This document shows positions 1 to 64,000 of a stretch of DNA of 64,000 nt, piece after piece; positions within the stretch are counted from its first letter, which is position 1, and each line of letters opens with the position of its first letter. The notes under the pieces were generated by a model. The model ran no database searches. It had not been told where the DNA came from and was given only the letters and a program-made list of their open reading frames with translations. The translations under genes and the position numbers were made by a program. The stretch is from contig JAKMXF010000066.1 of the NCBI GenBank assembly GCA_024704765.1, positions 310,001 through 374,000 of the forward strand, given 5' to 3'. Source of the stretch: Oopsacas minuta. Taxonomy: Eukaryota > Animalia > Porifera.

Positions 1-393
1 TATGAAGCTGGTGACATTCTGTACAGACGAATGAATGGGGTCCTAGGAATGTTCATATATCACTACGGAGTGTTTATCGGCAAAAAAGAAGTAATACAGT
101 TCACGTGTAGTGCGTGTAAAGCTAGTGAGGGTATATTAGAGAAAGTTAGTCTAGATGAATTTCTTGCTGGGGAACTTGAACTAGGGGTAATAACAAAGTT
201 CGAATATGCTACTAAAAATAAGAAAGACATTTGCAGGAAAGCATTCGAGATCTACCAGCTAGATGAGGAGAGGGAAGATTGGTGTGAATATAATTGGAGA
301 AGAAATAATTGTGAACATTTCGCTAACTACTGTGCTACAGGCCATAAGTACTCCAGCCAGTCAAGCTATTTTCTGATCAATTGTGTATTGTAA
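1..393 (+). CDS. LRAT/HRASLS (PLAAT)-family permuted NlpC/P60 acyltransferase/phospholipase, 5'-truncated by the window edge
   Basis: Frame is open from base 1 (YEAGDILYRRMNG...). It has the family motifs GDILYR, YHYGVFIG (H-box) and NNCEHFANYC (catalytic Cys). No introns are visible. Confidence 0.85.
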   Translation, partial: YEAGDILYRRMNGVLGMFIYHYGVFIGKKEVIQFTCSACKASEGILEKVSLDEFLAGELELGVITKFEYATKNKKDICRKAFEIYQLDEEREDWCEYNWRRNNCEHFANYCATGHKYSSQSSYFLINCVL

Positions 394-862
394 TGGTTGA
401 AACGTATACGGTATTTGTTTATGTGTAAATATTTTGTAATTAAATGTTATACGTACAAAATGGGAAAACTGTAACTTGTTGTAGTTAATCATTCTAAACG
501 TTGGTGTGCGAATTGTTACAAATCAATAGTTACATTTATGAATTGAATTAAATAGTGTAATTGCTGATTAGGTACAAATTCCAAGAATTTTATAGTTATT
601 TCCCATTTGACTTTATGGAGCTATACTTTTCATTGAATTTCCCCGAGGTTACACATATCCGTGAATACGTGTTCTATAACTGGAAAAGCACTGACTTTTT
701 CCAGTTCCCAAATATGATCATAATCCTTGAATGATTGTAAAATAATAAAAGTTTGTGGTTTGAGATTTGAAAATAAATAAAATGTATACACTTGAGATAT
801 AGCTGCTATATATATATATACAAATAAAATCAATAAATCAGATGAAAAGCAACAAAAACCGT

Positions 863-3712
863 TCAGGTATCTTCAGAATGAGATTTAGCAATTAAGCCTA
901 AAATATATTTCTGTAAGCCAATAAACACAATCTCAACTACACTAGATAACCCCATTAAGTCAGTAGCTACGAATGGTAACACAGTACTACTGATTTGATG
1001 CAAATAACAAAGATTAAATTTTTCAGAATGACCCTCAATTTGACTACAAACATATCCAGATGATATAACCTGTCCTCTCTCGTAAGATGGGTCTAGCGGG
1101 ATCAAATCTAGCTCTACAGAGCTAAATGCTATAGCATATGGATCTAAACTAGTGGATATTATGGGAGATCGTTTTGAGGCTAAAAGAACGAAATCTCTAA
1201 TTTTCTCACTGTGATCTAATGGCTTCATTATAAGTCTTACTATGACGTCATCATTAGTTATAGATTTAACAGTATCAGCTGATATACATAGCTTATCCCA
1301 TGTCTTCCTATCTTCAAGGAGAGATTGTTGTAACAGTTTAAATCCTGTCTCTGAATCTACACCTGCTATCTCTCCTTCACATTTCAGAGCAAAGAATTGA
1401 CTATCTTCATATTGATATAGAGTACAGGATCTGTTCTCATTGCTGTCAGATTTCTGCCAACCTACAACACAATTAAAAAGCATATTATCCTGTAATATTC
1501 GTTAATAACGTAAAAGTGGGGGTTAATTAAGCCATTCTTAGCCCACATCCTACAGCCTTGTAACATACAGCATTTCTAATAAACATAATAAATACTAACC
1601 AGTTAGAGTGTATAGCTTCATGAGGCTAGAAATATTCCCATATACAAGTGGCAGGAATTGATCTTTACTTGAAGGATCCAATAACGGTATCTTCTTATCA
1701 TTAACAAAAGTTCTTCTATCCAATCTCAAATGATATCTACCATAAGCTTCTGCAGCTCTCCTCTTCTCTATCTCCGTAGCAGGAGTTAGTTTAGGTAAGT
1801 TAATAAGGTTAAAATCTTCATCTCTCACTCCCAGATAGAAATAAGCAGATGATATATGTCTTTCTTCCTCATTTATTTTGTAAGCAGTCAGCCGTATCCC
1901 TACCTCCATACTCTTGTTGAATACGTTATTGACTGATGCTCTGAGACGAACTCTGTCACCCACACGGGATGGAGCTCTGAAGTGAATACTGTCCACAGCT
2001 AGTAAATAGAGAATATCGATAATTCCTTATACTCTATATAGCTACAATCTATATGATTGCTTTAACAATGAACTCTCATAATATGGGACACCGATATTTA
2101 TTGGAATGCTCGCTTATTACGAAGTCTAAAATTGCACGTATGTATGGCCCAAACCGAGTTACATAAATTATATAGGGTATATCGAAGTAATTATCGCAGT
2201 CCCTTGAGCTTCAATATAACGGGGAGTTGACTGTATACTATTTGTATTTACCCAGCAGAACAGGAGGTTTGTGTGCAAAGCGTAGTGCTGCTATCATAGC
2301 AGTAGAAGCCATCCACTCCATTAGCTGACCTCCAAACGTAGTACCGTGATGATTAGTATAACTAGGTACTACAACCTTGACTGTCTCAGCATAGGTGGGA
2401 GGAGATGTGTCAGATTGTATTAGACCGGGAGAAGAGTGGGGTTGATGTACTAGTTTCTTCTCTTGGATTGATACCTAGGGGAATAGGTATGTCATATTAT
2501 ATTTCCTCATTTGTTATTTCGCATACTATTAATAAGAACTTGTTTCAGCTCCACATGGTATCCATCTAAGCATGCGGGTTGGCGGCCTTCATGATTATTA
2601 TCTGAATATTTCATTAAGTTGACTTACCATGATACAAAGTAGCCAAATACATGGAAAATCTTCAATTACATACTCTACTTCCAAATATGTTATGTAAGGA
2701 GGTCTATGATTATAAATCACTACTATTCACCCGTTAGTTTGTCATTATATCGTATTAATTTTTACTGAGAAAATGGTGAATTAATGACAATATTCATGCG
2801 GTAGGTAATCTTGATGCGGGCAGTGGAGTTGAAACAAGTTTCCAACTAACAGTGGAAAAGTATTAAGAAATATAATTAATTCACCTTTCTAGTAAGCCTA
2901 CTCCTCCTCCTTTCAGAAGCTAGAAGGAATTCCTTTAGCTCAATAGGAGTGTTAGGGTATACTGGAGGTAATGGCAGCTTCCCTCCCTGATCACTCTGCA
3001 CTACGTAAGTGAAGTATGCTCTACACACTCTCTGCTTCATACCAGTACATGCGTCTTCTACCTCCACACTGGTGCTTACCTCCATGCTTGTGGTGAATGC
3101 ACGTGATACCTGAATGAAGAAAATCAATTAATTTACCATAATAGTATTTAGTAGCCTTTAATGTACAGTAGACACCATTAGCCACACTTTATATATATGG
3201 CAAAAACGTAGTTGAGGCTGTGATTTCTCTGAATATAGGTATTGTTACTGCCCATACCGGTTATTCACTGTTCCCTGCTCATACCAGTGACTCCATTAAC
3301 TGAGACCGAGTACTGTCCCATATGTTAACCAACGTTTAAATTTGCAGAAACAACTTTGATAAAGTTAATTTACCTTAGCTGTGAAGTGCACTATGTCCCC
3401 TGCTTTAACTGTATTCTCAAAAATAAGGTCATCTAATGTAACAGTTACACACGGTTTCCTAGCATGTTTCTCTGCACTCAAACAGGAAGCTATGTCTAAG
3501 AGCTTTAATATAATTCCAGCTTCTACTTCAAGGTTAGATCCTACCTGTGTAGGAATCAGCTCCTGCATTGATACTAGGGTATCATTCTTCTGATGGTCAT
3601 CAAGGGATGATAGAGAGGAGTGAGGGTTACGGGATAGAATACGGGTAGATGTAGTAGGGACACTGTGTGTGACGTCAGAGATACCTTTGTTGTGAGATAA
3701 TTCACTAGCCAT
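863..3712 (-). CDS. ACOT11/12: Acyl-CoA thioesterase with two hotdog domains plus a START domain (ACOT11/ACOT12-like); exons 3374-3712, 2885-3109, 2252-2474, 1600-1998, 863-1461
   Basis: Hotdog 1: LKLLDIASCLSAEKHARKPCVTVTLDDLIFE...AK|VSRAFTTSMEV. Hotdog 2: NHHGTTFGGQLMEWM...AVDSIHFRAPSRVGDRV. START: YGNISSLMKL...GWQK...DRKTWDKL...RDFVLLAS. All four GT-AG junctions are phase-compatible. Confidence 0.9.
2045..2233. mobile_element. Tc1/pogo(Tigger)-type MITE, family 1 (ends CAGTCAACTCC...GGAGTTGACTG), degenerate left end
   Basis: Right end GGGGAGTTGACTG|TA and internal TCGAAGTAATTATCGCAGTCCCTTGAGCTTCAATATAAC match the copy at 50673-50846. It lies in an ACOT intron. Confidence 0.7.
2524..2854. 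mobile_element. ~330 bp non-autonomous TIR element (copy 1; copy 2 at 24043-24372)
   Basis: GAACTTGTTTCAGCTCCAC at the left is an inverted repeat of GTGGAGTTGAAACAAGTTTC at the right. Internal blocks (CCAAATACATGGAAAA, ACTGAGAAAATGGTGAA, GAAACAAGTTTCCAACTAACAGT) are shared with 24043-24372. Confidence 0.65.
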
Positions 3713-4173
3713 CTTAAATAATTAGTATAAATTCGTAGTTTTAAGATTTGCAATATATATCTCATTCTGTATTATTAAATGCAAAATTGTGTTTCTATTT
3801 GTGCTGCTTTTAAATTCCATGTTTATATCCAAAACTTAAAAATATGAACAGAACTTCAATACCCCACCCATGCCTTTCAAAAGTACTATTACTCATTTAT
3901 TAAGAAGCTCAAATATGGCTTTCAGCATGTGCTTTATAAGTCTAAAATTGCAATTTGTTTGTTTGTCTCTACGAGTTGCACCCTATCCACCAATTCATAG
4001 AGTCCCTGAATTAATAATTTAAATACTAAAAATAATACAACTCGACTAGTAAAAACGCATACAAATCAAAATCTTGTTAAGGCCACAAACAAGATATAAA
4101 GCTACGTTACAATTTACAACTTTAAATATGCAAAACTTAGAAATTATCAACTCAAAACAAAAAATAATTATAA

Positions 4174-5307
4174 TCAAAATATCTGTAAACAGTTTTCATC
4201 TTTCTCGCATACAACTATAATCCCTCCCGTGGCATCTATTGCTATACCAAATGGATAAGAGAATTCTCCTACTTCCTGACCCTCCTTTCCAATCACATGT
4301 ATCTGTTCTCCCTCCTGATTAAACACATATACACAGTGACTGTGATAATCACTTAGAATAATATTAAACATTCTATCTACATCGAAATAATAAGAACTCT
4401 CAATTTGCTTGCCATCACCTCGTGATATGAGTCTGTTCAGTAGAGTATGATCTGAATTAAACACGAACATACACAAATCGCTACAATCTAACACAAACAC
4501 CTTGTTTCGTTTAGTTTTGACGTCACGTGGTGATTTAAACAAGCCTTCACCAAAAGTTGAATGGAAAACAAGGTATTGTGTAAATACCTGTACTCTATGG
4601 TTATACCTGTCACAAATATAAATATTATTTGTTTGGGAAAATGTTGTTATGCCTAGAGGAGAATTGAACTGTCCTTCTCCATTTCCTTTACGACCAACAT
4701 TATCAATGAATTTCCCTTCTAAGTTATATGCAGTAAAATAATGTCCTTCATTTTGTGTGACATATACTCTATCTTGTCCAATGCAAATACCTCTAGGCAA
4801 ATTCATTTGATTGCTGAACATGAACAGGTATATGAGACTACGCGTGAATACTTGTACTCTGTCGTTATCCCTATCTACTACATATATATTACCAGTCTTT
4901 CGATGCACAGCTAAGCATCGGGGTGAGTTAAATTCACCAGAACGCTTTGAGGTAGAATTCTTGCAGCTGTAAACAATTGGAACCTGTTTAGACTTATAAT
5001 CAGGAATAATAGGTTTTGCCTGTGATACATGAGACGGTTTCGGCAGACAAACTTTAATAGAACCTAAATTTGTTATTTTACTTTCAAATAATGGATCAAA
5101 TGCAAATTCGATTGACTGCTCAATTTCTTTGTTAGATTTATCAATAAAATAATTCTTGTATACAGATTCTATTTCTTCGAGACGGGAGAGAAGCATGTTC
5201 TCCCTCTCTATGAGAGCTTTGTGTGAACATTGGAAGCTGTATTGGATACGTTTTCGTGTTTGTTCTACTTCATTTGTGAAAGTTGTTTTCAACTCAATAC
5301 TAGCCAT
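4174..5307 (-). CDS. Intronless coiled-coil + NHL-repeat beta-propeller protein (TRIM-NHL-like, no RING or B-box)
   Basis: 377-aa ORF. NHL repeats FNSPRCLAV...YVVDRDNDRVQVF, FNSPLGIT...YICDRYNHRVQVF and FSYPFGIAID. The helical N-terminus has no Cys/His zinc-ligand pattern. Confidence 0.9.
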   Translation of the reverse strand: MASIELKTTFTNEVEQTRKRIQYSFQCSHKALIERENMLLSRLEEIESVYKNYFIDKSNKEIEQSIEFAFDPLFESKITNLGSIKVCLPKPSHVSQAKPIIPDYKSKQVPIVYSCKNSTSKRSGEFNSPRCLAVHRKTGNIYVVDRDNDRVQVFTRSLIYLFMFSNQMNLPRGICIGQDRVYVTQNEGHYFTAYNLEGKFIDNVGRKGNGEGQFNSPLGITTFSQTNNIYICDRYNHRVQVFTQYLVFHSTFGEGLFKSPRDVKTKRNKVFVLDCSDLCMFVFNSDHTLLNRLISRGDGKQIESSYYFDVDRMFNIILSDYHSHCVYVFNQEGEQIHVIGKEGQEVGEFSYPFGIAIDATGGIIVVCEKDENCLQIF

Positions 5308-5858
5308 TGCGTAATATTAATTCGGTGTAATTATAAATTAGTTGAAAACCAATTTAGTGAACTCAATAGATTCCAAAGATCAGTTAGAAATAATTCCTGA
5401 TAATAATGAATACGCCCTTGAGGGAAATAAGATCCAACTCTAAAGAAGGACAATATATTAGGCTAACTACCAGAATACTACATATAAAGGAAATTACAGC
5501 CACTGTCTGTATAACTACGTATACTAGTAAAAATGAATTCATTCATCTAGGCTGTATTTTCGTCCGGTCTATGACATTGCATCAAACCACCTTGACTTAA
5601 ACACATATACGTACAAATCTTTTATTGTAACAATTGATTAATAAGAGGGCAATTCCGAGTTTAAATCGTTAATTCTTGCAAAAATTGTAAGCAAATGATT
5701 AATGGGAACATAATTAGGTCCCTGGTAGACCCATTTTCCCCAATTTATATACTAAGTAGGATGTTTTAGGCACGTCGCAGATAGTAGGTATACACAACGT
5801 TGTGTGTCACCTTAGTAAGATAAACTTTAATGTCATATTTATACATAGAATAGAAATA

Positions 5859-6308
5859 ATGGGAGCAAGTCAAAGCGCAGGGACTAGTTCCACACCAACT
5901 TCAGGAAGCTCAAATTTGGAAACATCGCAATATACACGTGGAGACATACTCTACAGATATTTAGGTGGCATTGCTGGATTGACATTTTTGTATCATTATG
6001 GTGTGTATCTAGGTAAAAATGAAGTAATTCATTTTACACAGGGTAATAATAATGAAGGTTTGGTAGAGAGGGTCAGTCTCGAAGTATTTGCTAATGGGAA
6101 AGAGGTACGGGTTGAAACAGATTTTGGCCCATATAATGGCAGGAGATGTTCAGGCAGTGCAACTGCGGAAAAAGCCTCAAATATTTTCTATGAAGATGAC
6201 CCAGATTGGATAATATATGATAGGAATAACAGAAATTGCGAACATTTTACATCATATTGCGCAACTGGTGTAAAATACTCTAAACAAGCAAGAACGACGA
6301 CAAATTAA
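5859..6308 (+). CDS. LRAT/HRASLS (PLAAT)-family protein, catalytic residues intact, predicted N-myristoylated
   Basis: The ATG at 5859 gives MGASQS (MGxxxS). Motifs RGDILYR, YHYGVYLG, VIHFT and RNCEHFTSYC are present. Intronless. Confidence 0.88.
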   Translation: MGASQSAGTSSTPTSGSSNLETSQYTRGDILYRYLGGIAGLTFLYHYGVYLGKNEVIHFTQGNNNEGLVERVSLEVFANGKEVRVETDFGPYNGRRCSGSATAEKASNIFYEDDPDWIIYDRNNRNCEHFTSYCATGVKYSKQARTTTN

Positions 6309-7145
6309 ACTATTTTATTGTAGAACAATGATTAGATACTAAGTATTTCTTAAAAAGTTAATTTTTCCTCTTATATCTTGTGTATATGAAACTACTAAAC
6401 CAATTATTAAATATAATTATATACATTGAGTTCTAGAGGGCTCAATCAACAAGCTACTAATTAAATAGCCAATAAGCGACTTCATGGAAATTATATTTTG
6501 GGTTCTACCATCCTTCATGATATACGAAACGTTTTCCAGAATTTCTTACACTTGGACTCCTAAATCAAAATTTTGGGCTCAAATACCCCAAAACTCCCAA
6601 TATTTACCCAGTCAAGATATTGAAAGATTATCTCGATCTATTTTTGAATTAACGATGAAAGGTATGAAAAACATGACTCCAGGAGCCAGGGCGAAATCCC
6701 AGATTGTACTTATATGGTTATTGTCATATTAACAGCTCTACTGGTCGTACATCAACCTTTGCCGTTATGGACTTATGACATACCTATATTGATAGGTGAC
6801 TCACAAATTCATTCAAATACAAATAGAATCTATTATTAGAAAACAAATTGAATGTCTTAATGTACAACAAATATTATTAGCACAGAAGAAACTAACAAGA
6901 AACATGTACGAAAGTTAAATGTAGGACTAATACAGATAATTAGACAGCAAAACTGTCATTAAAACTAATAATACACGCATAAATAAGTGTGTGTGTTTAT
7001 ATAAATCAAGTTTTTATTGTGGAAGTATATTTACACTCTCTGAGGGGTGAGCTTGTGTTGAGTGGATTCAAGTGGGGTGAGGTGGGTGAGTTCTGTCACC
7101 AATTCAAAATACATAACAAACACATTCATGATGATAGCAAGTCTT

Positions 7146-10100
7146 CTATCTTTTGGATAATTCTTTACGGATTTCTGTAGAATGTAACACAAATAATTTA
7201 GTTGTAAATATCAGTAAAAGTAATATTTATGACATTTAGTATGTACAAAAAGTTTTTTCGTTTTAGTTATCCTCTGTTCAGGCGGTTCCCACGAATTTTC
7301 ACCAATGGACTCTATACTAACTTTAACACATTTTGTGGACACTCCCATAGACGTAGCAATAATTTTCGCATACATGCATATATAAACTTCAAACTTATAT
7401 AGGCCATTAAAAATTCAGGGCAACTTGTGAGTAATTTGTGAGAATAATATTATACAATGAAAAACGCGTAATTATGGTGTAGATGTGGCAGGCCATATTA
7501 GTGACAGTTCATCTACTATTACTTACCTGTTAGAATATCCTGTTTAGTTCTCTCTAATTCTATCTTGATATCTCTCATTATTTCCTAAGTATAAATAGTA
7601 TAAATTGAATTATAATTATTAAAATCTAGGAAATATATTACAAACCGATTTCATTGTTTGTAGATCTTTCGCTGTAATTGTAACTTCAGTCTTAGTTGGA
7701 GTTCTAAGGTAAGAAAGTTTGTAAACAATATTAAAACAATAACAACAGTATCACTTACTGTTTATTCTTGAATAAGGAATCCTGCTTTGTTACTTCTTTC
7801 TTTTCATTTGCTATAAAGATAAATTACATAAAAGAATTAAATTAGGAAAGTGCCCAATGCAAATACCTTGTGTAAGTATAAAGTACGTACTTAGAAAACA
7901 AATATGCTAAAATGTATTACGTATGTCAAAAAGTCTAATCTGATTGGTTTAACTTTAAACAGAAAAAGGTATGAAAATATTCACATAGAAAATTATATAC
8001 CCGAGGTGTATATCTAAAAAATGTACCCACTTGCCAATTTTAAGTAAATCGGACCACTAGATTTCTCAGGAACACGCGAACGGACGGACTTCGCATATCA
8101 TCCATGCCAAAATAGCATCTCCCTATAGGAGCTGTGCGAATATACAGATTAAGCTAGTATACTATATAATCTACTAAATAACTCACAAGTAAATGATTGG
8201 TTAGCTTTTGCTGGTGCAGGATTAGGAGAAATATTTCTATTGCTGGTGGGGTATGGAGAAGTAGGAGTTGGAGTACGATTTACATCCTAAGAAAGCATAT
8301 AAGTATATATTAGGTGGTATAATAGTCATTATCTAGGCGGGAGTATGGTCTCATATATACACATAAATACCAATTACGGCTAATGGCCATTGTACACAGT
8401 TTTGCCTGCTGTTGTGTATAATTTCCGATTATAGAATATTCATGAATTTTAAACAAACGAGTGCTACCGAGAAAATAAAGAGACACGTAACTAAATACAA
8501 TGGATGCGAAATATAATCATTCTTTGAATTCAAAATTGTATAAATTTGATTTGAATACTAATCTAACCTCTTTAGTAGCTCCAGAACGATTTTTCCTAGA
8601 AGATTTATAAAATACATTATTGCATATATTCTGTAATAATTCAGATTATATATCAACGTACATAGATTCAAATCTCTTCTGTATTTCATCCATGAGGTTA
8701 TTATTCTGTCCTCCCTTTTGTGAACCAGTCTAAATACAAATAATAATAATACATTAATAGAATTATTATAATATAAGTAAGATAACAAACTGATAGAAAT
8801 TCAGTATAGTCAACTCCTGTTATTTAGAAATCTTAACTGACAAATATGGTCCCAAAATTTCATCGGTCAGATCGAACTCTGCCTTATAGTTTATTTATCG
8901 CGGTATCTTGTGCTTCAATATAACTGGTGTTGAGTGTATATGCTCGGATAATTAGTATGAATATAGATGGTTTCCTGTTCTAAAGAAGAACGTAGATAAA
9001 ACTTACTCTAGATTTAGTTTGAGAAATTGTTGCTGAGCTCTGTGTTACAACCTTTTGTTTATGACCACCTGCTCCTCCTTTATGGAAACTAGCTACAATG
9101 ATTATAATTTGTAATACACGTGAATCTAGCTATTAAATAGTAAATACACACAATAAATTGTTGTTGTTGAAAACAAAAGATTGATCGTAAACAGGATTAA
9201 ATGAAGCTCATAGCTGTAGTGACAATTGGTGAAACTACTAAGTACATACAAAGACACAATGAAGCCAACAAGACAGTATAACTTATTTGGGTTCTCTCAA
9301 AAGATAAAATGTTATCCTACCGCGGGAGATCGATACTTATTTGGCATCAGTCTCTATAATATATAAAGTACGTATATCTGTACACGGTATGAGATTACAG
9401 TATTGGATTTTTCGACGAAATTCAAAGTAATTCCATATATGGTATATACGTAGTTACTAGTTACCTGGCATATCTGGAGGAGGAGATGGAATGTTGTACG
9501 CTGGAGAGGGAGATCTTGGAGGTTCGATTATCTAAGGTTAATAAAATATACGTAAAACTTAAGTTATATTCTTTCATAGCAATTGCGATTGTTATCAACT
9601 CGGTTAATACGTATAAATCTTATCCGAGTTCTATTGTATATGATAAGCAAATATTATGACGTCACCTCTAAATTATCCTGTATCTGCTCTTCATACTGAG
9701 ATGCAGATTGTTTAGAAAGTGGAGGAGGAGGAGGATATATAGGCAATTCCGATTTAATAGGATTTTGGTACTTTAACTGAACACCAAAAGTATTCCCTAC
9801 ACTCGTAACAGGTTCTATATCCTCATGTGTTTCTTTCTTAACAAAACCTTTAGGAGGAGGACTAGACTTGAATTTACTCTCCATATCATCTTGTACTTTC
9901 TTCTCCATTGCTCTCATATCATCTAATTCTCTCTGTTTCTCAGCTACTGCTTCTTCTAACCGTCTCTCTTGTTCAGCTAGACGTAATTTCTCGTCTTCAT
10001 CTTCCTTCTTACGTTGTAGATTTAATTTCCTCTGTAACTCTTCTTGATCTCTCCTCTCTTGTTCCAACCGTGCTTTCTCTTCTTTCCTAGCAACGGAAAC

Positions 10101-12653
10101 ATACAAATGGAATTTCAATACAGTAAACTCATACACGACAGTTTAAACTATATATCCTATTTGGCACATGTTACACGCGATCTCGATAATTCGAACGTCA
10201 TGGGAATATTTGTGTACAAATAATTAAGATTACAGTCATTGTACTGTAAAATGCTCTTTGTATTACAAATACCAGTGATTGTTGAATTCGCATGTCTACT
10301 ATGTCCACGTAGTTCGTATTACCGAAGTGATTTTCATTGTATGAGCTTTTGAGGGAGAATGAAATTTTCATGTCCTGAGTTTAGTATGAAGTAACCAGAA
10401 ACTATTCGTATTAATGTGGATGTTATTTTATTTATATATTTACGTATTGATATACTTACTCTTTTCTAATCTTCTCCTCAGCTATCCTCCTCCTATCAGC
10501 CTCCTCATCAGCCTCTCTCATTCTAGTTAGTCTATCCTGCTCTCTCTGTTCATCTAATAACTTTTGTCTTTCTTTCTCCAGCTGTTGTCTGTCCTGCTGG
10601 TGTGTATCTCCGTTAACAGATGATGAAATAGAATTTTGAGAGAGTCCTATAATATAATATAATATAAGATGGATCAGCAATTCAGTAAAGATAAATAATA
10701 CAAATTTTGACAGATCATAAATTATAGATTGACAATAAAGAACAAACTTTGAAATCAGATATTTAGTAATGTATTTACTATTAGCCATTTATATTATAAA
10801 ATAAGTACATACGTTTATTACTCCCATCAAGAGCTTCTTGTACTGTATCTCCAAAAGAAATGGCATCATTTAGATTAGCAAAGTTAAGACCGTAAACTTG
10901 CCTAGTGTCTCTCCACTGATGAAATGTATCTGTAGCTCTGTTGTAACGCATGCCTTTAAAAAGCGCACAGTTTATTACAACCTGTTAGAATAGATTTAAT
11001 TATACCAAAGTATTGTGAATAGACAAAGGAGTTTCTGGGAAATTAAATTGTTAATTATCAGAAATTTCACTATAAATTGTCAGAACGCAAGATATAGATA
11101 ATTCTACCAATAAACAATCCTAGTGTTTATAGTGTAACTTCCATTTATGGGGTGGCAGGGAGACCGAAAATGTTACTCAGTTTCACGTTTCTGCCAAATT
11201 CCCCGTTTGTGGAGGTTATGGTTACACTGTAACTGAAACTCACTTCTTTGTCTGCTATCTTCCTAGCTACAATCCTATGTGTATTGTTTTGCTGATGTAC
11301 AAATAATTGTACTTTAGAAATTGAAGGCTCTCCAGAGCCAGAAGGTGTCCATTTCTTTATTCCTTCATCATACGTCATCACCTGGGCTCTGACATCGATC
11401 AGTGAAATCTCACTACAGGAATAAACGTAGAATAACGTAATAGTGACACATAGAAAATCTAATAAAATTCATATTAATTGAAAGACTAATTACAAGTAGC
11501 ACGTATACAGTAATTATATTATCTGCTCAAGAATCCATAACTAATTATCTCCCTCACAAATCAAAATACAACAGAGCTCGGATAAGACGTAGTGAATCAT
11601 AAGAAACAAAAAATAGTCCGTCTTAACTGAGTTCTAGTGTATATGTTAAATTTTAACTCACCTATCTAAATTACTCATAATTATTTATTTTATTTATCAA
11701 ATAATGTATTTATAGAAATAAAGTATTTATAAATACTGTATATGATAGCATTTGCTAACTCTCAGAAAATATCATACAGAAATAATCATATACAATATAT
11801 TCAATATAACTTAAATGCTAACGAAGAAAATGCTACGTTAATGCTGTAATACACCACGATAGGATAAATTGCTATAATATAAAATCTGGCTGAAATTCAA
11901 GGATGTTATGTAATAAATACAAACACGTAAAACGTATCATACATATAGAAATTGAGATATAATTTCCTGTCGATGGTCTACATAGACTATTCAGGAATGA
12001 ATGCATCATTAACTTGGCAATGAATTCAATTATTTTGGCAACTGAACTGAAAAATGAATTATTTTGGCAATGGTTAAAGTTATACATCCTATATATTGGT
12101 ATCATTTCAACATTTCTCTTTGTAGAGTGTGGATTCATATACTCAGACACATCAGGTACTTCACTACATCCACATATCCGTCCTCAGGCGTTACGTCTTC
12201 TCAGCTATAATCCAGCTATAATTGAATTTTCAGTTCGGTTGCCAAAATAATTGAATTCAGTTGGCTAGATAATATTACCTTCGATTACAAACTAGTCAAT
12301 AATACAGTAAACTTCCGTTATAACGAAGTGATTCTTTCGGCCTATAACTTGAAAATAATTGCTTTACTGCGCCTATAATGAAATGAAACCGGGATCCTGA
12401 GCTCTTCGTTATAACGAGAGTTTACTGCATGTGTTGGATGCAGTAATAAAATAGTGAGGCCAATAAGTATGCCAACAATTACATATGTATATATGGGATC
12501 ACGGCATTGCCATAAGAGAAAGTAAATAAGCTTGAATTACTTAGACAGGTAGAATAATATTTGTATGAGCGAATCGATTTATTTATGATGTGAAGTTTAA
12601 ACATTCAAAAACACAAACAAGTGATAAATAAGTATTACCAACTCTTACCTCAT
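7146..12653 (-). CDS. ENAH/VASP: Ena/VASP-family protein (EVH1, charged coiled coil, Pro-rich region, C-terminal tetramerisation helix), about 13 exons
   Basis: Spliced N-terminus MS|EISLIDVRAQVMTYDEGIKKWTP...RIVARKIADKE|VVINCALFKGMRYNRATDTFHQWRDTRQVYGLNF is an EVH1 domain. C-terminus KDLQTMKSEIMRDIKIELERTKQDILT|EIRKELSKR* is the VASP tetramer helix. Every junction is GT-AG and phase-consistent. Confidence 0.92.
7279..7420. mobile_element. hAT-type MITE fragment related to 53866-53984 (opposite orientation); right limit approximate
   Basis: CAGGCGGTTCCCACGAATTTTCACCAATG is the reverse complement of a near match to CATTGGTGAAAAAGATTGGGAACCGCT at 53958-53984. Confidence 0.55.
8807..8936. mobile_element. 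Family-1 Tc1/pogo-type MITE, internally deleted
   Basis: TA|TAGTCAACTCCTG...CTGGTGTTGAGTG|TA termini, with internal CAAATATGGTCCCAAA shared with other copies. Confidence 0.65.
11130..11229. mobile_element. Family-2 MITE (ends CAGTG[T/A]AACCTCCAC...GTGGAGGTTACACTG)
   Basis: TAGTGTAACTTCCA at the left and GTGGAGGTTATGGTTACACTG|TA at the right. It sits in Ena/VASP intron 2 and explains the spurious tail of ORF 11145-11381. Confidence 0.6.
12305..12427. mobile_element. MITE with 24-bp terminal inverted repeats (Tc1/pogo-type CAGT ends)
   Basis: Left CAGTAAACTTCCGTTATAACGAAG versus reverse complement of the right end CAGTAAACTCTCGTTATAACGAAG. TA on the left flank. Confidence 0.8.
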
Positions 12654-13820
12654 TTTCTTGTTTCTGTAAAACGGTGTGTGTGTGTGTGTTTATAAAATTT
12701 AAAAACAAATCTCAAATTAGCTAATAAAATAATCAATGAGTTGAAAATAAGAAAATAATAAATTAGAAATATAAAATACGTATATTATTGAATCAAGTGT
12801 ATTTAGATGGGGAAATTAGGAAGTAAGCAATTCCTTGAATGAAATCTACTACGGCAATCAGTCATTAGGCCTTGTATTGACTAGAAGTAAAGTTTGCGAG
12901 GTGGCATAGTTATTAATTTGGAGGAAATATTTGTGACAGTAAATTAAGGCCCAAATAAGTATGGGAATGAGAGAGTTCACGGAAATGAACACAAGCATAC
13001 ATACAAATATCAATTGTAATAGAATATTAAGGAAATTATGATGGGGGTAGAATATGGTATCTTCTATTGTATTACTGAAATATACGATGGACATAATAAA
13101 TGCAAAATATGGAGGTATTAAGAACTTTTCATTCAACACTCCTTTTATCGCTTCAAAAAACCAGAACTACAACTAGCATGTAGAAAATATCTTGGCAACA
13201 CCCAAGAACATTGCTGACGCTAATCTAAGGGAAATTTCTAAACAAAACTTATAATTGTGTCACAAAATGCAATAATCTTAGATGCATACTCCAAAGCCTG
13301 AGCATGCACATTCGACTTTGACTTGTGAGCATATTTGCATATACACTCGACTTTGTGCTGTGAGCATGCACACTTGACTTCTTTTATATGAATTATTATA
13401 CGATTAGTAAAGATGGGAATGAAGATGTGGACAAGGTTTTAGTGAAAACTATAGTATTTATCTGACATTTATCATCTGTGGGTGAACAACCAGAGTTGCC
13501 GTGGGAATGGGAAATGATTTTCTTACGATGAGGATGGGTTCGGTTTTCCCAAGTGGGGAAAAAGGAATTCCACGCGATACCGATATGGAAATTCTCATGT
13601 GAGATACCAATGGGAATTCGAAATCAATGCCATCAAAGTTATTGAAACTATGGATTTTACAAAAAACTATAGTCTAATGAGTCCAGCATTTGAAGACAGG
13701 GTGTATGTATATGTATTTCTTGATATATCAACTGAACTAACTTTGAATTTATAGATAGAGATAATTCAAATTTGTTTACTCTTTGTCAGCACTGGTATTA
13801 TATACAATGAAACCTGCTTA

Positions 13821-13932
13821 ATGCACAATTATCCTTATGCACAAGTATCCTTATGCACAATTATCCTTATGCACAAGTATCCTTATGCACAATTATCCAT
13901 ATGCACAATTATCCATATGCACAATTATCTTA
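13821..13932. repeat. Minisatellite, 7 x 16 bp (ATGCACAA[T/G]TATCC[T/A]T)
   Basis: Seven consecutive units counted directly, inside the left end of a MITE-like element that starts TA|CAATGAAACCTG at 13805. Confidence 0.95.
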
Positions 13933-14967
13933 ACGACCACCTCTGTATAAAGATCACCTGCACCTTGCGGCCACCATTTTTGGTCCCTTACTGGCGCTAA
14001 ACCTATCTATAACAGCCACTTTATATAATGGTTGCCTCATATAAGGTCTACCTGTTACAACTCCCCTGTGTGGCCACCATAAACTAATCCGACTATAGTA
14101 TCTTAAATATCGGTCACTTGTCTTAAAGCCCAACTTCTCTATATCACCTCCATTCAAATAAATTACCACCAAACTAGTGTATAATTTGTCAAACTCTCTT
14201 TTGCGGCCACCTTTTGGAATAGCTTATTCCGCTTTCTAGTATTGCATAAATCATGTTACACGCAAAACAATAATTGATAAATTTTAGAATAAATTCCATA
14301 CACACGTAATCAGAAATTTGACTTCCTCTTATTAGATAACAATATTTCTGAAATGTTTTCTTAGTAGAATCAGTAAAAACATTTGTAGAGATTGGTACAG
14401 AGTGGAGTATAAATTATCTTGATTAGAAGTTTCTAAAAAATTGAATTGTTTACAGTTCCAGGTAGATAGAAAGCTTAGTAATCATTTCAAATTCAGAGAA
14501 TAGTGGCATTCATGCTAAAACTGAAATTAATTAATCTGCATGTTCAGTGCTGCTAGCCTAGTGCTTTCGAAATATTCTTTAATCACAAAATTTCTTTTAC
14601 CCAAGAGTATAAAATAGAATTTTAGAGCGTGCAATAGTATCTTGTAATAACAATTTTTACTTGAACCATGGACTTTGTAATTCTAAATAATTGAACTCTC
14701 ATAAATAACAAAGTGCTCGGGATGGGAGGGGCCCCTGTTTCATTTCTTTATTACCGAGATTTCGTTGTCAGCTGAGTAAAACCAATTAATTTCTAACTAT
14801 AGGGAGTCAAAAACAAATTCGTTATATTACTGTGGGGTTTCGTTATCCGACTTGTTTATTACTGGAGTTAACTGTAATTCATAATGCAACTTCATTACCT
14901 TATCCAACAATATAACGTAGGTTTTAGAGAATATTTATGTTTGAATTAGCAGTTTTTATTATTCTGT

Positions 14968-17900
14968 ATGGCCACGAAGGATTATGATTTCTATTCAGAA
15001 GAAAACAAGGATAAATGGAGCCGCATACTCTCACAACCTCTAAAAAAGGTATACATATTTCTACGTATATTATTTCTAATGGCATTCTATAATTTTGATT
15101 TTCCTATTCTGTCTTGTTTACTAATGTTATATATTTTGCGATAATTGTGAACTATTTTACCCAAAATTGAGTAACTATGTTCACTAATTAGATGTTTATG
15201 TAATTATTAAATATTTATCGCAAGGGTTTCATTCAATTGTCTGCTACTACTACATGTGTAGGAGCGCATAGTATCTATAGTTTCAACTCTAGAAAACATT
15301 TGGGATTAGTTTACGAGAGTGTTGGTATAATTATAATATTTCCAGGAATTTCCTTCTAAACATTTTTGGGAAATAATCCAATTTTATACATACTTTTCGG
15401 CCTTCTTTCCCAAAATGCTCCAGGGCTCTTATTCAGAGAAATACGGTATGCATATAACGGCATACATATAGCTCCAGTGTTGCCAGATTATGTACCAACC
15501 AGGTTCATGCCATGTTCTTACCATATCATAAAGTCTTTTAAAGCGGAAATCTATGAACTTTGTTCGTGATCTGCCAACACTGTAATACTCTACACATATT
15601 TTCATATTCTTATCTTGACAACCATTATATCACAGATAACCTACCAAGTCCATCCTACTCTTATAACAGAAGACAATGCGTTGTTTTATCTTGAACGTCT
15701 CTTATATAAACTTCTCCTCAGACTAGTAATATCCTTACCAAAGACTATACTAGATGTCAGTCATATCGTATCGAACAGTTTCCCTTATCCATTAGCAGAA
15801 TGGGCGTTACAGGAAGCTGAAGCTATTATAAACTCCTCGAGGATTATGGCTAAACGAATGCCTATCAGTATACCGATTGATAAAATTGGTCCTCAGATTG
15901 CTAAGGTAAGTGGTATGTAGAGGCGATTATATAGGCGGGGGCTGTTGTTATAGATTATTTTCATTTTTGTATTCCATGAATCTCTTTCTCTGAATCTCTA
16001 TACGTATCTTGTTTTGTTTATCATTGGTGTCGAGTCGACCTCCACAAACGGGACCTGTAGAAACGCGGAACTTCTGGAAATCTTATTCCCAAAGAAATGA
16101 ACTTGCACAAACGGGGAAGCATTTTTCGGCTTCCCTCTCACTCCGTTTGGGGAGGTTCACTGCAATTCTTTATTCAATACATTTGTCTTTATATAGGAAT
16201 TCTACTGTGTGAGTAAGATTGATAGTAAAGTTGTCATCTACCTCCTGACTGTCATAGACTATATGGCAGCTGACATACTCAAAGTATGTACTGTAACAAA
16301 TACTTGATTTCTTCCCACTTTACATGTTTTTTGTAGTATATTTTACTTCATTAATCTCTCATTTAGTTAGCGGGAAACTTCGTAAAGAACTCAGGAAGAA
16401 GTCGTATCTTTGAAAGTGACATACGAGTATCTATGAATGCAGACCAGGTAATCTTTTATAGCATTTTAATTAAAGGATTGAGTTGGTTAACTCGCAATTT
16501 CTCGTTTTTTTTTTACTACAGTGGGACTTAATACAGTGCTCTCGTGGACTTTTATTTGCAGTCAACTCCCGTTAAATCGAACACGGATATAACCAAATAC
16601 TCGCTTACGTTCGAAGTCTGACATTGTGCGAATATGGTCCCAAATCATCAAAGTAACGTACATTGCATCGTACATCGAGTTGATTATCGCTGTCCCTGAG
16701 CTTCGATATAGCGGGAATTAACTCACTTGAAAACTTATTTACTTGCAGGCACTAATGAGTCTATTCAGCAAGGATATGGATCCTAAGACAATCACTAATA
16801 GTTTATCAAGCTTCACAGACTCACTGCCTGTTAGTAACGGAGATGCAAACTTCACTGATGCTATGAAAGAAATGGTATCTTTAGAAGGACAGTATATCCG
16901 TATTCTACAGAGAATACAAAAGATTTTAGCTGTACCATTTCAAACAAAAGAGCCACGAGTGTTTCCTACTGATGTGAGTTATAATTACAAATTATTTCTC
17001 ATACTAATATGCTATATTTAGTAATTATTCTAAAGTTCTCTGACAGAACTGGTCTAAAATTTCCAATCAATACCTGGGTATATGGAGCCGTTCAAACGTT
17101 ACGTAACGCTACAAGGGGAGGCGGTAGTATGTGAAGTGTGACAGCCCGATTCATTTTGTCTTACAAAATGGTGAAACTCGTGACACATTGGGGGTATCAA
17201 AATTTAGGGCATTTTGCCTTACGTAACGTTTGAATGGCTCTCTGATTGCAGTTGAACACTCTTGCGAGTAGCAATTGTGTTCTTACCACCACTATATGTA
17301 AATTACTCAGGAATATTTTTGAACAGTTTAAGCAGCTGGTTATTATATTATAATCAACATCCACAGTAACGACTAGTTAATATATTTTACTTAAAGTATC
17401 CGAAGCCATTCCAAATATCCACTGGTATGAGAAAATTTCGCGATTGGTCACTTATACGGATAAATAAATCCAATATATACTGTATTAGTAATTTAATACT
17501 AGTTATATTGTACAGATAGTAGAGGATATATTCGGGAATTTGGAAGGCGTTATAGACCTGTCTCTCTCTATCCATGGTTCTTTACAAGACGCACTTGAGG
17601 TAGCCAGAGCTGAAGAAGATCAAGATAACAATGTAGCAGCTGCTGGTACTGTCTTCAATGAACATTCCTCTGCTTTTGATTTTGAAGAATACAATGATTA
17701 TGCTAGGAATTATGAGACAATGGTTCATACATTAGATGCTCAGTTTAAACAGCCATGGGTACACAACTATTTCAAGGTTGTTATTCAATATCTTTTATAG
17801 ACTTGTTTTGTGTGTTGGAATAAGTTATTATATCTTCGTTTTGGCATTGTTTTATACGATAATTTTCTTACGTTTACTGTCATTATTCCGGTAATTATTC

Positions 17901-20900
17901 GCATTGGACAATACAGCATCTTATAAATATACGTACTGTATTTTCCGATCTCCAAATATAAAGAAGAGATAAATGATATATCAGTTCCGGTCTTCCGGTA
18001 GAACCGGTAAATTTTACTTCCACTGTGCCTGTATATACTAGTGTCTATACACAAACCATTTATTGGCGGTGAAATCCGGGATTCCCAAAATATATTTATT
18101 TTAACATGCAAATTTATTTTAGGATTATTTCAAACACCAATTCAACTGTACAGAAGGAGAAGTTTGTATATTTATTAGCACAGTTAAATACCTCCTGCCT
18201 AAACTATTGCTAGAGCCTGTTAAACATATGGCGTACTATATACTAGAGATGTTACCCACTATGTTAAAGATTTGTCCGTCAGAGTCAGAACGTCAAGAGT
18301 TCAAAGATGCCTTGGATGGAATGAGTAAATTCCAGAGTATAACTGAAGCACTGATAAGAAGTGATAAGTTATCTGTTGATGCTCTCAATATAGACTCTTA
18401 TATCCTGAATAGAAGGTCTAGGACTAAGTCTGCATTCCAGGAAATTAAAGAAATACAGGTTACTGATTATAACTTAATTTATGCGTTTGTTTAATGGCAA
18501 GAGCATTTTTCTTAGTTGAAACAACTGTTCAAACGTTCTGTAATGTTTCTAGGAGAGGGGCTTGGGTGTACTACTCAATGCTCAGTCATTGAGTCATTTG
18601 AGTATGTTCTAGGCCATGAATTTTATAACTAATTTTCAATTTACAGTTGGAAAACTTAATTTGGAGTAAAAACTATTCAGCAAATTCCTAGTCCCTTACG
18701 AACGAACCTTGACAATCCGAGAATTTGACAAAAACTGGTAAACGGGGTAGCATTTTGGCTTCCACGGCATACGTTTGTGGAGGTTACACTAAATAAAAAC
18801 ACATTTTACTGTCCATTTATTCTCTAATTATTTGTAGGATAGGATAGAAGGAGATACAAAAGACCTAATGCGTTGCTCCCAGCTTATAAAGATAGGAGAC
18901 CTATCGTTACATCAGGGAGGTTATAAGAAAGGAAATAAGTGTCAGGAGAGAAGAGTATTTTTGTTTGATTGTCTATTGTTATGCTGTAAACTCAGTTCTA
19001 ATAAGAAAGATGTTTATGAATATAAGCTCAGGGAAAAGTACGAGTTGAAGAAGATATGTTTAGTAGACACACTGGACACTGAAGGTTAGCGGGAAAACTA
19101 ATAGTATAATTTGATAGAATACTGCTTTAAACATATTATTTAGTCATTTCGTTGGACGTAATAAAACATTGCGTATAGCATTTACTTCTCTTTCAATCGT
19201 GAATCTCATTATTATTTGTTAGATGCTTCTAATGGATTTGAGATACTAGACAGTAAGAACTATAAGATGTATTTCCAGACGTCATCTCAGGAAATAAAGC
19301 AAGAATGGTTAGCTGCTATTTGCTATGCTGTTACTCATGAGTCTTTTGAGAGTAAATTAGAGGATCTATTGAAGAAGGAGAGGAATTCTATTCAGTTCGA
19401 GTTACCTAGTCCTGATATATACAAGTATGTTGATTGTTATATTTTGTATTAATAGATAGAGGCTTGCTTGTGTAATTATTGATTTGTTAATAAAGTGGTG
19501 TGCGCCTATTAGCAACCCATGGACATAGAGTGTACTTTTGTATGGTAAGTAATTCGCATAATAGCACATTCGAGTATTATCAAGGAAAATTCACGATTTG
19601 CTAAAAGGCTAACTCCACTGTAGTGGGATTTTCAAGATCTCGTAAGTTCAGATGTTCATACTTGCCAACCATATTGGAGACATTTCCGAGACATACTGTA
19701 GTATGTATGGGTCATGGAGTAATAATTATTGGCGAGACTTTGTATATAGTATCACTCCAAAACGTAGGGACTCCGATTTTTGTCACGTTTCATCGAGCAT
19801 GACCGAAAATACCGGGACATCAGCTAAATCGAGGCTATTGGTAAAAATATAGATGTTTTATTGGCAAATTGTAACTCACTTCACTGTATTTATACTAACA
19901 CGTTTATTACCAGATTCTCGGCTCCTGACTCAGACGAAAATATAGTATTTGAAGAGGCAGGAGAGAATCTACTTAACATTAGGAATCCTCCTATAAGAGC
20001 TGCTACATTCTATAAACTAGTGGAGAGATTAACATATCATAAATTTGCTGATCCCGCTCTTGTTAAAACATTCCTGACTACTTACAGATCATTCGCTACT
20101 CCTACAGACTTGATGGAATCATTAATAGAGAGATATAATATACCAGTACTGGAGGAGGAAGAGAATAGTGACGTCATATGGAGTCATGAAGCTATCACTC
20201 AGAGCGAGAAGGTAGGTATTATTATGTTCATAGGGTTTGTATTTATTTTCGTTTATACATCCAATCACTGCTGGATATATTTTAAATCTTGTTAATTTCG
20301 AAAGGGGAAATGCCAATTGAACATGCTGGTTCACCTGGAATTTGATACACGAGAATTGGCTTTATAATAATCAAAAATACAATTAGTTCGATAATATAAT
20401 TTAATTTTTATAATTATTAGCTTCGTCGCTACAAGAAAGAGTACTTAAACCCAATCAAGCTAAGAGTCCTGAATGTAATACGTCACTGGATAGAACATCA
20501 CCCTTATGATTTTGAGAGAGATCCATCTCTTAAAGAACAGCTCAGTCAGTTTTTAGCTACTACTGGGGAGGATAAGAAGATGCAAAAATGGGTAGAAACC
20601 ATCAGGTATTACAGCTATTTATTTGTGTTTGTTTGTATGTTTGTTTGTTTTATTATGCCAAATACGCACTATCAAGTATATATTTCCTTATTATAAATTT
20701 ATAACGTGATATACATTAACGTATCTAAAGTATAGATAATTATGAGCTTCGATATAACTGGATTTGACTGTATGTATTTATATTTCTTTATATTTAGACG
20801 TATTCTGAATAACGAGACATTAATCTCATGTAATTTCAACAACTACCCTCCTCCCATTGAGCACATCGGGGAGGGACCACCTGACCTCCCTCAAGGTGTC

Positions 20901-23729
20901 CCTCCAGGCTGTAACTTATTCTCCTACCATCCTGTCGAGATAGCTAGACAAATGACTCTAATACAATCTGAATACTTCAGGGCAGTTAAGGTTAACGAGC
21001 TGATAGGGGGAGCATTCACTAAGGGTAATAAAGAAGAGAAAGCTCCTAATATGGTACGACTCACTAACCATTTCAATAACATGGCTTATTTCTTTCAGAA
21101 GAGTATTGTACAGATGTCTAACTTAGAGGAGAGAGTAGCTCTTGTTAATAGGATCATTGATATCATGCAGGTGAGGTATATGGAAATTTGTAGATTATAC
21201 ATCGAGTTAGCTAATATGGATTAAGTAAAAACGATCATACAAGCTATTTTAAAACATTTGGAAGTCACTAGAAACCTCGGAGCGAATAAGCAATGATGAA
21301 TATTTGCCTCATAAAAATAGCGATTACGATAGGAAATGACGAAAGATTCAATGCTATGTACACCCCTGATTATTCTAATACTTACACTGTTTGCTCAGGC
21401 TTTTAAGCGATAAAAGGTAGACAAATCCTGTTGTAAATTATTTGATCTGAATTTACACAAATTTAAACACAGCGAGTAATATTCTATAGTCATTCTTAAT
21501 GCGTTTGAAACAGCGATTCTGTTGCATTTATGGTTATACTTCCAATTTCGTCTTCTTATTGTGAAAATAATAGCACTTGAGCTGTCTTCCGTTAAAAGAA
21601 CTACATATTAACATAATACGTAATTATCATAAGTGTTTACCTTCTAGGCTTGCGTAGAGTTGAACAATTTCTGTGGCATGATGATAATAATGACAGCATT
21701 AAATACTTCTTCTATCAACAAACTAGAACATACTTGGAATAAAGTTTCTAATAGTAGAATGGCTCTAGTGGAAGCTCAGAGAGATACATCTAAAGATCAC
21801 TCCTATAAACTTCTTAAGAGCAAGCTGTTCACTATTGAGCCACCCTGTGTACCTCATATAGGTAGGTTAAAGTATTATCTCGTAAGTGCAAAAGCAGGAA
21901 TTGAGATTTTACTTATCCGGTATTCGTTTTAACTGAAGTGATCTAATTGAAGAGATTGGAATTTCTCTTATTTTATCCAGATTTCGTGGAGTTGATATCC
22001 GGTATCTCAAACCTTCAGGAGATCAAAATATATTTGAAATAGCGTAGGATTACTGTCATTCGAGATAGTGGCATTAGGAAATTTTCCATAAATTTAGACT
22101 TCGACAGGAAGTTTTCTAGGAAATAACCTGAGAATTCCTAGCCTTACATCACTAACTCGAGATAACAGATCTCAAAAAGTATTACTTTTGCACCATTATC
22201 TAGGTATGTTCTTAACTCGCATTATACACGTTGAATGCGGAATGAAAGATACTCTCTCTGAATTCCCTAACATGATAAATTTCACGAAACGCAGGAGATT
22301 CTGTGATATCGTAGGAGAGATACAACAGTATCAGAATCAGAGATTTAACCTAATTCAGGAGAAAACTATACAAGATTATCTTCTAGCACAGACTCCCTTA
22401 TTAAAAGGATCAGATGCAGATGAAGTGGAAACTTTAATTCATCAACTCTCTCTTGATATTGAACCTAGAGAGCAACCACCTCCTAAGATAGTAAGTATAT
22501 GGGAATATTTATGTTTATTAATACCCAAAATTTACACACATGTATATGCTAATGTTGCTTATTCCGTCGATCTATTTTACGTTGTTTTATTTCATGTGTT
22601 TTGGATATATACAAGGTTTCTCAACATATGACTATTTGGTCAATCTTGGACACGCTGTTGCCAGTTGCCACGGAGATATTTATGTCATTTTTTGGTCCAA
22701 TAAAGTTGGAATGGCATTTCACCAAACAAATAAGTATTTCTGGATATAGTCATGATACAAAATTAGATAACGTGTGTCCATAGCCCATGAGAGTTTGATA
22801 AACTCTGATCTACACCCAGTCCCTTGCACATTAATCTTAGCTTACAGTGCTAATCAGTCTCCACACACGTTTAGGCCAGACAATACCCACAACTTAACCT
22901 CCATTCACAAGGCTATCGTGCTCGAGGGCGTGCTGAAAAAAAGAAGGCAGGAGGAATACACAACTCCGAATCAGCATTCGCTCTAGATTCCCAATGTGAT
23001 CCCACAAACATTGCCATTTCGAAAAGTCGTACTCTTCAAGTAATGCCCACTCAATCAGATGCAAGCAGAGATAAAGTTAATGGAAATATACTAGACATTA
23101 CCGGAGGAGAGACTGATGAAATTCCTCCTAAAATACCGCCCAGAATATCCAGAACGTATGTTTCTTGTACGATTTATTCGCTAATACCAAGTTGTCTAAT
23201 AGCAAAATCTGATTATTAGCAACTATTTCAAGGATATTTTTGTATGATAAATAGTAATACAGTGAAACCTCCACTAACAAATTTCTGGAAAGAGAGTGAA
23301 AAATTTACAGAGCGAATCCCATATAAATGAACCTCCGAAAAAGGGGAAACAGGTTAGCATTTTTCCGCCTCTCTAGTACATCGTATGTGGAGGTTACACT
23401 TTAACAAATTCCGGTATTACCAAGGTAAATTCATGTAAAATATGATTTGATAATAACCAACTCCACTGTCATTTAAATTTATATAATATATTTTCTTTAG
23501 TAAAGATACACCACCCCCTATACCACTCAGCTATAATACAAACACATTTCCTCGTCCATCCCCTCAATCATGTAATGTAGCACCTCTCCCACCCCGACTG
23601 GAAATCCAGTCTAGACAAAGTCTCCAGAATTCTCTAGCCCCTCCCCTCCCTCCCAGGAAAGCATCCAATGAACTAGATGTCCCACCCCCACGACCAAGCA
23701 AGCCCACTTACTTACACTCACAAGTTTAA
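14968..23729 (+). CDS. SOS: Son of sevenless Ras/Rac GEF (histone fold, DH, PH, REM, CDC25, Pro-rich tail), multi-exon
   Basis: Exon 1 [27 protein letters not shown]. Histone fold QVHPTL...[10 protein letters not shown]|[47 protein letters not shown]25 [34 protein letters not shown]. Tail motifs [21 protein letters not shown]. Stop TAA at 23727-23729. Confidence 0.95.
16032..16162. mobile_element. Family-2 MITE in a SOS intron
   Basis: GAGTCGACCTCCACAAACGG...CCGTTTGGGGAGGTTCACTG inverted ends. It accounts for ORF 16009-16212. Confidence 0.65.
16559..16724. mobile_element. Family-1 MITE in a SOS intron
   Basis: CAGTCAACTCCCGTTAAATCGAACACGGATATA...GAGCTTCGATATAGCGGGAATTAACT, homologous to 50673-50846. 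Confidence 0.7.
17084..17242. mobile_element. MITE with ~25-bp TIRs (GAGCC[A/G]TTCAAACGTTACGTAA), superfamily unassigned
   Basis: Left GGAGCCGTTCAAACGTTACGTAACG. The right end CCTTACGTAACGTTTGAATGGCTCTC is its reverse complement with few mismatches. No clear target-site duplication. Confidence 0.75.
18644..18790. mobile_element. Family-2 MITE, degenerate left end
   Basis: Ends in TAGCATTTT...GTTTGTGGAGGTTACACT, as do the copies at 11130 and 23260. Confidence 0.55.
23260..23401. mobile_element. Family-2 MITE in the last SOS intron
   Basis: TA|CAGTGAAACCTCCAC...GTGGAGGTTACACTT|TA. Confidence 0.75.
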
Positions 23730-24042
23730 CAAACACGAATATGTGGACGTTTAAAAGCCACGAGCTTAAATGTACATTTGCTTATTGCTATCTTAATGCA
23801 AATTTGAAGTCAGTCGATGAACTCTTGGACATCTTCTTTCTCTCATCTCTCGTCTATTTTTATAATTTTATTATCTTGCTATCGCGTTGCTTGTTGTTGT
23901 GATTTGACATTGGGCTGTTGGTGTGTTTTGGGTTGTATTATTTGGTGCACGTAGTCTTGTTGTGTATATTTGATACGGGATTAATTAAATGTAGAAACAC
24001 TCATTTCCATATATATACTTAATACTTATATAAGGCCCTTGT

Positions 24043-24372
24043 CACTGTTAATGATTGTTTCAGCACCATATGCTGTCTATCTAAGCATGTGGGCGGGCGG
24101 CATTTCAGTATCATTTTTTATGACGTCACTATAATACAAAGTGGCCAAATACATGGAAAAATTTAAATGACTCTACTTGGAAATTTGAAAATTATTTAGC
24201 GTATGTTAATCGATTTCTGTGAAGAGAAATTAAATACAAGAATTCACCGGTTGGTTAGTAAATATATTGTGTAGTTGAATTTCACTGAGAAAATGGTGAA
24301 ATAATGGCAATATTCATGCGACAGGTAAACTTGATGTGGAGTAGAACTGAAACAAGTTTCCAACTAACAGTT
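24043..24372. mobile_element. ~330 bp TIR element, copy 2 (homologous to 2524-2854)
   Basis: CACTGTTAATGATTGTTTCAG at the left and CTGAAACAAGTTTCCAACTAACAGT at the right, plus shared internal blocks. It lies just upstream of the LRRK start. Confidence 0.65.
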
Positions 24373-24558
24373 AACTTAACTAACTGAACAAGTGATTACT
24401 TACTTTATGAGGCTAATAACTAAAAAGCAAATTTGTTAGTATTTCTAACAATTAGTTCTGTGTAATCCAAATATCGAATTTCATTAAACTTTAGGCTTTC
24501 TATTGAAAAGCTAATAAATAAACTATGATAATAACGTCTAAATATATGATCAAATAAA

Positions 24559-27500
24559 ATGGCGAACAAAAAAATTAATGCTATTGCGTCGCTGCAGAAT
24601 GGAAGTTTGGATAAAGAACTTTGTCGATTAGACGCCAACCAAGCTAGTAAAATTCTCAACCAAAACTCACCGAATCATTTCGGTAGAACGGTACTACATT
24701 TGGCATGTGAACACGGCCAATACGAAGCAGTTAAATGTTGTCTAGAATTCGGAGCAAGGCCGAATAATACATCTACCTCAGCTGATCTACGAAAAAGTCC
24801 TTTACATGTGTTAATACAAAAACTACCTCCAAATACTGTCGAAATAACCAAGTTGCTTCTGGCTTATCGAGCTGATCCTAAAATAGTAGATTCATCAAAG
24901 AATACTCCGCTTGACTATGCTCATCAAAAGAATCATAAACAACTCATTCAATTGCTTTCAAAGGCTACATCTATTTATCAGTCAGCCTCTGGTATAGCTA
25001 CTAGAGAAGCGCCGGTAATTCACAAAGAAATAGAAAATAAAGTTGAAGGATCGAACGAGAAAATTATGGAATTGTTATCAAAATGTTATTTAAAGACTCT
25101 CTCAACTTTCGATTACAATAACTGGTCGCTGATTAATCGTGCTATCGTAAATTCTAACTTCAAATTAGCTGAATCCCTTGTCGAACATACTCTTGAAATC
25201 CCATCCACTAAAAACCCATCAAATTTCTCTCCACTCCATCTACTAACAATTTTCAAGTGCACAACTCTATTTAAAAATATAATAACAAAGTTTCCTAGGC
25301 TACTTCTGAGTAGAGATAATGACAAGAATACTCCATTACATTTGGCTTGTCGTAACGGCGTTTTTGAGTTAGTTTGCCTCATGCTGCCTGACAACAGACC
25401 ACTACAGTACGTAGATGTAAATGCCACAAACATGCGAGGCACGACTCCATTACACTACGCAGCGAGAGAGGGACATATATGTATAACAGAGTATCTATTG
25501 CAGTGTACGAAAACTAATTGTATTGACAGTACAAAACAAACATTCTTATTGAAGGCTATTCTGTCAGAACGAATAGACCTGATTCACACGTTACTATCAA
25601 ATCATTCACATGTAGTCGGTCAGCTCATTAATTACCAGGACAATGAGGGTAGGACCTTTCTACAACATATAGTCTCTAAAGGTCTTCACAACATAGTCAG
25701 GCAAATTCTCAAGCTAAACCCATCAGTAACTACTGTTGGTTTACTGACACTACAAGGTTATAAGAAATACAAATCGACGTACGCAGAATTTGAATTCTCA
25801 TTAGATGAAGAGATAGATGGTATCGATGAGTCTTTGCCGCCAATCATGCCAAACGACTCAGTACAAATTTCTCAATTAAGACGCACTCCTAGTAATCCTT
25901 TGAAAAGTAGCAATAATTTGAATTCACTGGACACTAGTATTGATTTCTACCCTAGTTCGCAGAGAAACAGTTTTAACACGAGCACTAGTGGTAGTTACCC
26001 AAAATGCGGAAGTAGTTTGGAATCAAAAAATTCTGATAATGTGTCTGCTAATGTTAACGTGGGTAAACAATCCTATCCAACTGATATACCTCAAGAACAT
26101 TCCCGTAACGTGTCTAAATTCCAAAAGTCTTCTAATTTCATCCTCAACAAATCTACTAATGTAACGGTGCTTATAGAATCACTGTTGTTGGATGATTTAA
26201 GTAGCTTCCAACTAATAATCGATTATATCCTTGAAAAGAATATTCCTATATCAGCATTGCCAGATTTCCAAAGTGCGGTGTGTTTAGCAATTCGTATAAA
26301 GAAATGGAGAGCAGTTGAAATTCTTCTAAAACTAACTTACAATGAGAAAATAGAGTATGAAGTAATTTGGAACAGGCTATACCTCACAAACGAAGCTCTG
26401 AACGAAGTAATCCAAGATATTACATCATTCAAATTTCTCACTAGTACAGACATGGTATTTCAAAACCTGATGGTATTAGATATACACAATAATGAATTGA
26501 CTGAGATTCCGAGTTTCATAGTTCAAATGAAAGAGCTTAGAAGACTATCTCTTGTTAATAACAAAATAGAAAATATTTCTCACGAAATATTTTCAATGAA
26601 AGAATTGAGAGAACTTAACTTATCAGGAAATTCGGTAAAATTTATACATCATCTAGCGAATGAACCTCTAATCAGTTTATTAAAATCAAAACTTGATAAA
26701 TTAGAATTAGAAAACTGCGGACTTGAACAATTCCCACCAGTTATAGAAGAACTCTACAAGCTACATGATTTGAATTTATCGCAAAATAATATTAATTCAA
26801 TTCCGTGTTACATTTGGAAACATAAAGGAATACGAAGACTGAATTTATCCCGTAACAAACTGACCCACCTTACTACTAAGTTGCTACGACCTAATGCTAT
26901 AGTACGGAGTAGCAATAATATAGTAGGAGAAGTAAGGATGAGAGCACCGAGAAGATTCTCTACATATTACGATAAGAGGGGAAGTAGAGAGAGATTTCAA
27001 ACACTCCCAATCACCTCAGATTCTATACCAGTTAGAAGTGTGCAGAGAGCTTCATTTGAACACAGTATCATACCTGGACTACAGTTTAATGTACAGCTAA
27101 ATAATGACCTATCTGAGCTGAATTTATCTTACAATGAATTTGCTTATTTCCCAACAGACATGAGTGGACTTACTCCCACACTTAAGAAACTTAATATGTC
27201 TTACAACAAGATACAAACTATCTACTTAAGTCTGATTCCTTACACGCTGATCGAGTTGAATCTGGATGGGAATTTGATTGATACATTTTCTTGCGACGAT
27301 CCATACTCTAGATCAAAAGGCATTGCTGAGGGAACATCTACATTATGTAGTGAAGAACATGACGCACTTAACTGGTTAAAGAATCTATCCATTAATGACA
27401 ATAAACTGAAGGAATTCCCACTGTTAGTGCACTACAGCGAAAATGAAGGTTGTAGCAATATCATCAGGCAACATAATATGGAAAAAAGGTTAAGATTCCC

Positions 27501-30500
27501 AGTTCTAGAAGTTTTGAGTATTGTAAATAACGTAATAACATTGTTGACACCTGAAATTCAATACCAGGCTTCTATACAAGAAATATATCTAGACGGAAAT
27601 GCAGAATTAGCCAAATTACCATACGAAATTGGATATCTAAAATGCTTCAATAGACTACAAATTATTTCAGTTGAGAATTGTCCAAAAATTGGCAACATTC
27701 CACCACACATCTACAATCATGGAAATATCAATACACCACTGTTAATGCCTTATTTCAGAGCACAACTGAAAGGGAGTGTCCAGAATAACTTAGTCAAGTT
27801 GATGGTTATTGGTTCTTTCAACCAAGGAAAAACTAGTTTATTGAGGAGATTGAAAGGATTGGGTTTGACAGAGCGTAACCCAACCAAAGGAGTGGAGATA
27901 GATTCTTGGAAATGCGATTTCGGGAGGGCGAAATCAATAACATTTGTGACATGGGATTTTGCAGGTCAAGAAGAGTATTATGCTACGCATCAATGCTTCC
28001 TTAGCACAGGTGCCCTGTATATACTTTGTTTCTCATTGGAAACATTCACTGAAGATGCAAAGAGCATGCAAACAATGACAGAATGGCTGCAGTCCATTGA
28101 ACTACGTGCTCCCCGTTCACCTGTGATAATCGTAGGCACACATTTGGATAAAGTGAGTGAAAATGTTGCCCTAGTCATTAAGGAAACTTTACAAGAGAAA
28201 TTCGTAACTGAAGGAGCAAGCAGAATAGAACAACTCCCTCATGTAATTGATGTTATGCTAGTGTGTTGTATTCCTGAAAAAAGTTTTTTCTCCAAATTGA
28301 ACAAGAAAATGGATCAATTGAAAGATAGAATATTAGATGTAGTAGGACATCTCTCTATGCACTACAATCGTATACGACAGACTATATCTTATTTATACAA
28401 ACGTGATGCAGATTCTAAATCACCGACTCTACTTTTGAATCAACAAACTCCAAAAGATTATGAAAATCTTCGTGAAAAATTGTTCAAGGTGAGTTCTACA
28501 CTTCTTGTAGAGGCAAAACCGCCAATACTTAAAGATTCAGAATTGAAAAGTCACGCTGAACACATAATAGATAATCCTGACGATCTATTCGATGCAGTCG
28601 AGCATCTACACATGCAAGGAAGTATCTTACACTTCAATACTCCCCTATTAAAAGATGTTTACTTCTTAGATCCAAATTGGCTATGCAAACAAATGGCTAG
28701 AGTTATAGGTGCTCACACAGACACTAACAATTCCAATGGACTCGTTTCGTTAGTTGATTTGGAAAGTAGTTTAAAAGATATTTCACAATTCTGGAATAAG
28801 TTTGTGAGATTGTTAGAGCAATTCCAGATTATGTTAAGGTTCTCAGAGGAAGAAGTACTCATTCCCTCACAATTACCAGTCGAACCGATTAATCTTGTTG
28901 GTTTATACAAGATTTTCACTGAAAACTTATACCCTGATCATAAAGACAAATATTTCGTACGTATCTGGCCGCTGGTAAATGTACCACATGGGTTCTGGCC
29001 CAGGCTTTTATGTCGTGTAGCTCAAGATCCAGTGATAATGTCATTAGTCAGCAAGAAATCTCATGCCACAATATCTATTATGGGCTCGCTGAAGGAAAGA
29101 AAGGAAGAAATAAAACGAAAACGAATTATCTCTGATGCGAATTTACCAACATTTGATTCAGATATAAACTGGAATTTTTGGAGAAGTGGCGTTCAGCTTG
29201 TTGATAAGCATGGAGAAATTCAGTTTGAAATTATAGAACTGTCACAAGATAATCCTGAAATAGTGGAAGAGGATAATACACCAGATTGTTATATAGATCA
29301 GCATAGATTTTATATAGAGAAGAAATTTAGAGTTCTTTCAGTTGTTCATGTACAAAACGATGAACTCGCTACTGATTGTCAAATTTTCGTACGAATAACA
29401 CAACACATAAATTCCTTATTCGAAGCTTGGTTTCCAGGTATCCTTACTGACTATCAAGTCCCTAGTTACTATCCTTGCCCTCGTTGCTTCTATCAAGACA
29501 CAAAACAATCTGTACCGCATATACAAGATCAAGGATACAGCGGGACGTTCATTAAATTCGGGCAAACAATTTGGAGTACTTTCACAGAAGAACACTGCTT
29601 CAGGAGATCTGGAGAGAATTCCCCTGTAAAATGTCATTGGCATGGAAATATAGACATAAGCAGAATAGCTCCTGATGTCAAGCTATTGGATGTAGGACCA
29701 GATCGTGTATTAGATATGAACACAATCCGTCTAGGCTCACAATTGGGGGCTGGCACTTATGGAGTTGTGTACAAGGGTGAAATATGGGATCACTATGATA
29801 ATGACTCGATACCTTGTGCTATAAAGCTATTCGTAGGCAACACTTTCGGGAGAAGTTATGACCATATCCTTGAGCATATGTCAGAAGAAGATCAATGGAA
29901 TTCATATATAGAATTAAGGAAAGAGCTCTCACCCATGGTTAACCTAACACATCCTAATCTATCTCTACTCTTGGGTGTAACAATGTCACCTCTGCAGATT
30001 GTAATGGGGCTAGCACGAAAAGGTTCCTTACTTACAATGATTAACAAATACAGTGAGAAGAAAGCTATTTTCCATCCAAAGATAGCAGCTAGCTCTATTT
30101 TACAGATAGCTTCCGGACTGAACTATCTGCATTCTAACAATCTAGTACATCTTGACTTGAAAGCAGCTAATATATTAGTCTGGGATTTTCCAGAGCCAGA
30201 TGAACAAACAGCTGACTCAAAAGTACTTCTGAAACTTGCAGACTACGGCACAGTGTTACACTGCGATACATTGGGGGTACGTATGTCGAATTTGGTAGGA
30301 ACTCCTGGTTATATTGCCCCAGAAGTTGTGCTGTTCTCTGGGAAGCAGAGCTTCACATCTAAGGCAGATGTTTTCTCATTCGCAATGGTGTTGTATGAGA
30401 TTTTAAGCTACAGACCTCCTTTTGTTAATTTCGATAGCGAGCATGATCAGAAATGGGCGCCAGCACAAGGACGTAGACCCCTTTTACGCGCGGAAGAAAA

Positions 30501-32199
30501 ATACAGTCCTTGTTTGTTCCAAGACCTCATGACTGCTTGTTGGACAGCTGATCCTGACGACCGTCCTACCATGGAGGAATGTGAAAATATAGCCAGTAAT
30601 CCTCTATTTAGCGAAATTCGTAGTATAATGTCCTTTGAGAAAATGGTTAGATTCGCTTCCCATGCTGTTATCACCAACACCCTGAGTGAGACACGAATTC
30701 CTGGGGATTCTATGGATTTACAGCCGTTAGGCATGGAAGGAGGACTCACCGATTCCATGAAGAGGTATGGTAGTATGTCAATGGAGCCGAGAAAGCCAAG
30801 AATCAAATCTGACATAATTGACTTTGGAAACTTACTCACAGGGGAGAATACACAGATTTGGCTAGGTGCATTTAATGATCCGTATAGGAATAAAGTTGCA
30901 ATAGTACAGTATCTGCATGGGCAATTAGGAAGTCGTGTATGGTTTGTAGATGTTTTACCATCAGGGGGAGATGCCTACATAACAGTGCTTACTTCAGTTA
31001 ACAAGCAAGTATGGCTAGGTACTAATGAGGGAAAGATAATTGTGATTGATGGAACTTGCTTTAAGAAACTACCAGTTGAATATTCTAATTTAAATACAAA
31101 TGAAATACACGCAATTAAGCACGTTGAAATAATGAAGAAAGTGTTTATATCATTTCGCAGTAATGACGTTGCAATTCTAGAAGATAAATTGGAAGTGGAA
31201 CTATCAGGAAACTACAAATTTATTATAACAGTTTTCATTACAACAGATAATCCTATATTCACATTCCACCCTGTACAGAGGCATACTAACAGCTGGGAAG
31301 TATGGGGAACTAAGGATGGGTGTACCATAGAAGTTTTCCCGCAGTTACCCAATGGTAAACTCGGTCAGAACTTTAGCAAGTCATTATCAGTAGATCCTAC
31401 TGTTAAGTATCAGCGATTTCATTGCATCGCTTCCTGTTTTCAGGAGGATATACCCGAACAGAAAATAGATGGATATGCAGTAGTATGGATATCTGAATGG
31501 CAGAGAGCTACAGCTTATGTAATGGGGGTTTTGAGTAGGTCATTGAGAGCTGGTGTGCCAATACCTAAGGATTTGAATAATCCTGATGCGATTAAAGAGG
31601 TAAGATAATACAGTCCAACAGAACTCCTGTTATATCGAATACGGATACATTATAGAAATACCCGCTTATATCCAAGTCTGAAATTGCACAATTATAGTAT
31701 CGAAGTAACATAAATTACACCGGTTAATCAAAACCTGCTTATTTCGAAGTAATTATCGCGGTCACTTGAGCTTGAGTTTTGATTTGTTAATATATTCGTA
31801 CTAATTAGTGTGGAACAAATTGTTGCTTATATAGAATGAGCAAAGCCAAATGAATCTCTTTCGAATATGTACAATGTTATCCATGGTTTATTGTTGTGTA
31901 TCTGTGTTTAGATTTCTTCTATGTATAATAAAGGCAGGACAATCTACTTGGGAGTGAGTGATGGACACGTGTATAAATTTGATATGGTATCAAGACAATT
32001 GCTAAATTCCTATGCAATTCATCAAACTAAAGTCAGGAAAATAATTCCATTACCTGCACTAGCGAATGGTAGTGTTTGTGCTGAGAAATGCTGTGAAGAT
32101 CAGCAAATAGTTATAACAGTAGGTAACGGGTTCTATCAACACATTCCTTCTGTAAAGAAAAGCAGAGATTTGTGTCTTGTTGCATTCAGTTTGTCTTAA
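24559..32199 (+). CDS. LRRK: LRRK1-like ROCO protein (ankyrin, LRR, Roc GTPase, COR, kinase, WD40-like tail); exons 24559-31599 and 31912-32199
   Basis: Ankyrin repeats GRTVLHLACEHG, NTPLHLACRNG, TTPLHYAAREG. LRRs such as LRRLSLVNNKI. Roc motifs GSFNQGKTSL, PTKG, WDFAGQEEYY, GTHLD. Kinase motifs LGAGTYG, AIK, HLDLKAANIL, DYG, GTPGYIAPE. Donor GAG|gtaag at 31599/31600 and acceptor tttag|ATT at 31911/31912 are in phase. Confidence 0.95.
31611..31780. mobile_element. Family-1 MITE filling most of the single LRRK intron (right end degenerate)
   Basis: TA|CAGTC...AACTCCTGTTATATCGAA...TCGAAGTAATTATCGCGGTCACTTGAGCTT. Confidence 0.65.
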
Positions 32200-35100
32200 T
32201 TATTTCATATAGTTGTACACATTATTATTATTATTAATTAGGATAATGCTTGGAGGACAATTAATTATTTCAAATAGTACTTGAAAGTAATTTAGATCCA
32301 TTGATTGCAGCTGGAGATCGATTTATATTTATATCAGTAGAAATTAGAAATTAGCATACGTACTTCCAGGTGTTATGTTTAGAGGCAAAAATACATTAAT
32401 TAAGTTAATAAACAATTGGTAGGGCTGTAAGGTTATTCAGAGCACACTGGTAGAGCTCCAATCATTACGCCTAAATAAGTAAATTACACATACGGTTGTA
32501 GGGAAAGATCTACAGTTATCACGTTAAAAGTGTATTATTATCAAAATCAACGCGTAGAGGAACGTCTGGTGCTCCTAGATTCCTTTAAAAGATCCTTCTA
32601 CTCAATTAATTATATTTACATTTACTATACAAGAATTTACTTAAAGAAATATATTTCCGATACATTATTGAGTTATCATAAATATTATCACCATTTGAAT
32701 CTGTATTAATTGAATTAGAATAAAGCTAATATATTATTAGAATAATATATTTAAAGATATGCCATCATATTCCTGTCTCTTTATCTCATCGTAATGCATG
32801 TGATCATCCTAGCATTAAGATTAGCTAATGTACGCTAGTAGCAAAATACACATAAGGTATTGGGTGGGGGGAAGTCTAAGTGATGTGTAAGGAATCTTAT
32901 TATGTATTGTATTTATCGTATCTTATCTACACTGAGTTTATATAATATTAACAGAATCGTAATTCTAGCTATCATAATTAGATCTACTGAGAAATTTAGT
33001 GCTGTGACTTTTTCAAAATGAGCCTTGTACAAATATCTCTATGTGACCAGATTGAGAGTACAAAGGAAACATATCCTTTGTTTGTACGTATATAGGCGGT
33101 CCTTGATTAGCTAAAATATTTCATTTTATCTAATATTACTAGGATAATTCCACTCAATTTGGTTTCGAAATAGCTGAATGTATCCAAATCGGTGATACAT
33201 AATTTGAGTGTAAAACTACAGGAAATTCACAATAATTACTGAATAATATTATAAGCAATTGTGAAAGTAGAAAATAATAATCCAGATGTCTTTATGCAAA
33301 TAATTATCCCTTATAAGGAATTGAAATTTTACGTCCAACTAACATAAATATGCTGATAAAATCATGTTACGTCAAACTACTGTACACAGTGACGTAATTT
33401 CATAAGATTCTGATAATTAGAATAATTCAGTACAAGAACTGTATCCCTGTATCCTACGTCAATACCCAATAGAACTTCTGGCAGATCTAATACGTCATAG
33501 TATAATATCTATGGAGTAACTTTTGCCTACTGAACAATGAGGATTTACCTAAAGCAGTAGACAATATTTTTCTGAATACTATATCTTTGTCGTGTTGACT
33601 AGACATCTTGTAAGTGAAATAATGACATAATTTTAGAGTCAGTAATTATTAAATTTCGTGTAACAGTCATGTTTGTGTAACTGTGAAGATTATGCAAGGT
33701 TTATTAATAATGACCTTATCTCCCTTGCTGTGTTAGATACATGATTCATCGGGTTAATGGTGAACAAAGGTTGCCTAGTCATTTGATAATGAATACTATA
33801 TTATAATGAAGGACTCGTATCTTTGATGTAGTTATGGTTTGTATTTTCAGCTTTACATATACCTTGTGATACTATATCAGCTGATTAGATAATTAATCTT
33901 AAATTTCAAACAAATTGTAGTAATTAAAACATTATTAACCAACTTAAGTATAGTTTAAACAGGGTTGTTACTTGTAGCCTTTTTCTAACCAAATTTTCAG
34001 GATATGAGAAAATTTGTATTTCCGTTCGATTTCCATTAGATTATTCACTATTTTATCTATTTTCCCAACATATTTATGGAACAAATGAAAGATAAACCAG
34101 TTTCTGCTGTATATTATATAATTCGTCTACATGATACTAAAGTGCCAAATATTTCATACAAAATGGAGAGATTCAGGGAAATATTCAAGCGGCAAAAAAA
34201 TCTATATTTCCTATTCGTTAGCTGTAGAAATATTGTAAATTATATTAAATGAAAATCAATTACGTCAATTAGCTATGAAAATAGATCGTTTCTTACATAT
34301 TATGGTTAGCTATTAATGTATTCGTAGTAAACCACTTAATATCCACAATCACGTTTTGTAAACTCTTAATAATTTGTTTATTATTATAAATTTATTGAAT
34401 AAAAGTAATTTCTTCTCAGAAATTCACATTGGTTCTCAGTATAAACTTAACACAATTATATAAATAAACCAATTTACAATAGATTGCATTGATAATTATA
34501 TGACAATTGTATTATCAAAATCAATTTGTGGCGCAAGATGCTTTAATTAAACAGATGCAAGTGAGATTCAAATTTTCAACATTACACAATTATACTTGAA
34601 AATTTCCAATTTAAATAATTAAGTCACTCAATGGTGCATACTGTCCCAGGTGGGCACAAATTTGAAACTGGCATCTGATACAGGTGGTCTTAAATTTTAA
34701 GATGATCACAGAATTTACCTGAATTATTCTCTGAGATCAGATTAGGTTTCACTGTAATTCATAAATATACAATAATTCATTTAGTAGAGGAAACTAATAC
34801 CAGCAGGATAGAAGAATCAATCAATACATTATCTTTAATGCTGATAGAAATCTAACAACTTATAGAGTAAATACGCATACATTTCTAATGATGAAAGAAA
34901 TTGTGTCGACTCAACTATCTGAACGGCTAATCGGGTCACTAAATCAAGATGTGATGATCTGGCCACCCACTTATTGTGTGTAATATTAATGCGTCTTGCA
35001 AGGAATGGCATAAAAAATTGTAGCGAATTTTTGAAAAAATATCGAAAAATATCGGGAATATTGGAGAATTAGCCGATATATGCACTCTGTATTAATTCTC

Positions 35101-36213
35101 TAAATAATCATTTGATGCTATATTTAATATGATGAATATGCTTAGATATAAAATTTTACCAAAATGAACTAACAGCAGAGATATCCGTGTAAATATAATT
35201 ATTTCTATATAAAGTAATGCAAACTACAAGCTGTTGTGTAATATAATTTAGTGAACGCGTTGCAAAAATATTGTATCTTATAGGTGTACTGTTTGATGAA
35301 TTTAGACCAAGGCCAGTGGTTCGAATCCAAAGTGTAATTCTCCCCAGAAATTGACCTCTCTGCTAGTTGCTATTTAAATCATCATATCACTGCGAATAAT
35401 TATTATGCTTGATGTTTCAAAATAGGAGCCATGTATTTTGATTGGATTTACCTGAGAGATTGACAATGTAACTCAAACGTAGAACATAGCAAATAAGATT
35501 CGGTTGTAATATTTTAATCTAGTCTTATAAAATTCCCAAAATTGTTAAAAAATGTAATACAGTGGAACCTCGTAATACGAACCAAACGGACGGTTTGTTC
35601 GCTCTACCTAGTGTTAACTGCGTACATACTTTAGTGTACGGTATCAATTAACTCTATGGGCGAATTTCCAGAGCATATATAGAGCAATTACGTGTCGGAA
35701 AGGGTTCTAATAGCAAGTCATAGCACTCAACTTCCAATCTGAATATAATTAAATGAAAACTGTAAAGGATAGCGTGAATTAACACAAATTAACCTTACTA
35801 ATATACTTCCATAAGACAGTTTCTTATTGTAAGAAACCTATCAATTTTAATGTTAAATATTTATGAGATATATTCGTAGTAGTTAATAACGTATAATTGT
35901 CACGGTGCACAAAGCTAACTTGAGCGTGGATAAAGTAATCAAAAGTAACTATCTTGAGATTCATGATTGAAACTCTCAATAAATAATCACACGTGTATTT
36001 ATAGACACATCGGTACAAGTAACGAGATCCTAGGTAAACATCCAATTTGCAATGCAATGCAGCAAATTGCCTGTGAAGAGTATAAATAGTAATAATGCTC
36101 TGAAGCAAGTCAGACTACAACTACTATTTATGCAAAATTTTGTTTCCATCTCCTTCGTAAATTAAATTAATTCTCACACAATACAACATTCATTCCCACA
36201 AAAAACCTTGAAT

Positions 36214-38481
36214 ATGTATCAAATTCCACAAAGAAAACCCCTTACCCCAGATTTACATGGTAGTAACAAAAACTTTTTCACAAACAGAAATTATTCAAAT
36301 CCTGAAACGACAAAACCCAAAATTCGAACAAGTTTTACAATGAAACTTAAAGCTATTCTCAAACCACAGTCTGCATCTTCTCGTGTGCCTAAAGCTACTC
36401 GTACACCCTCTGGGAAGAAAGTAACTTGGAATTTGGATGAGGAACAAGTACAACCAGGAGAGTCAAATGTTGCAGAAGTAGAAGCATGGCCTTCTCCAGA
36501 TACCAAGGAAGATGCAGTTGAACCGGTTTCTAAGGAACATGGTAGTTATGTAATGTTACCAGGTATAAGTAGTGATGAAGACACCACCCCAACTCACGTA
36601 TCTCATCACAGACAAGATAATATTTACGAACCGATTATCCCTATCCACACCAGAACCTTGAATCCATTGAGAGCAGCTACATACCTTCCTAAAGTTTCAC
36701 ACAGACAAAGTTCTTCACTTCCAAGCGCAGAAACTCCAAATGAAAATCAGGTTTTAGATCATAAAAGATTTTCAAGTTTGGATTATTTAGAAGAAGAAAA
36801 GTTGAGTTACGAAAATCATCAAGAAGCGCCATGGTACAAAAAAGCTAATGTTGATTGGACCAAGAATAGATTGAAACCTGGTAGTGTTACAAAGCCAGTA
36901 CGATTTGACCTCAACTCTTGGTCAGAGAAGGAAAGAAATCATTCAATTTTAGATGATCTTTCACAGTTTCTTGATGAAAACACGGATTCGGCTGCATCGA
37001 ACAAGCGAATATCATTTCCTCCTGATGACCAAATATCTACAATTGAAAGTGATGTTTCTAGTGTTAATACATTTTTTGAGAATGAAGATCGAATTGTAAA
37101 TACAGAATTGCTACCGTTTTTGTACGAAACTCCTCTGCAATACCAGCCCTATACATCTACACTATCAAGCGCCTACAACACAATACTACCTCCATTGCAA
37201 CATCAACCTCCACGCAAATATCAAGAAAACTATATTATACTTCCAATGCAGAGTTATACAATAAGTACAGTTTGTGAGGTTACGTTTTCTAGTCAAATAA
37301 CTTTACTGCTCTCTGACTCACTAACAGAAATTACCTTTGAAACTAACGAAACTCCGTCCACACCAACCATAACGAAAAAAGAATCCCCCACAATTTATGA
37401 ATTATCAGATAGACAGTGTCCTCCTTTATATATTAACACCTCAACTTCCTTACCGCACCTAAACTGTGTTACCAAATCAAATCCTCGTATGAGCTATAGG
37501 CAAATGAGTCAAGAAGGCAAAAACACTACGCTTCCACGAGCGAATCGATCTCATCGATCTCGTTATGAACACTTTACAAATGAAGAATCTATTTGGACCA
37601 AACATAATTCGGTTCAACCAGTAGAAATGTGTGTCACTCCATCCAGTGGATCTGACCCTTACCTAGCATGCGATAAATCCACTGGACAAATGATTTCTCC
37701 CAATCTCAAACGGGTGCCATTCAGACGCGGGCATTTAGAGAAAAATCATCCACCAATGAAATCAACATCATTCTCACATCTGTACACAAGCTGCAACCAC
37801 CCACCATCGAGACCAGTAGGGTCCCTAAAATGCAGCTATTCAGCAAGTTGTGTTAGAGATGAACACCAGCAGAATCCAAGTTCTTACGTATGCTACACGG
37901 CTCATGACGCTACTCCAGCATATATAGCACAAGAATCACAGAGACCATATATGAATATAGACATAGAACAAATGAATCGTTACTGTATGCTAGGAGGGGA
38001 TGAGGATTTGAACATTGGTTATAGAGCTCCACCGCGATATTTCACACCTCATGCAATAGGAGTTTGCTCGGAATGCAAAGAATACATCTACCCAGCTCCT
38101 TGTCAACCCGTTAGAATAAATAAAAGAATATTCCATCCTGATTGTTTCAAGTGCACAGATTGCTATTCACTTCTACATGTATTGTCTTATCAAGAAGTTC
38201 AAGGCAAATTCTACTGTCTACGTGATTTCAAGAGACATATTGATTGTTATGTTTGTAAACAACCGCTTGCTGCTTATAGAGGAAGAGAAAGCCCTGTTAA
38301 TATATATGACAAGTTCTTTCACCCACAATGCTATCGCTGTACTTCATGCAGTACACAAAATCAGAAATTATCATTTGACGGAAGATGGCTACTTTGTATT
38401 CACTGTACACAAGCCAGACGTCAACAAACTATAAAGCCAACTCAATTAAAACCAAGGGTCACACTCGTCACTCTTCTTTAA
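36214..38481 (+). CDS. Intronless protein with a long low-complexity N-terminus and two C-terminal LIM domains
   Basis: First in-frame ATG at 36214. LIM1: CSEC...FHPDCFKCTDC...YCLRD. LIM2: CYVC...FHPQCYRCTSC...CIHC. Confidence 0.85.
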   Translation: MYQIPQRKPLTPDLHGSNKNFFTNRNYSNPETTKPKIRTSFTMKLKAILKPQSASSRVPKATRTPSGKKVTWNLDEEQVQPGESNVAEVEAWPSPDTKEDAVEPVSKEHGSYVMLPGISSDEDTTPTHVSHHRQDNIYEPIIPIHTRTLNPLRAATYLPKVSHRQSSSLPSAETPNENQVLDHKRFSSLDYLEEEKLSYENHQEAPWYKKANVDWTKNRLKPGSVTKPVRFDLNSWSEKERNHSILDDLSQFLDENTDSAASNKRISFPPDDQISTIESDVSSVNTFFENEDRIVNTELLPFLYETPLQYQPYTSTLSSAYNTILPPLQHQPPRKYQENYIILPMQSYTISTVCEVTFSSQITLLLSDSLTEITFETNETPSTPTITKKESPTIYELSDRQCPPLYINTSTSLPHLNCVTKSNPRMSYRQMSQEGKNTTLPRANRSHRSRYEHFTNEESIWTKHNSVQPVEMCVTPSSGSDPYLACDKSTGQMISPNLKRVPFRRGHLEKNHPPMKSTSFSHLYTSCNHPPSRPVGSLKCSYSASCVRDEHQQNPSSYVCYTAHDATPAYIAQESQRPYMNIDIEQMNRYCMLGGDEDLNIGYRAPPRYFTPHAIGVCSECKEYIYPAPCQPVRINKRIFHPDCFKCTDCYSLLHVLSYQEVQGKFYCLRDFKRHIDCYVCKQPLAAYRGRESPVNIYDKFFHPQCYRCTSCSTQNQKLSFDGRWLLCIHCTQARRQQTIKPTQLKPRVTLVTLL

Positions 38482-40835
38482 TGTATTTCTCGAATGCTTC
38501 AACATTACAACACTCATCTCTCAATTTCTAAGCTATAAATTTTAATTTTTATAAAAGTATGGAATTTATTATACTTTATTATTCTATTATTAGAATGGAA
38601 CTAAATCGCTTTTGAATTGCAAATACCGATGAAAAAATATGTTACGGTTTGGGGCCATATTGTATAATTCGGGACACTCGATATAAATAGATATTTCGAA
38701 TTTTGAATTTATATATCTGAGTTGGATATAACGGGATTTGACTGTAGCAGGTATATTATGCCAGCAAGATTATAATTTATGCAAAGCTAAGCCTTGTAAT
38801 AATACTTTTAGACAGACTTAAATTGCGTTTGAGATAGAACAGACAGTCTAATTATTACTATAATATCTCTTGGAAAATCCTACATAAAATAGCAATAATG
38901 ATTCTACGCAGCAACAGACAATAAGTATATCAGAAATTATGTTTAATTCCATTTAATAGCAATTGGGTGATATCTATCCAGTAATAATCATAATGCATTA
39001 CTCAAACAAGACAATCTGGTGTTAATAATAGCCAATAATTGTGTGTTTGTGTGGAAGTTAGAAAATGTACCTGAAATCCCGGGTTTAATTAGCACCGGGG
39101 GCAAAAGCTGTACTCGCAATTTGTGGTAAATTTAGTGATCAACATTTCATTGTTAAAAGATGTTTACGGAAATTATCAAAGAAAGTTGAAAATAAAAGCA
39201 ATCACTATTCAAAACGTATACACAAATTTTCCATTATTCGTATAAGATAATTATTAATAATAAAACGAATAATAATCAACCAAACTGTGTTGCAATATAT
39301 TGTTATATTCTGTGTAAACAAATTAAGTATTAGCAACTCAATGAATTAACCAGAAGATAAGAATTGAAAGATTATATTATGTACAGAAAAGGTTATACAA
39401 AAGTACACTTCCTTTTTGTTAAGATTTCCATAAATAATTATCTCAAATTGTAAATGTATATCTGTTAGGAGGGTTTGTGGCTTATGGCAATATTGGTACA
39501 TACACTTCTTTGGGTTTATCGTTATAAATCATTGCGGGACATATATACTAAGATATTAATGTATTTCGTATGTCTGCAACACTCTGCATAGATGAAAGTT
39601 GAATTAAAAATTCATTTGAACGCAGTACTATCTCCTGCAAATTAACTTATACCCACTCGTAACGAATAAGATAAATCATAAATGTATTAATCAACGGTTA
39701 GTGCAGTCAACTTGGTGAATTAGTGTTCAACACTACAGCTGAATAAAGTGCATAATAGAAGGATTAATTATTTGACTTACACCGAAAATATACATATGCG
39801 ATATCGCGGATTTCTGCATGTCTACAGAATAATTGAAAGCAAACTATGTGACGGCACAACGATTTGAAAAAGAGCTTTCAATGCTAACTTGGAGATCCAG
39901 GTGTAAATAACAAAAGGCTGTTATGAATATTATTAATAAATGTTTGCATGGATATAGAGAAATTTGGGATTGAATATAGCATGCTTAAGAACCAAAATTG
40001 ATAAAATCTGACAATTTTTGTACTAAAGAAATTAATGAATAATTAGCCGAAAAATACCAAAAATGAATTGAAAGACAGTAAAACAACCAAATAGAGGGGA
40101 AAAGAAATACAGTAGAGTCCGCTTAAGCAATCATAATCTATACTATACTAAAATTTCGTCAGTCGATGACAATATATTTGAATTATTACTTCATATAAAT
40201 GTGTAAAGCCAATTAAATAAGTAATACAGCATAAACATATGATAATAACAGGCAACCTTAGATTATTATTATCTCAGAAATAAATCTTCACTCATAAATT
40301 AACAAAATATGACGTATGACAAGAAAGTAATATATATTATCAGGCCTCTGATTAGAAGTAAAGTCATGAATTAGAATCACAAGAAAAGACAATTTCTAAT
40401 GCGCGATTACTTACTCAAATCAAACAATGAATTTCGTATACTTCTGCCAAATCATTGGATGTATTGCTCAAGAGATATCGTTTGAATAAGTTTCAAATCA
40501 ACTCCACCTTTTACAGGAGATATGAAACCTTATACGTACCCAAATATTGTGATAACTTATACTTATAATTGCTAAAATATGCTATGAGATATCTCTAACA
40601 TTCACAAAGCATGGCAAAATCTAAGTTCAATGAAAATATTACGTGAAAAGTTTTCCTATCCGATTCTATTAAATTGCAGATAGTTCAAGCACATGTCTCT
40701 ATTGATTCAATGATAATACTGGATAGTATCCCACCCTCTGGTAAGGCGATATCTGAAAGTATAGTGTATTTCATAGTAGGTTTATCCTATTGGAATAAAA
40801 CTGATCCTCTAGTGCTGGTCTCATATATTGTATCC

Positions 40836-42918
40836 ATGAATATGCTACTACAGCTACTAGCAGTACTCGTGTCATTGAGTGTTACATCACCTGCATTTAT
40901 ACCGGAGCTATACCAAGGTATTGGGCCGGTATTGTTCCCTGATACGTTGAGTTCGCAGTGTAGTGGGGTAGATAATGTGATTCCGCCATTCACTGGTAAG
41001 CCTACATTCGTGAAAAAGGTCGATAACGGTGCTCTATTCAAGATACAGACAAACACTTCAAATCTCCACATAATGCATGTATTTGGTACTCCCTATCAAA
41101 TGGGTTATGCACATGGCAAGCTACTAACCGAGGAAATGAAGACTATATTGGATCAATTTGATAAGCATCTGGTCCAGGAGGGAGAGGCAATTCTACCCAA
41201 AATTAGATCAAATTGGTTGAAGAAAGCTGAAGATTTCTTAGTGAATCAAACCATCGATGAGCTTCTCGACTTAACCTATGACACAACATCCGTCTTCTTC
41301 AATAAAACAGCTCCGTATTGGGAGCAGGAATTACAGGGCATATCAGATGCTAGCGGGATCAGTATAGTTATGCTAAGACGTATGCACATGATACCAGAGC
41401 TATTCAAAGCTAAATGCTCTATGGTAGGAGGATGGGGTGAGGCTGTGAAAGAGAAAGATGAGTTGTATCAGCTGAGAGCTCTAGACTGGGATACAGACGG
41501 GGGATTACAGAGATATCCTATAGTGATTGTATATCATCCAAATAAGGACAACGGACATGACTTCAGTACACTGACATGGCCAGGACTCATAGGTGCAATT
41601 ACAGGGATGTCATCTGCTGGTGAGTTATATAATAATTTAGCTTAACTTAACTAATATTAAGAGATGTTGCATACCTTTTCGGAGTAAGGAGTTTAGATAA
41701 ATTTTGGATTTTCCGAAGGCCTCATTACTTCTTAATGACAAACGCAAACAGTAAATCTAGTTTGGTAAACACTTATATCAAAGATACTGATATCAATGTA
41801 CGAAGTTTACAATGACGCTCTCTACATGATAAATGCAATTAGAAGGACTCAGTAGTAGAGACTGGTTAGGTTATCACTTGTATGTTGTAACTCCCAGAAG
41901 TAGTGACTAATGTAAATATGAAAGAAGTTGAGAGATAACAATAATTACCAATTAAATAATTAAAGTACAAAAGATGGATTAGAATAATTATACTCTGAAA
42001 CAGAGAGTGCTATTATCACACAAGTTGAATATATGTAGTTAATTCCAGTAAATTCTAAGAATGTTATCTTCAATTTGAGACATAGATTTTTGTAGCTCAA
42101 GTAAGTAACATTTAGATGAACTACAGAAATTAGTTTAAGAACCGAGTAAGCGCCACTCAAATAAACGCAAGGGGCTCTGTATGAGAGAGAATGTTCAAGG
42201 AAATACGGAAAATTTAGATTCGCTCAAATAAACTTGAAATCGAATTGAGGATTTCAAATTACATTTTAACCGTCTCAAAGAATTTTAATAATTATGGTTA
42301 GTGGAATTAATGCAAATATTCCCTCTCATAGGCTTGGCTATCTCAGAAATAGGAGCTGACATACCATTCGGAGAAGAATCAAGAATAGGATACCCATTCT
42401 TCTTCCTATTACGAGACATCCTCCAGTTTGATAACAAACGGGAAGATGCGCTAAAAAGAATGAAGAATTCTTACAGAACTTGCTCAATTTGGGTGGGAGT
42501 GGGAGACAGGAATGAATTAGCATTTAACATAACACAATACTCGTACTCAACATGTAATGTATTAGATGACGTCACTGTTGCTAAAGTAGACCCAAAACGC
42601 ATGATACGTGAAGGTTGCGCTGGCGATTGTATCACCAATTATTTCGCAGAAAATGTAGCTTATTGGGGAATACACTTAGGATGCTGGCAGGAAGAAATCG
42701 CGAAAAATAAAAAAGACATTAATGTGGAAAGTATAATAAAAATGGTAGGCAGAGTCAAAACAGGGAACTTACATATAGCAGTATATGACCATAAACAATT
42801 CAAGATGTATGTGGCTAATGCAAAACCTGATTCAGCTGAATTGGTTGGAAGTAATAATGCATATGACCAGCAGTTTATACAGCTAGATATGCCGACTCTA
42901 TTCAAATACCGTATATAA
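40836..42918 (+). CDS. Secreted Ntn-hydrolase, peptidase C45 / acid-ceramidase-like; exons 40836-41619 and 42332-42918
   Basis: Signal-like MNMLLQLLAVLVSLSVTS. Motifs GTPYQMGYAHGKLL, WEQELQGISDASG, putative autocleavage nucleophile K|CSMVG, RALDWD, and GAITGMSSA|GLAISEIG across a phase-1 GT-AG intron. Confidence 0.82.
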
Positions 42919-44649
42919 TTTAGTATTTTATGGGGGATTTTATCGTATTTATTCATGTATTCAAATATTATTAGTGGTTACATGTGTTTGCTTACAGAAA
43001 TACATATATTAATTTTGTAGATTAGTAGGAGTGTGTATTATAATGTATATGATGATAATGTATCCACCTGGCTCAATTAAACAGCTTACACGATCGTTGT
43101 TCATCGCTTTTAATAGATGGATAAATATACAATAACTGCCTCAGCAGATATAACTCTCATTATAATGGAATAGAAGCAATTACTCACAATATATAGGGGG
43201 TAAAGAATCACTACGTTATAACCAGTTTCTTTAATCCTACTCGGCTATAACGGGTGTTTACTGTACGTATGTGAGTATTGTTGTGGATAATTAGTATAAT
43301 GTCTGTATTGCGGAAGGAATTAGAATAGATAAATCTTTATACAAATTTCCATATACTATTATAATGTGAATTATGTGGAATCATAATATTCCTTAATTAG
43401 GACAAACACTTAATTAATTGGCAAATAGAATAATAGAATGAATCAACTATTTTAATATCAAAGATTCAGATGTTTGGAAAGAAATAACTGGGAAGAGTGT
43501 AGCAAGCATTATACTACATTAATAAAAGTAATCTTATTATACAAGGAAATATTCTGAAAAAAACTTGAGTCCTGCCATCCCATGGGCATAAGCCCCATAA
43601 GAACCCAACATATGTACCTCGTTTGTCACTACAATTCTTCCATAAATAACCACAATTCGAAATAAAATTCTAAAAACCAAACTAATCTCAATTGCATCAG
43701 GTGAGTTGGGTAATTAGCATAAGGATATAATCCTCAAACATTATATTATGCTTACTTTACGTATTAACTAGAACATCTGCTGCTGTGACCAAATTACACG
43801 AATATATGCCACATTGGAAAATGGATTCAAGCTATGATAATTACAGCAGGCCATACATTGCAGAAAGTATTATACAATAGAACCTCTGAGATCTGTGCAG
43901 TCTCGTCCATAAGGAAATTAGCTAAATTTAAAATATATTTCGAACTTTTGGAAAATTGTGCACGGATCTGGAGGTCTGACTATAATTATGATATAAGTTA
44001 GTATAAAATACTGTCTTAATCATAATAATGCAAGATTAGCTAGTAACATGAGCATGAATATTTTTGGTGCCAAGATAGTTTAAAGGTATGTTGCCTAACC
44101 AGGAGTACAATGATATGCCAATTTTGTACTAGTAAATACGTAATTCAGTATTACAAATGGTGCTAAGATAAACATTTGTGAAGTGGATAAACTGCACAGA
44201 CACTGATGCTATAGCATGATTTTTATCATCTAAAATGGAAACATAAATTCATAGGAAGTTGCGAAACCTGCTGACATGAACACAATAGGTTAGTTAACAT
44301 ACAACTGTGAAAATATATATTTTGAATATAAAATTCATAAACCCAGGCTAACCAAATAGATGGGACAAAATCAATCAAATACGATTTGTAATACAAAGAT
44401 AATTCCCTTAAAATTCCTCAATTATTTCTAATAAATATATGTATAATTATCTCATTATTACCCAATACCAATATAATAACCAATAGACTGAACAATATAG
44501 TAATAACGTAATAGGAGAATGATATACCCACAATATTTGAATAAGCAATTCTAGAAATGAGCAAATACGATAGAAATAAGTAAGCTATAAAAGTAAACAA
44601 TTCTATACGAGTCTCTAGGACGGTGACTACGCTATGAACTAATATGAGA

Positions 44650-47600
44650 CTAGTAAGGTTTGACACGTCGGGGACCTCCACCACGTGGCTGGCCTCTGTC
44701 GCCACCACCTACAAGGATAAATTACAAATATTAGAATACAGTGGATGACAGTTATAAGAACACCAGATATAAGAACATGTCGAATGAATATAAGCACCAT
44801 CCTCTGTGGATAACGGTTCTCATATATCCAGTATATTTCATGCGGGATATAAGATATATTGCTACTCCCAGGGCGTTCTTATATCCGGAACCTACTGCAG
44901 TAACAACTCCTGTTCCTGTCAATAACATTATAATATTGAATGAAGAAGGACAAAATTAACTAGCAAATACTTTCTATTTTGTCTATAATTGTAAAGATTG
45001 TTATATGTACAAAAGTATATTCTACCTAACTTTATAAAGTAGAATTAACATTAATGTGGTCTATGGAACCGCTATATTGAGTCGTATTAATGGTTGATAT
45101 GTATACATCCAATAGTAAATAAATAAGAATACAAGACACCCGAAGTGTTCGCGAGCTGCGGGGCGGAAGTAAGGGATTCTAGCTTGTAACAAACAATTAT
45201 CTGACAAAGCAAAGGAGTTATTAAATACCGCCATTAATACAGCATTAAGTAGAACGGATATAGATGCAAACAAAACAAAGGAACACATCACTCCAACATA
45301 ACAATCACAAAGCCATCAAGAATGTGCAAAGAACAGAATACTGTTCATATAATTCTAATACGCATTACATTGTGTGTATAGCATGACATGATGAATAGTG
45401 ATTATACAATGCAATATGTCATAGTTACTGACATGAGACTATGAAACGCACTTCGAAGTGTCGTCTGTTATCATCACATCATTTATTGTATATTAAGTAA
45501 ACAACTTGAGATACCTCATAAACTGAGAAAGTAACACTGGTCTGTTGTTATTGTCAATCTACCTCATAATTAGATATTCACGTAATTAGTTTGCATATAA
45601 ACTTCCGCTTAGATGCAATAAATATTTAGAATACATAAACAATGATACGACAATGATCTCAGTTAATTGTGCTCTCTAAGCATAGGGTGTCTCAAAATAA
45701 GTGGATGGATAAATAGGTACCCTCAGTCGTAAATATCAGGATGAAGCACAAGGCATGTGGAATTGTATAACTGCAATCGATGAGCGATTTCTTGAAAATC
45801 ACATTGTAAACATCATCGTATTATTCGTATATAATTATTATAAATAAAGTCGGTGATTCCAATAAATAATTCCCATAGCGTTGGTAAAATAAACACAGTA
45901 TACTACTTTCTTACCAAAAAATGATTTACCATTCATTATACAAAATATATTTAGTACTTTGTAATTTTCTTGGGAACATCCTATCCGAGTTCTACTGTAT
46001 GTTATATTTAAGGAGCATGATTGTAAACACTATTTTTTAGTTTTTGTGAGGATTCACAAAAAACGGTAGGATAATGCTGTAGACTCCACTTAATAGGGTC
46101 ACATCGGACCAGGTTCTATTGACCCGATTAAGCGGATTAAAACCAGAATACTTTAACACTATTTTTATGGTTCTGTTTCTGGCAAGTGACCCGATAAACT
46201 CTTGTTCTATTAAGCGTAGTCTATTGAATACTGATTACTGGATCAGCCCACAAATTGGAATAAATATTATAGGATGAGTAAAAAAATTCTCACCTCTAGG
46301 GTAATATCCTCTACCACCCCCTCCTCGTTGCATACCACCTCTACCTCTACTGTAACCACCTCCACCGCGGAACTTAGGAGATCTCGGAGGACCATCTCCA
46401 CCTCTACTGAAGTCTGGACCATCCATTCCTCTGGGGATACCATACTCGGTAGGGGGTCCAAAATCTTGTCCGTCACCGCCTACAATGAAATTTCAGATAA
46501 ATTGAATTTGAAAGAATGCATAGAAAATTGCTATATTGAGTCTATCATCATTTGGTTTAGTATTCGCATTTTGCAGCGAATACTATACCATAATGATGAT
46601 GATAGATTGAGATAGTACAAATATCAGTATAACTAGCGTATGCTTTATCAGCAATTAATTAGACTGACTAGAGAAGCAATTAGAACTAGCTAATAGCACA
46701 AATCCACATATTCATGTAACATAAACACAATAGAGGTTACAAGCCTGTTTAGATATTAGGAAATGAGTATGTTTTAATGGAGCGGAACAACCACACATGT
46801 GGATACATGATACTTGCGAATAACTTACTTTTCGGGGTATGACATCTGTTACATTCAGTACGTCTAGCAAAATTAGAATTTTGACAATTGGGGCAAATCC
46901 AGTCACCTTCTCCAGGTCCGCCACCCCCGCCACCTCTACCACCGTCTCTACCACCCCTAAAGCAAATGAGAAATGCTGAAAATACTAGGACAGCATTACT
47001 ACCACAATAATGAAGATGTATTTAATATTCTGCTGAAGTTCCTTACTTACCTGTAGTCATTAACTATAATTGTACTTTTGATTAAAACAAAAAATAAGCA
47101 TGCAATGATACAGGAACCAAAAATATGATAAATCTAATTTTGTTATGAAGTAAGATATTTCAAAAGTAGTCATGTAAGTACATACGAATATGAGACGAAG
47201 CAAATTCAAAACGATGCTGGAATGAAGCAAAATTTTGTTCATTAAACTATTACGTAGTAATATATGTCTAACGATCTTACTCAGATATTGAGTTAGTGAG
47301 GATACGGGAAATACAACACCAAATCGGAACAAAGAAGTTTTAATCAAAACTAATTAAAATGCTATTATTATTAACTAGCACAATTTCTGTGAATTATGGA
47401 ACACAACTGGTTTTTAGAATGAAGATACAATAGCGTAGAGTCACCGTATCCGTGTCTCACTTCATATCCAAAACGCAAACAGCTATCTTTCCCAGAATAA
47501 GCACACATACTTAGCAGAATTCAAATGTATATGATATAATTTTAATGAGTTATGATTGTATTACGTACAGCTGATACAGTTCTTTAATTCAGAGTTGATA

Positions 47601-50600
47601 TTCCCCGAATTTAACATTTTATACACTAGCTACAATATAGAAATATGGAATAAATTTCTCATCTTTCCAACAAGAAAGTAAATGGAATAAAATATATAAC
47701 GAGATGTTACCAGTGACCACAGGATGCATGAGTTCTATCCATAGATGAAGTGAGGGATTCCTCTGATTCAGATAAGATATGTATCAGAATAGATATAATT
47801 ATGGTATAGGTGATAATAGCCTCTGGCTATGGGTAACACCATATTAATAATATCCTTATCCATTTCTTCGAATCATTAAGACAATTTGGAAAATGAGCTT
47901 ACGGTATTTGAGAAATGTTTTCTGTACGTATGTAGTAGTGATTTATATAATATTTGTGACGAATATTATCCTGTTTCGTACAATTTTACACACTCATAGA
48001 CTGAGTTATAGCTTTTAGTGGCTATTAATAGCATACAGTTATGGCTGTTGCATAAATGTAAGATATCATTACAATGAACTCAGTGTAATTATCTAGTGTA
48101 ATCCTTACGACCTGACGGGGTGTATAACAATTCTAAGTAGAGAGGCAGGTCTTAGGCTGTAATGATGAATAGTGCAACATATGATTAGTATAAATAGAGA
48201 ATATTGAAATACCATGAGGTAACTGATAAGATAATCGAATGGAGATAGCATAGATTCATATGGGAGTGTTTCTTATAATATCCATCTGCATTTAGGTTAA
48301 ACAGATTACACTACTATGTGATAACACATAATATATTGTAGAATAGTGATAGAGCCAAACTGTCTATAACGGGATACAATTGGATTGCTAATAAGGGTGT
48401 TGGTAACATAGGGCCGATTCATGATACAATTGTTATATTTACTAGTTGAGTTGTATCGGCAATTGAGTGACACAAAATTCCGACCCTTAACTCAAATTAT
48501 ATCAAATATGTTACTGCCCAGAAATACCTGGATAAAACCCATATTCTCGGGAATATGATACGTTTCTTGGTCTTTCATCAACAAAAAGTATTACTGAACT
48601 TTGTTTGTGGTGAAAGAATTATCGATTTGAAAATTCATCTAATAATGCTCTTACAAAACTATTATACTAATGAGCTATGAGTGGATGATTAGGTTAATAA
48701 AATTAATTAGAATAATTCAGTCTATCTTAAAGATGAATTTACAGAAGTATAGTAAATTCAATGATGACATTTTGAACTTTTATCAGCACTAAGGGTGATT
48801 TGATTATAATAGTTCTGTTAGCGAAAGAATATCCAGTATATCTCAATGATAATTACTTGTTAATTATGTAAATGTACTACACGTCATTTAATTAGCAGGA
48901 ATAGAATGATGTACTATGCTGTAATGAACAAGTAACCATGGATAATAAGAGCATAGTATTCCAAGATTTCGAACGTATATTGATACAGTTAGAGATCGCT
49001 AGAGGCGAGCCAAGGTATTAAAATCTTATAATTACGACTGAAAAATATCCATACATTTGTAATAATCATAACCATTATAATATGTTATAAACATTCAGGG
49101 TAAACCTACAGAAAACGGGTTATGAAAACAACTTCAAAGCCAATGAAAACACACATATATGTCTACACATGTTAGTGAGAGCATTAATAGAAGTAATTAT
49201 TTAACATAACGTTTTGGTGGAGTATACACCACTAACTTTTCATCAAAGTTAATTAAATAGAAATATAATTAATGCATGGATTTGACATCAAATTAATACA
49301 CCAGTTAGAAAACAGATCAGTTAATATATGTATTAACATATTGAAGTGATAACTTGATTAGAATTAATAGAGTAATTACATATAAAGTAGTGCATTAAGC
49401 TAGGTGGATAAGTATATGCAACGTGGACAAATGTGTTACTTACAACTTCAATTGTTTCGGCATATTAACTATGATAATAAACTGTAAAATTGGCAAGGCA
49501 GGGACGTAACTAGTATTGAGGCAGAGGATGGAATTACCTCCTCGCCTTTTCACCCTTTGCATAATGTTTCTATTGTAATAGCTATTTTAATGAGGTAAAT
49601 AGTCATCATAGCCGTCTAGCTCTGAGATATCTAATTACGTCATAGTAACGTATTCTTAATCTACAAGTATACTAGTAGTATAATAATTATATCTCACCTT
49701 CCTCCTGGACCGCCTCTATGGAACCCTCCTCTACCAAAAAAATGGTCTCCACCACGTCCTCCTCTATCATCTCTCCTTCCTCTATCAGACATACGATTAG
49801 GCTGTTTATGATACAAACCAACTCTAATTGGGACATTCTTCAATTCTTTCCCATTGAACCAGTTAATAGCACTACTAGCAGTGAAAGGATCATCATATGT
49901 GATTAGTGCTTTCTCCCCTGAATCATGAATACGGATTAGTTCATTACCACGTCTATCTTTCTTGATTACTCCGATAACTTTGAACATTTCAGCTAAATCT
50001 TCTATTACAGTGTCTTTTGGAAGATCGAATATTTCAATAGTATCATTAGCAGGGTTTGCGTCTAAACAATGGATTATACAGCATCAATAGAAAAGGTATG
50101 TACAGTCAGCTCCCCTTATATCGAAGCTCAAGGGATCGCGAAAATTACTTCGATACAAGCAGAGTTCGATATAACCGAATAACCGATGGAAATTATGTTA
50201 CTTTGACTGTTTAAGACCAAATTAATACAATTTCTGACTTCGATATTAGCAGATACTGCGATATATCCATGTATTATATAACCTAAGATTACTGTCAGTA
50301 AGATAGACTATATATTACCTTGTCCAGGGTCATTGAAACGAGATCTGGACCTGTCATCTTCACCTCCCATATCTCGATCTCTACCACCGCCACCTCCTCG
50401 ATTGAATCTAGCAAACAAATATCAAACAAATAAATATTCATAGTTACGTATATTGATTATTGCTATACCTTGCAGGAGGTCTGTCCATACCCATTCTTTG
50501 ATTATGATCATAATGATCATCCTGACCGTATCTAGGTGGTCCTCTGTTGTCACCTGTAGAGGATGTATTATCCATGGTACAAATAAAATAATGTAACACT

Positions 50601-53600
50601 ACTTATCACATGCACAGAGGATCTCATGGTTTTAATCTAATGGGTCAGTGATAAATAATTTCCATAGACATACAGTCAACTCCCCCAATATCGAACACGG
50701 ATATAGCGAAGTCTGACATTGTACAAATATGGTCCCAAACTGTCAATATAGCAAAATAACAAATTCATCGGGTTATATCGAACTTCGCTTATATCAAAGT
50801 AATTATTGCAGTCCCTTGCGAGCTTCAATATAACAGGAGTTGACTGTAATCCTTCACAACTAAACTACGAATATTACAGATATATCAAACACGTCAGCAA
50901 ATACGTACACATAATCTGAGGACAATCGTTAATACTATATATAATAATTCAAACACTGATGTTACAGTAACAAATATCGCAGTTATCGACAGTAAATCGA
51001 AATATAAAGGAAAATATAAACTCAATTTAGGTATAGTGGTATACTAGGCTTATACAGATGTAACATAATACTCAGAATGAGAGGTTAAATACACAAAAAA
51101 ATTACAGAAGAATTAAATCAGTCAGTGAAGCATGCAAACAATTCTACTCACTATATTTGTATCTCTGCTGGTACAAAGGGGATATAGCGACGACACTCCC
51201 CCTCTAGGACAAGGGTATTTCATTCCAAAGCATAACTTGCTAGGGGAGCAACTATTAGGCGGGCAAACTCTACTCGACATGACAGCTGATTGTTGGAATT
51301 GTGTCAGAGACGAAGGTACATATCAGAAAACGGATGTGTACACAAATACGGAGAGATTTTACAGGTCTCTCACCTCGACTACTTCCCTCTCTCCCAAGCT
51401 AGAAACCGACTTCACGCTAGGAGCTACGCTAGACATAACCTCAAACGGGATTAGCGGGGGTGTGAGAAATCTCACTGGAGTATCTTTGAACGATTATACA
51501 ACTTCTTTAATTTGTTTTCTAAAAAGTGTGTGTTTGAGCAAAAACAAATTAAACATTGATTTCCAGAAGGATTTTGAAGCATTGAATCCTAGCATTAAGG
51601 AGCCTTGGTTGGAGTCTAATTGGGTAGATTACGAAACATTCTATAACAAATACGGATCTCACTTTATAACAGAAGTAGCATATGGAGCAAGATTTTATGA
51701 GCACGCATTTTCAGACGCAAGAATGAGCTATACTTCGCGAAATTTGACAGTTAGAGCATGCGCTGCATTAGCCGGGCCAGCTGGGATTGGTATTCTGGAG
51801 ATAGAAGCCTGTGAGGGCATAAATAAACAGGAAATAGACTCAGTGTCTTCTCTTGCTATCTACACACTTCTAGTTATAAGAGGGGGTACAGCTAAAACCA
51901 GGGCTGAGCTTTATAAGAACAGAACTGTTGCAGGAATAGCAAAGTTTATGAGTGAAGCAAATGCAACCGAAATGCCAATAAAGTACAATTTCATGCCAAT
52001 TTGGTCGCTCCTACAGTTGAGGTATCTAGACACAGAACACTACTCAAAGGCTAGGAACCTTGCTGCGTATTATCTGGGATTTGGTAATTATGGATGTGAA
52101 TACCAGCCTGTAATTAATACAAGCAAGTTCAAGGTGGAATATTACCAAAGGTTCGAATACGCTCCGACATCCACTGATAGCATTCCAACATTCCAATGCG
52201 TAATAGCGCCTCAGGGCTGTCACGCTGATACCGACTGTCACAAGCATGACATTATACGCTGCTCATGTCACGGAGATTCCTGTATCAGACATTTCCCTAA
52301 CACTCTGGATACTAGTGTTATCAAGAAAGTAGCTCGACCTAACTATGACATAAAATGGGGAGCATACGGTTGTGGACAACACCTCCTAAAGTGTAGTTGT
52401 GACAATATGGACTGGGGATATTCTACAGTATGGCAGCAGGATAAAGACACTGATTATCCTACCATTAAGTCATAAGGGAAACAACTATATATGATTTATG
52501 CATGATTTCTGGTAAAAGACATTTCATGGAGTAATTTGCCTGTAGTTTGTAGGTACGTATATTGTACACGTAGTTATAAATTATTCAAAATCATAAGACA
52601 CGAGATATTGATGATGGACTATTCTTACCTCTAGGGGGAGGTCCTCGGTAGGATGAACCTTGTCCTTGATAGTTTCCTACAATGAATTCACGTATTAATA
52701 CGGTATAAGCACGTGTACGTATTTCAATTAAGAAACATATCTACACAATTCTACAGTCAACGTAATTTAGTATAGGTCAATTTGTTAGGTAGATAGACTG
52801 TTTGTGGAATTACGTGCAATTGTTGTGATAGTATATCGTGGAACCTCTGAATAACGAACAATTTGTGGGTTGTAAATATAAATTATCGAAGTGTTCGATT
52901 CAAGATGCCAAATCGTATATATTTGCGACAAATCAGATTATTCCAATCGTGTAATAATTGAAAAATCTCACAAATATAAAATAAATTTTCATCAACAAAC
53001 ATGAATGGAGCGCGGCGAGAAACTAAGAAATTAATAATATTAGACTAGACCATTATAAACATAGAGAATTACGCTTATCAATAGTAAGTCTATCGTCTAT
53101 GCGGTTGGAACGCCATAAAATTTATCAAAAAGTATGAAACTGTAACCGCAAGATTGTTCAAATACCAAACGACAATTATCTATTTTTAATACAAATGAAA
53201 TACAACACAGATATGGTAGTGTAATATTACTATATACCTCTAGATCCATAATGATCCATTCCACCACCGCCCATACCAGTAGAATAGTCCTCTCTAGGAT
53301 AGTTAGGTGCACCGTAGTGTTGCTGGTCCTGATAAAAATAATTAAACATGAATATATAAGAGATATACTAACCAACCATTCCTCTAGGTGGAGGAGGCCC
53401 ATCATAGGAGGAGGTACCGCCCATACCCATAGATGGTTGTCTCCCTTGTCCCTCGTATGAGTCTGTAGGAGGAGTAGGGTCTCCATAGCTGGGAGGAGGC
53501 TGAGGGGGTCCGTACTGTTGTCCGGGGGCGGAGCCGTAAGAAGGTCCTCCCCTGTACTCAGGTTGCCCTGTACCACCACTTGCTCCACTGTAGCTAGTAT

Positions 53601-56600
53601 TCGCGTACATGCTAGCAGTATTCCCGCTCTGATAGCTTGGCTAGAGAGATATATCAGTCAGTATATACGAAAATATGATCAGCAAATATCATAGAATAGT
53701 GATGTAGCTAGATTGATTAGTTAATACCTGTTGGGAGTATGAAGCATATTGTGAAGTGGAGTATGATGGAGTAGAAGTAGGCGCGTAAGATCCTGCAGCG
53801 CCTGTCAAACAATAGAAACATATTTAGGTGCCCAGTAAAGTACATTAATCATATAATATCTAAGTCAGCGGTTCCCAACTGAGTCAACAGGATCCCAAAA
53901 TTTGTATTGCAGTCTATGGGAGAGGGTTCACTACCTGTTAAAATTGGTATAGGGAGTCATTGGTGAAAAAGATTGGGAACCGCTATCTAAGTAATTAAAT
54001 TTTAGAATAAGATATCTTTGGGAAATGGGTCGAATTCCGATAGATATGCTCTAAGAGTGCTTCCAATGGCCTGGTTCAGATCGGCATTCTTATCCAACGC
54101 AGCAATAAAGCAACGAACGATAAAAGAGTACATACGCATTAAATTCATATAAACAGTGTATTTGCTTGAGCCAGTATATTGATGAAAGAGGCAACCACAC
54201 ATATAAAATAGAATTGATAGTAATGATCGAATATGGTTATTTGTCCTGTGATTTTGTACTTAGATATTATCACAGATTCAGATAAAGGACTTCGTAGAAG
54301 CAAAAGAGACAATTAGAATGGATAATGATTCAATTGGATGGACAATAGTAAGAAACTCTTTGACAGAACTCCAATACATTGTTATAATACCATTACGAGA
54401 ATGCTAATTACAGAAATAAATAATTTAAGAAAGAATTTGAAGCAGCAGGTTTGCCATTACAGATGTTAGTCTCTCTAATTATTTGTTAGATAATCTGCCA
54501 CAGTTACTGAGCGATTCGCTAACACTACTGTTCATTACAAAGTAGAGTTTGATAGTAGACCTCAGGAAATTACTAACACACCGATTGAAAATGTTAATAC
54601 ACATAGGATATAGCAAAATGAACGGAAAAATTACTTTGAAAAATATGAGTTACTGCAGGGAGTATATTGTGTAATCTAAGAAACAATATGAATACTGCGA
54701 GTATCAGGCAAATCTAATTTCGTTCTTCTTTAGATGTTTAATTTGGTAACTTTAGAGGAAATTATCTAAACTGGTATGGTGATTGCCGATTGTTGTCATT
54801 TAAGTATTTTCCATTACTTTGTTATATTAGTGACACATTAGATCGTTATCTAAATACAAAGATATGCAAATCTATCAATTTGCAGTAGAATCACCATTAG
54901 ATTGATAGTTTAACCTTAAAAAAGGCCTTATACGGTTAAAAAGAATGTTGTATATTACATATACATAGCAAGAATCTATAAAAATAAAAGATAAGATAAT
55001 TCTATGAGAAGTTAACGCAACATTTAGCCAATTAGATAATAATACAACGCAGGGAGATTTTGAGAACTGTATTCAAGAATGAATGGAGAGAAGAGCTATA
55101 ACTCAGGGATATGCACAAGAAGCAACATAAAGTTGATATCTCCAGATTTAGTTAGTCAAACTATTTGTATAAGTAAATCGTCAAATAAATTTACTCGAGT
55201 TAAACTGGAAGAATAAAATGGAGCGGTTCATAAACAAGTTCGTATTAAAAGTTAGCGTGAAGAAATATTATCAGAGACTACCAAGTGAAGATACACCTAA
55301 CGAATTGAAGAAAGAGCAAATTCAGGAAATGAATACAGAGAATATTCCAACACAAACCGAATCGAAATTAACTCCACCCTCAAGCACAAAGCTGTTTACC
55401 CTAATAAAGCGAGGTAAAATAGAGAGAGAAGCGAACAGAGGGAAATACACACAATTAGAAGCAAACTGTAATCTCAGTAAAGAAGAGATGGAAGAAATTT
55501 ACAATAACAATTTCACAGATTAACTCGTGTTGTAAGATATGTATAAATACGCATTAACATTTCACTACTTTGGATGAATTTATAATGGTAATAAATTGAA
55601 GTAAATAATATTATTGACTTGGAATTATGAATTCTCTGAATGTATCATTTGAAATATCATAGGATACAATGTTGTAATATATTGGGCAATTTACCATGAG
55701 ATACATAACTATACCGTTGATATTAATAGTACCCAATGAGCACTTATTGTCGAACTACCTAAAACACACTGGAGAGCGAAAACATTTGCTAAAAATTGAT
55801 AATTATGTACCTACGTAAGTACATAAGTTTAACATAACCGTGAGGGACTCAAGGATACTATTCCGATTCACCATTCGGCAGCGTTATACGTTAGGCATAG
55901 GTCGCTAACAACACAATTCAAGCTGTTAGGTTAAAGTTTAACATATTACGTATCATTAATTACATTACTGATCTACAGTCTTGGGCCATCTGCTATATTG
56001 ACTTAAGGCTTGTGAAATATAATATATTCTCGCGTGATGTTGGGAATAATAGGATTAATTACAAGAATGATTTGCATATAAGTAAACGATTCCTAGATGG
56101 AATTACTATTGTCCATAGAATTGACGTTAAAATGCCTCAACTTAAACCTAAAAGTAAAAAATCGAAAAAAAAGTCCAAAAAGACACGAAATGGGAAAAAT
56201 AAAAATTGGTACAAGAAGCTAGAAGGGCCTAGCCAGTTCTACAGTGAGAAGGTATTTAATACAAACAGCTCGAGCGAATCTGATTCTGACTTTGAAATAG
56301 ACTGGGGAGAAGAGCGAAATGAAGTTTCATATGAACTAACTCTAAAGTCCCCTACAGATGACTCTGTAATAGTATGCAGTGTACCAGCAAAACCAACTGG
56401 GAAGAAATACATGAAAGAATTAATACATTGTAAAAACTGTGGTGGTTGTAGCTTAGAGCTTGGATGGGAAATACAAACAGAGGAAGGGAAGTTCTATGTA
56501 ATTGATTATCACTTGATATTTACTATGGAAGAGTTGCTAGCGATAATTCTCACTGAGAGAATACAGAAATATGCCAGGACTCGTAATGTGAAGAAAAAGG

Positions 56601-59600
56601 CGTCAAAAAGTAATTAAATACTCCTAGAGTATAAATAACGTGTAGAACACTGGTTATGTTTGTATTTGTAGATACATATCCATATAGTTAGTATTTGGAT
56701 ATTGTAGAATTGTGTTACATTTTTGAAATAAAATATTTCAATTTGATCTATTAAACTAGACTACTAGTCGAATTGTTTTGACTAAAAATGGTCCTCTATA
56801 TGCGAATTAGATGTTATAAACCATGGATGGTAGATTTCGTGGTTTTAAGTTATATAGAAATTCCTCCCTAATCTCGCATCAAAAATCCTTGACAACATCC
56901 AAGCATGTATAGTAACTAATCCGGGAAAATACCCAAACCAAAAACAGAGGAGTGCCTTATACAATAGAACAACATTCAAGCAGATATACGAAATCCACCA
57001 TCCATGGTTAATAACCATGTAGAGGAGGAAACAATTTTTGTCATATTATATAACAAATAATAAAATCATATGTATTGTACCATGGATATAACTGATATCT
57101 GAATACTACATTTATTACTGACTAGAGAAAATATTCAAAAGTTACCAAGCGCAATCCATGAGAACTCATAAAACCTAAAATATATTAACTGTGGATAAGT
57201 GTGTAAACCAATTTCTTAATTCAACTTTAAATGAACGTCAAAAGATGCGAAAATATGATTAATCCTATGATAATTATAAATATTTGTAAATGTAGTGCTG
57301 GAAAAGATACATATGGACAAGTTGTAAATTCCTGGTTTTCTGCTACTGTAAGTGACAAAGTGAATAATAAATAATTTCAAAAAGTTTTCCATCAATTTTA
57401 TAGAAAATGTCAATCACAATTACTCCAAACATAAGAACATGGGGAAGACAATGTATAGATGAACCGGCAATTACAAAGGACACGAACTCATAATTATATA
57501 TTACCATAGAAATATACGATGGCATAATTAATCCCATTTCTCGTTATAATATCTATAATTAGATGATATATTACTTAATCTGATATAAATAGAGATGCTA
57601 AGTATACATACAATACGATACACGTGTTGCTCTGCTTTATGGAAATGGAAACTAATATGATTAAAGGTAACTTGGCAGATTAACGTGAGTATTAATAGAA
57701 TAACACCTTACTAGATTAAACATATATGAAGCGGCACAATATCTGAAGAGATGGCTGTGTGCACCGTGCACGAGTATATATATATAAGAAAAGAATGGAG
57801 ATTGACATAAAGGCAAAAGTCAGAGATGGGAATAATGAACAGTAAGTTCAGTCGAATATCACCTGAAACAGTGGAGAAAGGAGATATCGTAGTAAACAAG
57901 GTTAAATATCCTCGTCAATACGCAGTGTATATCGGAGAAGGGAAAGTTATTGAGTATATACACAAAGGCAATAGTGTGGGAGAGATTATAACAAATAACT
58001 TGAAGAGTTTCCACAAGAACGGAGTATTAAGAATTCGTGGAATTAGAATATTTAGACTTGAATACCCAGAGAGAGTAGACAGAGCTTACAATCTATTAAT
58101 CAATCCAACTCAGGAATGGAACATGTATAATCATAGGTTTATGAACAGTGAAACATTTGTACGATATTGTACTACAGGGATGTTGAATGATAGAACAATA
58201 CCTATGAGGAGGAGAATAGTTTGGAGTATAGCAGATAAGATTAATAATAGTATTAATGGGAGAGCGAGGAAAAGAATGGAGATTTGATTGTTTGACAATA
58301 ATTATGTATTCTGTAATGTAAAAAAATAATTTAATATGTAAATAAGTATACATGTGGGCAATTCTATTTTACTGATATAGGAACGTTCTTTCGTGTATAA
58401 ATTTGTTTTCATAGGAATGGGGACAACAACAATGCGTAAATACCAAGGGTCTAGTTTTAACAGGATTAGTTTTATGGAAATACTAAAGTCAAATACTTGA
58501 CAATTGTCAAGTTATAGAGCATTATAGTATCTTTATTAGCCCTGCTGGTAAGTTGTAATTGAGTAGACAACTCTGATACCAAGGATGTTGTAAATCTATC
58601 AATCGTAATGAAATCAAGACGGAATGTTTCTATTAACTATCCCTGGTCTATCTGTTACAACTTAAGCGATAAGAACACACACATATGGCACAAGGTGAGC
58701 GGTCCTACCGTCCTGGATCTCAAATATATTATATTATATTATACTATTCGGAATAGGGCAGTATTAAAAAGTCACTTACATATCGTTTCAAAACGACAAA
58801 TAAAATATCTCAATACGTGGGTATTATATCCAAAGCTACCTGATTCCAATAACATTATGTTTTGTTGACCTAACCTGCTTGTGACCAAACGTGGTATTAA
58901 CCAAATACGACATAGAATAATCAATGGAAAGAGACAGTGCATACTCAAATCTACTCACCGAGAAGAAGAAGGAGGAGGTACAAAGATTTTCAGATAAATA
59001 AATCTGATATATACGTAACAATATTCCAAATTTAATAAAACAGGTCAATTGATACAATAGCTTACTTGGGTTGGCCCCATGTTCATAAGACTGAGCTCCT
59101 CCTGTCGTGTAAGGTCTGGATGCAGTATTACTCCCGTAGTAAGGGGAACTAACAGCTGTAGTAGTGGTTATGGTTGTGTCTCCATACGAGTAGCTGCTAT
59201 AGCTACCAGTCCCTGGTCGCTAAATTACAATACAAGTACACTGTTGTATAAACTGTATATACTACCTGAATATTTGAACATTGTCACATAAATGGATTAC
59301 GATCGTTCTGTATAATGAAGATATCAAAAATGACTTGATTTACTCCAGAAACAATGGAATTTGTAAATGCCTAACCAAAAGATGCGCTAATGACGTCAGA
59401 TTACCACACATATATGCTACATACATACGAGTTACGTTGACAATACATAACATAGAATGAAGCAATATGTAAGATACCTGTGTAGCATATGAATCAGTGG
59501 TAGGCTGATATTGAGGAACTGAAGTAGGAGCAGTGGTAGAACGAGCAGTAGACTGAGTGTAGTTATAGTACTGATAAGGATCAGAAGTGTAGCTAGAGAT

Positions 59601-60469
59601 AGAATAGGATAATTGATAAACAAATTGGTAAAGACGTTTGATAATCTCACTTGTAAGTTGAATATGTAGCAGCTTGAGTAGGGTCAGTAGCTGGAGCTAC
59701 ACTAGTAGAGGCAGCAGACACAGCAGCAACACCGCTAGCACTGGTAGAGTAACTACTGTATGGATTCTGATACTGAGGATAGCTATAGGATAGGATAAAT
59801 AAGTTTCAATTGACCTACAACATGCAAGTAAGAAGTAATAATCAGGTATATACCTAGAATAAGCAGCAGCAGTGCTCCCTGTAGACACAGAGGGAGTAGT
59901 TGTGGCTGTAGACTGACCAGTGAGAGAGTAGTTAACTCCGTACAGAGCCTGTGCTGCAGCCGCAGTAGAACTATCGTATAGAGCTAATGGAATAAATGTT
60001 GAAGTAAAGTGAGAGTATTTTATCATATGGCATGGAAATTTTAGAGACCATATATAACTACAGCATAATCTCCATAAACAGGGAAAATGCTATCTAGGGT
60101 CCTCGTTGCTGCCAAATTCCCCCTTCGCGGAGGTACATGTTCATTTGTATGGGCTAGGAGTTCGCTCTATTTATTTTTTCCACTCAGTTTCCAGAAATTC
60201 CGTTTCCACAGGCCCCCGTAAGTGGAAGAATCACTAAAACTCAAAAACTTTGATATAAGAAATGTATGTCAAAATATAATTTTCATAAACGATAAATTAC
60301 TGCATCAAATCGACATGTATTTACCTGTTGGCGCAGGGGTAGCAGTACTGACAGCTAAAGAGGTAGAAGTACCCGTGGCGTCATAAGCAACACTAGCAAC
60401 ACCTGGTATAGCGTAGGGGAGAGGTGGAGGCATCAGGTAGGGATAATACGAAGGATAGCTGTTTGTCAT
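44650..60469 (-). CDS. EWSR1/FUS: FET-family RNA-binding protein (EWS/FUS/TAF15-like), about 15 coding exons
   Basis: S/Y/T/A/Q/G-rich N-terminal exons (60469-52628) and RGG exons. FET-type [13 protein letters not shown]...[17 protein letters not shown]...[19 protein letters not shown]. RanBP2 zinc finger [23 protein letters not shown]-terminal PY-NLS RRVKPY*. Junction phases match across the long introns. Confidence 0.9.
44739..44897. mobile_element. Tc1/pogo-type MITE in the last FET intron
   Basis: TA|CAGTGGATGACAGTTATAAGAACACC versus reverse complement of the right end CAGTAGGTTCCGGATATAAGAACGCC. Confidence 0.6.
50103..50294. mobile_element. Family-1 MITE, reverse orientation
   Basis: TA|CAGTCAGCTCCCCTTATATCGAAGCTCAAGGGATCGCG is the reverse complement of the family right arm. 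Confidence 0.65.
50673..50846. mobile_element. Best-preserved family-1 Tc1/pogo-type MITE with TA target-site duplication
   Basis: TA|CAGTCAACTCC...GGAGTTGACTG|TA: an 11-bp perfect terminal inverted repeat with TA on both sides. Confidence 0.88.
51132..52475 (+). CDS. Secreted MACPF (perforin-like) protein with a Cys-rich C-terminus, intronless, nested antisense in a FET intron
   Basis: Signal peptide [24 protein letters not shown] near the N-terminus. MACPF signature region [22 protein letters not shown], plus IRGG and [11 protein letters not shown]-terminal CVIAPQGC...DC...CSCHGDSC. Confidence 0.88.
   Translation: MQTILLTIFVSLLVQRGYSDDTPPLGQGYFIPKHNLLGEQLLGGQTLLDMTADCWNCVRDEGTYQKTDVYTNTERFYRSLTSTTSLSPKLETDFTLGATLDITSNGISGGVRNLTGVSLNDYTTSLICFLKSVCLSKNKLNIDFQKDFEALNPSIKEPWLESNWVDYETFYNKYGSHFITEVAYGARFYEHAFSDARMSYTSRNLTVRACAALAGPAGIGILEIEACEGINKQEIDSVSSLAIYTLLVIRGGTAKTRAELYKNRTVAGIAKFMSEANATEMPIKYNFMPIWSLLQLRYLDTEHYSKARNLAAYYLGFGNYGCEYQPVINTSKFKVEYYQRFEYAPTSTDSIPTFQCVIAPQGCHADTDCHKHDIIRCSCHGDSCIRHFPNTLDTSVIKKVARPNYDIKWGAYGCGQHLLKCSCDNMDWGYSTVWQQDKDTDYPTIKS
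53866..53984. mobile_element. hAT-superfamily MITE with an 8-bp target-site duplication
   Basis: ATCTAAGT|CAGCGGTTCCCAA...TTGGGAACCGCT|ATCTAAGT (direct repeats at 53858-53865 and 53985-53992). Confidence 0.85.
55218..55523 (+). CDS. Orphan 101-aa Lys/Glu-rich ORF nested in a FET intron
   Basis: ATG start and purine-rich, coding-like composition. No recognisable domain. Confidence 0.4.
   Translation: MERFINKFVLKVSVKKYYQRLPSEDTPNELKKEQIQEMNTENIPTQTESKLTPPSSTKLFTLIKRGKIEREANRGKYTQLEANCNLSKEEMEEIYNNNFTD
56132..56617 (+). CDS. Orphan ~161-aa protein (basic N-terminus, Ser/acidic patch, CKNCGGC motif) nested in a FET intron
   Basis: First ATG in a 200-codon open frame. Protein-like composition with an NLS-like [13 protein letters not shown] run. 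No family recognised. Confidence 0.55.
   Translation: MPQLKPKSKKSKKKSKKTRNGKNKNWYKKLEGPSQFYSEKVFNTNSSSESDSDFEIDWGEERNEVSYELTLKSPTDDSVIVCSVPAKPTGKKYMKELIHCKNCGGCSLELGWEIQTEEGKFYVIDYHLIFTMEELLAIILTERIQKYARTRNVKKKASKSN
56819..57009. mobile_element. MITE with 22-bp TIRs, superfamily unassigned
   Basis: AACCATGGATGGTAGATTTCGT...ACGAAATCCACCATCCATGGTT (one mismatch). Confidence 0.78.
57826..58287 (+). CDS. LRAT/PLAAT-fold protein with substituted catalytic residues (pseudoenzyme), nested in a FET intron
   Basis: KGDIV...[15 protein letters not shown]...[18 protein letters not shown] aligns with HYGVYLG..VIHF..NCEHF..YCATG of the two other copies. Starts MGIMNS (MGxxxS). Confidence 0.8.
   Translation: MGIMNSKFSRISPETVEKGDIVVNKVKYPRQYAVYIGEGKVIEYIHKGNSVGEIITNNLKSFHKNGVLRIRGIRIFRLEYPERVDRAYNLLINPTQEWNMYNHRFMNSETFVRYCTTGMLNDRTIPMRRRIVWSIADKINNSINGRARKRMEI
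60061..60235. mobile_element. Degenerate family-2 MITE in the first coding intron of the FET gene
   Basis: TA|CAGCATAATCTCCAT at the left and GTGGAAGAATCACT at the right. Internal CTGCCAAATTCCCC is shared with 11130-11229. Confidence 0.45.
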
Positions 60470-61508
60470 CTCTCAATGATGAAATTATATAAGTCACAAT
60501 ATGCTAATTATAGAATTAAAATATAGTCAACTACATACGGATTATAATAGCTGAGGTTGCATAACAATACCAATGTTTTCAGTGTAGTCTATTGGCTCAT
60601 AACAACCATGATTAGTGTCAACCTGAGGAGAAAACTACACAATTCACGGAGTATGTAAATTTGTAAATAAATTATATTCTATATATAGTATACAAAGGTG
60701 ATAATTATGTATTCAAATATTAAATCGTGAGTAGAATAATTTTACCCATAACTCTTATGGGTAAACCATTTGGTTTACTTACAAGTGTAATGGGTAAAAT
60801 TATCGCACAGTGCGGAGAAGATTACTTGGATAAAGACGAATAATCTCAATCCAGTGAATTCACAATTCTTATAAGAGCCAGTCACACAGTCAGGACTCTA
60901 TGAATATACAGTAGTGCTTTGAATTGATATTGTTACCTTATAGCTTAGTATCATAGTCAGTCTACCCGGGCACTGATTAGTACAAACTAGACAAATTGCT
61001 ACAAATTTTGCATACATACATTTGGAGCCTAGATTGCCTTAGAGTAGCCAATTCAATACCTACGTCTCCTTCGATACGATTGCTCAAGTTGAACTGATCA
61101 ATTCTTATTATACAACTAACTGGTGTAAATCCAAACGAGTGATTTAATTCTGTTAGTTTATTAAATGACTGATTATTGAATGTCAGCTTCTGATATGAAA
61201 AGGAGTGACATGTGATCTGTTCAGTGTTATTTCAATGAAATCGAAGCCATTTTCAAATTGTTTCTACTGGGGTACTAACTAGTACTCATTGGACGAATTG
61301 CTACATTTTGCATCCTGCGATAATATGGTTGCCAAACAGCTCAATTCCTTTTATCCAACTTCAACAACTAATCTGTATGGACATGACTTTAGTGAGTTTA
61401 GATTCCTTGAATTTTATAGTTTATACGTAATTTATTTGAATGTTTTAATCCCAAATTGGATAATTAACTTTAATAATCACACATCTGAATTATCAAATAG
61501 CCATTAGA

Positions 61509-63072
61509 ATGGCATCAAACATACCATCCAATGAGATAGAACAGTTCGATGATATCTCTAAACAAATCCAAGAGAAATTCGACCTTCTCATCCGTCGATT
61601 GATCGTAAGGAGAGATGGTCTCTTAGACAGACTATTACAACTCAAGGAGGATTATATCAACAAAGAAACAACTCGAATTTCATCCATAAAAGATCTAGAA
61701 AGAATACGAAAAGAAATAGAAGAAATGAGGAGTAGAGTAAATACCAATAATCAGATCCATGAACAAGCTGCTCAGTTATACGATAAGGGTCTTGAGGATC
61801 TCAGAGTACCAACAAATCTACAAATCCCTGTATTCCATTATCCATCATTACAACAAATCAAATCACTAATTGATCAATTCGGGGAGATAGAGTTGGAGGT
61901 ACCAAACCAGACTGAAAAGGAACCTAAGGTAACACCTCAAGCAAATCTGTGCTGGAAGAAGTCATTTCCATCATTAGTGGGGGGAAACAGCTGGAAGATG
62001 GGGAATTCCCTTTCCGACTACGATACCCAGATGGAGAGCTGCATAAATGATGTTCCCAGGTGAATATAAATATGATGTATAATAATCCCTAATTGAATTT
62101 TATTTTAGTGGTAACATAGAAATATTCATCAAAACTCTGACTGGTAAGATAATCACTCTTTATGTTAAGCCTACTGACACTATTGAAGTATTACGTGCTA
62201 ACATCCGAGACAAGGAAGGGATCCCTTCCAACCAGCGGCTCATATTTGCTGGGGAACAGCTAAAAGATGAGAGAACCCTATCCGACTACAATATCAAGAA
62301 CGGGAGTACACTCCATTTGCATGTAGTATTCCGGCTTAAGAATGGCATACAAATATTCATCAATACTCTGACTGGTAAGACAATAACTCTTTATGTTAAG
62401 CCTAGTGACACCATTGAAAACGTATGTTATCAAATTCAGGACAGGGAAGGGATCCCTCCCGACCAGCAACGCCTCATATTTAGAGGGAAACAGCTGGAAG
62501 ATTGGAGAACACTATCCGACTACAATATCAATAACGGGAGTACACTCCATTTAGTACTCCGGCCTAAGAATGCCATGGAAATATTCATCAAAACTCTGAC
62601 TGGTAGGACTATCACCCTTGATGTTGGGCTTAGTGACACCATTGAAAACGTGCGTTATAAGATTCAGGACAAGGAAGGGATCCCTCCCGACCAGCAACGC
62701 CTCATATTTGAAGGGAAACAGCTGGAAGATTGGAGAACACTATCCGACTACAATATCAATAACGGGAGTACACTCCATTTAGTACTCCGGCCTAAGAATG
62801 CCATGGAAATATTCATCAAAACTCTGACTGGTAGGACTATCACCCTTGATGTTGGGCTTAGTGACACCATTGAAAACGTGCGTTATAAGATTCAGGACAA
62901 GGAAGGGATCCCTCCCGACCAGCAACGCCTCATATTTGAAGGGAAACAGCTGGAAGATTGGAGAACACTATCCTACTACAATATCAATAACGGGAGTACA
63001 CTCCATTTAGAACTCCGGCTTAAGAATGGAGAAATAATTAGAAGATGGATGAACACTATTCTACCTAAATAG
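61509..63072 (+). CDS. Coiled-coil protein fused to four tandem non-canonical ubiquitin repeats; predicted exons 61509-62059 and 62109-63072
   Basis: Donor CCCAG|gtgaat and acceptor tattttag|TGGTAAC bound a 49-nt phase-2 intron joining ORF 61509 in frame to an ATG-less open frame. Ubiquitin units start at 62116, 62347, 62575 and 62803 (IFIKTLTG...EGIP...RLIF.G.QL.D.RTLS.YNI..GSTLHL). Confidence 0.75.
62116..63030 (+). repeat. Tandem array of four ~228-bp ubiquitin-coding units
   Basis: Unit 1 is 231 bp and units 2-4 are 228 bp. Units 3 and 4 are nearly identical in nucleotide sequence. Confidence 0.95.
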
Positions 63073-63073
63073 G

Positions 63074-63213
63074 TAATACGAAGGATAGCTGTTAGTCATC
63101 CCCCAACACAGATTAGTGTAATTATGCCACAATATGCTAATTATAGGAATGTAATATAGTCGTATACATAGAGATTATAATAGCTGAGGTTTCATAATAA
63201 TACATTGTTTCAG
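63074..63213. repeat. Diverged duplicate of the FET gene 5' end (60444-~60592)
   Basis: TAATACGAAGGATAGCTGTT[T/A]GTCATC...CACAATATGCTAATTATAG...GATTATAATAGCTGAGGTT occurs at both positions. Confidence 0.88.
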
Positions 63214-63479
63214 GGGCGGATACGCACAGGTTTAAGAGAATCACGGTGATAAATGAGTAAATGTGTTGGATACCCGTTGGGTGTGTTTCTCCCCTTTGCT
63301 ATTCTATTGGACATCAAGTGCCACTATTTGACACCAACCAAATTTGTCTGACCAATAGGCTACTAATATATGTGATTATGACATCTCAGGGCACCGCCCT
63401 CCTCTGTATGTAACTCTGATTGATTATATATCAGCCATAATTGTCATTGGGGTCACAGCTAAAGTAACTAACCATTAGA

Positions 63480-63572
63480 ATGGCATCAAAAATGGGATAG
63501 AACAGTTCGATGATATCTCCTAACAAATCGACGAGAAATTCGACCTTCTCATCTGCCGATTGATCTTAAGGA
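63480..63572 (+). pseudogene. Frameshifted, truncated copy of the 5' end of the 61509 coiled-coil gene
   Basis: CCATTAGAATGGCATCAAA...GATAGAACAGTTCGATGATATCTC...GAGAAATTCGACCTTCTCATC matches 61501-61610, but with a 10-nt deletion and an AAA>TAA change. Confidence 0.85.
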
Positions 63573-63645
63573 TACATGCTCTCTTAAGCCCGCCATACAT
63601 ACATTTTTCTATCGAGATGTTGATTGGTGCTGCTATAATTATACA

Positions 63646-64000
63646 CACTGTGCGAAGAAGATTACTTGGATAAAGACGAATAATCTCAATTCAGTGAATT
63701 CACAATTCTTATAAGAGCCAGTCACACAGTCAGGACTTCATGAATATAAAGTAGTGCTTTGGATTGATATTGTTACCTTATAGCTTAGTATCATAGTCAG
63801 TCTACCCGGGCACTGATTAGTACAAACTAGACAAATTGCTACAAATTTTGCATACATACATTTGGAGCCTAGATTGCCTTAGAGTAGCCAATTCAATACC
63901 TACGTCTCCTTCGATACGATTGCTCAAGTTGAACTGATCAATTCTTATTATACAACTAACTGGTGTAAATCCAAACGAGTGATTTAATTCTGTTAGTTTA
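63646..64000. repeat. Near-identical duplicate of 60806-61160, continuing past the window end
   Basis: The same 355-nt sequence (AGAAGATTACTTGGATAAAGACG...GATTTAATTCTGTTAGTTTA) with only scattered substitutions. Confidence 0.95.

Follow-up and report, generated by a model that had tools for sequence, protein, structure and literature searches.

The window examined here is a stretch of 64,000 nucleotides from Oopsacas minuta, identical to contig JAKMXF010000066.1 of GCA_024704765.1 over 5,488 overlapping bases. Its last part contains a gene on the plus strand (61509 to 63072) in which a helical N-terminal module is joined across a 49-nt intron to four ubiquitin-like units. The features of this gene and its surroundings are as follows.

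60816 to 61391 (5' limit undefined), plus strand: upstream noncoding exon (X2 contig ending exactly at 61391; GT..AG joint 61391 to 61501)
61392 to 61500, plus strand: 5' untranslated region (5'UTR) intron of 109 nt, GT..AG (joint in run X2, depth 68; unspliced contig, depth 238)
61509 to 61910, plus strand: N-terminal helical module, amino acids 1 to ~134, TRIM-like, without RING or B-box (family profile, AlphaFold2)
61911 to 62059, plus strand: linker, a decayed C-terminal half of a ubiquitin unit (comparison with the paralogue, repeats)
62060 to 62108, plus strand: 49-nt GT..AG intron of phase 2 (deposited model; homologous 76-nt paralogue intron spliced)
62116 to 62346, plus strand: ubiquitin-like unit 1, 77 amino acids, the most diverged, with indels of -3 and +6 nt (frame, Pfam)
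62347 to 62574, plus strand: ubiquitin-like unit 2, ending LRPKNA (frame, Pfam)
62575 to 62802, plus strand: ubiquitin-like unit 3, ending LRPKNA (frame, Pfam)
62803 to 63030, plus strand: ubiquitin-like unit 4, ending LRLKNG (frame, Pfam)
63031 to 63072, plus strand: tail of 13 amino acids and stop, the decayed remnant of a fifth unit truncated where the duplication joins (repeat family D5)
63074 to 63203, no strand assigned: copy of 60444 to 60570 with which the next tandem duplication unit opens (repeat families D10 and D11)
63466 to 63600, plus strand: beginning of exon 1 as a dead, stop-containing copy of 89% identity (repeat families D8 and D12)

Elsewhere in the window, a single intronless open reading frame (ORF) of 2,349 amino acids on the plus strand (24559 to 31608) encodes an ankyrin-LRR-Roc-COR-kinase protein of the ROCO/LRRK type. 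A LIM-domain ORF lies at 36208 to 38481 and a MACPF ORF at 51132 to 52475.

The upstream part of the gene appears in the ORF track as ORF A (61509 to 62063, 184 amino acids), and the ubiquitin frame is open from ~62086; both agree with the preliminary description of this DNA. Tandem Repeats Finder detects 4.0 copies of a 228-nt period with 90% matches at 62115 to 63028, and the Pfam ubiquitin family (PF00240) matches the array in four stretches with an E value of 4.7e-111 (363 bits versus a gathering cutoff of 25.4). Unit 1 is the extra unit that had been reported as missing from the ORF track. The reading frame also confirms that no ATG occurs until unit 3, which contains the first in-frame ATG of the ubiquitin frame; units 1 and 2 begin with Ile. 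Excision of the phase-2 intron yields an open coding sequence of 1,515 nt (504 codons plus stop), with 12 residues read across the spliced junction, while its retention supplies the TGA that ends ORF A. The splice signals are intact and consist of the donor CAG/GTGAAT, a CTAAT branch-like site, a T-rich tract, and AG.

The deposited annotation contains a 504-residue product with four ubiquitin domains at exactly the coordinates of the gene. Its span of 1,564 nt exceeds the coding sequence by 49 nt, so that the deposited model requires the proposed intron. The 49-nt GT-AG phase-2 intron that had been postulated to join the two ORFs in frame is thus the same as that of the deposited BRAKER1 model. 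The gene models of O. minuta were produced by BRAKER1 with TopHat RNA-seq hints (PMC10280926), and this genome paper mentions neither ubiquitin nor NHL nor TRIM. The gene, which had been called hidden, is hidden from the ORF track but already modelled in GenBank. The gene model is public, and the architecture of a coiled coil combined with ubiquitin repeats is undescribed. Where a search called for the full 504-residue spliced protein, a paralogue, P0121 (KAI6659069.1), represented it.

The N-terminal module belongs to an unnamed sponge family with 82 clusters in the representative library. A profile of its N-terminal ~140 amino acids, built without the window sequences, matches ORF A over profile positions 1 to 143 with an E value of 3.4e-43. 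AlphaFold2, supplied with an alignment of 43 family sequences, predicts the module with a pLDDT of 91.8 and helices at residues 7 to 76, 81 to 98, and 114 to 122. No Pfam family matches the module in ORF A at an E value of ≤0.01. A RING finds no Pfam match on ORF A, in which the helix begins at residue 7, and a B-box finds neither a match nor room ahead of the helix. Because both the RING and the B-box are absent, the protein is not a TRIM, and the module may work like the stalk of one.

For the earlier designation of the coiled coil as TRIM type, the TRIM matches recur, and all of them remain below threshold. The family profile finds TRIM45 in the PDB with an E value of 0.017, and PF25600 matches 4 of the 43 family members with a best E value of 0.0056, both subthreshold. 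The Atlas gives TRIM71 with a TM score of 0.68 and B-box and TRIM_CC clusters among the feature hits, also subthreshold. A Foldseek search of the module against the PDB gave no match with an E value below 0.4. The VIA second look found the coiled coils of Brat (Z score of 7.6 over 103 amino acids) and TRIM5 (Z score of 8.0), values within the noise of helical folds, and otherwise generic helical hairpins. The sequence matches and predicted models suggest, four times and each time below threshold, a possible kinship of this stalk to the TRIM coiled coils.

A search for alternative C-terminal partners of the coiled coil, which had been recommended, shows the ligand-binding NHL propeller as the usual partner, with C2 and ubiquitin-like partners also found. 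Local classification of 92 proteins assigned NHL to 44, C2 to 2, and ubiquitin-like domains to 3; by Pfam, the NHL partner is present in 26 of 60 family members. The two C2 members are named Tollip-like in GenBank. The homologue search with ORF A in its length band found no stand-alone relative of this size in the index. The claimed resemblance to NHL proteins is valid at the level of the family, but the NHL gene originally chosen for comparison (4174 to 5307) is a weak, truncated member, with a pairwise E value of 8e-4 over 45 amino acids and a family-profile E value of 0.07. This minus-strand gene carries a shortened module in which ~50 residues of the long-helix region are missing in comparison with its relatives.

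Fusions of this module with ubiquitin-like domains are also present in ENA assembly ERZ25072740, where the tandem genes P0176 and P0159 lie beside a coiled-coil/NHL gene. Both encode the module and a ubiquitin-like domain as uninterrupted ORFs. In P0176, a single in-frame TGA occupies the position of Arg74, where CGA would be expected, and beyond it the frame continues into a second unit (L002:4380-4860); this codon represents a recent nonsense mutation or, alternatively, a site of read-through. None of the ubiquitin-like units of this locus has a Gly-Gly end. A maximum-likelihood tree of the module places the Oopsacas pair and the ERZ25072740 pair in different well-supported clades, each among NHL-type members, and one common clade for all ubiquitin-fused members is rejected by the AU test (p = 4.7e-5). 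This indicates at least two events of fusion or of an exchange of the C-terminal partner. The nesting of the fused pair among NHL-type members further shows that domain shuffling within an NHL-type family, as put forward in the preliminary description, was the right idea.

The second member of the Oopsacas pair is the paralogue P0121, the best match to ORF A among 1.84 billion representative proteins (82% identical over the whole of ORF A). This hypothetical protein of 417 amino acids is encoded ~3 kb downstream, just beyond the window end, by a gene with the same exon-intron build. It carries three ubiquitin-like units and one 76-nt GT..AG phase-2 intron at the homologous place (..VVPR/DN-IKIFIK). 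The two copies are ~99% identical over 61412 to 61900 and divergent beyond. A PB1-ZZ-NBR1-type gene, encoding a ubiquitin-reading autophagy receptor, and a Y-family DNA polymerase gene lie directly downstream of the paralogue (L001:8169-13330, past the window end); this neighborhood may be coincidental.

The linker of the paralogue is, in frame, the C-terminal half of a ubiquitin unit (..RKQLEDESTL..). In the window copy, the last ~85 nt of exon 1 are a decayed half unit that is partly out of frame, and the linker differs from that of the paralogue in that 21 nt are inserted, 7 nt lost, and 1 nt gained. Two frameshifts, which compensate each other within ~60 nt, put ~20 linker codons (~61940 to 62000) into another frame, after which the original one resumes. 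The 13-residue tail belongs to repeat family D5 and is 73% identical to the middle part of a ubiquitin unit. The half unit, this tail relic, and the dead copy at 63466 to 63600 are absent from the preliminary description. The stretch from 60444 to 60570 comprises the first codons and the upstream region of a minus-strand low-complexity (FET-like) gene, and its copy directly after the stop of the ubiquitin gene marks the junction of a tandem duplication of ~2.6 kb. The locus is a clean case of domain shuffling via tandem duplication, its scars being the half units, the frameshifts that offset each other, and the intron at the edge of a unit. A direct repeat of 300 nt with 98% identity is found upstream of both gene copies (60806 to 61105 and 63646 to 63945), with a partial third copy at 61263 to 61305; it either belongs to the duplicated stretch or is a small mobile element.

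The ubiquitin-like units are ~72 to 78% identical to ubiquitin, with ~17 substitutions per unit. Polyubiquitins dominate the homologue search with this part of the protein, which gave no match closer than ~75% identity. Units 1 to 4 of the window copy end in RLKNG, RPKNA, RPKNA, and RLKNG, respectively. None of these is Gly-Gly, and the last unit continues into 13 further residues, which leaves no free Gly-Gly C terminus. As a ubiquitin source or polyubiquitin precursor, the array is ruled out because Gly-Gly is missing in every unit. By sequence, the units are integral ubiquitin-like domains, with the fold inside a larger polypeptide and no processing site. Among the seven units of both copies, Leu8 (Ile in two), Ile44, His68, Arg42, Arg72, and Gly47 are retained. 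Val70 is found in five units, Lys48 in six, and Lys63 in one, and the exchange G53W is common to six of the seven.

Pairwise dN/dS values among the seven units are 0.56 to 0.89 for older and 1.1 to 2.9 for recent comparisons, far from the behavior of ubiquitin itself. Variation is found at 1 of 14 core positions (a Val-to-Leu exchange) versus 37 of 62 positions elsewhere (Fisher p = 6e-4); these 14 positions form the classical hydrophobic core of ubiquitin. Five core codons show synonymous change. The three indels within units are all multiples of 3 nt, and in a neutral simulation on the unit tree, all seven units stayed free of stops in 2.7% of the runs. These findings speak against neutral decay, and the pattern reads as a unit fold that is probably maintained with a surface that is free or diversifying. 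Judging from dN/dS values of ~0.6 to 2.9, constraint on the amino acids of the units is not strong, and the sequence of the window copy taken alone would also be compatible with neutral decay.

Evidence on transcription comes from four runs of one sample that contain the locus, the contigs of which were compared over 61100 to 62345, a stretch that leaves the 228-nt repeat outside. Runs X1, X3, and X4 are DNA-like, with even depth and contigs through both introns; these runs confirm the linker sequence of the window copy, free of gaps. Run X2 is RNA-like, with a far higher depth in exon sequence. It contains the spliced junction of the paralogue, which is absent from the genome and seen as the joined form alone, and a loose end at 62112 matches the spliced paralogue coding sequence and nowhere in genomic DNA. 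The junction sequence demonstrates that the paralogue fusion mRNA exists. For the window copy, the 30-mer on the donor side of the joint from 61391 to 61501 is unique, and its presence in X2 shows that this copy gives rise to RNA with a processed 5' part. The 5'UTR intron is mostly unspliced in X2 (238 versus 68), and since the library is unstranded, antisense or read-through RNA may contribute to the unspliced form.

A spliced 62059/62109 junction had been named as a check on the proposed gene; no spliced contig of the window copy is found among the X2 contigs, and the intron-retaining contig is abundant. The runs are, however, stored as contigs, which drop minor forms and cannot show the absence of a minor spliced form. 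The intron-retaining contig has a depth of 428, compared to ~500 to 650 for copy-specific exon contigs. Its first position, 62029, precedes the donor by about one k-mer, and the DNA-like runs are unbroken at this point. This start hints at a branch in the assembly graph and proves nothing. Paralogue variants reach about twice the depth of the window copy in X2.

These contigs give some weight to a reading of the window copy as the decaying member of the pair. Its intron would be mostly retained, its product would at best be the 184-residue stalk, its array would be untranslated 3' sequence, and only the paralogue would make the fusion. Besides the abundance of the intron-retaining form, the lack of a listed spliced contig, and the twofold depth of the paralogue variants, this reading is consistent with the frameshifted linker, the shortening of the intron from 76 to 49 nt, a dN/dS of ~1, and the adjoining dead gene fragment. 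On the other hand, the splice signals of the intron are intact, the compensating indel restores a frame that then stays open for 320 more codons, and the RNA-seq-guided annotation picked the spliced model. The lack of a spliced contig is also what would be seen where minor forms are dropped, and this gene has its 5'UTR intron mostly unspliced in the same run as well. Decay of the window copy is considered possible but rather doubtful, and this copy may be spliced at 62059/62109.

It is quite unlikely that both copies are transcribed by-products of birth and death without a selected function, the fused frame having stayed open simply because little time has passed since duplication and fusion. 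Such an origin would agree with dN/dS values near or above 1, with the relic half units, relic tail, and dead fragment, and with the in-frame TGA between the units of the two-unit gene of ERZ25072740. It is difficult to reconcile with a fold core that is conserved while the surface varies (p = 6e-4), a chance of 0.027 under neutrality that no stop arises, unit indels that keep the frame, and the appearance of the same architecture twice. Two separate genes, one for a small coiled-coil protein and one for an ordinary polyubiquitin precursor supplying free ubiquitin, are extremely improbable despite the two ORFs in the bacterial-style ORF track, since no unit of this ~72 to 78% identical array ends in Gly-Gly, no ATG lies ahead of unit 3, both parts are joined in the paralogue mRNA, and the annotation contains one gene.

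The explanation that is favored, with some reserve, is a real gene with one noncoding and two coding exons, part of a tandem pair, that encodes a RING-less TRIM-like adaptor with a hard-wired mimic of a ubiquitin chain. The product would be a cytosolic protein composed of a helical hairpin stalk of ~135 amino acids, a relic linker, four ubiquitin-like domains, and a relic tail. The stalk would be the oligomerizing module of the sponge coiled-coil/NHL family without RING and B-box and would mediate self-association or pairing with relatives of the coiled-coil/NHL type. Release by deubiquitinases and E1-dependent conjugation both need the Gly-Gly of ubiquitin. Lacking this motif, the units are presumably neither released by deubiquitinases nor conjugated. 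The array would then stay on the stalk permanently and resemble a linear ubiquitin chain. Through the kept residues Leu8, Ile44, His68, Arg42, and Arg72 and the mostly kept Val70 and Lys48, it could recruit ubiquitin-binding machinery; candidate partners are the proteasome or p97, autophagy receptors, and NZF/UBAN-type adaptors. The likeliest role, as far as the sequence allows a prediction, would be that of a nonenzymatic adaptor. Dimerization through the stalk and binding of these partners are putative.

A more far-reaching scenario, which is put forward as unlikely, regards the family as a RING-less TRIM-like branch in which the chain-building enzyme was replaced by its product. A deubiquitinase-proof, genetically encoded mimic of a linear chain, carried on the stalk type that NHL "catcher" paralogues also have, would pair with them and wire ligand capture to ubiquitin readers of autophagy, the proteasome, or the NZF/UBAN adaptors without a ligase, an arrangement that would have evolved at least twice in sponges.

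At present, the gene product stands as a hypothetical protein in the annotation, restricted to glass sponge(s). Should it actually be produced, the favored adaptor reading would provide a natural case of a design otherwise restricted to the laboratory, an uncleavable look-alike of a ubiquitin chain on an oligomerizing stalk. The resemblance of the family to TRIM-NHL proteins minus the ligase parts points to a possible E3-free coupling of recognition modules to ubiquitin readers, which would concern an early-branching animal. Recurrent fusion, a conserved fold, and a fast surface form the pattern of an arms race or of a recognition family, and this pattern gives a testable link between sponge immunity and ubiquitin signaling.

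Among known systems, the TRIM-NHL proteins (Brat, TRIM71, and TRIM2/3/32) share with the window protein a long helical hairpin stalk that precedes the C-terminal module. NHL propellers occur in its relatives, and the matches to the coiled coils of TRIM45, Brat, TRIM5, and TRIM71 are weak but repeated. In contrast to these proteins, the window protein is devoid of the RING, the B-box, and the filamin domain, and ubiquitin-like units replace the NHL propeller. Polyubiquitin precursors (UBB/UBC) and diverged polyubiquitin-like genes show the same head-to-tail units of 76 amino acids, the period of 228 nt, and descent from ubiquitin. Polyubiquitin precursors have units identical or nearly identical to ubiquitin that end in Arg-Gly-Gly for release by deubiquitinases, and their translation begins with the first Met of the array; the window gene instead has a stalk, an intron before the array, no initiator Met in unit 1, and no Gly-Gly.

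OASL, ISG15, and FAT10 likewise contain two or more ubiquitin-like domains in tandem. Those of OASL lie C-terminal to another domain and are not conjugated; they are two divergent units on an OAS fold, compared to four near-ubiquitin units on a coiled coil here. Conjugation and a terminal Gly-Gly characterize ISG15 and FAT10, whereas the window array lacks this motif. Linear noncleavable ubiquitin fusions, engineered to mimic ubiquitylation, are a standard approach (review PMC9703124; PMC7102961). In its layout, known here from sequence, the window gene is a natural counterpart of these fusions, although the engineered forms use G76V ubiquitin at a mostly N-terminal position, whereas the window units are diverged and C-terminal. 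Comparable systems are also the coiled-coil/NHL and coiled-coil/C2 paralogues of Oopsacas itself, such as KAI6650872.1 ("Toll-interacting protein B-like"), which have the same N-terminal module with 36 to 48% identity and differ in the C-terminal partner.

Follow-up and report, generated by a model that had tools for sequence, protein, structure and literature searches.

A coiled-coil gene of Oopsacas minuta with four ubiquitin-like units lacking Gly-Gly: a candidate encoded polyubiquitin-like array

Writing and erasing ubiquitin chains is normally the work of enzymes, and both the release of ubiquitin by deubiquitinases and its activation by E1 depend on Gly75-Gly76. A gene that encodes ubiquitin-like units head to tail, none of them with this motif, raises the question of whether its product could serve as a chain that cannot be erased, or whether it is a decaying derivative of a polyubiquitin gene. 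Such an array is found at positions 62116-63072 of the window, which is the whole 64,000-nucleotide stretch of DNA from the glass sponge Oopsacas minuta that was analysed.

The array and the gene that contains it

The array forms the C-terminal part of LOD99_14744, a protein of 504 aa annotated as hypothetical, and lies inside exon 2 of its gene. There is no start codon belonging to the array before its third unit, and its reading frame is continuous with that of the upstream exon across a 49-nt GT..AG intron. All parts of the gene are on the + strand. A 5' leader intron (61392..61500, 109 nt, GT..AG) ends 8 nt upstream of the start codon. The first part of exon 1 (61509..61928) encodes an N-terminal coiled-coil domain of 140 aa, of a family common to coiled-coil+NHL genes, and the second part (61929..62059) encodes a linker. 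The coding intron (62060..62108, GTGAAT...TTTTAG) has a CTAAT branch-like motif, and its retention would bring a stop into frame at 62061-62063. Exon 2 (62109..63072) encodes the linker residues S, G and N before the four ubiquitin-like units, and closes with a 13-aa tail and its stop codon. Exon 1 and exon 2 were joined only to check their identity with the database protein P0222 (LOD99_14744, 504 aa), and their translation was identical to it.

The linker also contains what is left of a fifth ubiquitin unit, its C-terminal half in degenerate form and partly in a shifted frame: the DNA at ~61975-62059 aligns with the GKQLED...LHLVLR part of a ubiquitin unit. The indels of exon 1 relative to the paralog described below (8 + 6 + 1 nt) add up to 15, so that the frame is restored.

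Tandem Repeats Finder detected a 228-nt period in 4.0 copies with 90% matches at 62115-63028, and four stretches of the array matched the Pfam ubiquitin family (PF00240, E 4.7e-111). The units were aligned with the genome's own canonical ubiquitin, taken from the polyubiquitin loci on contigs C33 and C133, where all eight of the eight units encode the same protein, ending LRLRGG. Unit 1 (62116..62346, 77 aa) was the most diverged, with 52/76 positions identical to ubiquitin; it lacks one codon at position 40, carries two extra codons after position 69 and ends FRLKNG. The other three units are 76 aa long: unit 2 (62347..62574) is identical to ubiquitin at 60/76 positions and ends LRPKNA, unit 3 (62575..62802) at 61/76 and also ends LRPKNA, and unit 4 (62803..63030) at 61/76, with V70E and D58Y, and ends LRLKNG. 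Units 3 and 4 are separated by 5 nucleotide differences. The tail and the stop codon (63070-63072) occupy 63031..63072, and the tail was modelled with pLDDT <50.

This alignment bore out what the first-pass annotation had read from the units. None has the di-Gly motif: they end KNG, KNA, KNA and KNG, and the 13-aa tail follows the last. Since Gly75-Gly76 is absent everywhere, established ubiquitin biochemistry implies that the four units should be neither released by deubiquitinases nor activated by E1, and hence not conjugated, as had been proposed. K63 is replaced by N throughout, K27 by R, C, R and R in units 1-4, K11 by R in units 3 and 4, and K48 by E in unit 1, while L8 and I44 are retained throughout and V70 in units 2 and 3 (unit 4 has E, and unit 1 its 2-aa insertion there). 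The wider claim of a loss of chain-forming residues stood for K27 and K63, where the loss is systematic, but not for the other lysines: K6, K29, K33 and K48 were mostly retained. Because K48, K29 and K6 are mostly kept, the units could still be ubiquitinated.

Readers of linear chains use a distal I44 patch (L8, I44, H68, V70) and a proximal F4 patch (Q2, F4, T14) (PMC5135002). H68, F4 and T14 are present in all four units, V70 is lost in unit 4 and Q2 is altered, to E, in three. Residues used by known linear-chain readers were changed elsewhere as well: E16 is absent from every unit (Y, Y, D and D in units 1-4), three units carry R or E instead of A46, which lies beside I44, and positions 73-76 are altered (cf. 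PMC5135002). With E16 gone, R or E at position 46 and E at position 2, canonical readers may bind differently. In addition, every unit has I in place of V5, G53 is replaced by W in units 2-4 and by E in unit 1, and Q62 and E64 are changed. The genome contains OTULIN-like genes at four loci and one HOIP-LDD-like match, all above the Pfam cut-off, which indicates that linear-chain machinery is plausibly present; a NEMO-type UBAN match in the genome was sub-threshold only.

The array shares one trait of polyubiquitin precursors, 76-aa units head to tail without spacers, and not two others, RGG ends and canonical ubiquitin. The trait of ubiquitin-domain proteins, an integral domain with no C-terminal Gly-Gly, fits P0222 with its coiled coil, linker and four units.

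Relatives of the gene and the pattern of substitution

The coiled coil of exon 1 had at least 94 matches in the same genome, mostly in open frames of 400-425 aa that run into NHL repeats; in one such paralog, at 4174-5307 of the window, Pfam found NHL alone. Exon 1 matched no Pfam family, and no RING or B-box was found in LOD99_14744 or in the paralogs examined, so that by definition these proteins are not TRIMs (PMC3503706). Profile searches of the coiled coil against solved TRIM coiled coils gave non-significant matches only, the best being TRIM45 (E 0.07) and Brat (E 0.24).

An intact tandem paralog, LOD99_14745 (P0121, KAI6659069.1), lies downstream at C66:374513-375842. Its layout is that of LOD99_14744, but with three units, which end RGT, KNA and RSE, none of them Gly-Gly. 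Between the two genes is the remnant of a third copy, which carries stops and deletions: a fragment of the coiled-coil start (63466..63586, + strand) with 82% DNA identity to 61495-61625 and an in-frame stop, and a single decayed ubiquitin piece at C66:374130-374350, past the end of the window. Separate genes that fuse a coiled coil to ubiquitin-like units, also without Gly-Gly, were found in a second organism, from ENA assembly ERZ25072740 (P0162 and P0173), and the array of P0173 is interrupted by an in-frame TGA. Their coiled coil belongs to another subfamily, with 43-45% identity to 403-aa NHL genes of Oopsacas minuta and 28% to LOD99_14744, and a search of the Oopsacas minuta genome gave no ortholog of either. 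No ortholog of LOD99_14744 was found in another named species. A word search with exon 2 was uninformative in this respect, since it was swamped by ordinary polyubiquitins: 8000 of 8000 scored candidates matched, at no more than 75% identity, and KNG or KNA ends were seen in none of those listed. Exact look-up of P0222 and P0121 on assembled contigs gave no match, in a set that possibly excludes the records of this genome. The third-copy remnant and the TGA in P0173 show birth and death in the family, and the locus illustrates both this and domain swapping among coiled-coil+NHL genes, of which this genome has at least 94.

Pairwise dN/dS among the units ranged from 0.56 to 2.85, about 1, which looks neutral or diversifying overall at the amino-acid level. 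Comparison with the host's polyubiquitin, which the first-pass annotation had suggested as a check, was uninformative because of saturation at synonymous sites, which is seen already when one canonical locus is compared with the other. Other features of the substitutions point the other way from neutrality. About 108 substitutions among seven units (four in LOD99_14744 and three in the paralog) had produced no stop, where ~3.75 would be expected (P ~0.02); the three indels within units are all multiples of three; and variation in the core is limited to 2 of 14 positions, with conservative changes at both, whereas 39 of the 62 positions outside it vary (p = 0.002). The absence of stops, the indels within units and in exon 1, and the sparing of the core were counted as evidence of selection for an open, folded protein, in contrast to the neighbouring remnant with its stops and deletions.

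The proportion of changed cells was 75% in the C-terminal tail of the units themselves, 45% at lysines, about 25% on other surface and 14% in the I44 patch, in counts whose statistics ignore the shared ancestry of the units. The proposed retention of the receptor-binding patch is in keeping with the low figure for the I44 patch, but the difference was not statistically distinct over seven units (p = 0.13). The Gly-Gly codons were lost in at least three different ways (AAT GSN, GGT ACC and TCA GAG). Fast-evolving surfaces on a fold that has been kept fit a role in recognition or conflict, like that of the expanded parent family.

Predicted structure, transcripts and possible function

In the AlphaFold model the coiled coil is followed by a disordered linker and then by four independent beta-grasp domains, with domain pLDDT of ~80-90. 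Helices of exon 1 were placed at residues 9-76, 81-97 and 112-124, and residues 131-182 of the linker had pLDDT <50. The pTM was 0.32 despite the good pLDDT of the domains, which indicates that they are flexibly linked. The best fold match found by Foldseek was linear tetra-ubiquitin (7yui_A, E 1.3e-49), and the top matches were linear tetra-, tri- and di-ubiquitin in complex with HOIL-1L, optineurin, ABIN and NEMO. The stable M1-like mimic of the first-pass annotation agrees with these matches, but the array is part of a 504-aa coiled-coil protein and is not a free chain. A rigid rod of units locked by the changes at positions 2, 16, 53, 62-64 and 73-76 was also considered and was unsupported, given the pTM and an rmsd of 10-17 A measured against linear tetra-ubiquitin.

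The coiled coil was predicted to form an antiparallel homodimer, with a median ipSAE of 0.56 over three runs against 0.01 for the best control. Among solved homodimers, 21 of 30 attained the mark set for ipSAE, compared with 0 of 23 single chains (17 of 29 and 0 of 30 in eukaryotes). The runs shared at least 81% of contacts, with pLDDT of at least 67.

Transcript evidence was found for parts of both genes. Run X2 contains sequence in which 61391 is joined directly to 61501, with the intervening 109 nt and their GT..AG ends left out, the spliced 5' leader of LOD99_14744; the part to the left of the joint can be assigned to this gene, since the upstream sequence of the paralog differs before 61413. 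In the same run the end of a contig reads exactly across the exon 1/exon 2 junction of the paralog, a sequence absent from the genome. Splicing of the coding intron of LOD99_14744 (62060-62108) was not seen, and all spanning contigs in runs X1-X4 retain it, those of X2 with its spliced RNA included. If this retention reflects the mRNA of LOD99_14744, translation would end at 62063 with a 184-aa coiled-coil protein, and the gene would not yield the array. Minor forms are dropped from Logan contigs, and for that reason the retained intron is no proof.

The reading that fits these data best, which we hold tentatively and at slightly less than an even chance, is that LOD99_14744 is a real protein-coding gene of Oopsacas minuta and that its product is a dimeric, permanent polyubiquitin-like scaffold or decoy. 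Its ancestor would have belonged to the large lineage-specific family whose members normally combine a coiled coil at the N-terminus with an NHL propeller at the C-terminus, and a piece of a polyubiquitin gene would have taken the place of the propeller. In the predicted protein the coiled coil would join two chains in antiparallel orientation, followed by a disordered linker of ~50 residues and by four independently folded ubiquitin-like domains, head to tail as in a Met1-linked chain. With Gly75-Gly76 lost from every unit, the array would be neither trimmed by deubiquitinases nor conjugated, and we infer that it may act as a permanent multivalent platform that recruits, or competes for, readers of ubiquitin chains without needing a ligase. 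The dN/dS among units, the retained coding intron, the changes at residues that linear-chain readers use, the sub-threshold UBAN match, the lack of an ortholog in another named species and the birth and death in the family count against this reading. If the array were untranslated or inert, the finding would shrink to a chimeric gene already annotated, as hypothetical.

A rival account is a young, drifting chimera, in which a polyubiquitin fragment came to lie behind a coiled-coil exon, its Gly-Gly motifs decayed and the array has no function of its own; the array may then belong to a 3' part of the transcript that stays unspliced, and be decaying towards a pseudogene as the neighbouring remnant has done. 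The dN/dS near 1 among units, the coding intron seen unspliced only, the dead copy next to the gene, the array shortened by TGA in the second organism and the lack of a known ortholog all agree with such drift. We nevertheless consider it a somewhat unlikely account, as the absence of stops, the frame kept by every indel, the sparing of the core, the two intact paralogs, the fusion splice of the paralog in RNA and the repeated, independent losses of Gly-Gly argue against it.

Two further explanations give the array a different function. It may be a built-in signal for degradation or proteasome delivery, its units extended on K48 or K29 by ligases of the ubiquitin-fusion-degradation (UFD) pathway or docking on proteasome receptors, in which case the protein and any cargo of its coiled coil would be short-lived or delivered for degradation. 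Uncleavable ubiquitin fusions are UFD substrates through TRIP12 and HUWE1 (PMC3507821), K48 is kept in six of the seven units and K29 in five, and I44 and H68 are kept in all. Classic UFD signals, however, are N-terminal ubiquitin moieties while this array is C-terminal, four units exceed the need of a degron, and the loss of K27 and K63 with frequent K-to-R changes reads more like avoidance of ubiquitination, which makes both the signal and its consequence improbable. Still more improbable is a decoy for deubiquitinases, either the sponge's own OTULIN-like enzymes or those of a parasite or virus, trapped on a chain that they could bind and not cut. The missing scissile Gly-Gly, the linear topology as in M1 chains, the four OTULIN-like loci and the fast-evolving surfaces would suit such a trap, and engineered variants of ubiquitin with changes in residues 2-14, 42-49 and 62-76 inhibit deubiquitinases potently (PMC12155308). 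Against it, enrichment of changes in these regions was weak over the seven units (32% vs 23% of cells, p = 0.04) and not significant for the four units of LOD99_14744 alone, E16 is missing from the proximal unit, and 3-4 of 4 positions are changed in the unit tail, which fills the active-site cleft of these enzymes.

A bolder extension of the scaffold or decoy reading is that a RING-less, TRIM-like family swapped ligase-made chains for an encoded, unerasable linear polyubiquitin, so that the eight units displayed by a dimer switch on or block the chain readers in an immune or stress pathway of early animals, with no E3 involved, and that this arose more than once, in Oopsacas minuta and in the second organism. 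We regard this extension as speculative and rather unlikely.

Comparison with known systems

If the scaffold or decoy reading is true, animals can encode an unerasable chain signal directly; to our knowledge, only the two far more diverged domains of OASL have so far suggested this. The array would also be of use as a natural reagent that resembles linear tetra-ubiquitin but is non-hydrolysable and has variant surfaces, and would offer a view on how ubiquitin chains are read in one of the earliest animal lineages, in a genome with OTULIN-like and HOIP-like genes.

Several known systems resemble parts of the protein. In TRIM-NHL proteins (TRIM2/3/32/71, Brat) a coiled coil precedes NHL, as in the parent family, and the antiparallel dimer predicted here would be as in TRIMs, but LOD99_14744 begins directly with its coiled coil and the NHL domain is replaced. 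Polyubiquitin precursors of the UBB/UBC/UBI4 type, including the genome's own on C33 and C133, share the spacerless 228-nt units and a short C-terminal extension. Their units are ubiquitin itself, end in RGG and are cut to monomers, whereas those of the array lack Gly-Gly, differ from ubiquitin at 15-24 of 76 positions and are fused to another domain. ISG15, which was among the fold matches, and FAT10 likewise have tandem beta-grasp domains in one chain, but these have Gly-Gly ends and are conjugated to targets, as the array cannot be. The Ub-G76V reporters of the UFD pathway likewise carry ubiquitin that stays attached to its protein because the Gly-Gly site has been destroyed (PMC3507821); these are engineered, with a single N-terminal unit, and the array is natural, with four units at the C-terminus.

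The closest likenesses are to chains and their mimics. In Met1-linked chains made by LUBAC, as in the array, the C-terminus of each unit is peptide-bonded to residue 1 of the next, and I44, H68, F4 and T14 are kept. The array differs in being genetically encoded rather than made post-translationally and in being, by its sequence, unerasable, and the changes at positions 73-76, E16, Q2, Q62-E64 and G53 make recognition by canonical readers uncertain (PMC5135002). The proposed scaffold role parallels OASL, whose two tandem ubiquitin-like domains are reported to mimic polyubiquitin in activating RIG-I (PMC6019448). The tandem domain of chicken OASL (7sbi) was among the fold matches, and in both proteins the ubiquitin-like domains are C-terminal in a larger protein and have no usable Gly-Gly. 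The two units of OASL are only ~29-30% identical to the array and follow an OAS-like domain, while the array, known from sequence and model, has four units that are 68-80% identical to ubiquitin, derived from polyubiquitin and placed behind a coiled coil.

Gene A and its coiled-coil family

The reading frame of the array opened only inside an intron, with no ATG ahead of unit 3, and the open reading frame upstream of it (61509-62063) stopped just past a GT donor at 62060. This intron (62060-62108) was 49 nt long, carried a CTAAT branch-like motif and ended in AG at 62108, and the frames joined across it. Translation of exon 1 (61509-62059) with exon 2 (62109-63072) was identical to P0222, the 504-aa hypothetical protein LOD99_14744 of the glass sponge Oopsacas minuta, and the array is part of this larger gene, here called gene A, behind a coiled-coil exon. 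Exon 1 specified a coiled-coil domain of 140 aa. It had at least 94 matches in the same genome, almost every one in an open frame (400-425 aa) that runs on into NHL repeats, and only 82 relatives when 1.84 billion representative proteins were searched. Gene A therefore belongs to a lineage-specific coiled-coil+NHL family and has exchanged the NHL propeller for a polyubiquitin-derived array. One coiled-coil+NHL gene matching NHL was present in the window (4174-5307, minus strand). The family is large and RING-less, with members of ~400-425 aa that are often found in tandem clusters, some copies being broken; one member carries the automatic name 'Toll-interacting protein B-like'.

An intact paralog, P0121 (KAI6659069.1, LOD99_14745; 417 aa), was encoded at C66:374513-375842, the window being positions 310001-374000 of contig C66. 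Its promoter region and coiled coil were nearly identical to those of gene A, and its intron, of 76 nt, was in the same place. In gene A the coiled coil was followed, ahead of the intron, by the degenerate C-terminal half of a fifth unit; compared with the paralog, part of this stretch is read out of frame, and three indels (8, 6 and 1 nt, total 15) bring the frame back. Between the two intact genes lay a dead third copy, a case of birth-and-death evolution within the cluster. What remains of it is a piece of coiled coil interrupted by an in-frame stop (63466-63586), 400 nt downstream of gene A, and a single decayed ubiquitin piece that ends in two stops, past the end of the window (C66:374130-374350).

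Transcription was examined in Logan contigs of four runs from one sample of one study, none recorded as RNA, which were compared with window 61300-62346. In one run, positions 61391 and 61501 were joined with GT..AG ends, marking an intron in the 5' leader of gene A whose left side was gene A-specific, and at one contig end GTTGTTCCGAG was followed directly by GGATAACATA, joining exon 1 of the paralog exactly to its exon 2. This junction was absent from the genome, so this run holds spliced RNA and the fusion mRNA of the paralog exists. The locus is transcribed. No spliced joint over 62060-62108 of gene A was listed, and the intron was kept in every crossing contig of all four runs, so splicing of the coiled-coil exon to the four units is unconfirmed for this gene; minor forms are dropped in such contigs, and intron retention is thereby not proven. 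If the intron stays, translation of gene A would end at 62063. At the six bases that distinguish gene A from the paralog in the coiled-coil exon (61704-61831), the contigs of the four runs showed varying combinations, which fits bubble-popping during contig assembly or, between the copies, polymorphism or gene conversion.

The window was AT-rich (G+C ~35%) and eukaryotic, with compact genes, in an assembly of 61.46 Mb and 365 contigs; the genome paper gives 36% G+C, ~61 Mb and 365 scaffolds (PMC10280926). Other plus-strand features of the window included a 2349-aa single-exon open reading frame (24559-31608) that looked ROCO/LRRK-like by eye, combining ankyrin and leucine-rich-repeat parts with others resembling a GTPase and a kinase; a secreted-looking MACPF/perforin-domain protein of 447 aa (51132-52475; Pfam E 1.7e-9); and three small intronless open reading frames of LRAT/NlpC-like type (31-393, 5802-6308 and 57826-58287) sharing the motif ...NCEHF..YC.TG, one of which matched Pfam LRAT weakly (E 4e-4).

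The array and its predicted structure

Tandem Repeats Finder reported 4.0 copies of a 228-nt period at 62115-63028, and four stretches of the array matched the Pfam ubiquitin family (E 4.7e-111). The four units, all on the plus strand, were aligned to the sponge's own canonical ubiquitin genes, which comprise loci of four units each on contigs C33 and C133, all eight units encoding the same protein ending in LRLRGG, and a canonical ubiquitin-L40 fusion on C324. Identity to ubiquitin was 52-61 of 76 residues. The first-pass annotation had proposed that every unit lacks the di-Gly motif, and the alignment bore this out: the units ended in FRLKNG (62116-62346), LRPKNA (62347-62574), LRPKNA (62575-62802) and LRLKNG (62803-63030), and unit 4 was followed by 13 residues and a stop. 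Its residue list held as well, namely K63 to N in all four units, K27 replaced in all (R, C, R, R), K11 to R in units 3 and 4, K48 to E in unit 1, L8 and I44 retained throughout and V70 retained in units 2 and 3. Several changes can be added to that list: V5I in all four units, G53 to E in unit 1 and W in units 2-4, E16 replaced throughout by Y or D, A46 to R or E in three, and alterations of Q62 and E64. The three units of the paralog ended in RGT, KNA and RSE, so that none of the seven units carried Gly-Gly, and at least three separate codon routes led away from GGN GGN (AAT GSN, GGT ACC and TCA GAG). Judging from these sequences and established biochemistry, the units of gene A cannot be released or conjugated.

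In an AlphaFold2 model of P0222, built from aligned polyubiquitins and coiled coils of the family, helices were predicted at residues 9-76, 81-97 and 112-124, residues 131-182 had pLDDT <50, and four beta-grasp domains followed with pLDDT ~80-90. The suggested likeness to a Met1-linked chain stood at the level of the fold, the top Foldseek match being linear tetra-ubiquitin (7yui_A, E 1.3e-49, 74% identity). The low pTM (0.32) indicates that the domains are not in a fixed arrangement. The other best matches were Met1-linked chains bound to readers, with the tandem domains of OASL and ISG15 far behind. Two copies of residues 1-140 were predicted to pair antiparallel, with contacts 24-35, 28-28 and 42-13, at a median ipSAE of 0.56 over three runs versus 0.01 for the best control; the runs shared at least 81% of contacts, with pLDDT of at least 67. 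Of the solved homodimers, 21 of 30 reached the ipSAE mark, against 0 of 23 single chains (17 of 29 and 0 of 30 for eukaryotes). The prediction supports homodimer pairing of this region.

Possible partners and related fusions

Four loci exceeded the Pfam cut-off for the OTULIN peptidase family (Peptidase_C101; C322:322486-323406, C354:334895-335828, C3:129041-130748 and C41:79114-80763), as did one locus for the linear-chain-determining domain of HOIP (C110:271153-271335), and a NEMO-type UBAN match on C22 was sub-threshold only. O. minuta may thus have linear-ubiquitin machinery. Known readers of linear chains bind the I44 patch of the distal unit and the F4 patch of the proximal one (PMC5135002). 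The array kept I44, H68, F4 and T14, lost E16 everywhere, and was altered at Q2, A46 and the tail.

Other ubiquitin-related genes were also observed. The ubiquitin-like part of a ubiquitin-S27a fusion (L022, region C66:935448-935660) seems strongly diverged (~38% to the query unit), with LELSGG and then the S27a zinc ribbon. Three clustered genes (L018, L029 and L027; C110:180679-188186) shared a layout in which a diverged ubiquitin-like domain has QGG or KGG as its last residues and precedes a conserved domain at the C-terminus (...DPxWDYDFT...RGGxxYYRPCGWKR...), and two had an N-terminal hydrophobic stretch rich in glycine and alanine. Many tandem, strongly diverged ubiquitin-like domains (33-43% identical to the query unit) were encoded by L026 and L030 (C19:16535-23026) and L028 (C110:570653-573874), the last with a cysteine-rich C-terminal part; no domain in these proteins ended in Gly-Gly.

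Ubiquitin was also carried by two of the 82 coiled-coil relatives, P0173 (207 aa) and P0162 (272 aa), encoded in tandem beside a coiled-coil+NHL gene (8409-12571 of the 696-kb contig ctg126364, ENA assembly ERZ25072740). This contig is not from O. minuta, since its RecQ-like gene was 59% identical to the best O. minuta match; an IBR-domain gene and ankyrin-repeat genes lie nearby. The coiled coils of P0173 and P0162 belong to a different subfamily; in O. minuta they were 43-45% identical to the 403-aa NHL genes but shared just 28% with gene A. Their ubiquitin parts were 67-68% identical to canonical ubiquitin versus 51-58% to gene A units. Gly-Gly was missing in both, and P0173 had an in-frame TGA at ubiquitin position 74, then a second unit. 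We read this pair as a probable separate fusion of like kind, with the same Gly-Gly loss and with decay visible.

Selection, competing explanations and known systems

Pairwise dN/dS among the seven units was 0.56-2.85, which at face value would suggest neutral or diversifying evolution; dN/dS against canonical ubiquitin was uninformative because synonymous sites were saturated, even between the two canonical loci. Gene A might accordingly be a young chimera that is simply drifting, an explanation we consider unlikely, if the least so of the alternatives. No stop was found in ~108 substitutions (Fitch count) among the units, where 3.75 were expected if ~3.5% of random changes create one (P ~0.02). 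All three indels within units were multiples of three, and only 2 of 14 hydrophobic-core positions varied (both V to I or L) versus 39 of 62 others (Fisher p = 0.002), the core being the positions that we take to form it in the known ubiquitin structure. The lack of stops, the in-frame indels and the spared core argue against free decay of the units.

Changes were also counted by cell (unit x position) among non-core positions. In the tail (73-76), 75% of cells were changed versus 24% of other non-core cells; in the D58 patch, 7% versus 29%; and in the I44 patch, 14% versus 28% (p = 0.13, cell-count p-values being descriptive only because cells share ancestry). The picture suggested is of a unit fold under constraint with surfaces changing fast. 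The seven lysines were changed in 45% of cells versus 25%, K to R accounting for 9 of the 22, and K6, K29, K33 and K48 were mostly retained in gene A; that the array is a built-in degradation signal, as in ubiquitin-fusion-degradation substrates (PMC3507821), appears improbable. A deubiquitinase trap, which the missing Gly-Gly would fit, is less probable still; OTULIN requires E16 of the proximal unit (PMC5135002), a residue lost in every unit here. We favor a reading in which P0222, as modelled, would consist of a dimeric stalk, a flexible linker and four ubiquitin folds that swing freely, and may act as a permanent, multivalent platform resembling polyubiquitin, either recruiting chain readers or competing for them.

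Both genes were already annotated as hypothetical proteins. A literature search found no publication on either gene or on an architecture of coiled coil and ubiquitin array, and the genome paper makes no mention of ubiquitin, NHL or TRIM (PMC10280926). Among known systems, the tandem domains of OASL are reported to play such a part for RIG-I by mimicking polyubiquitin (PMC6019448). Gene A has no RING and no B-box and is therefore not a TRIM as defined (PMC3503706), and unlike a polyubiquitin precursor it has non-canonical units without Gly-Gly, so it is not one of these either. Its product is a ubiquitin-domain protein whose architecture is new.
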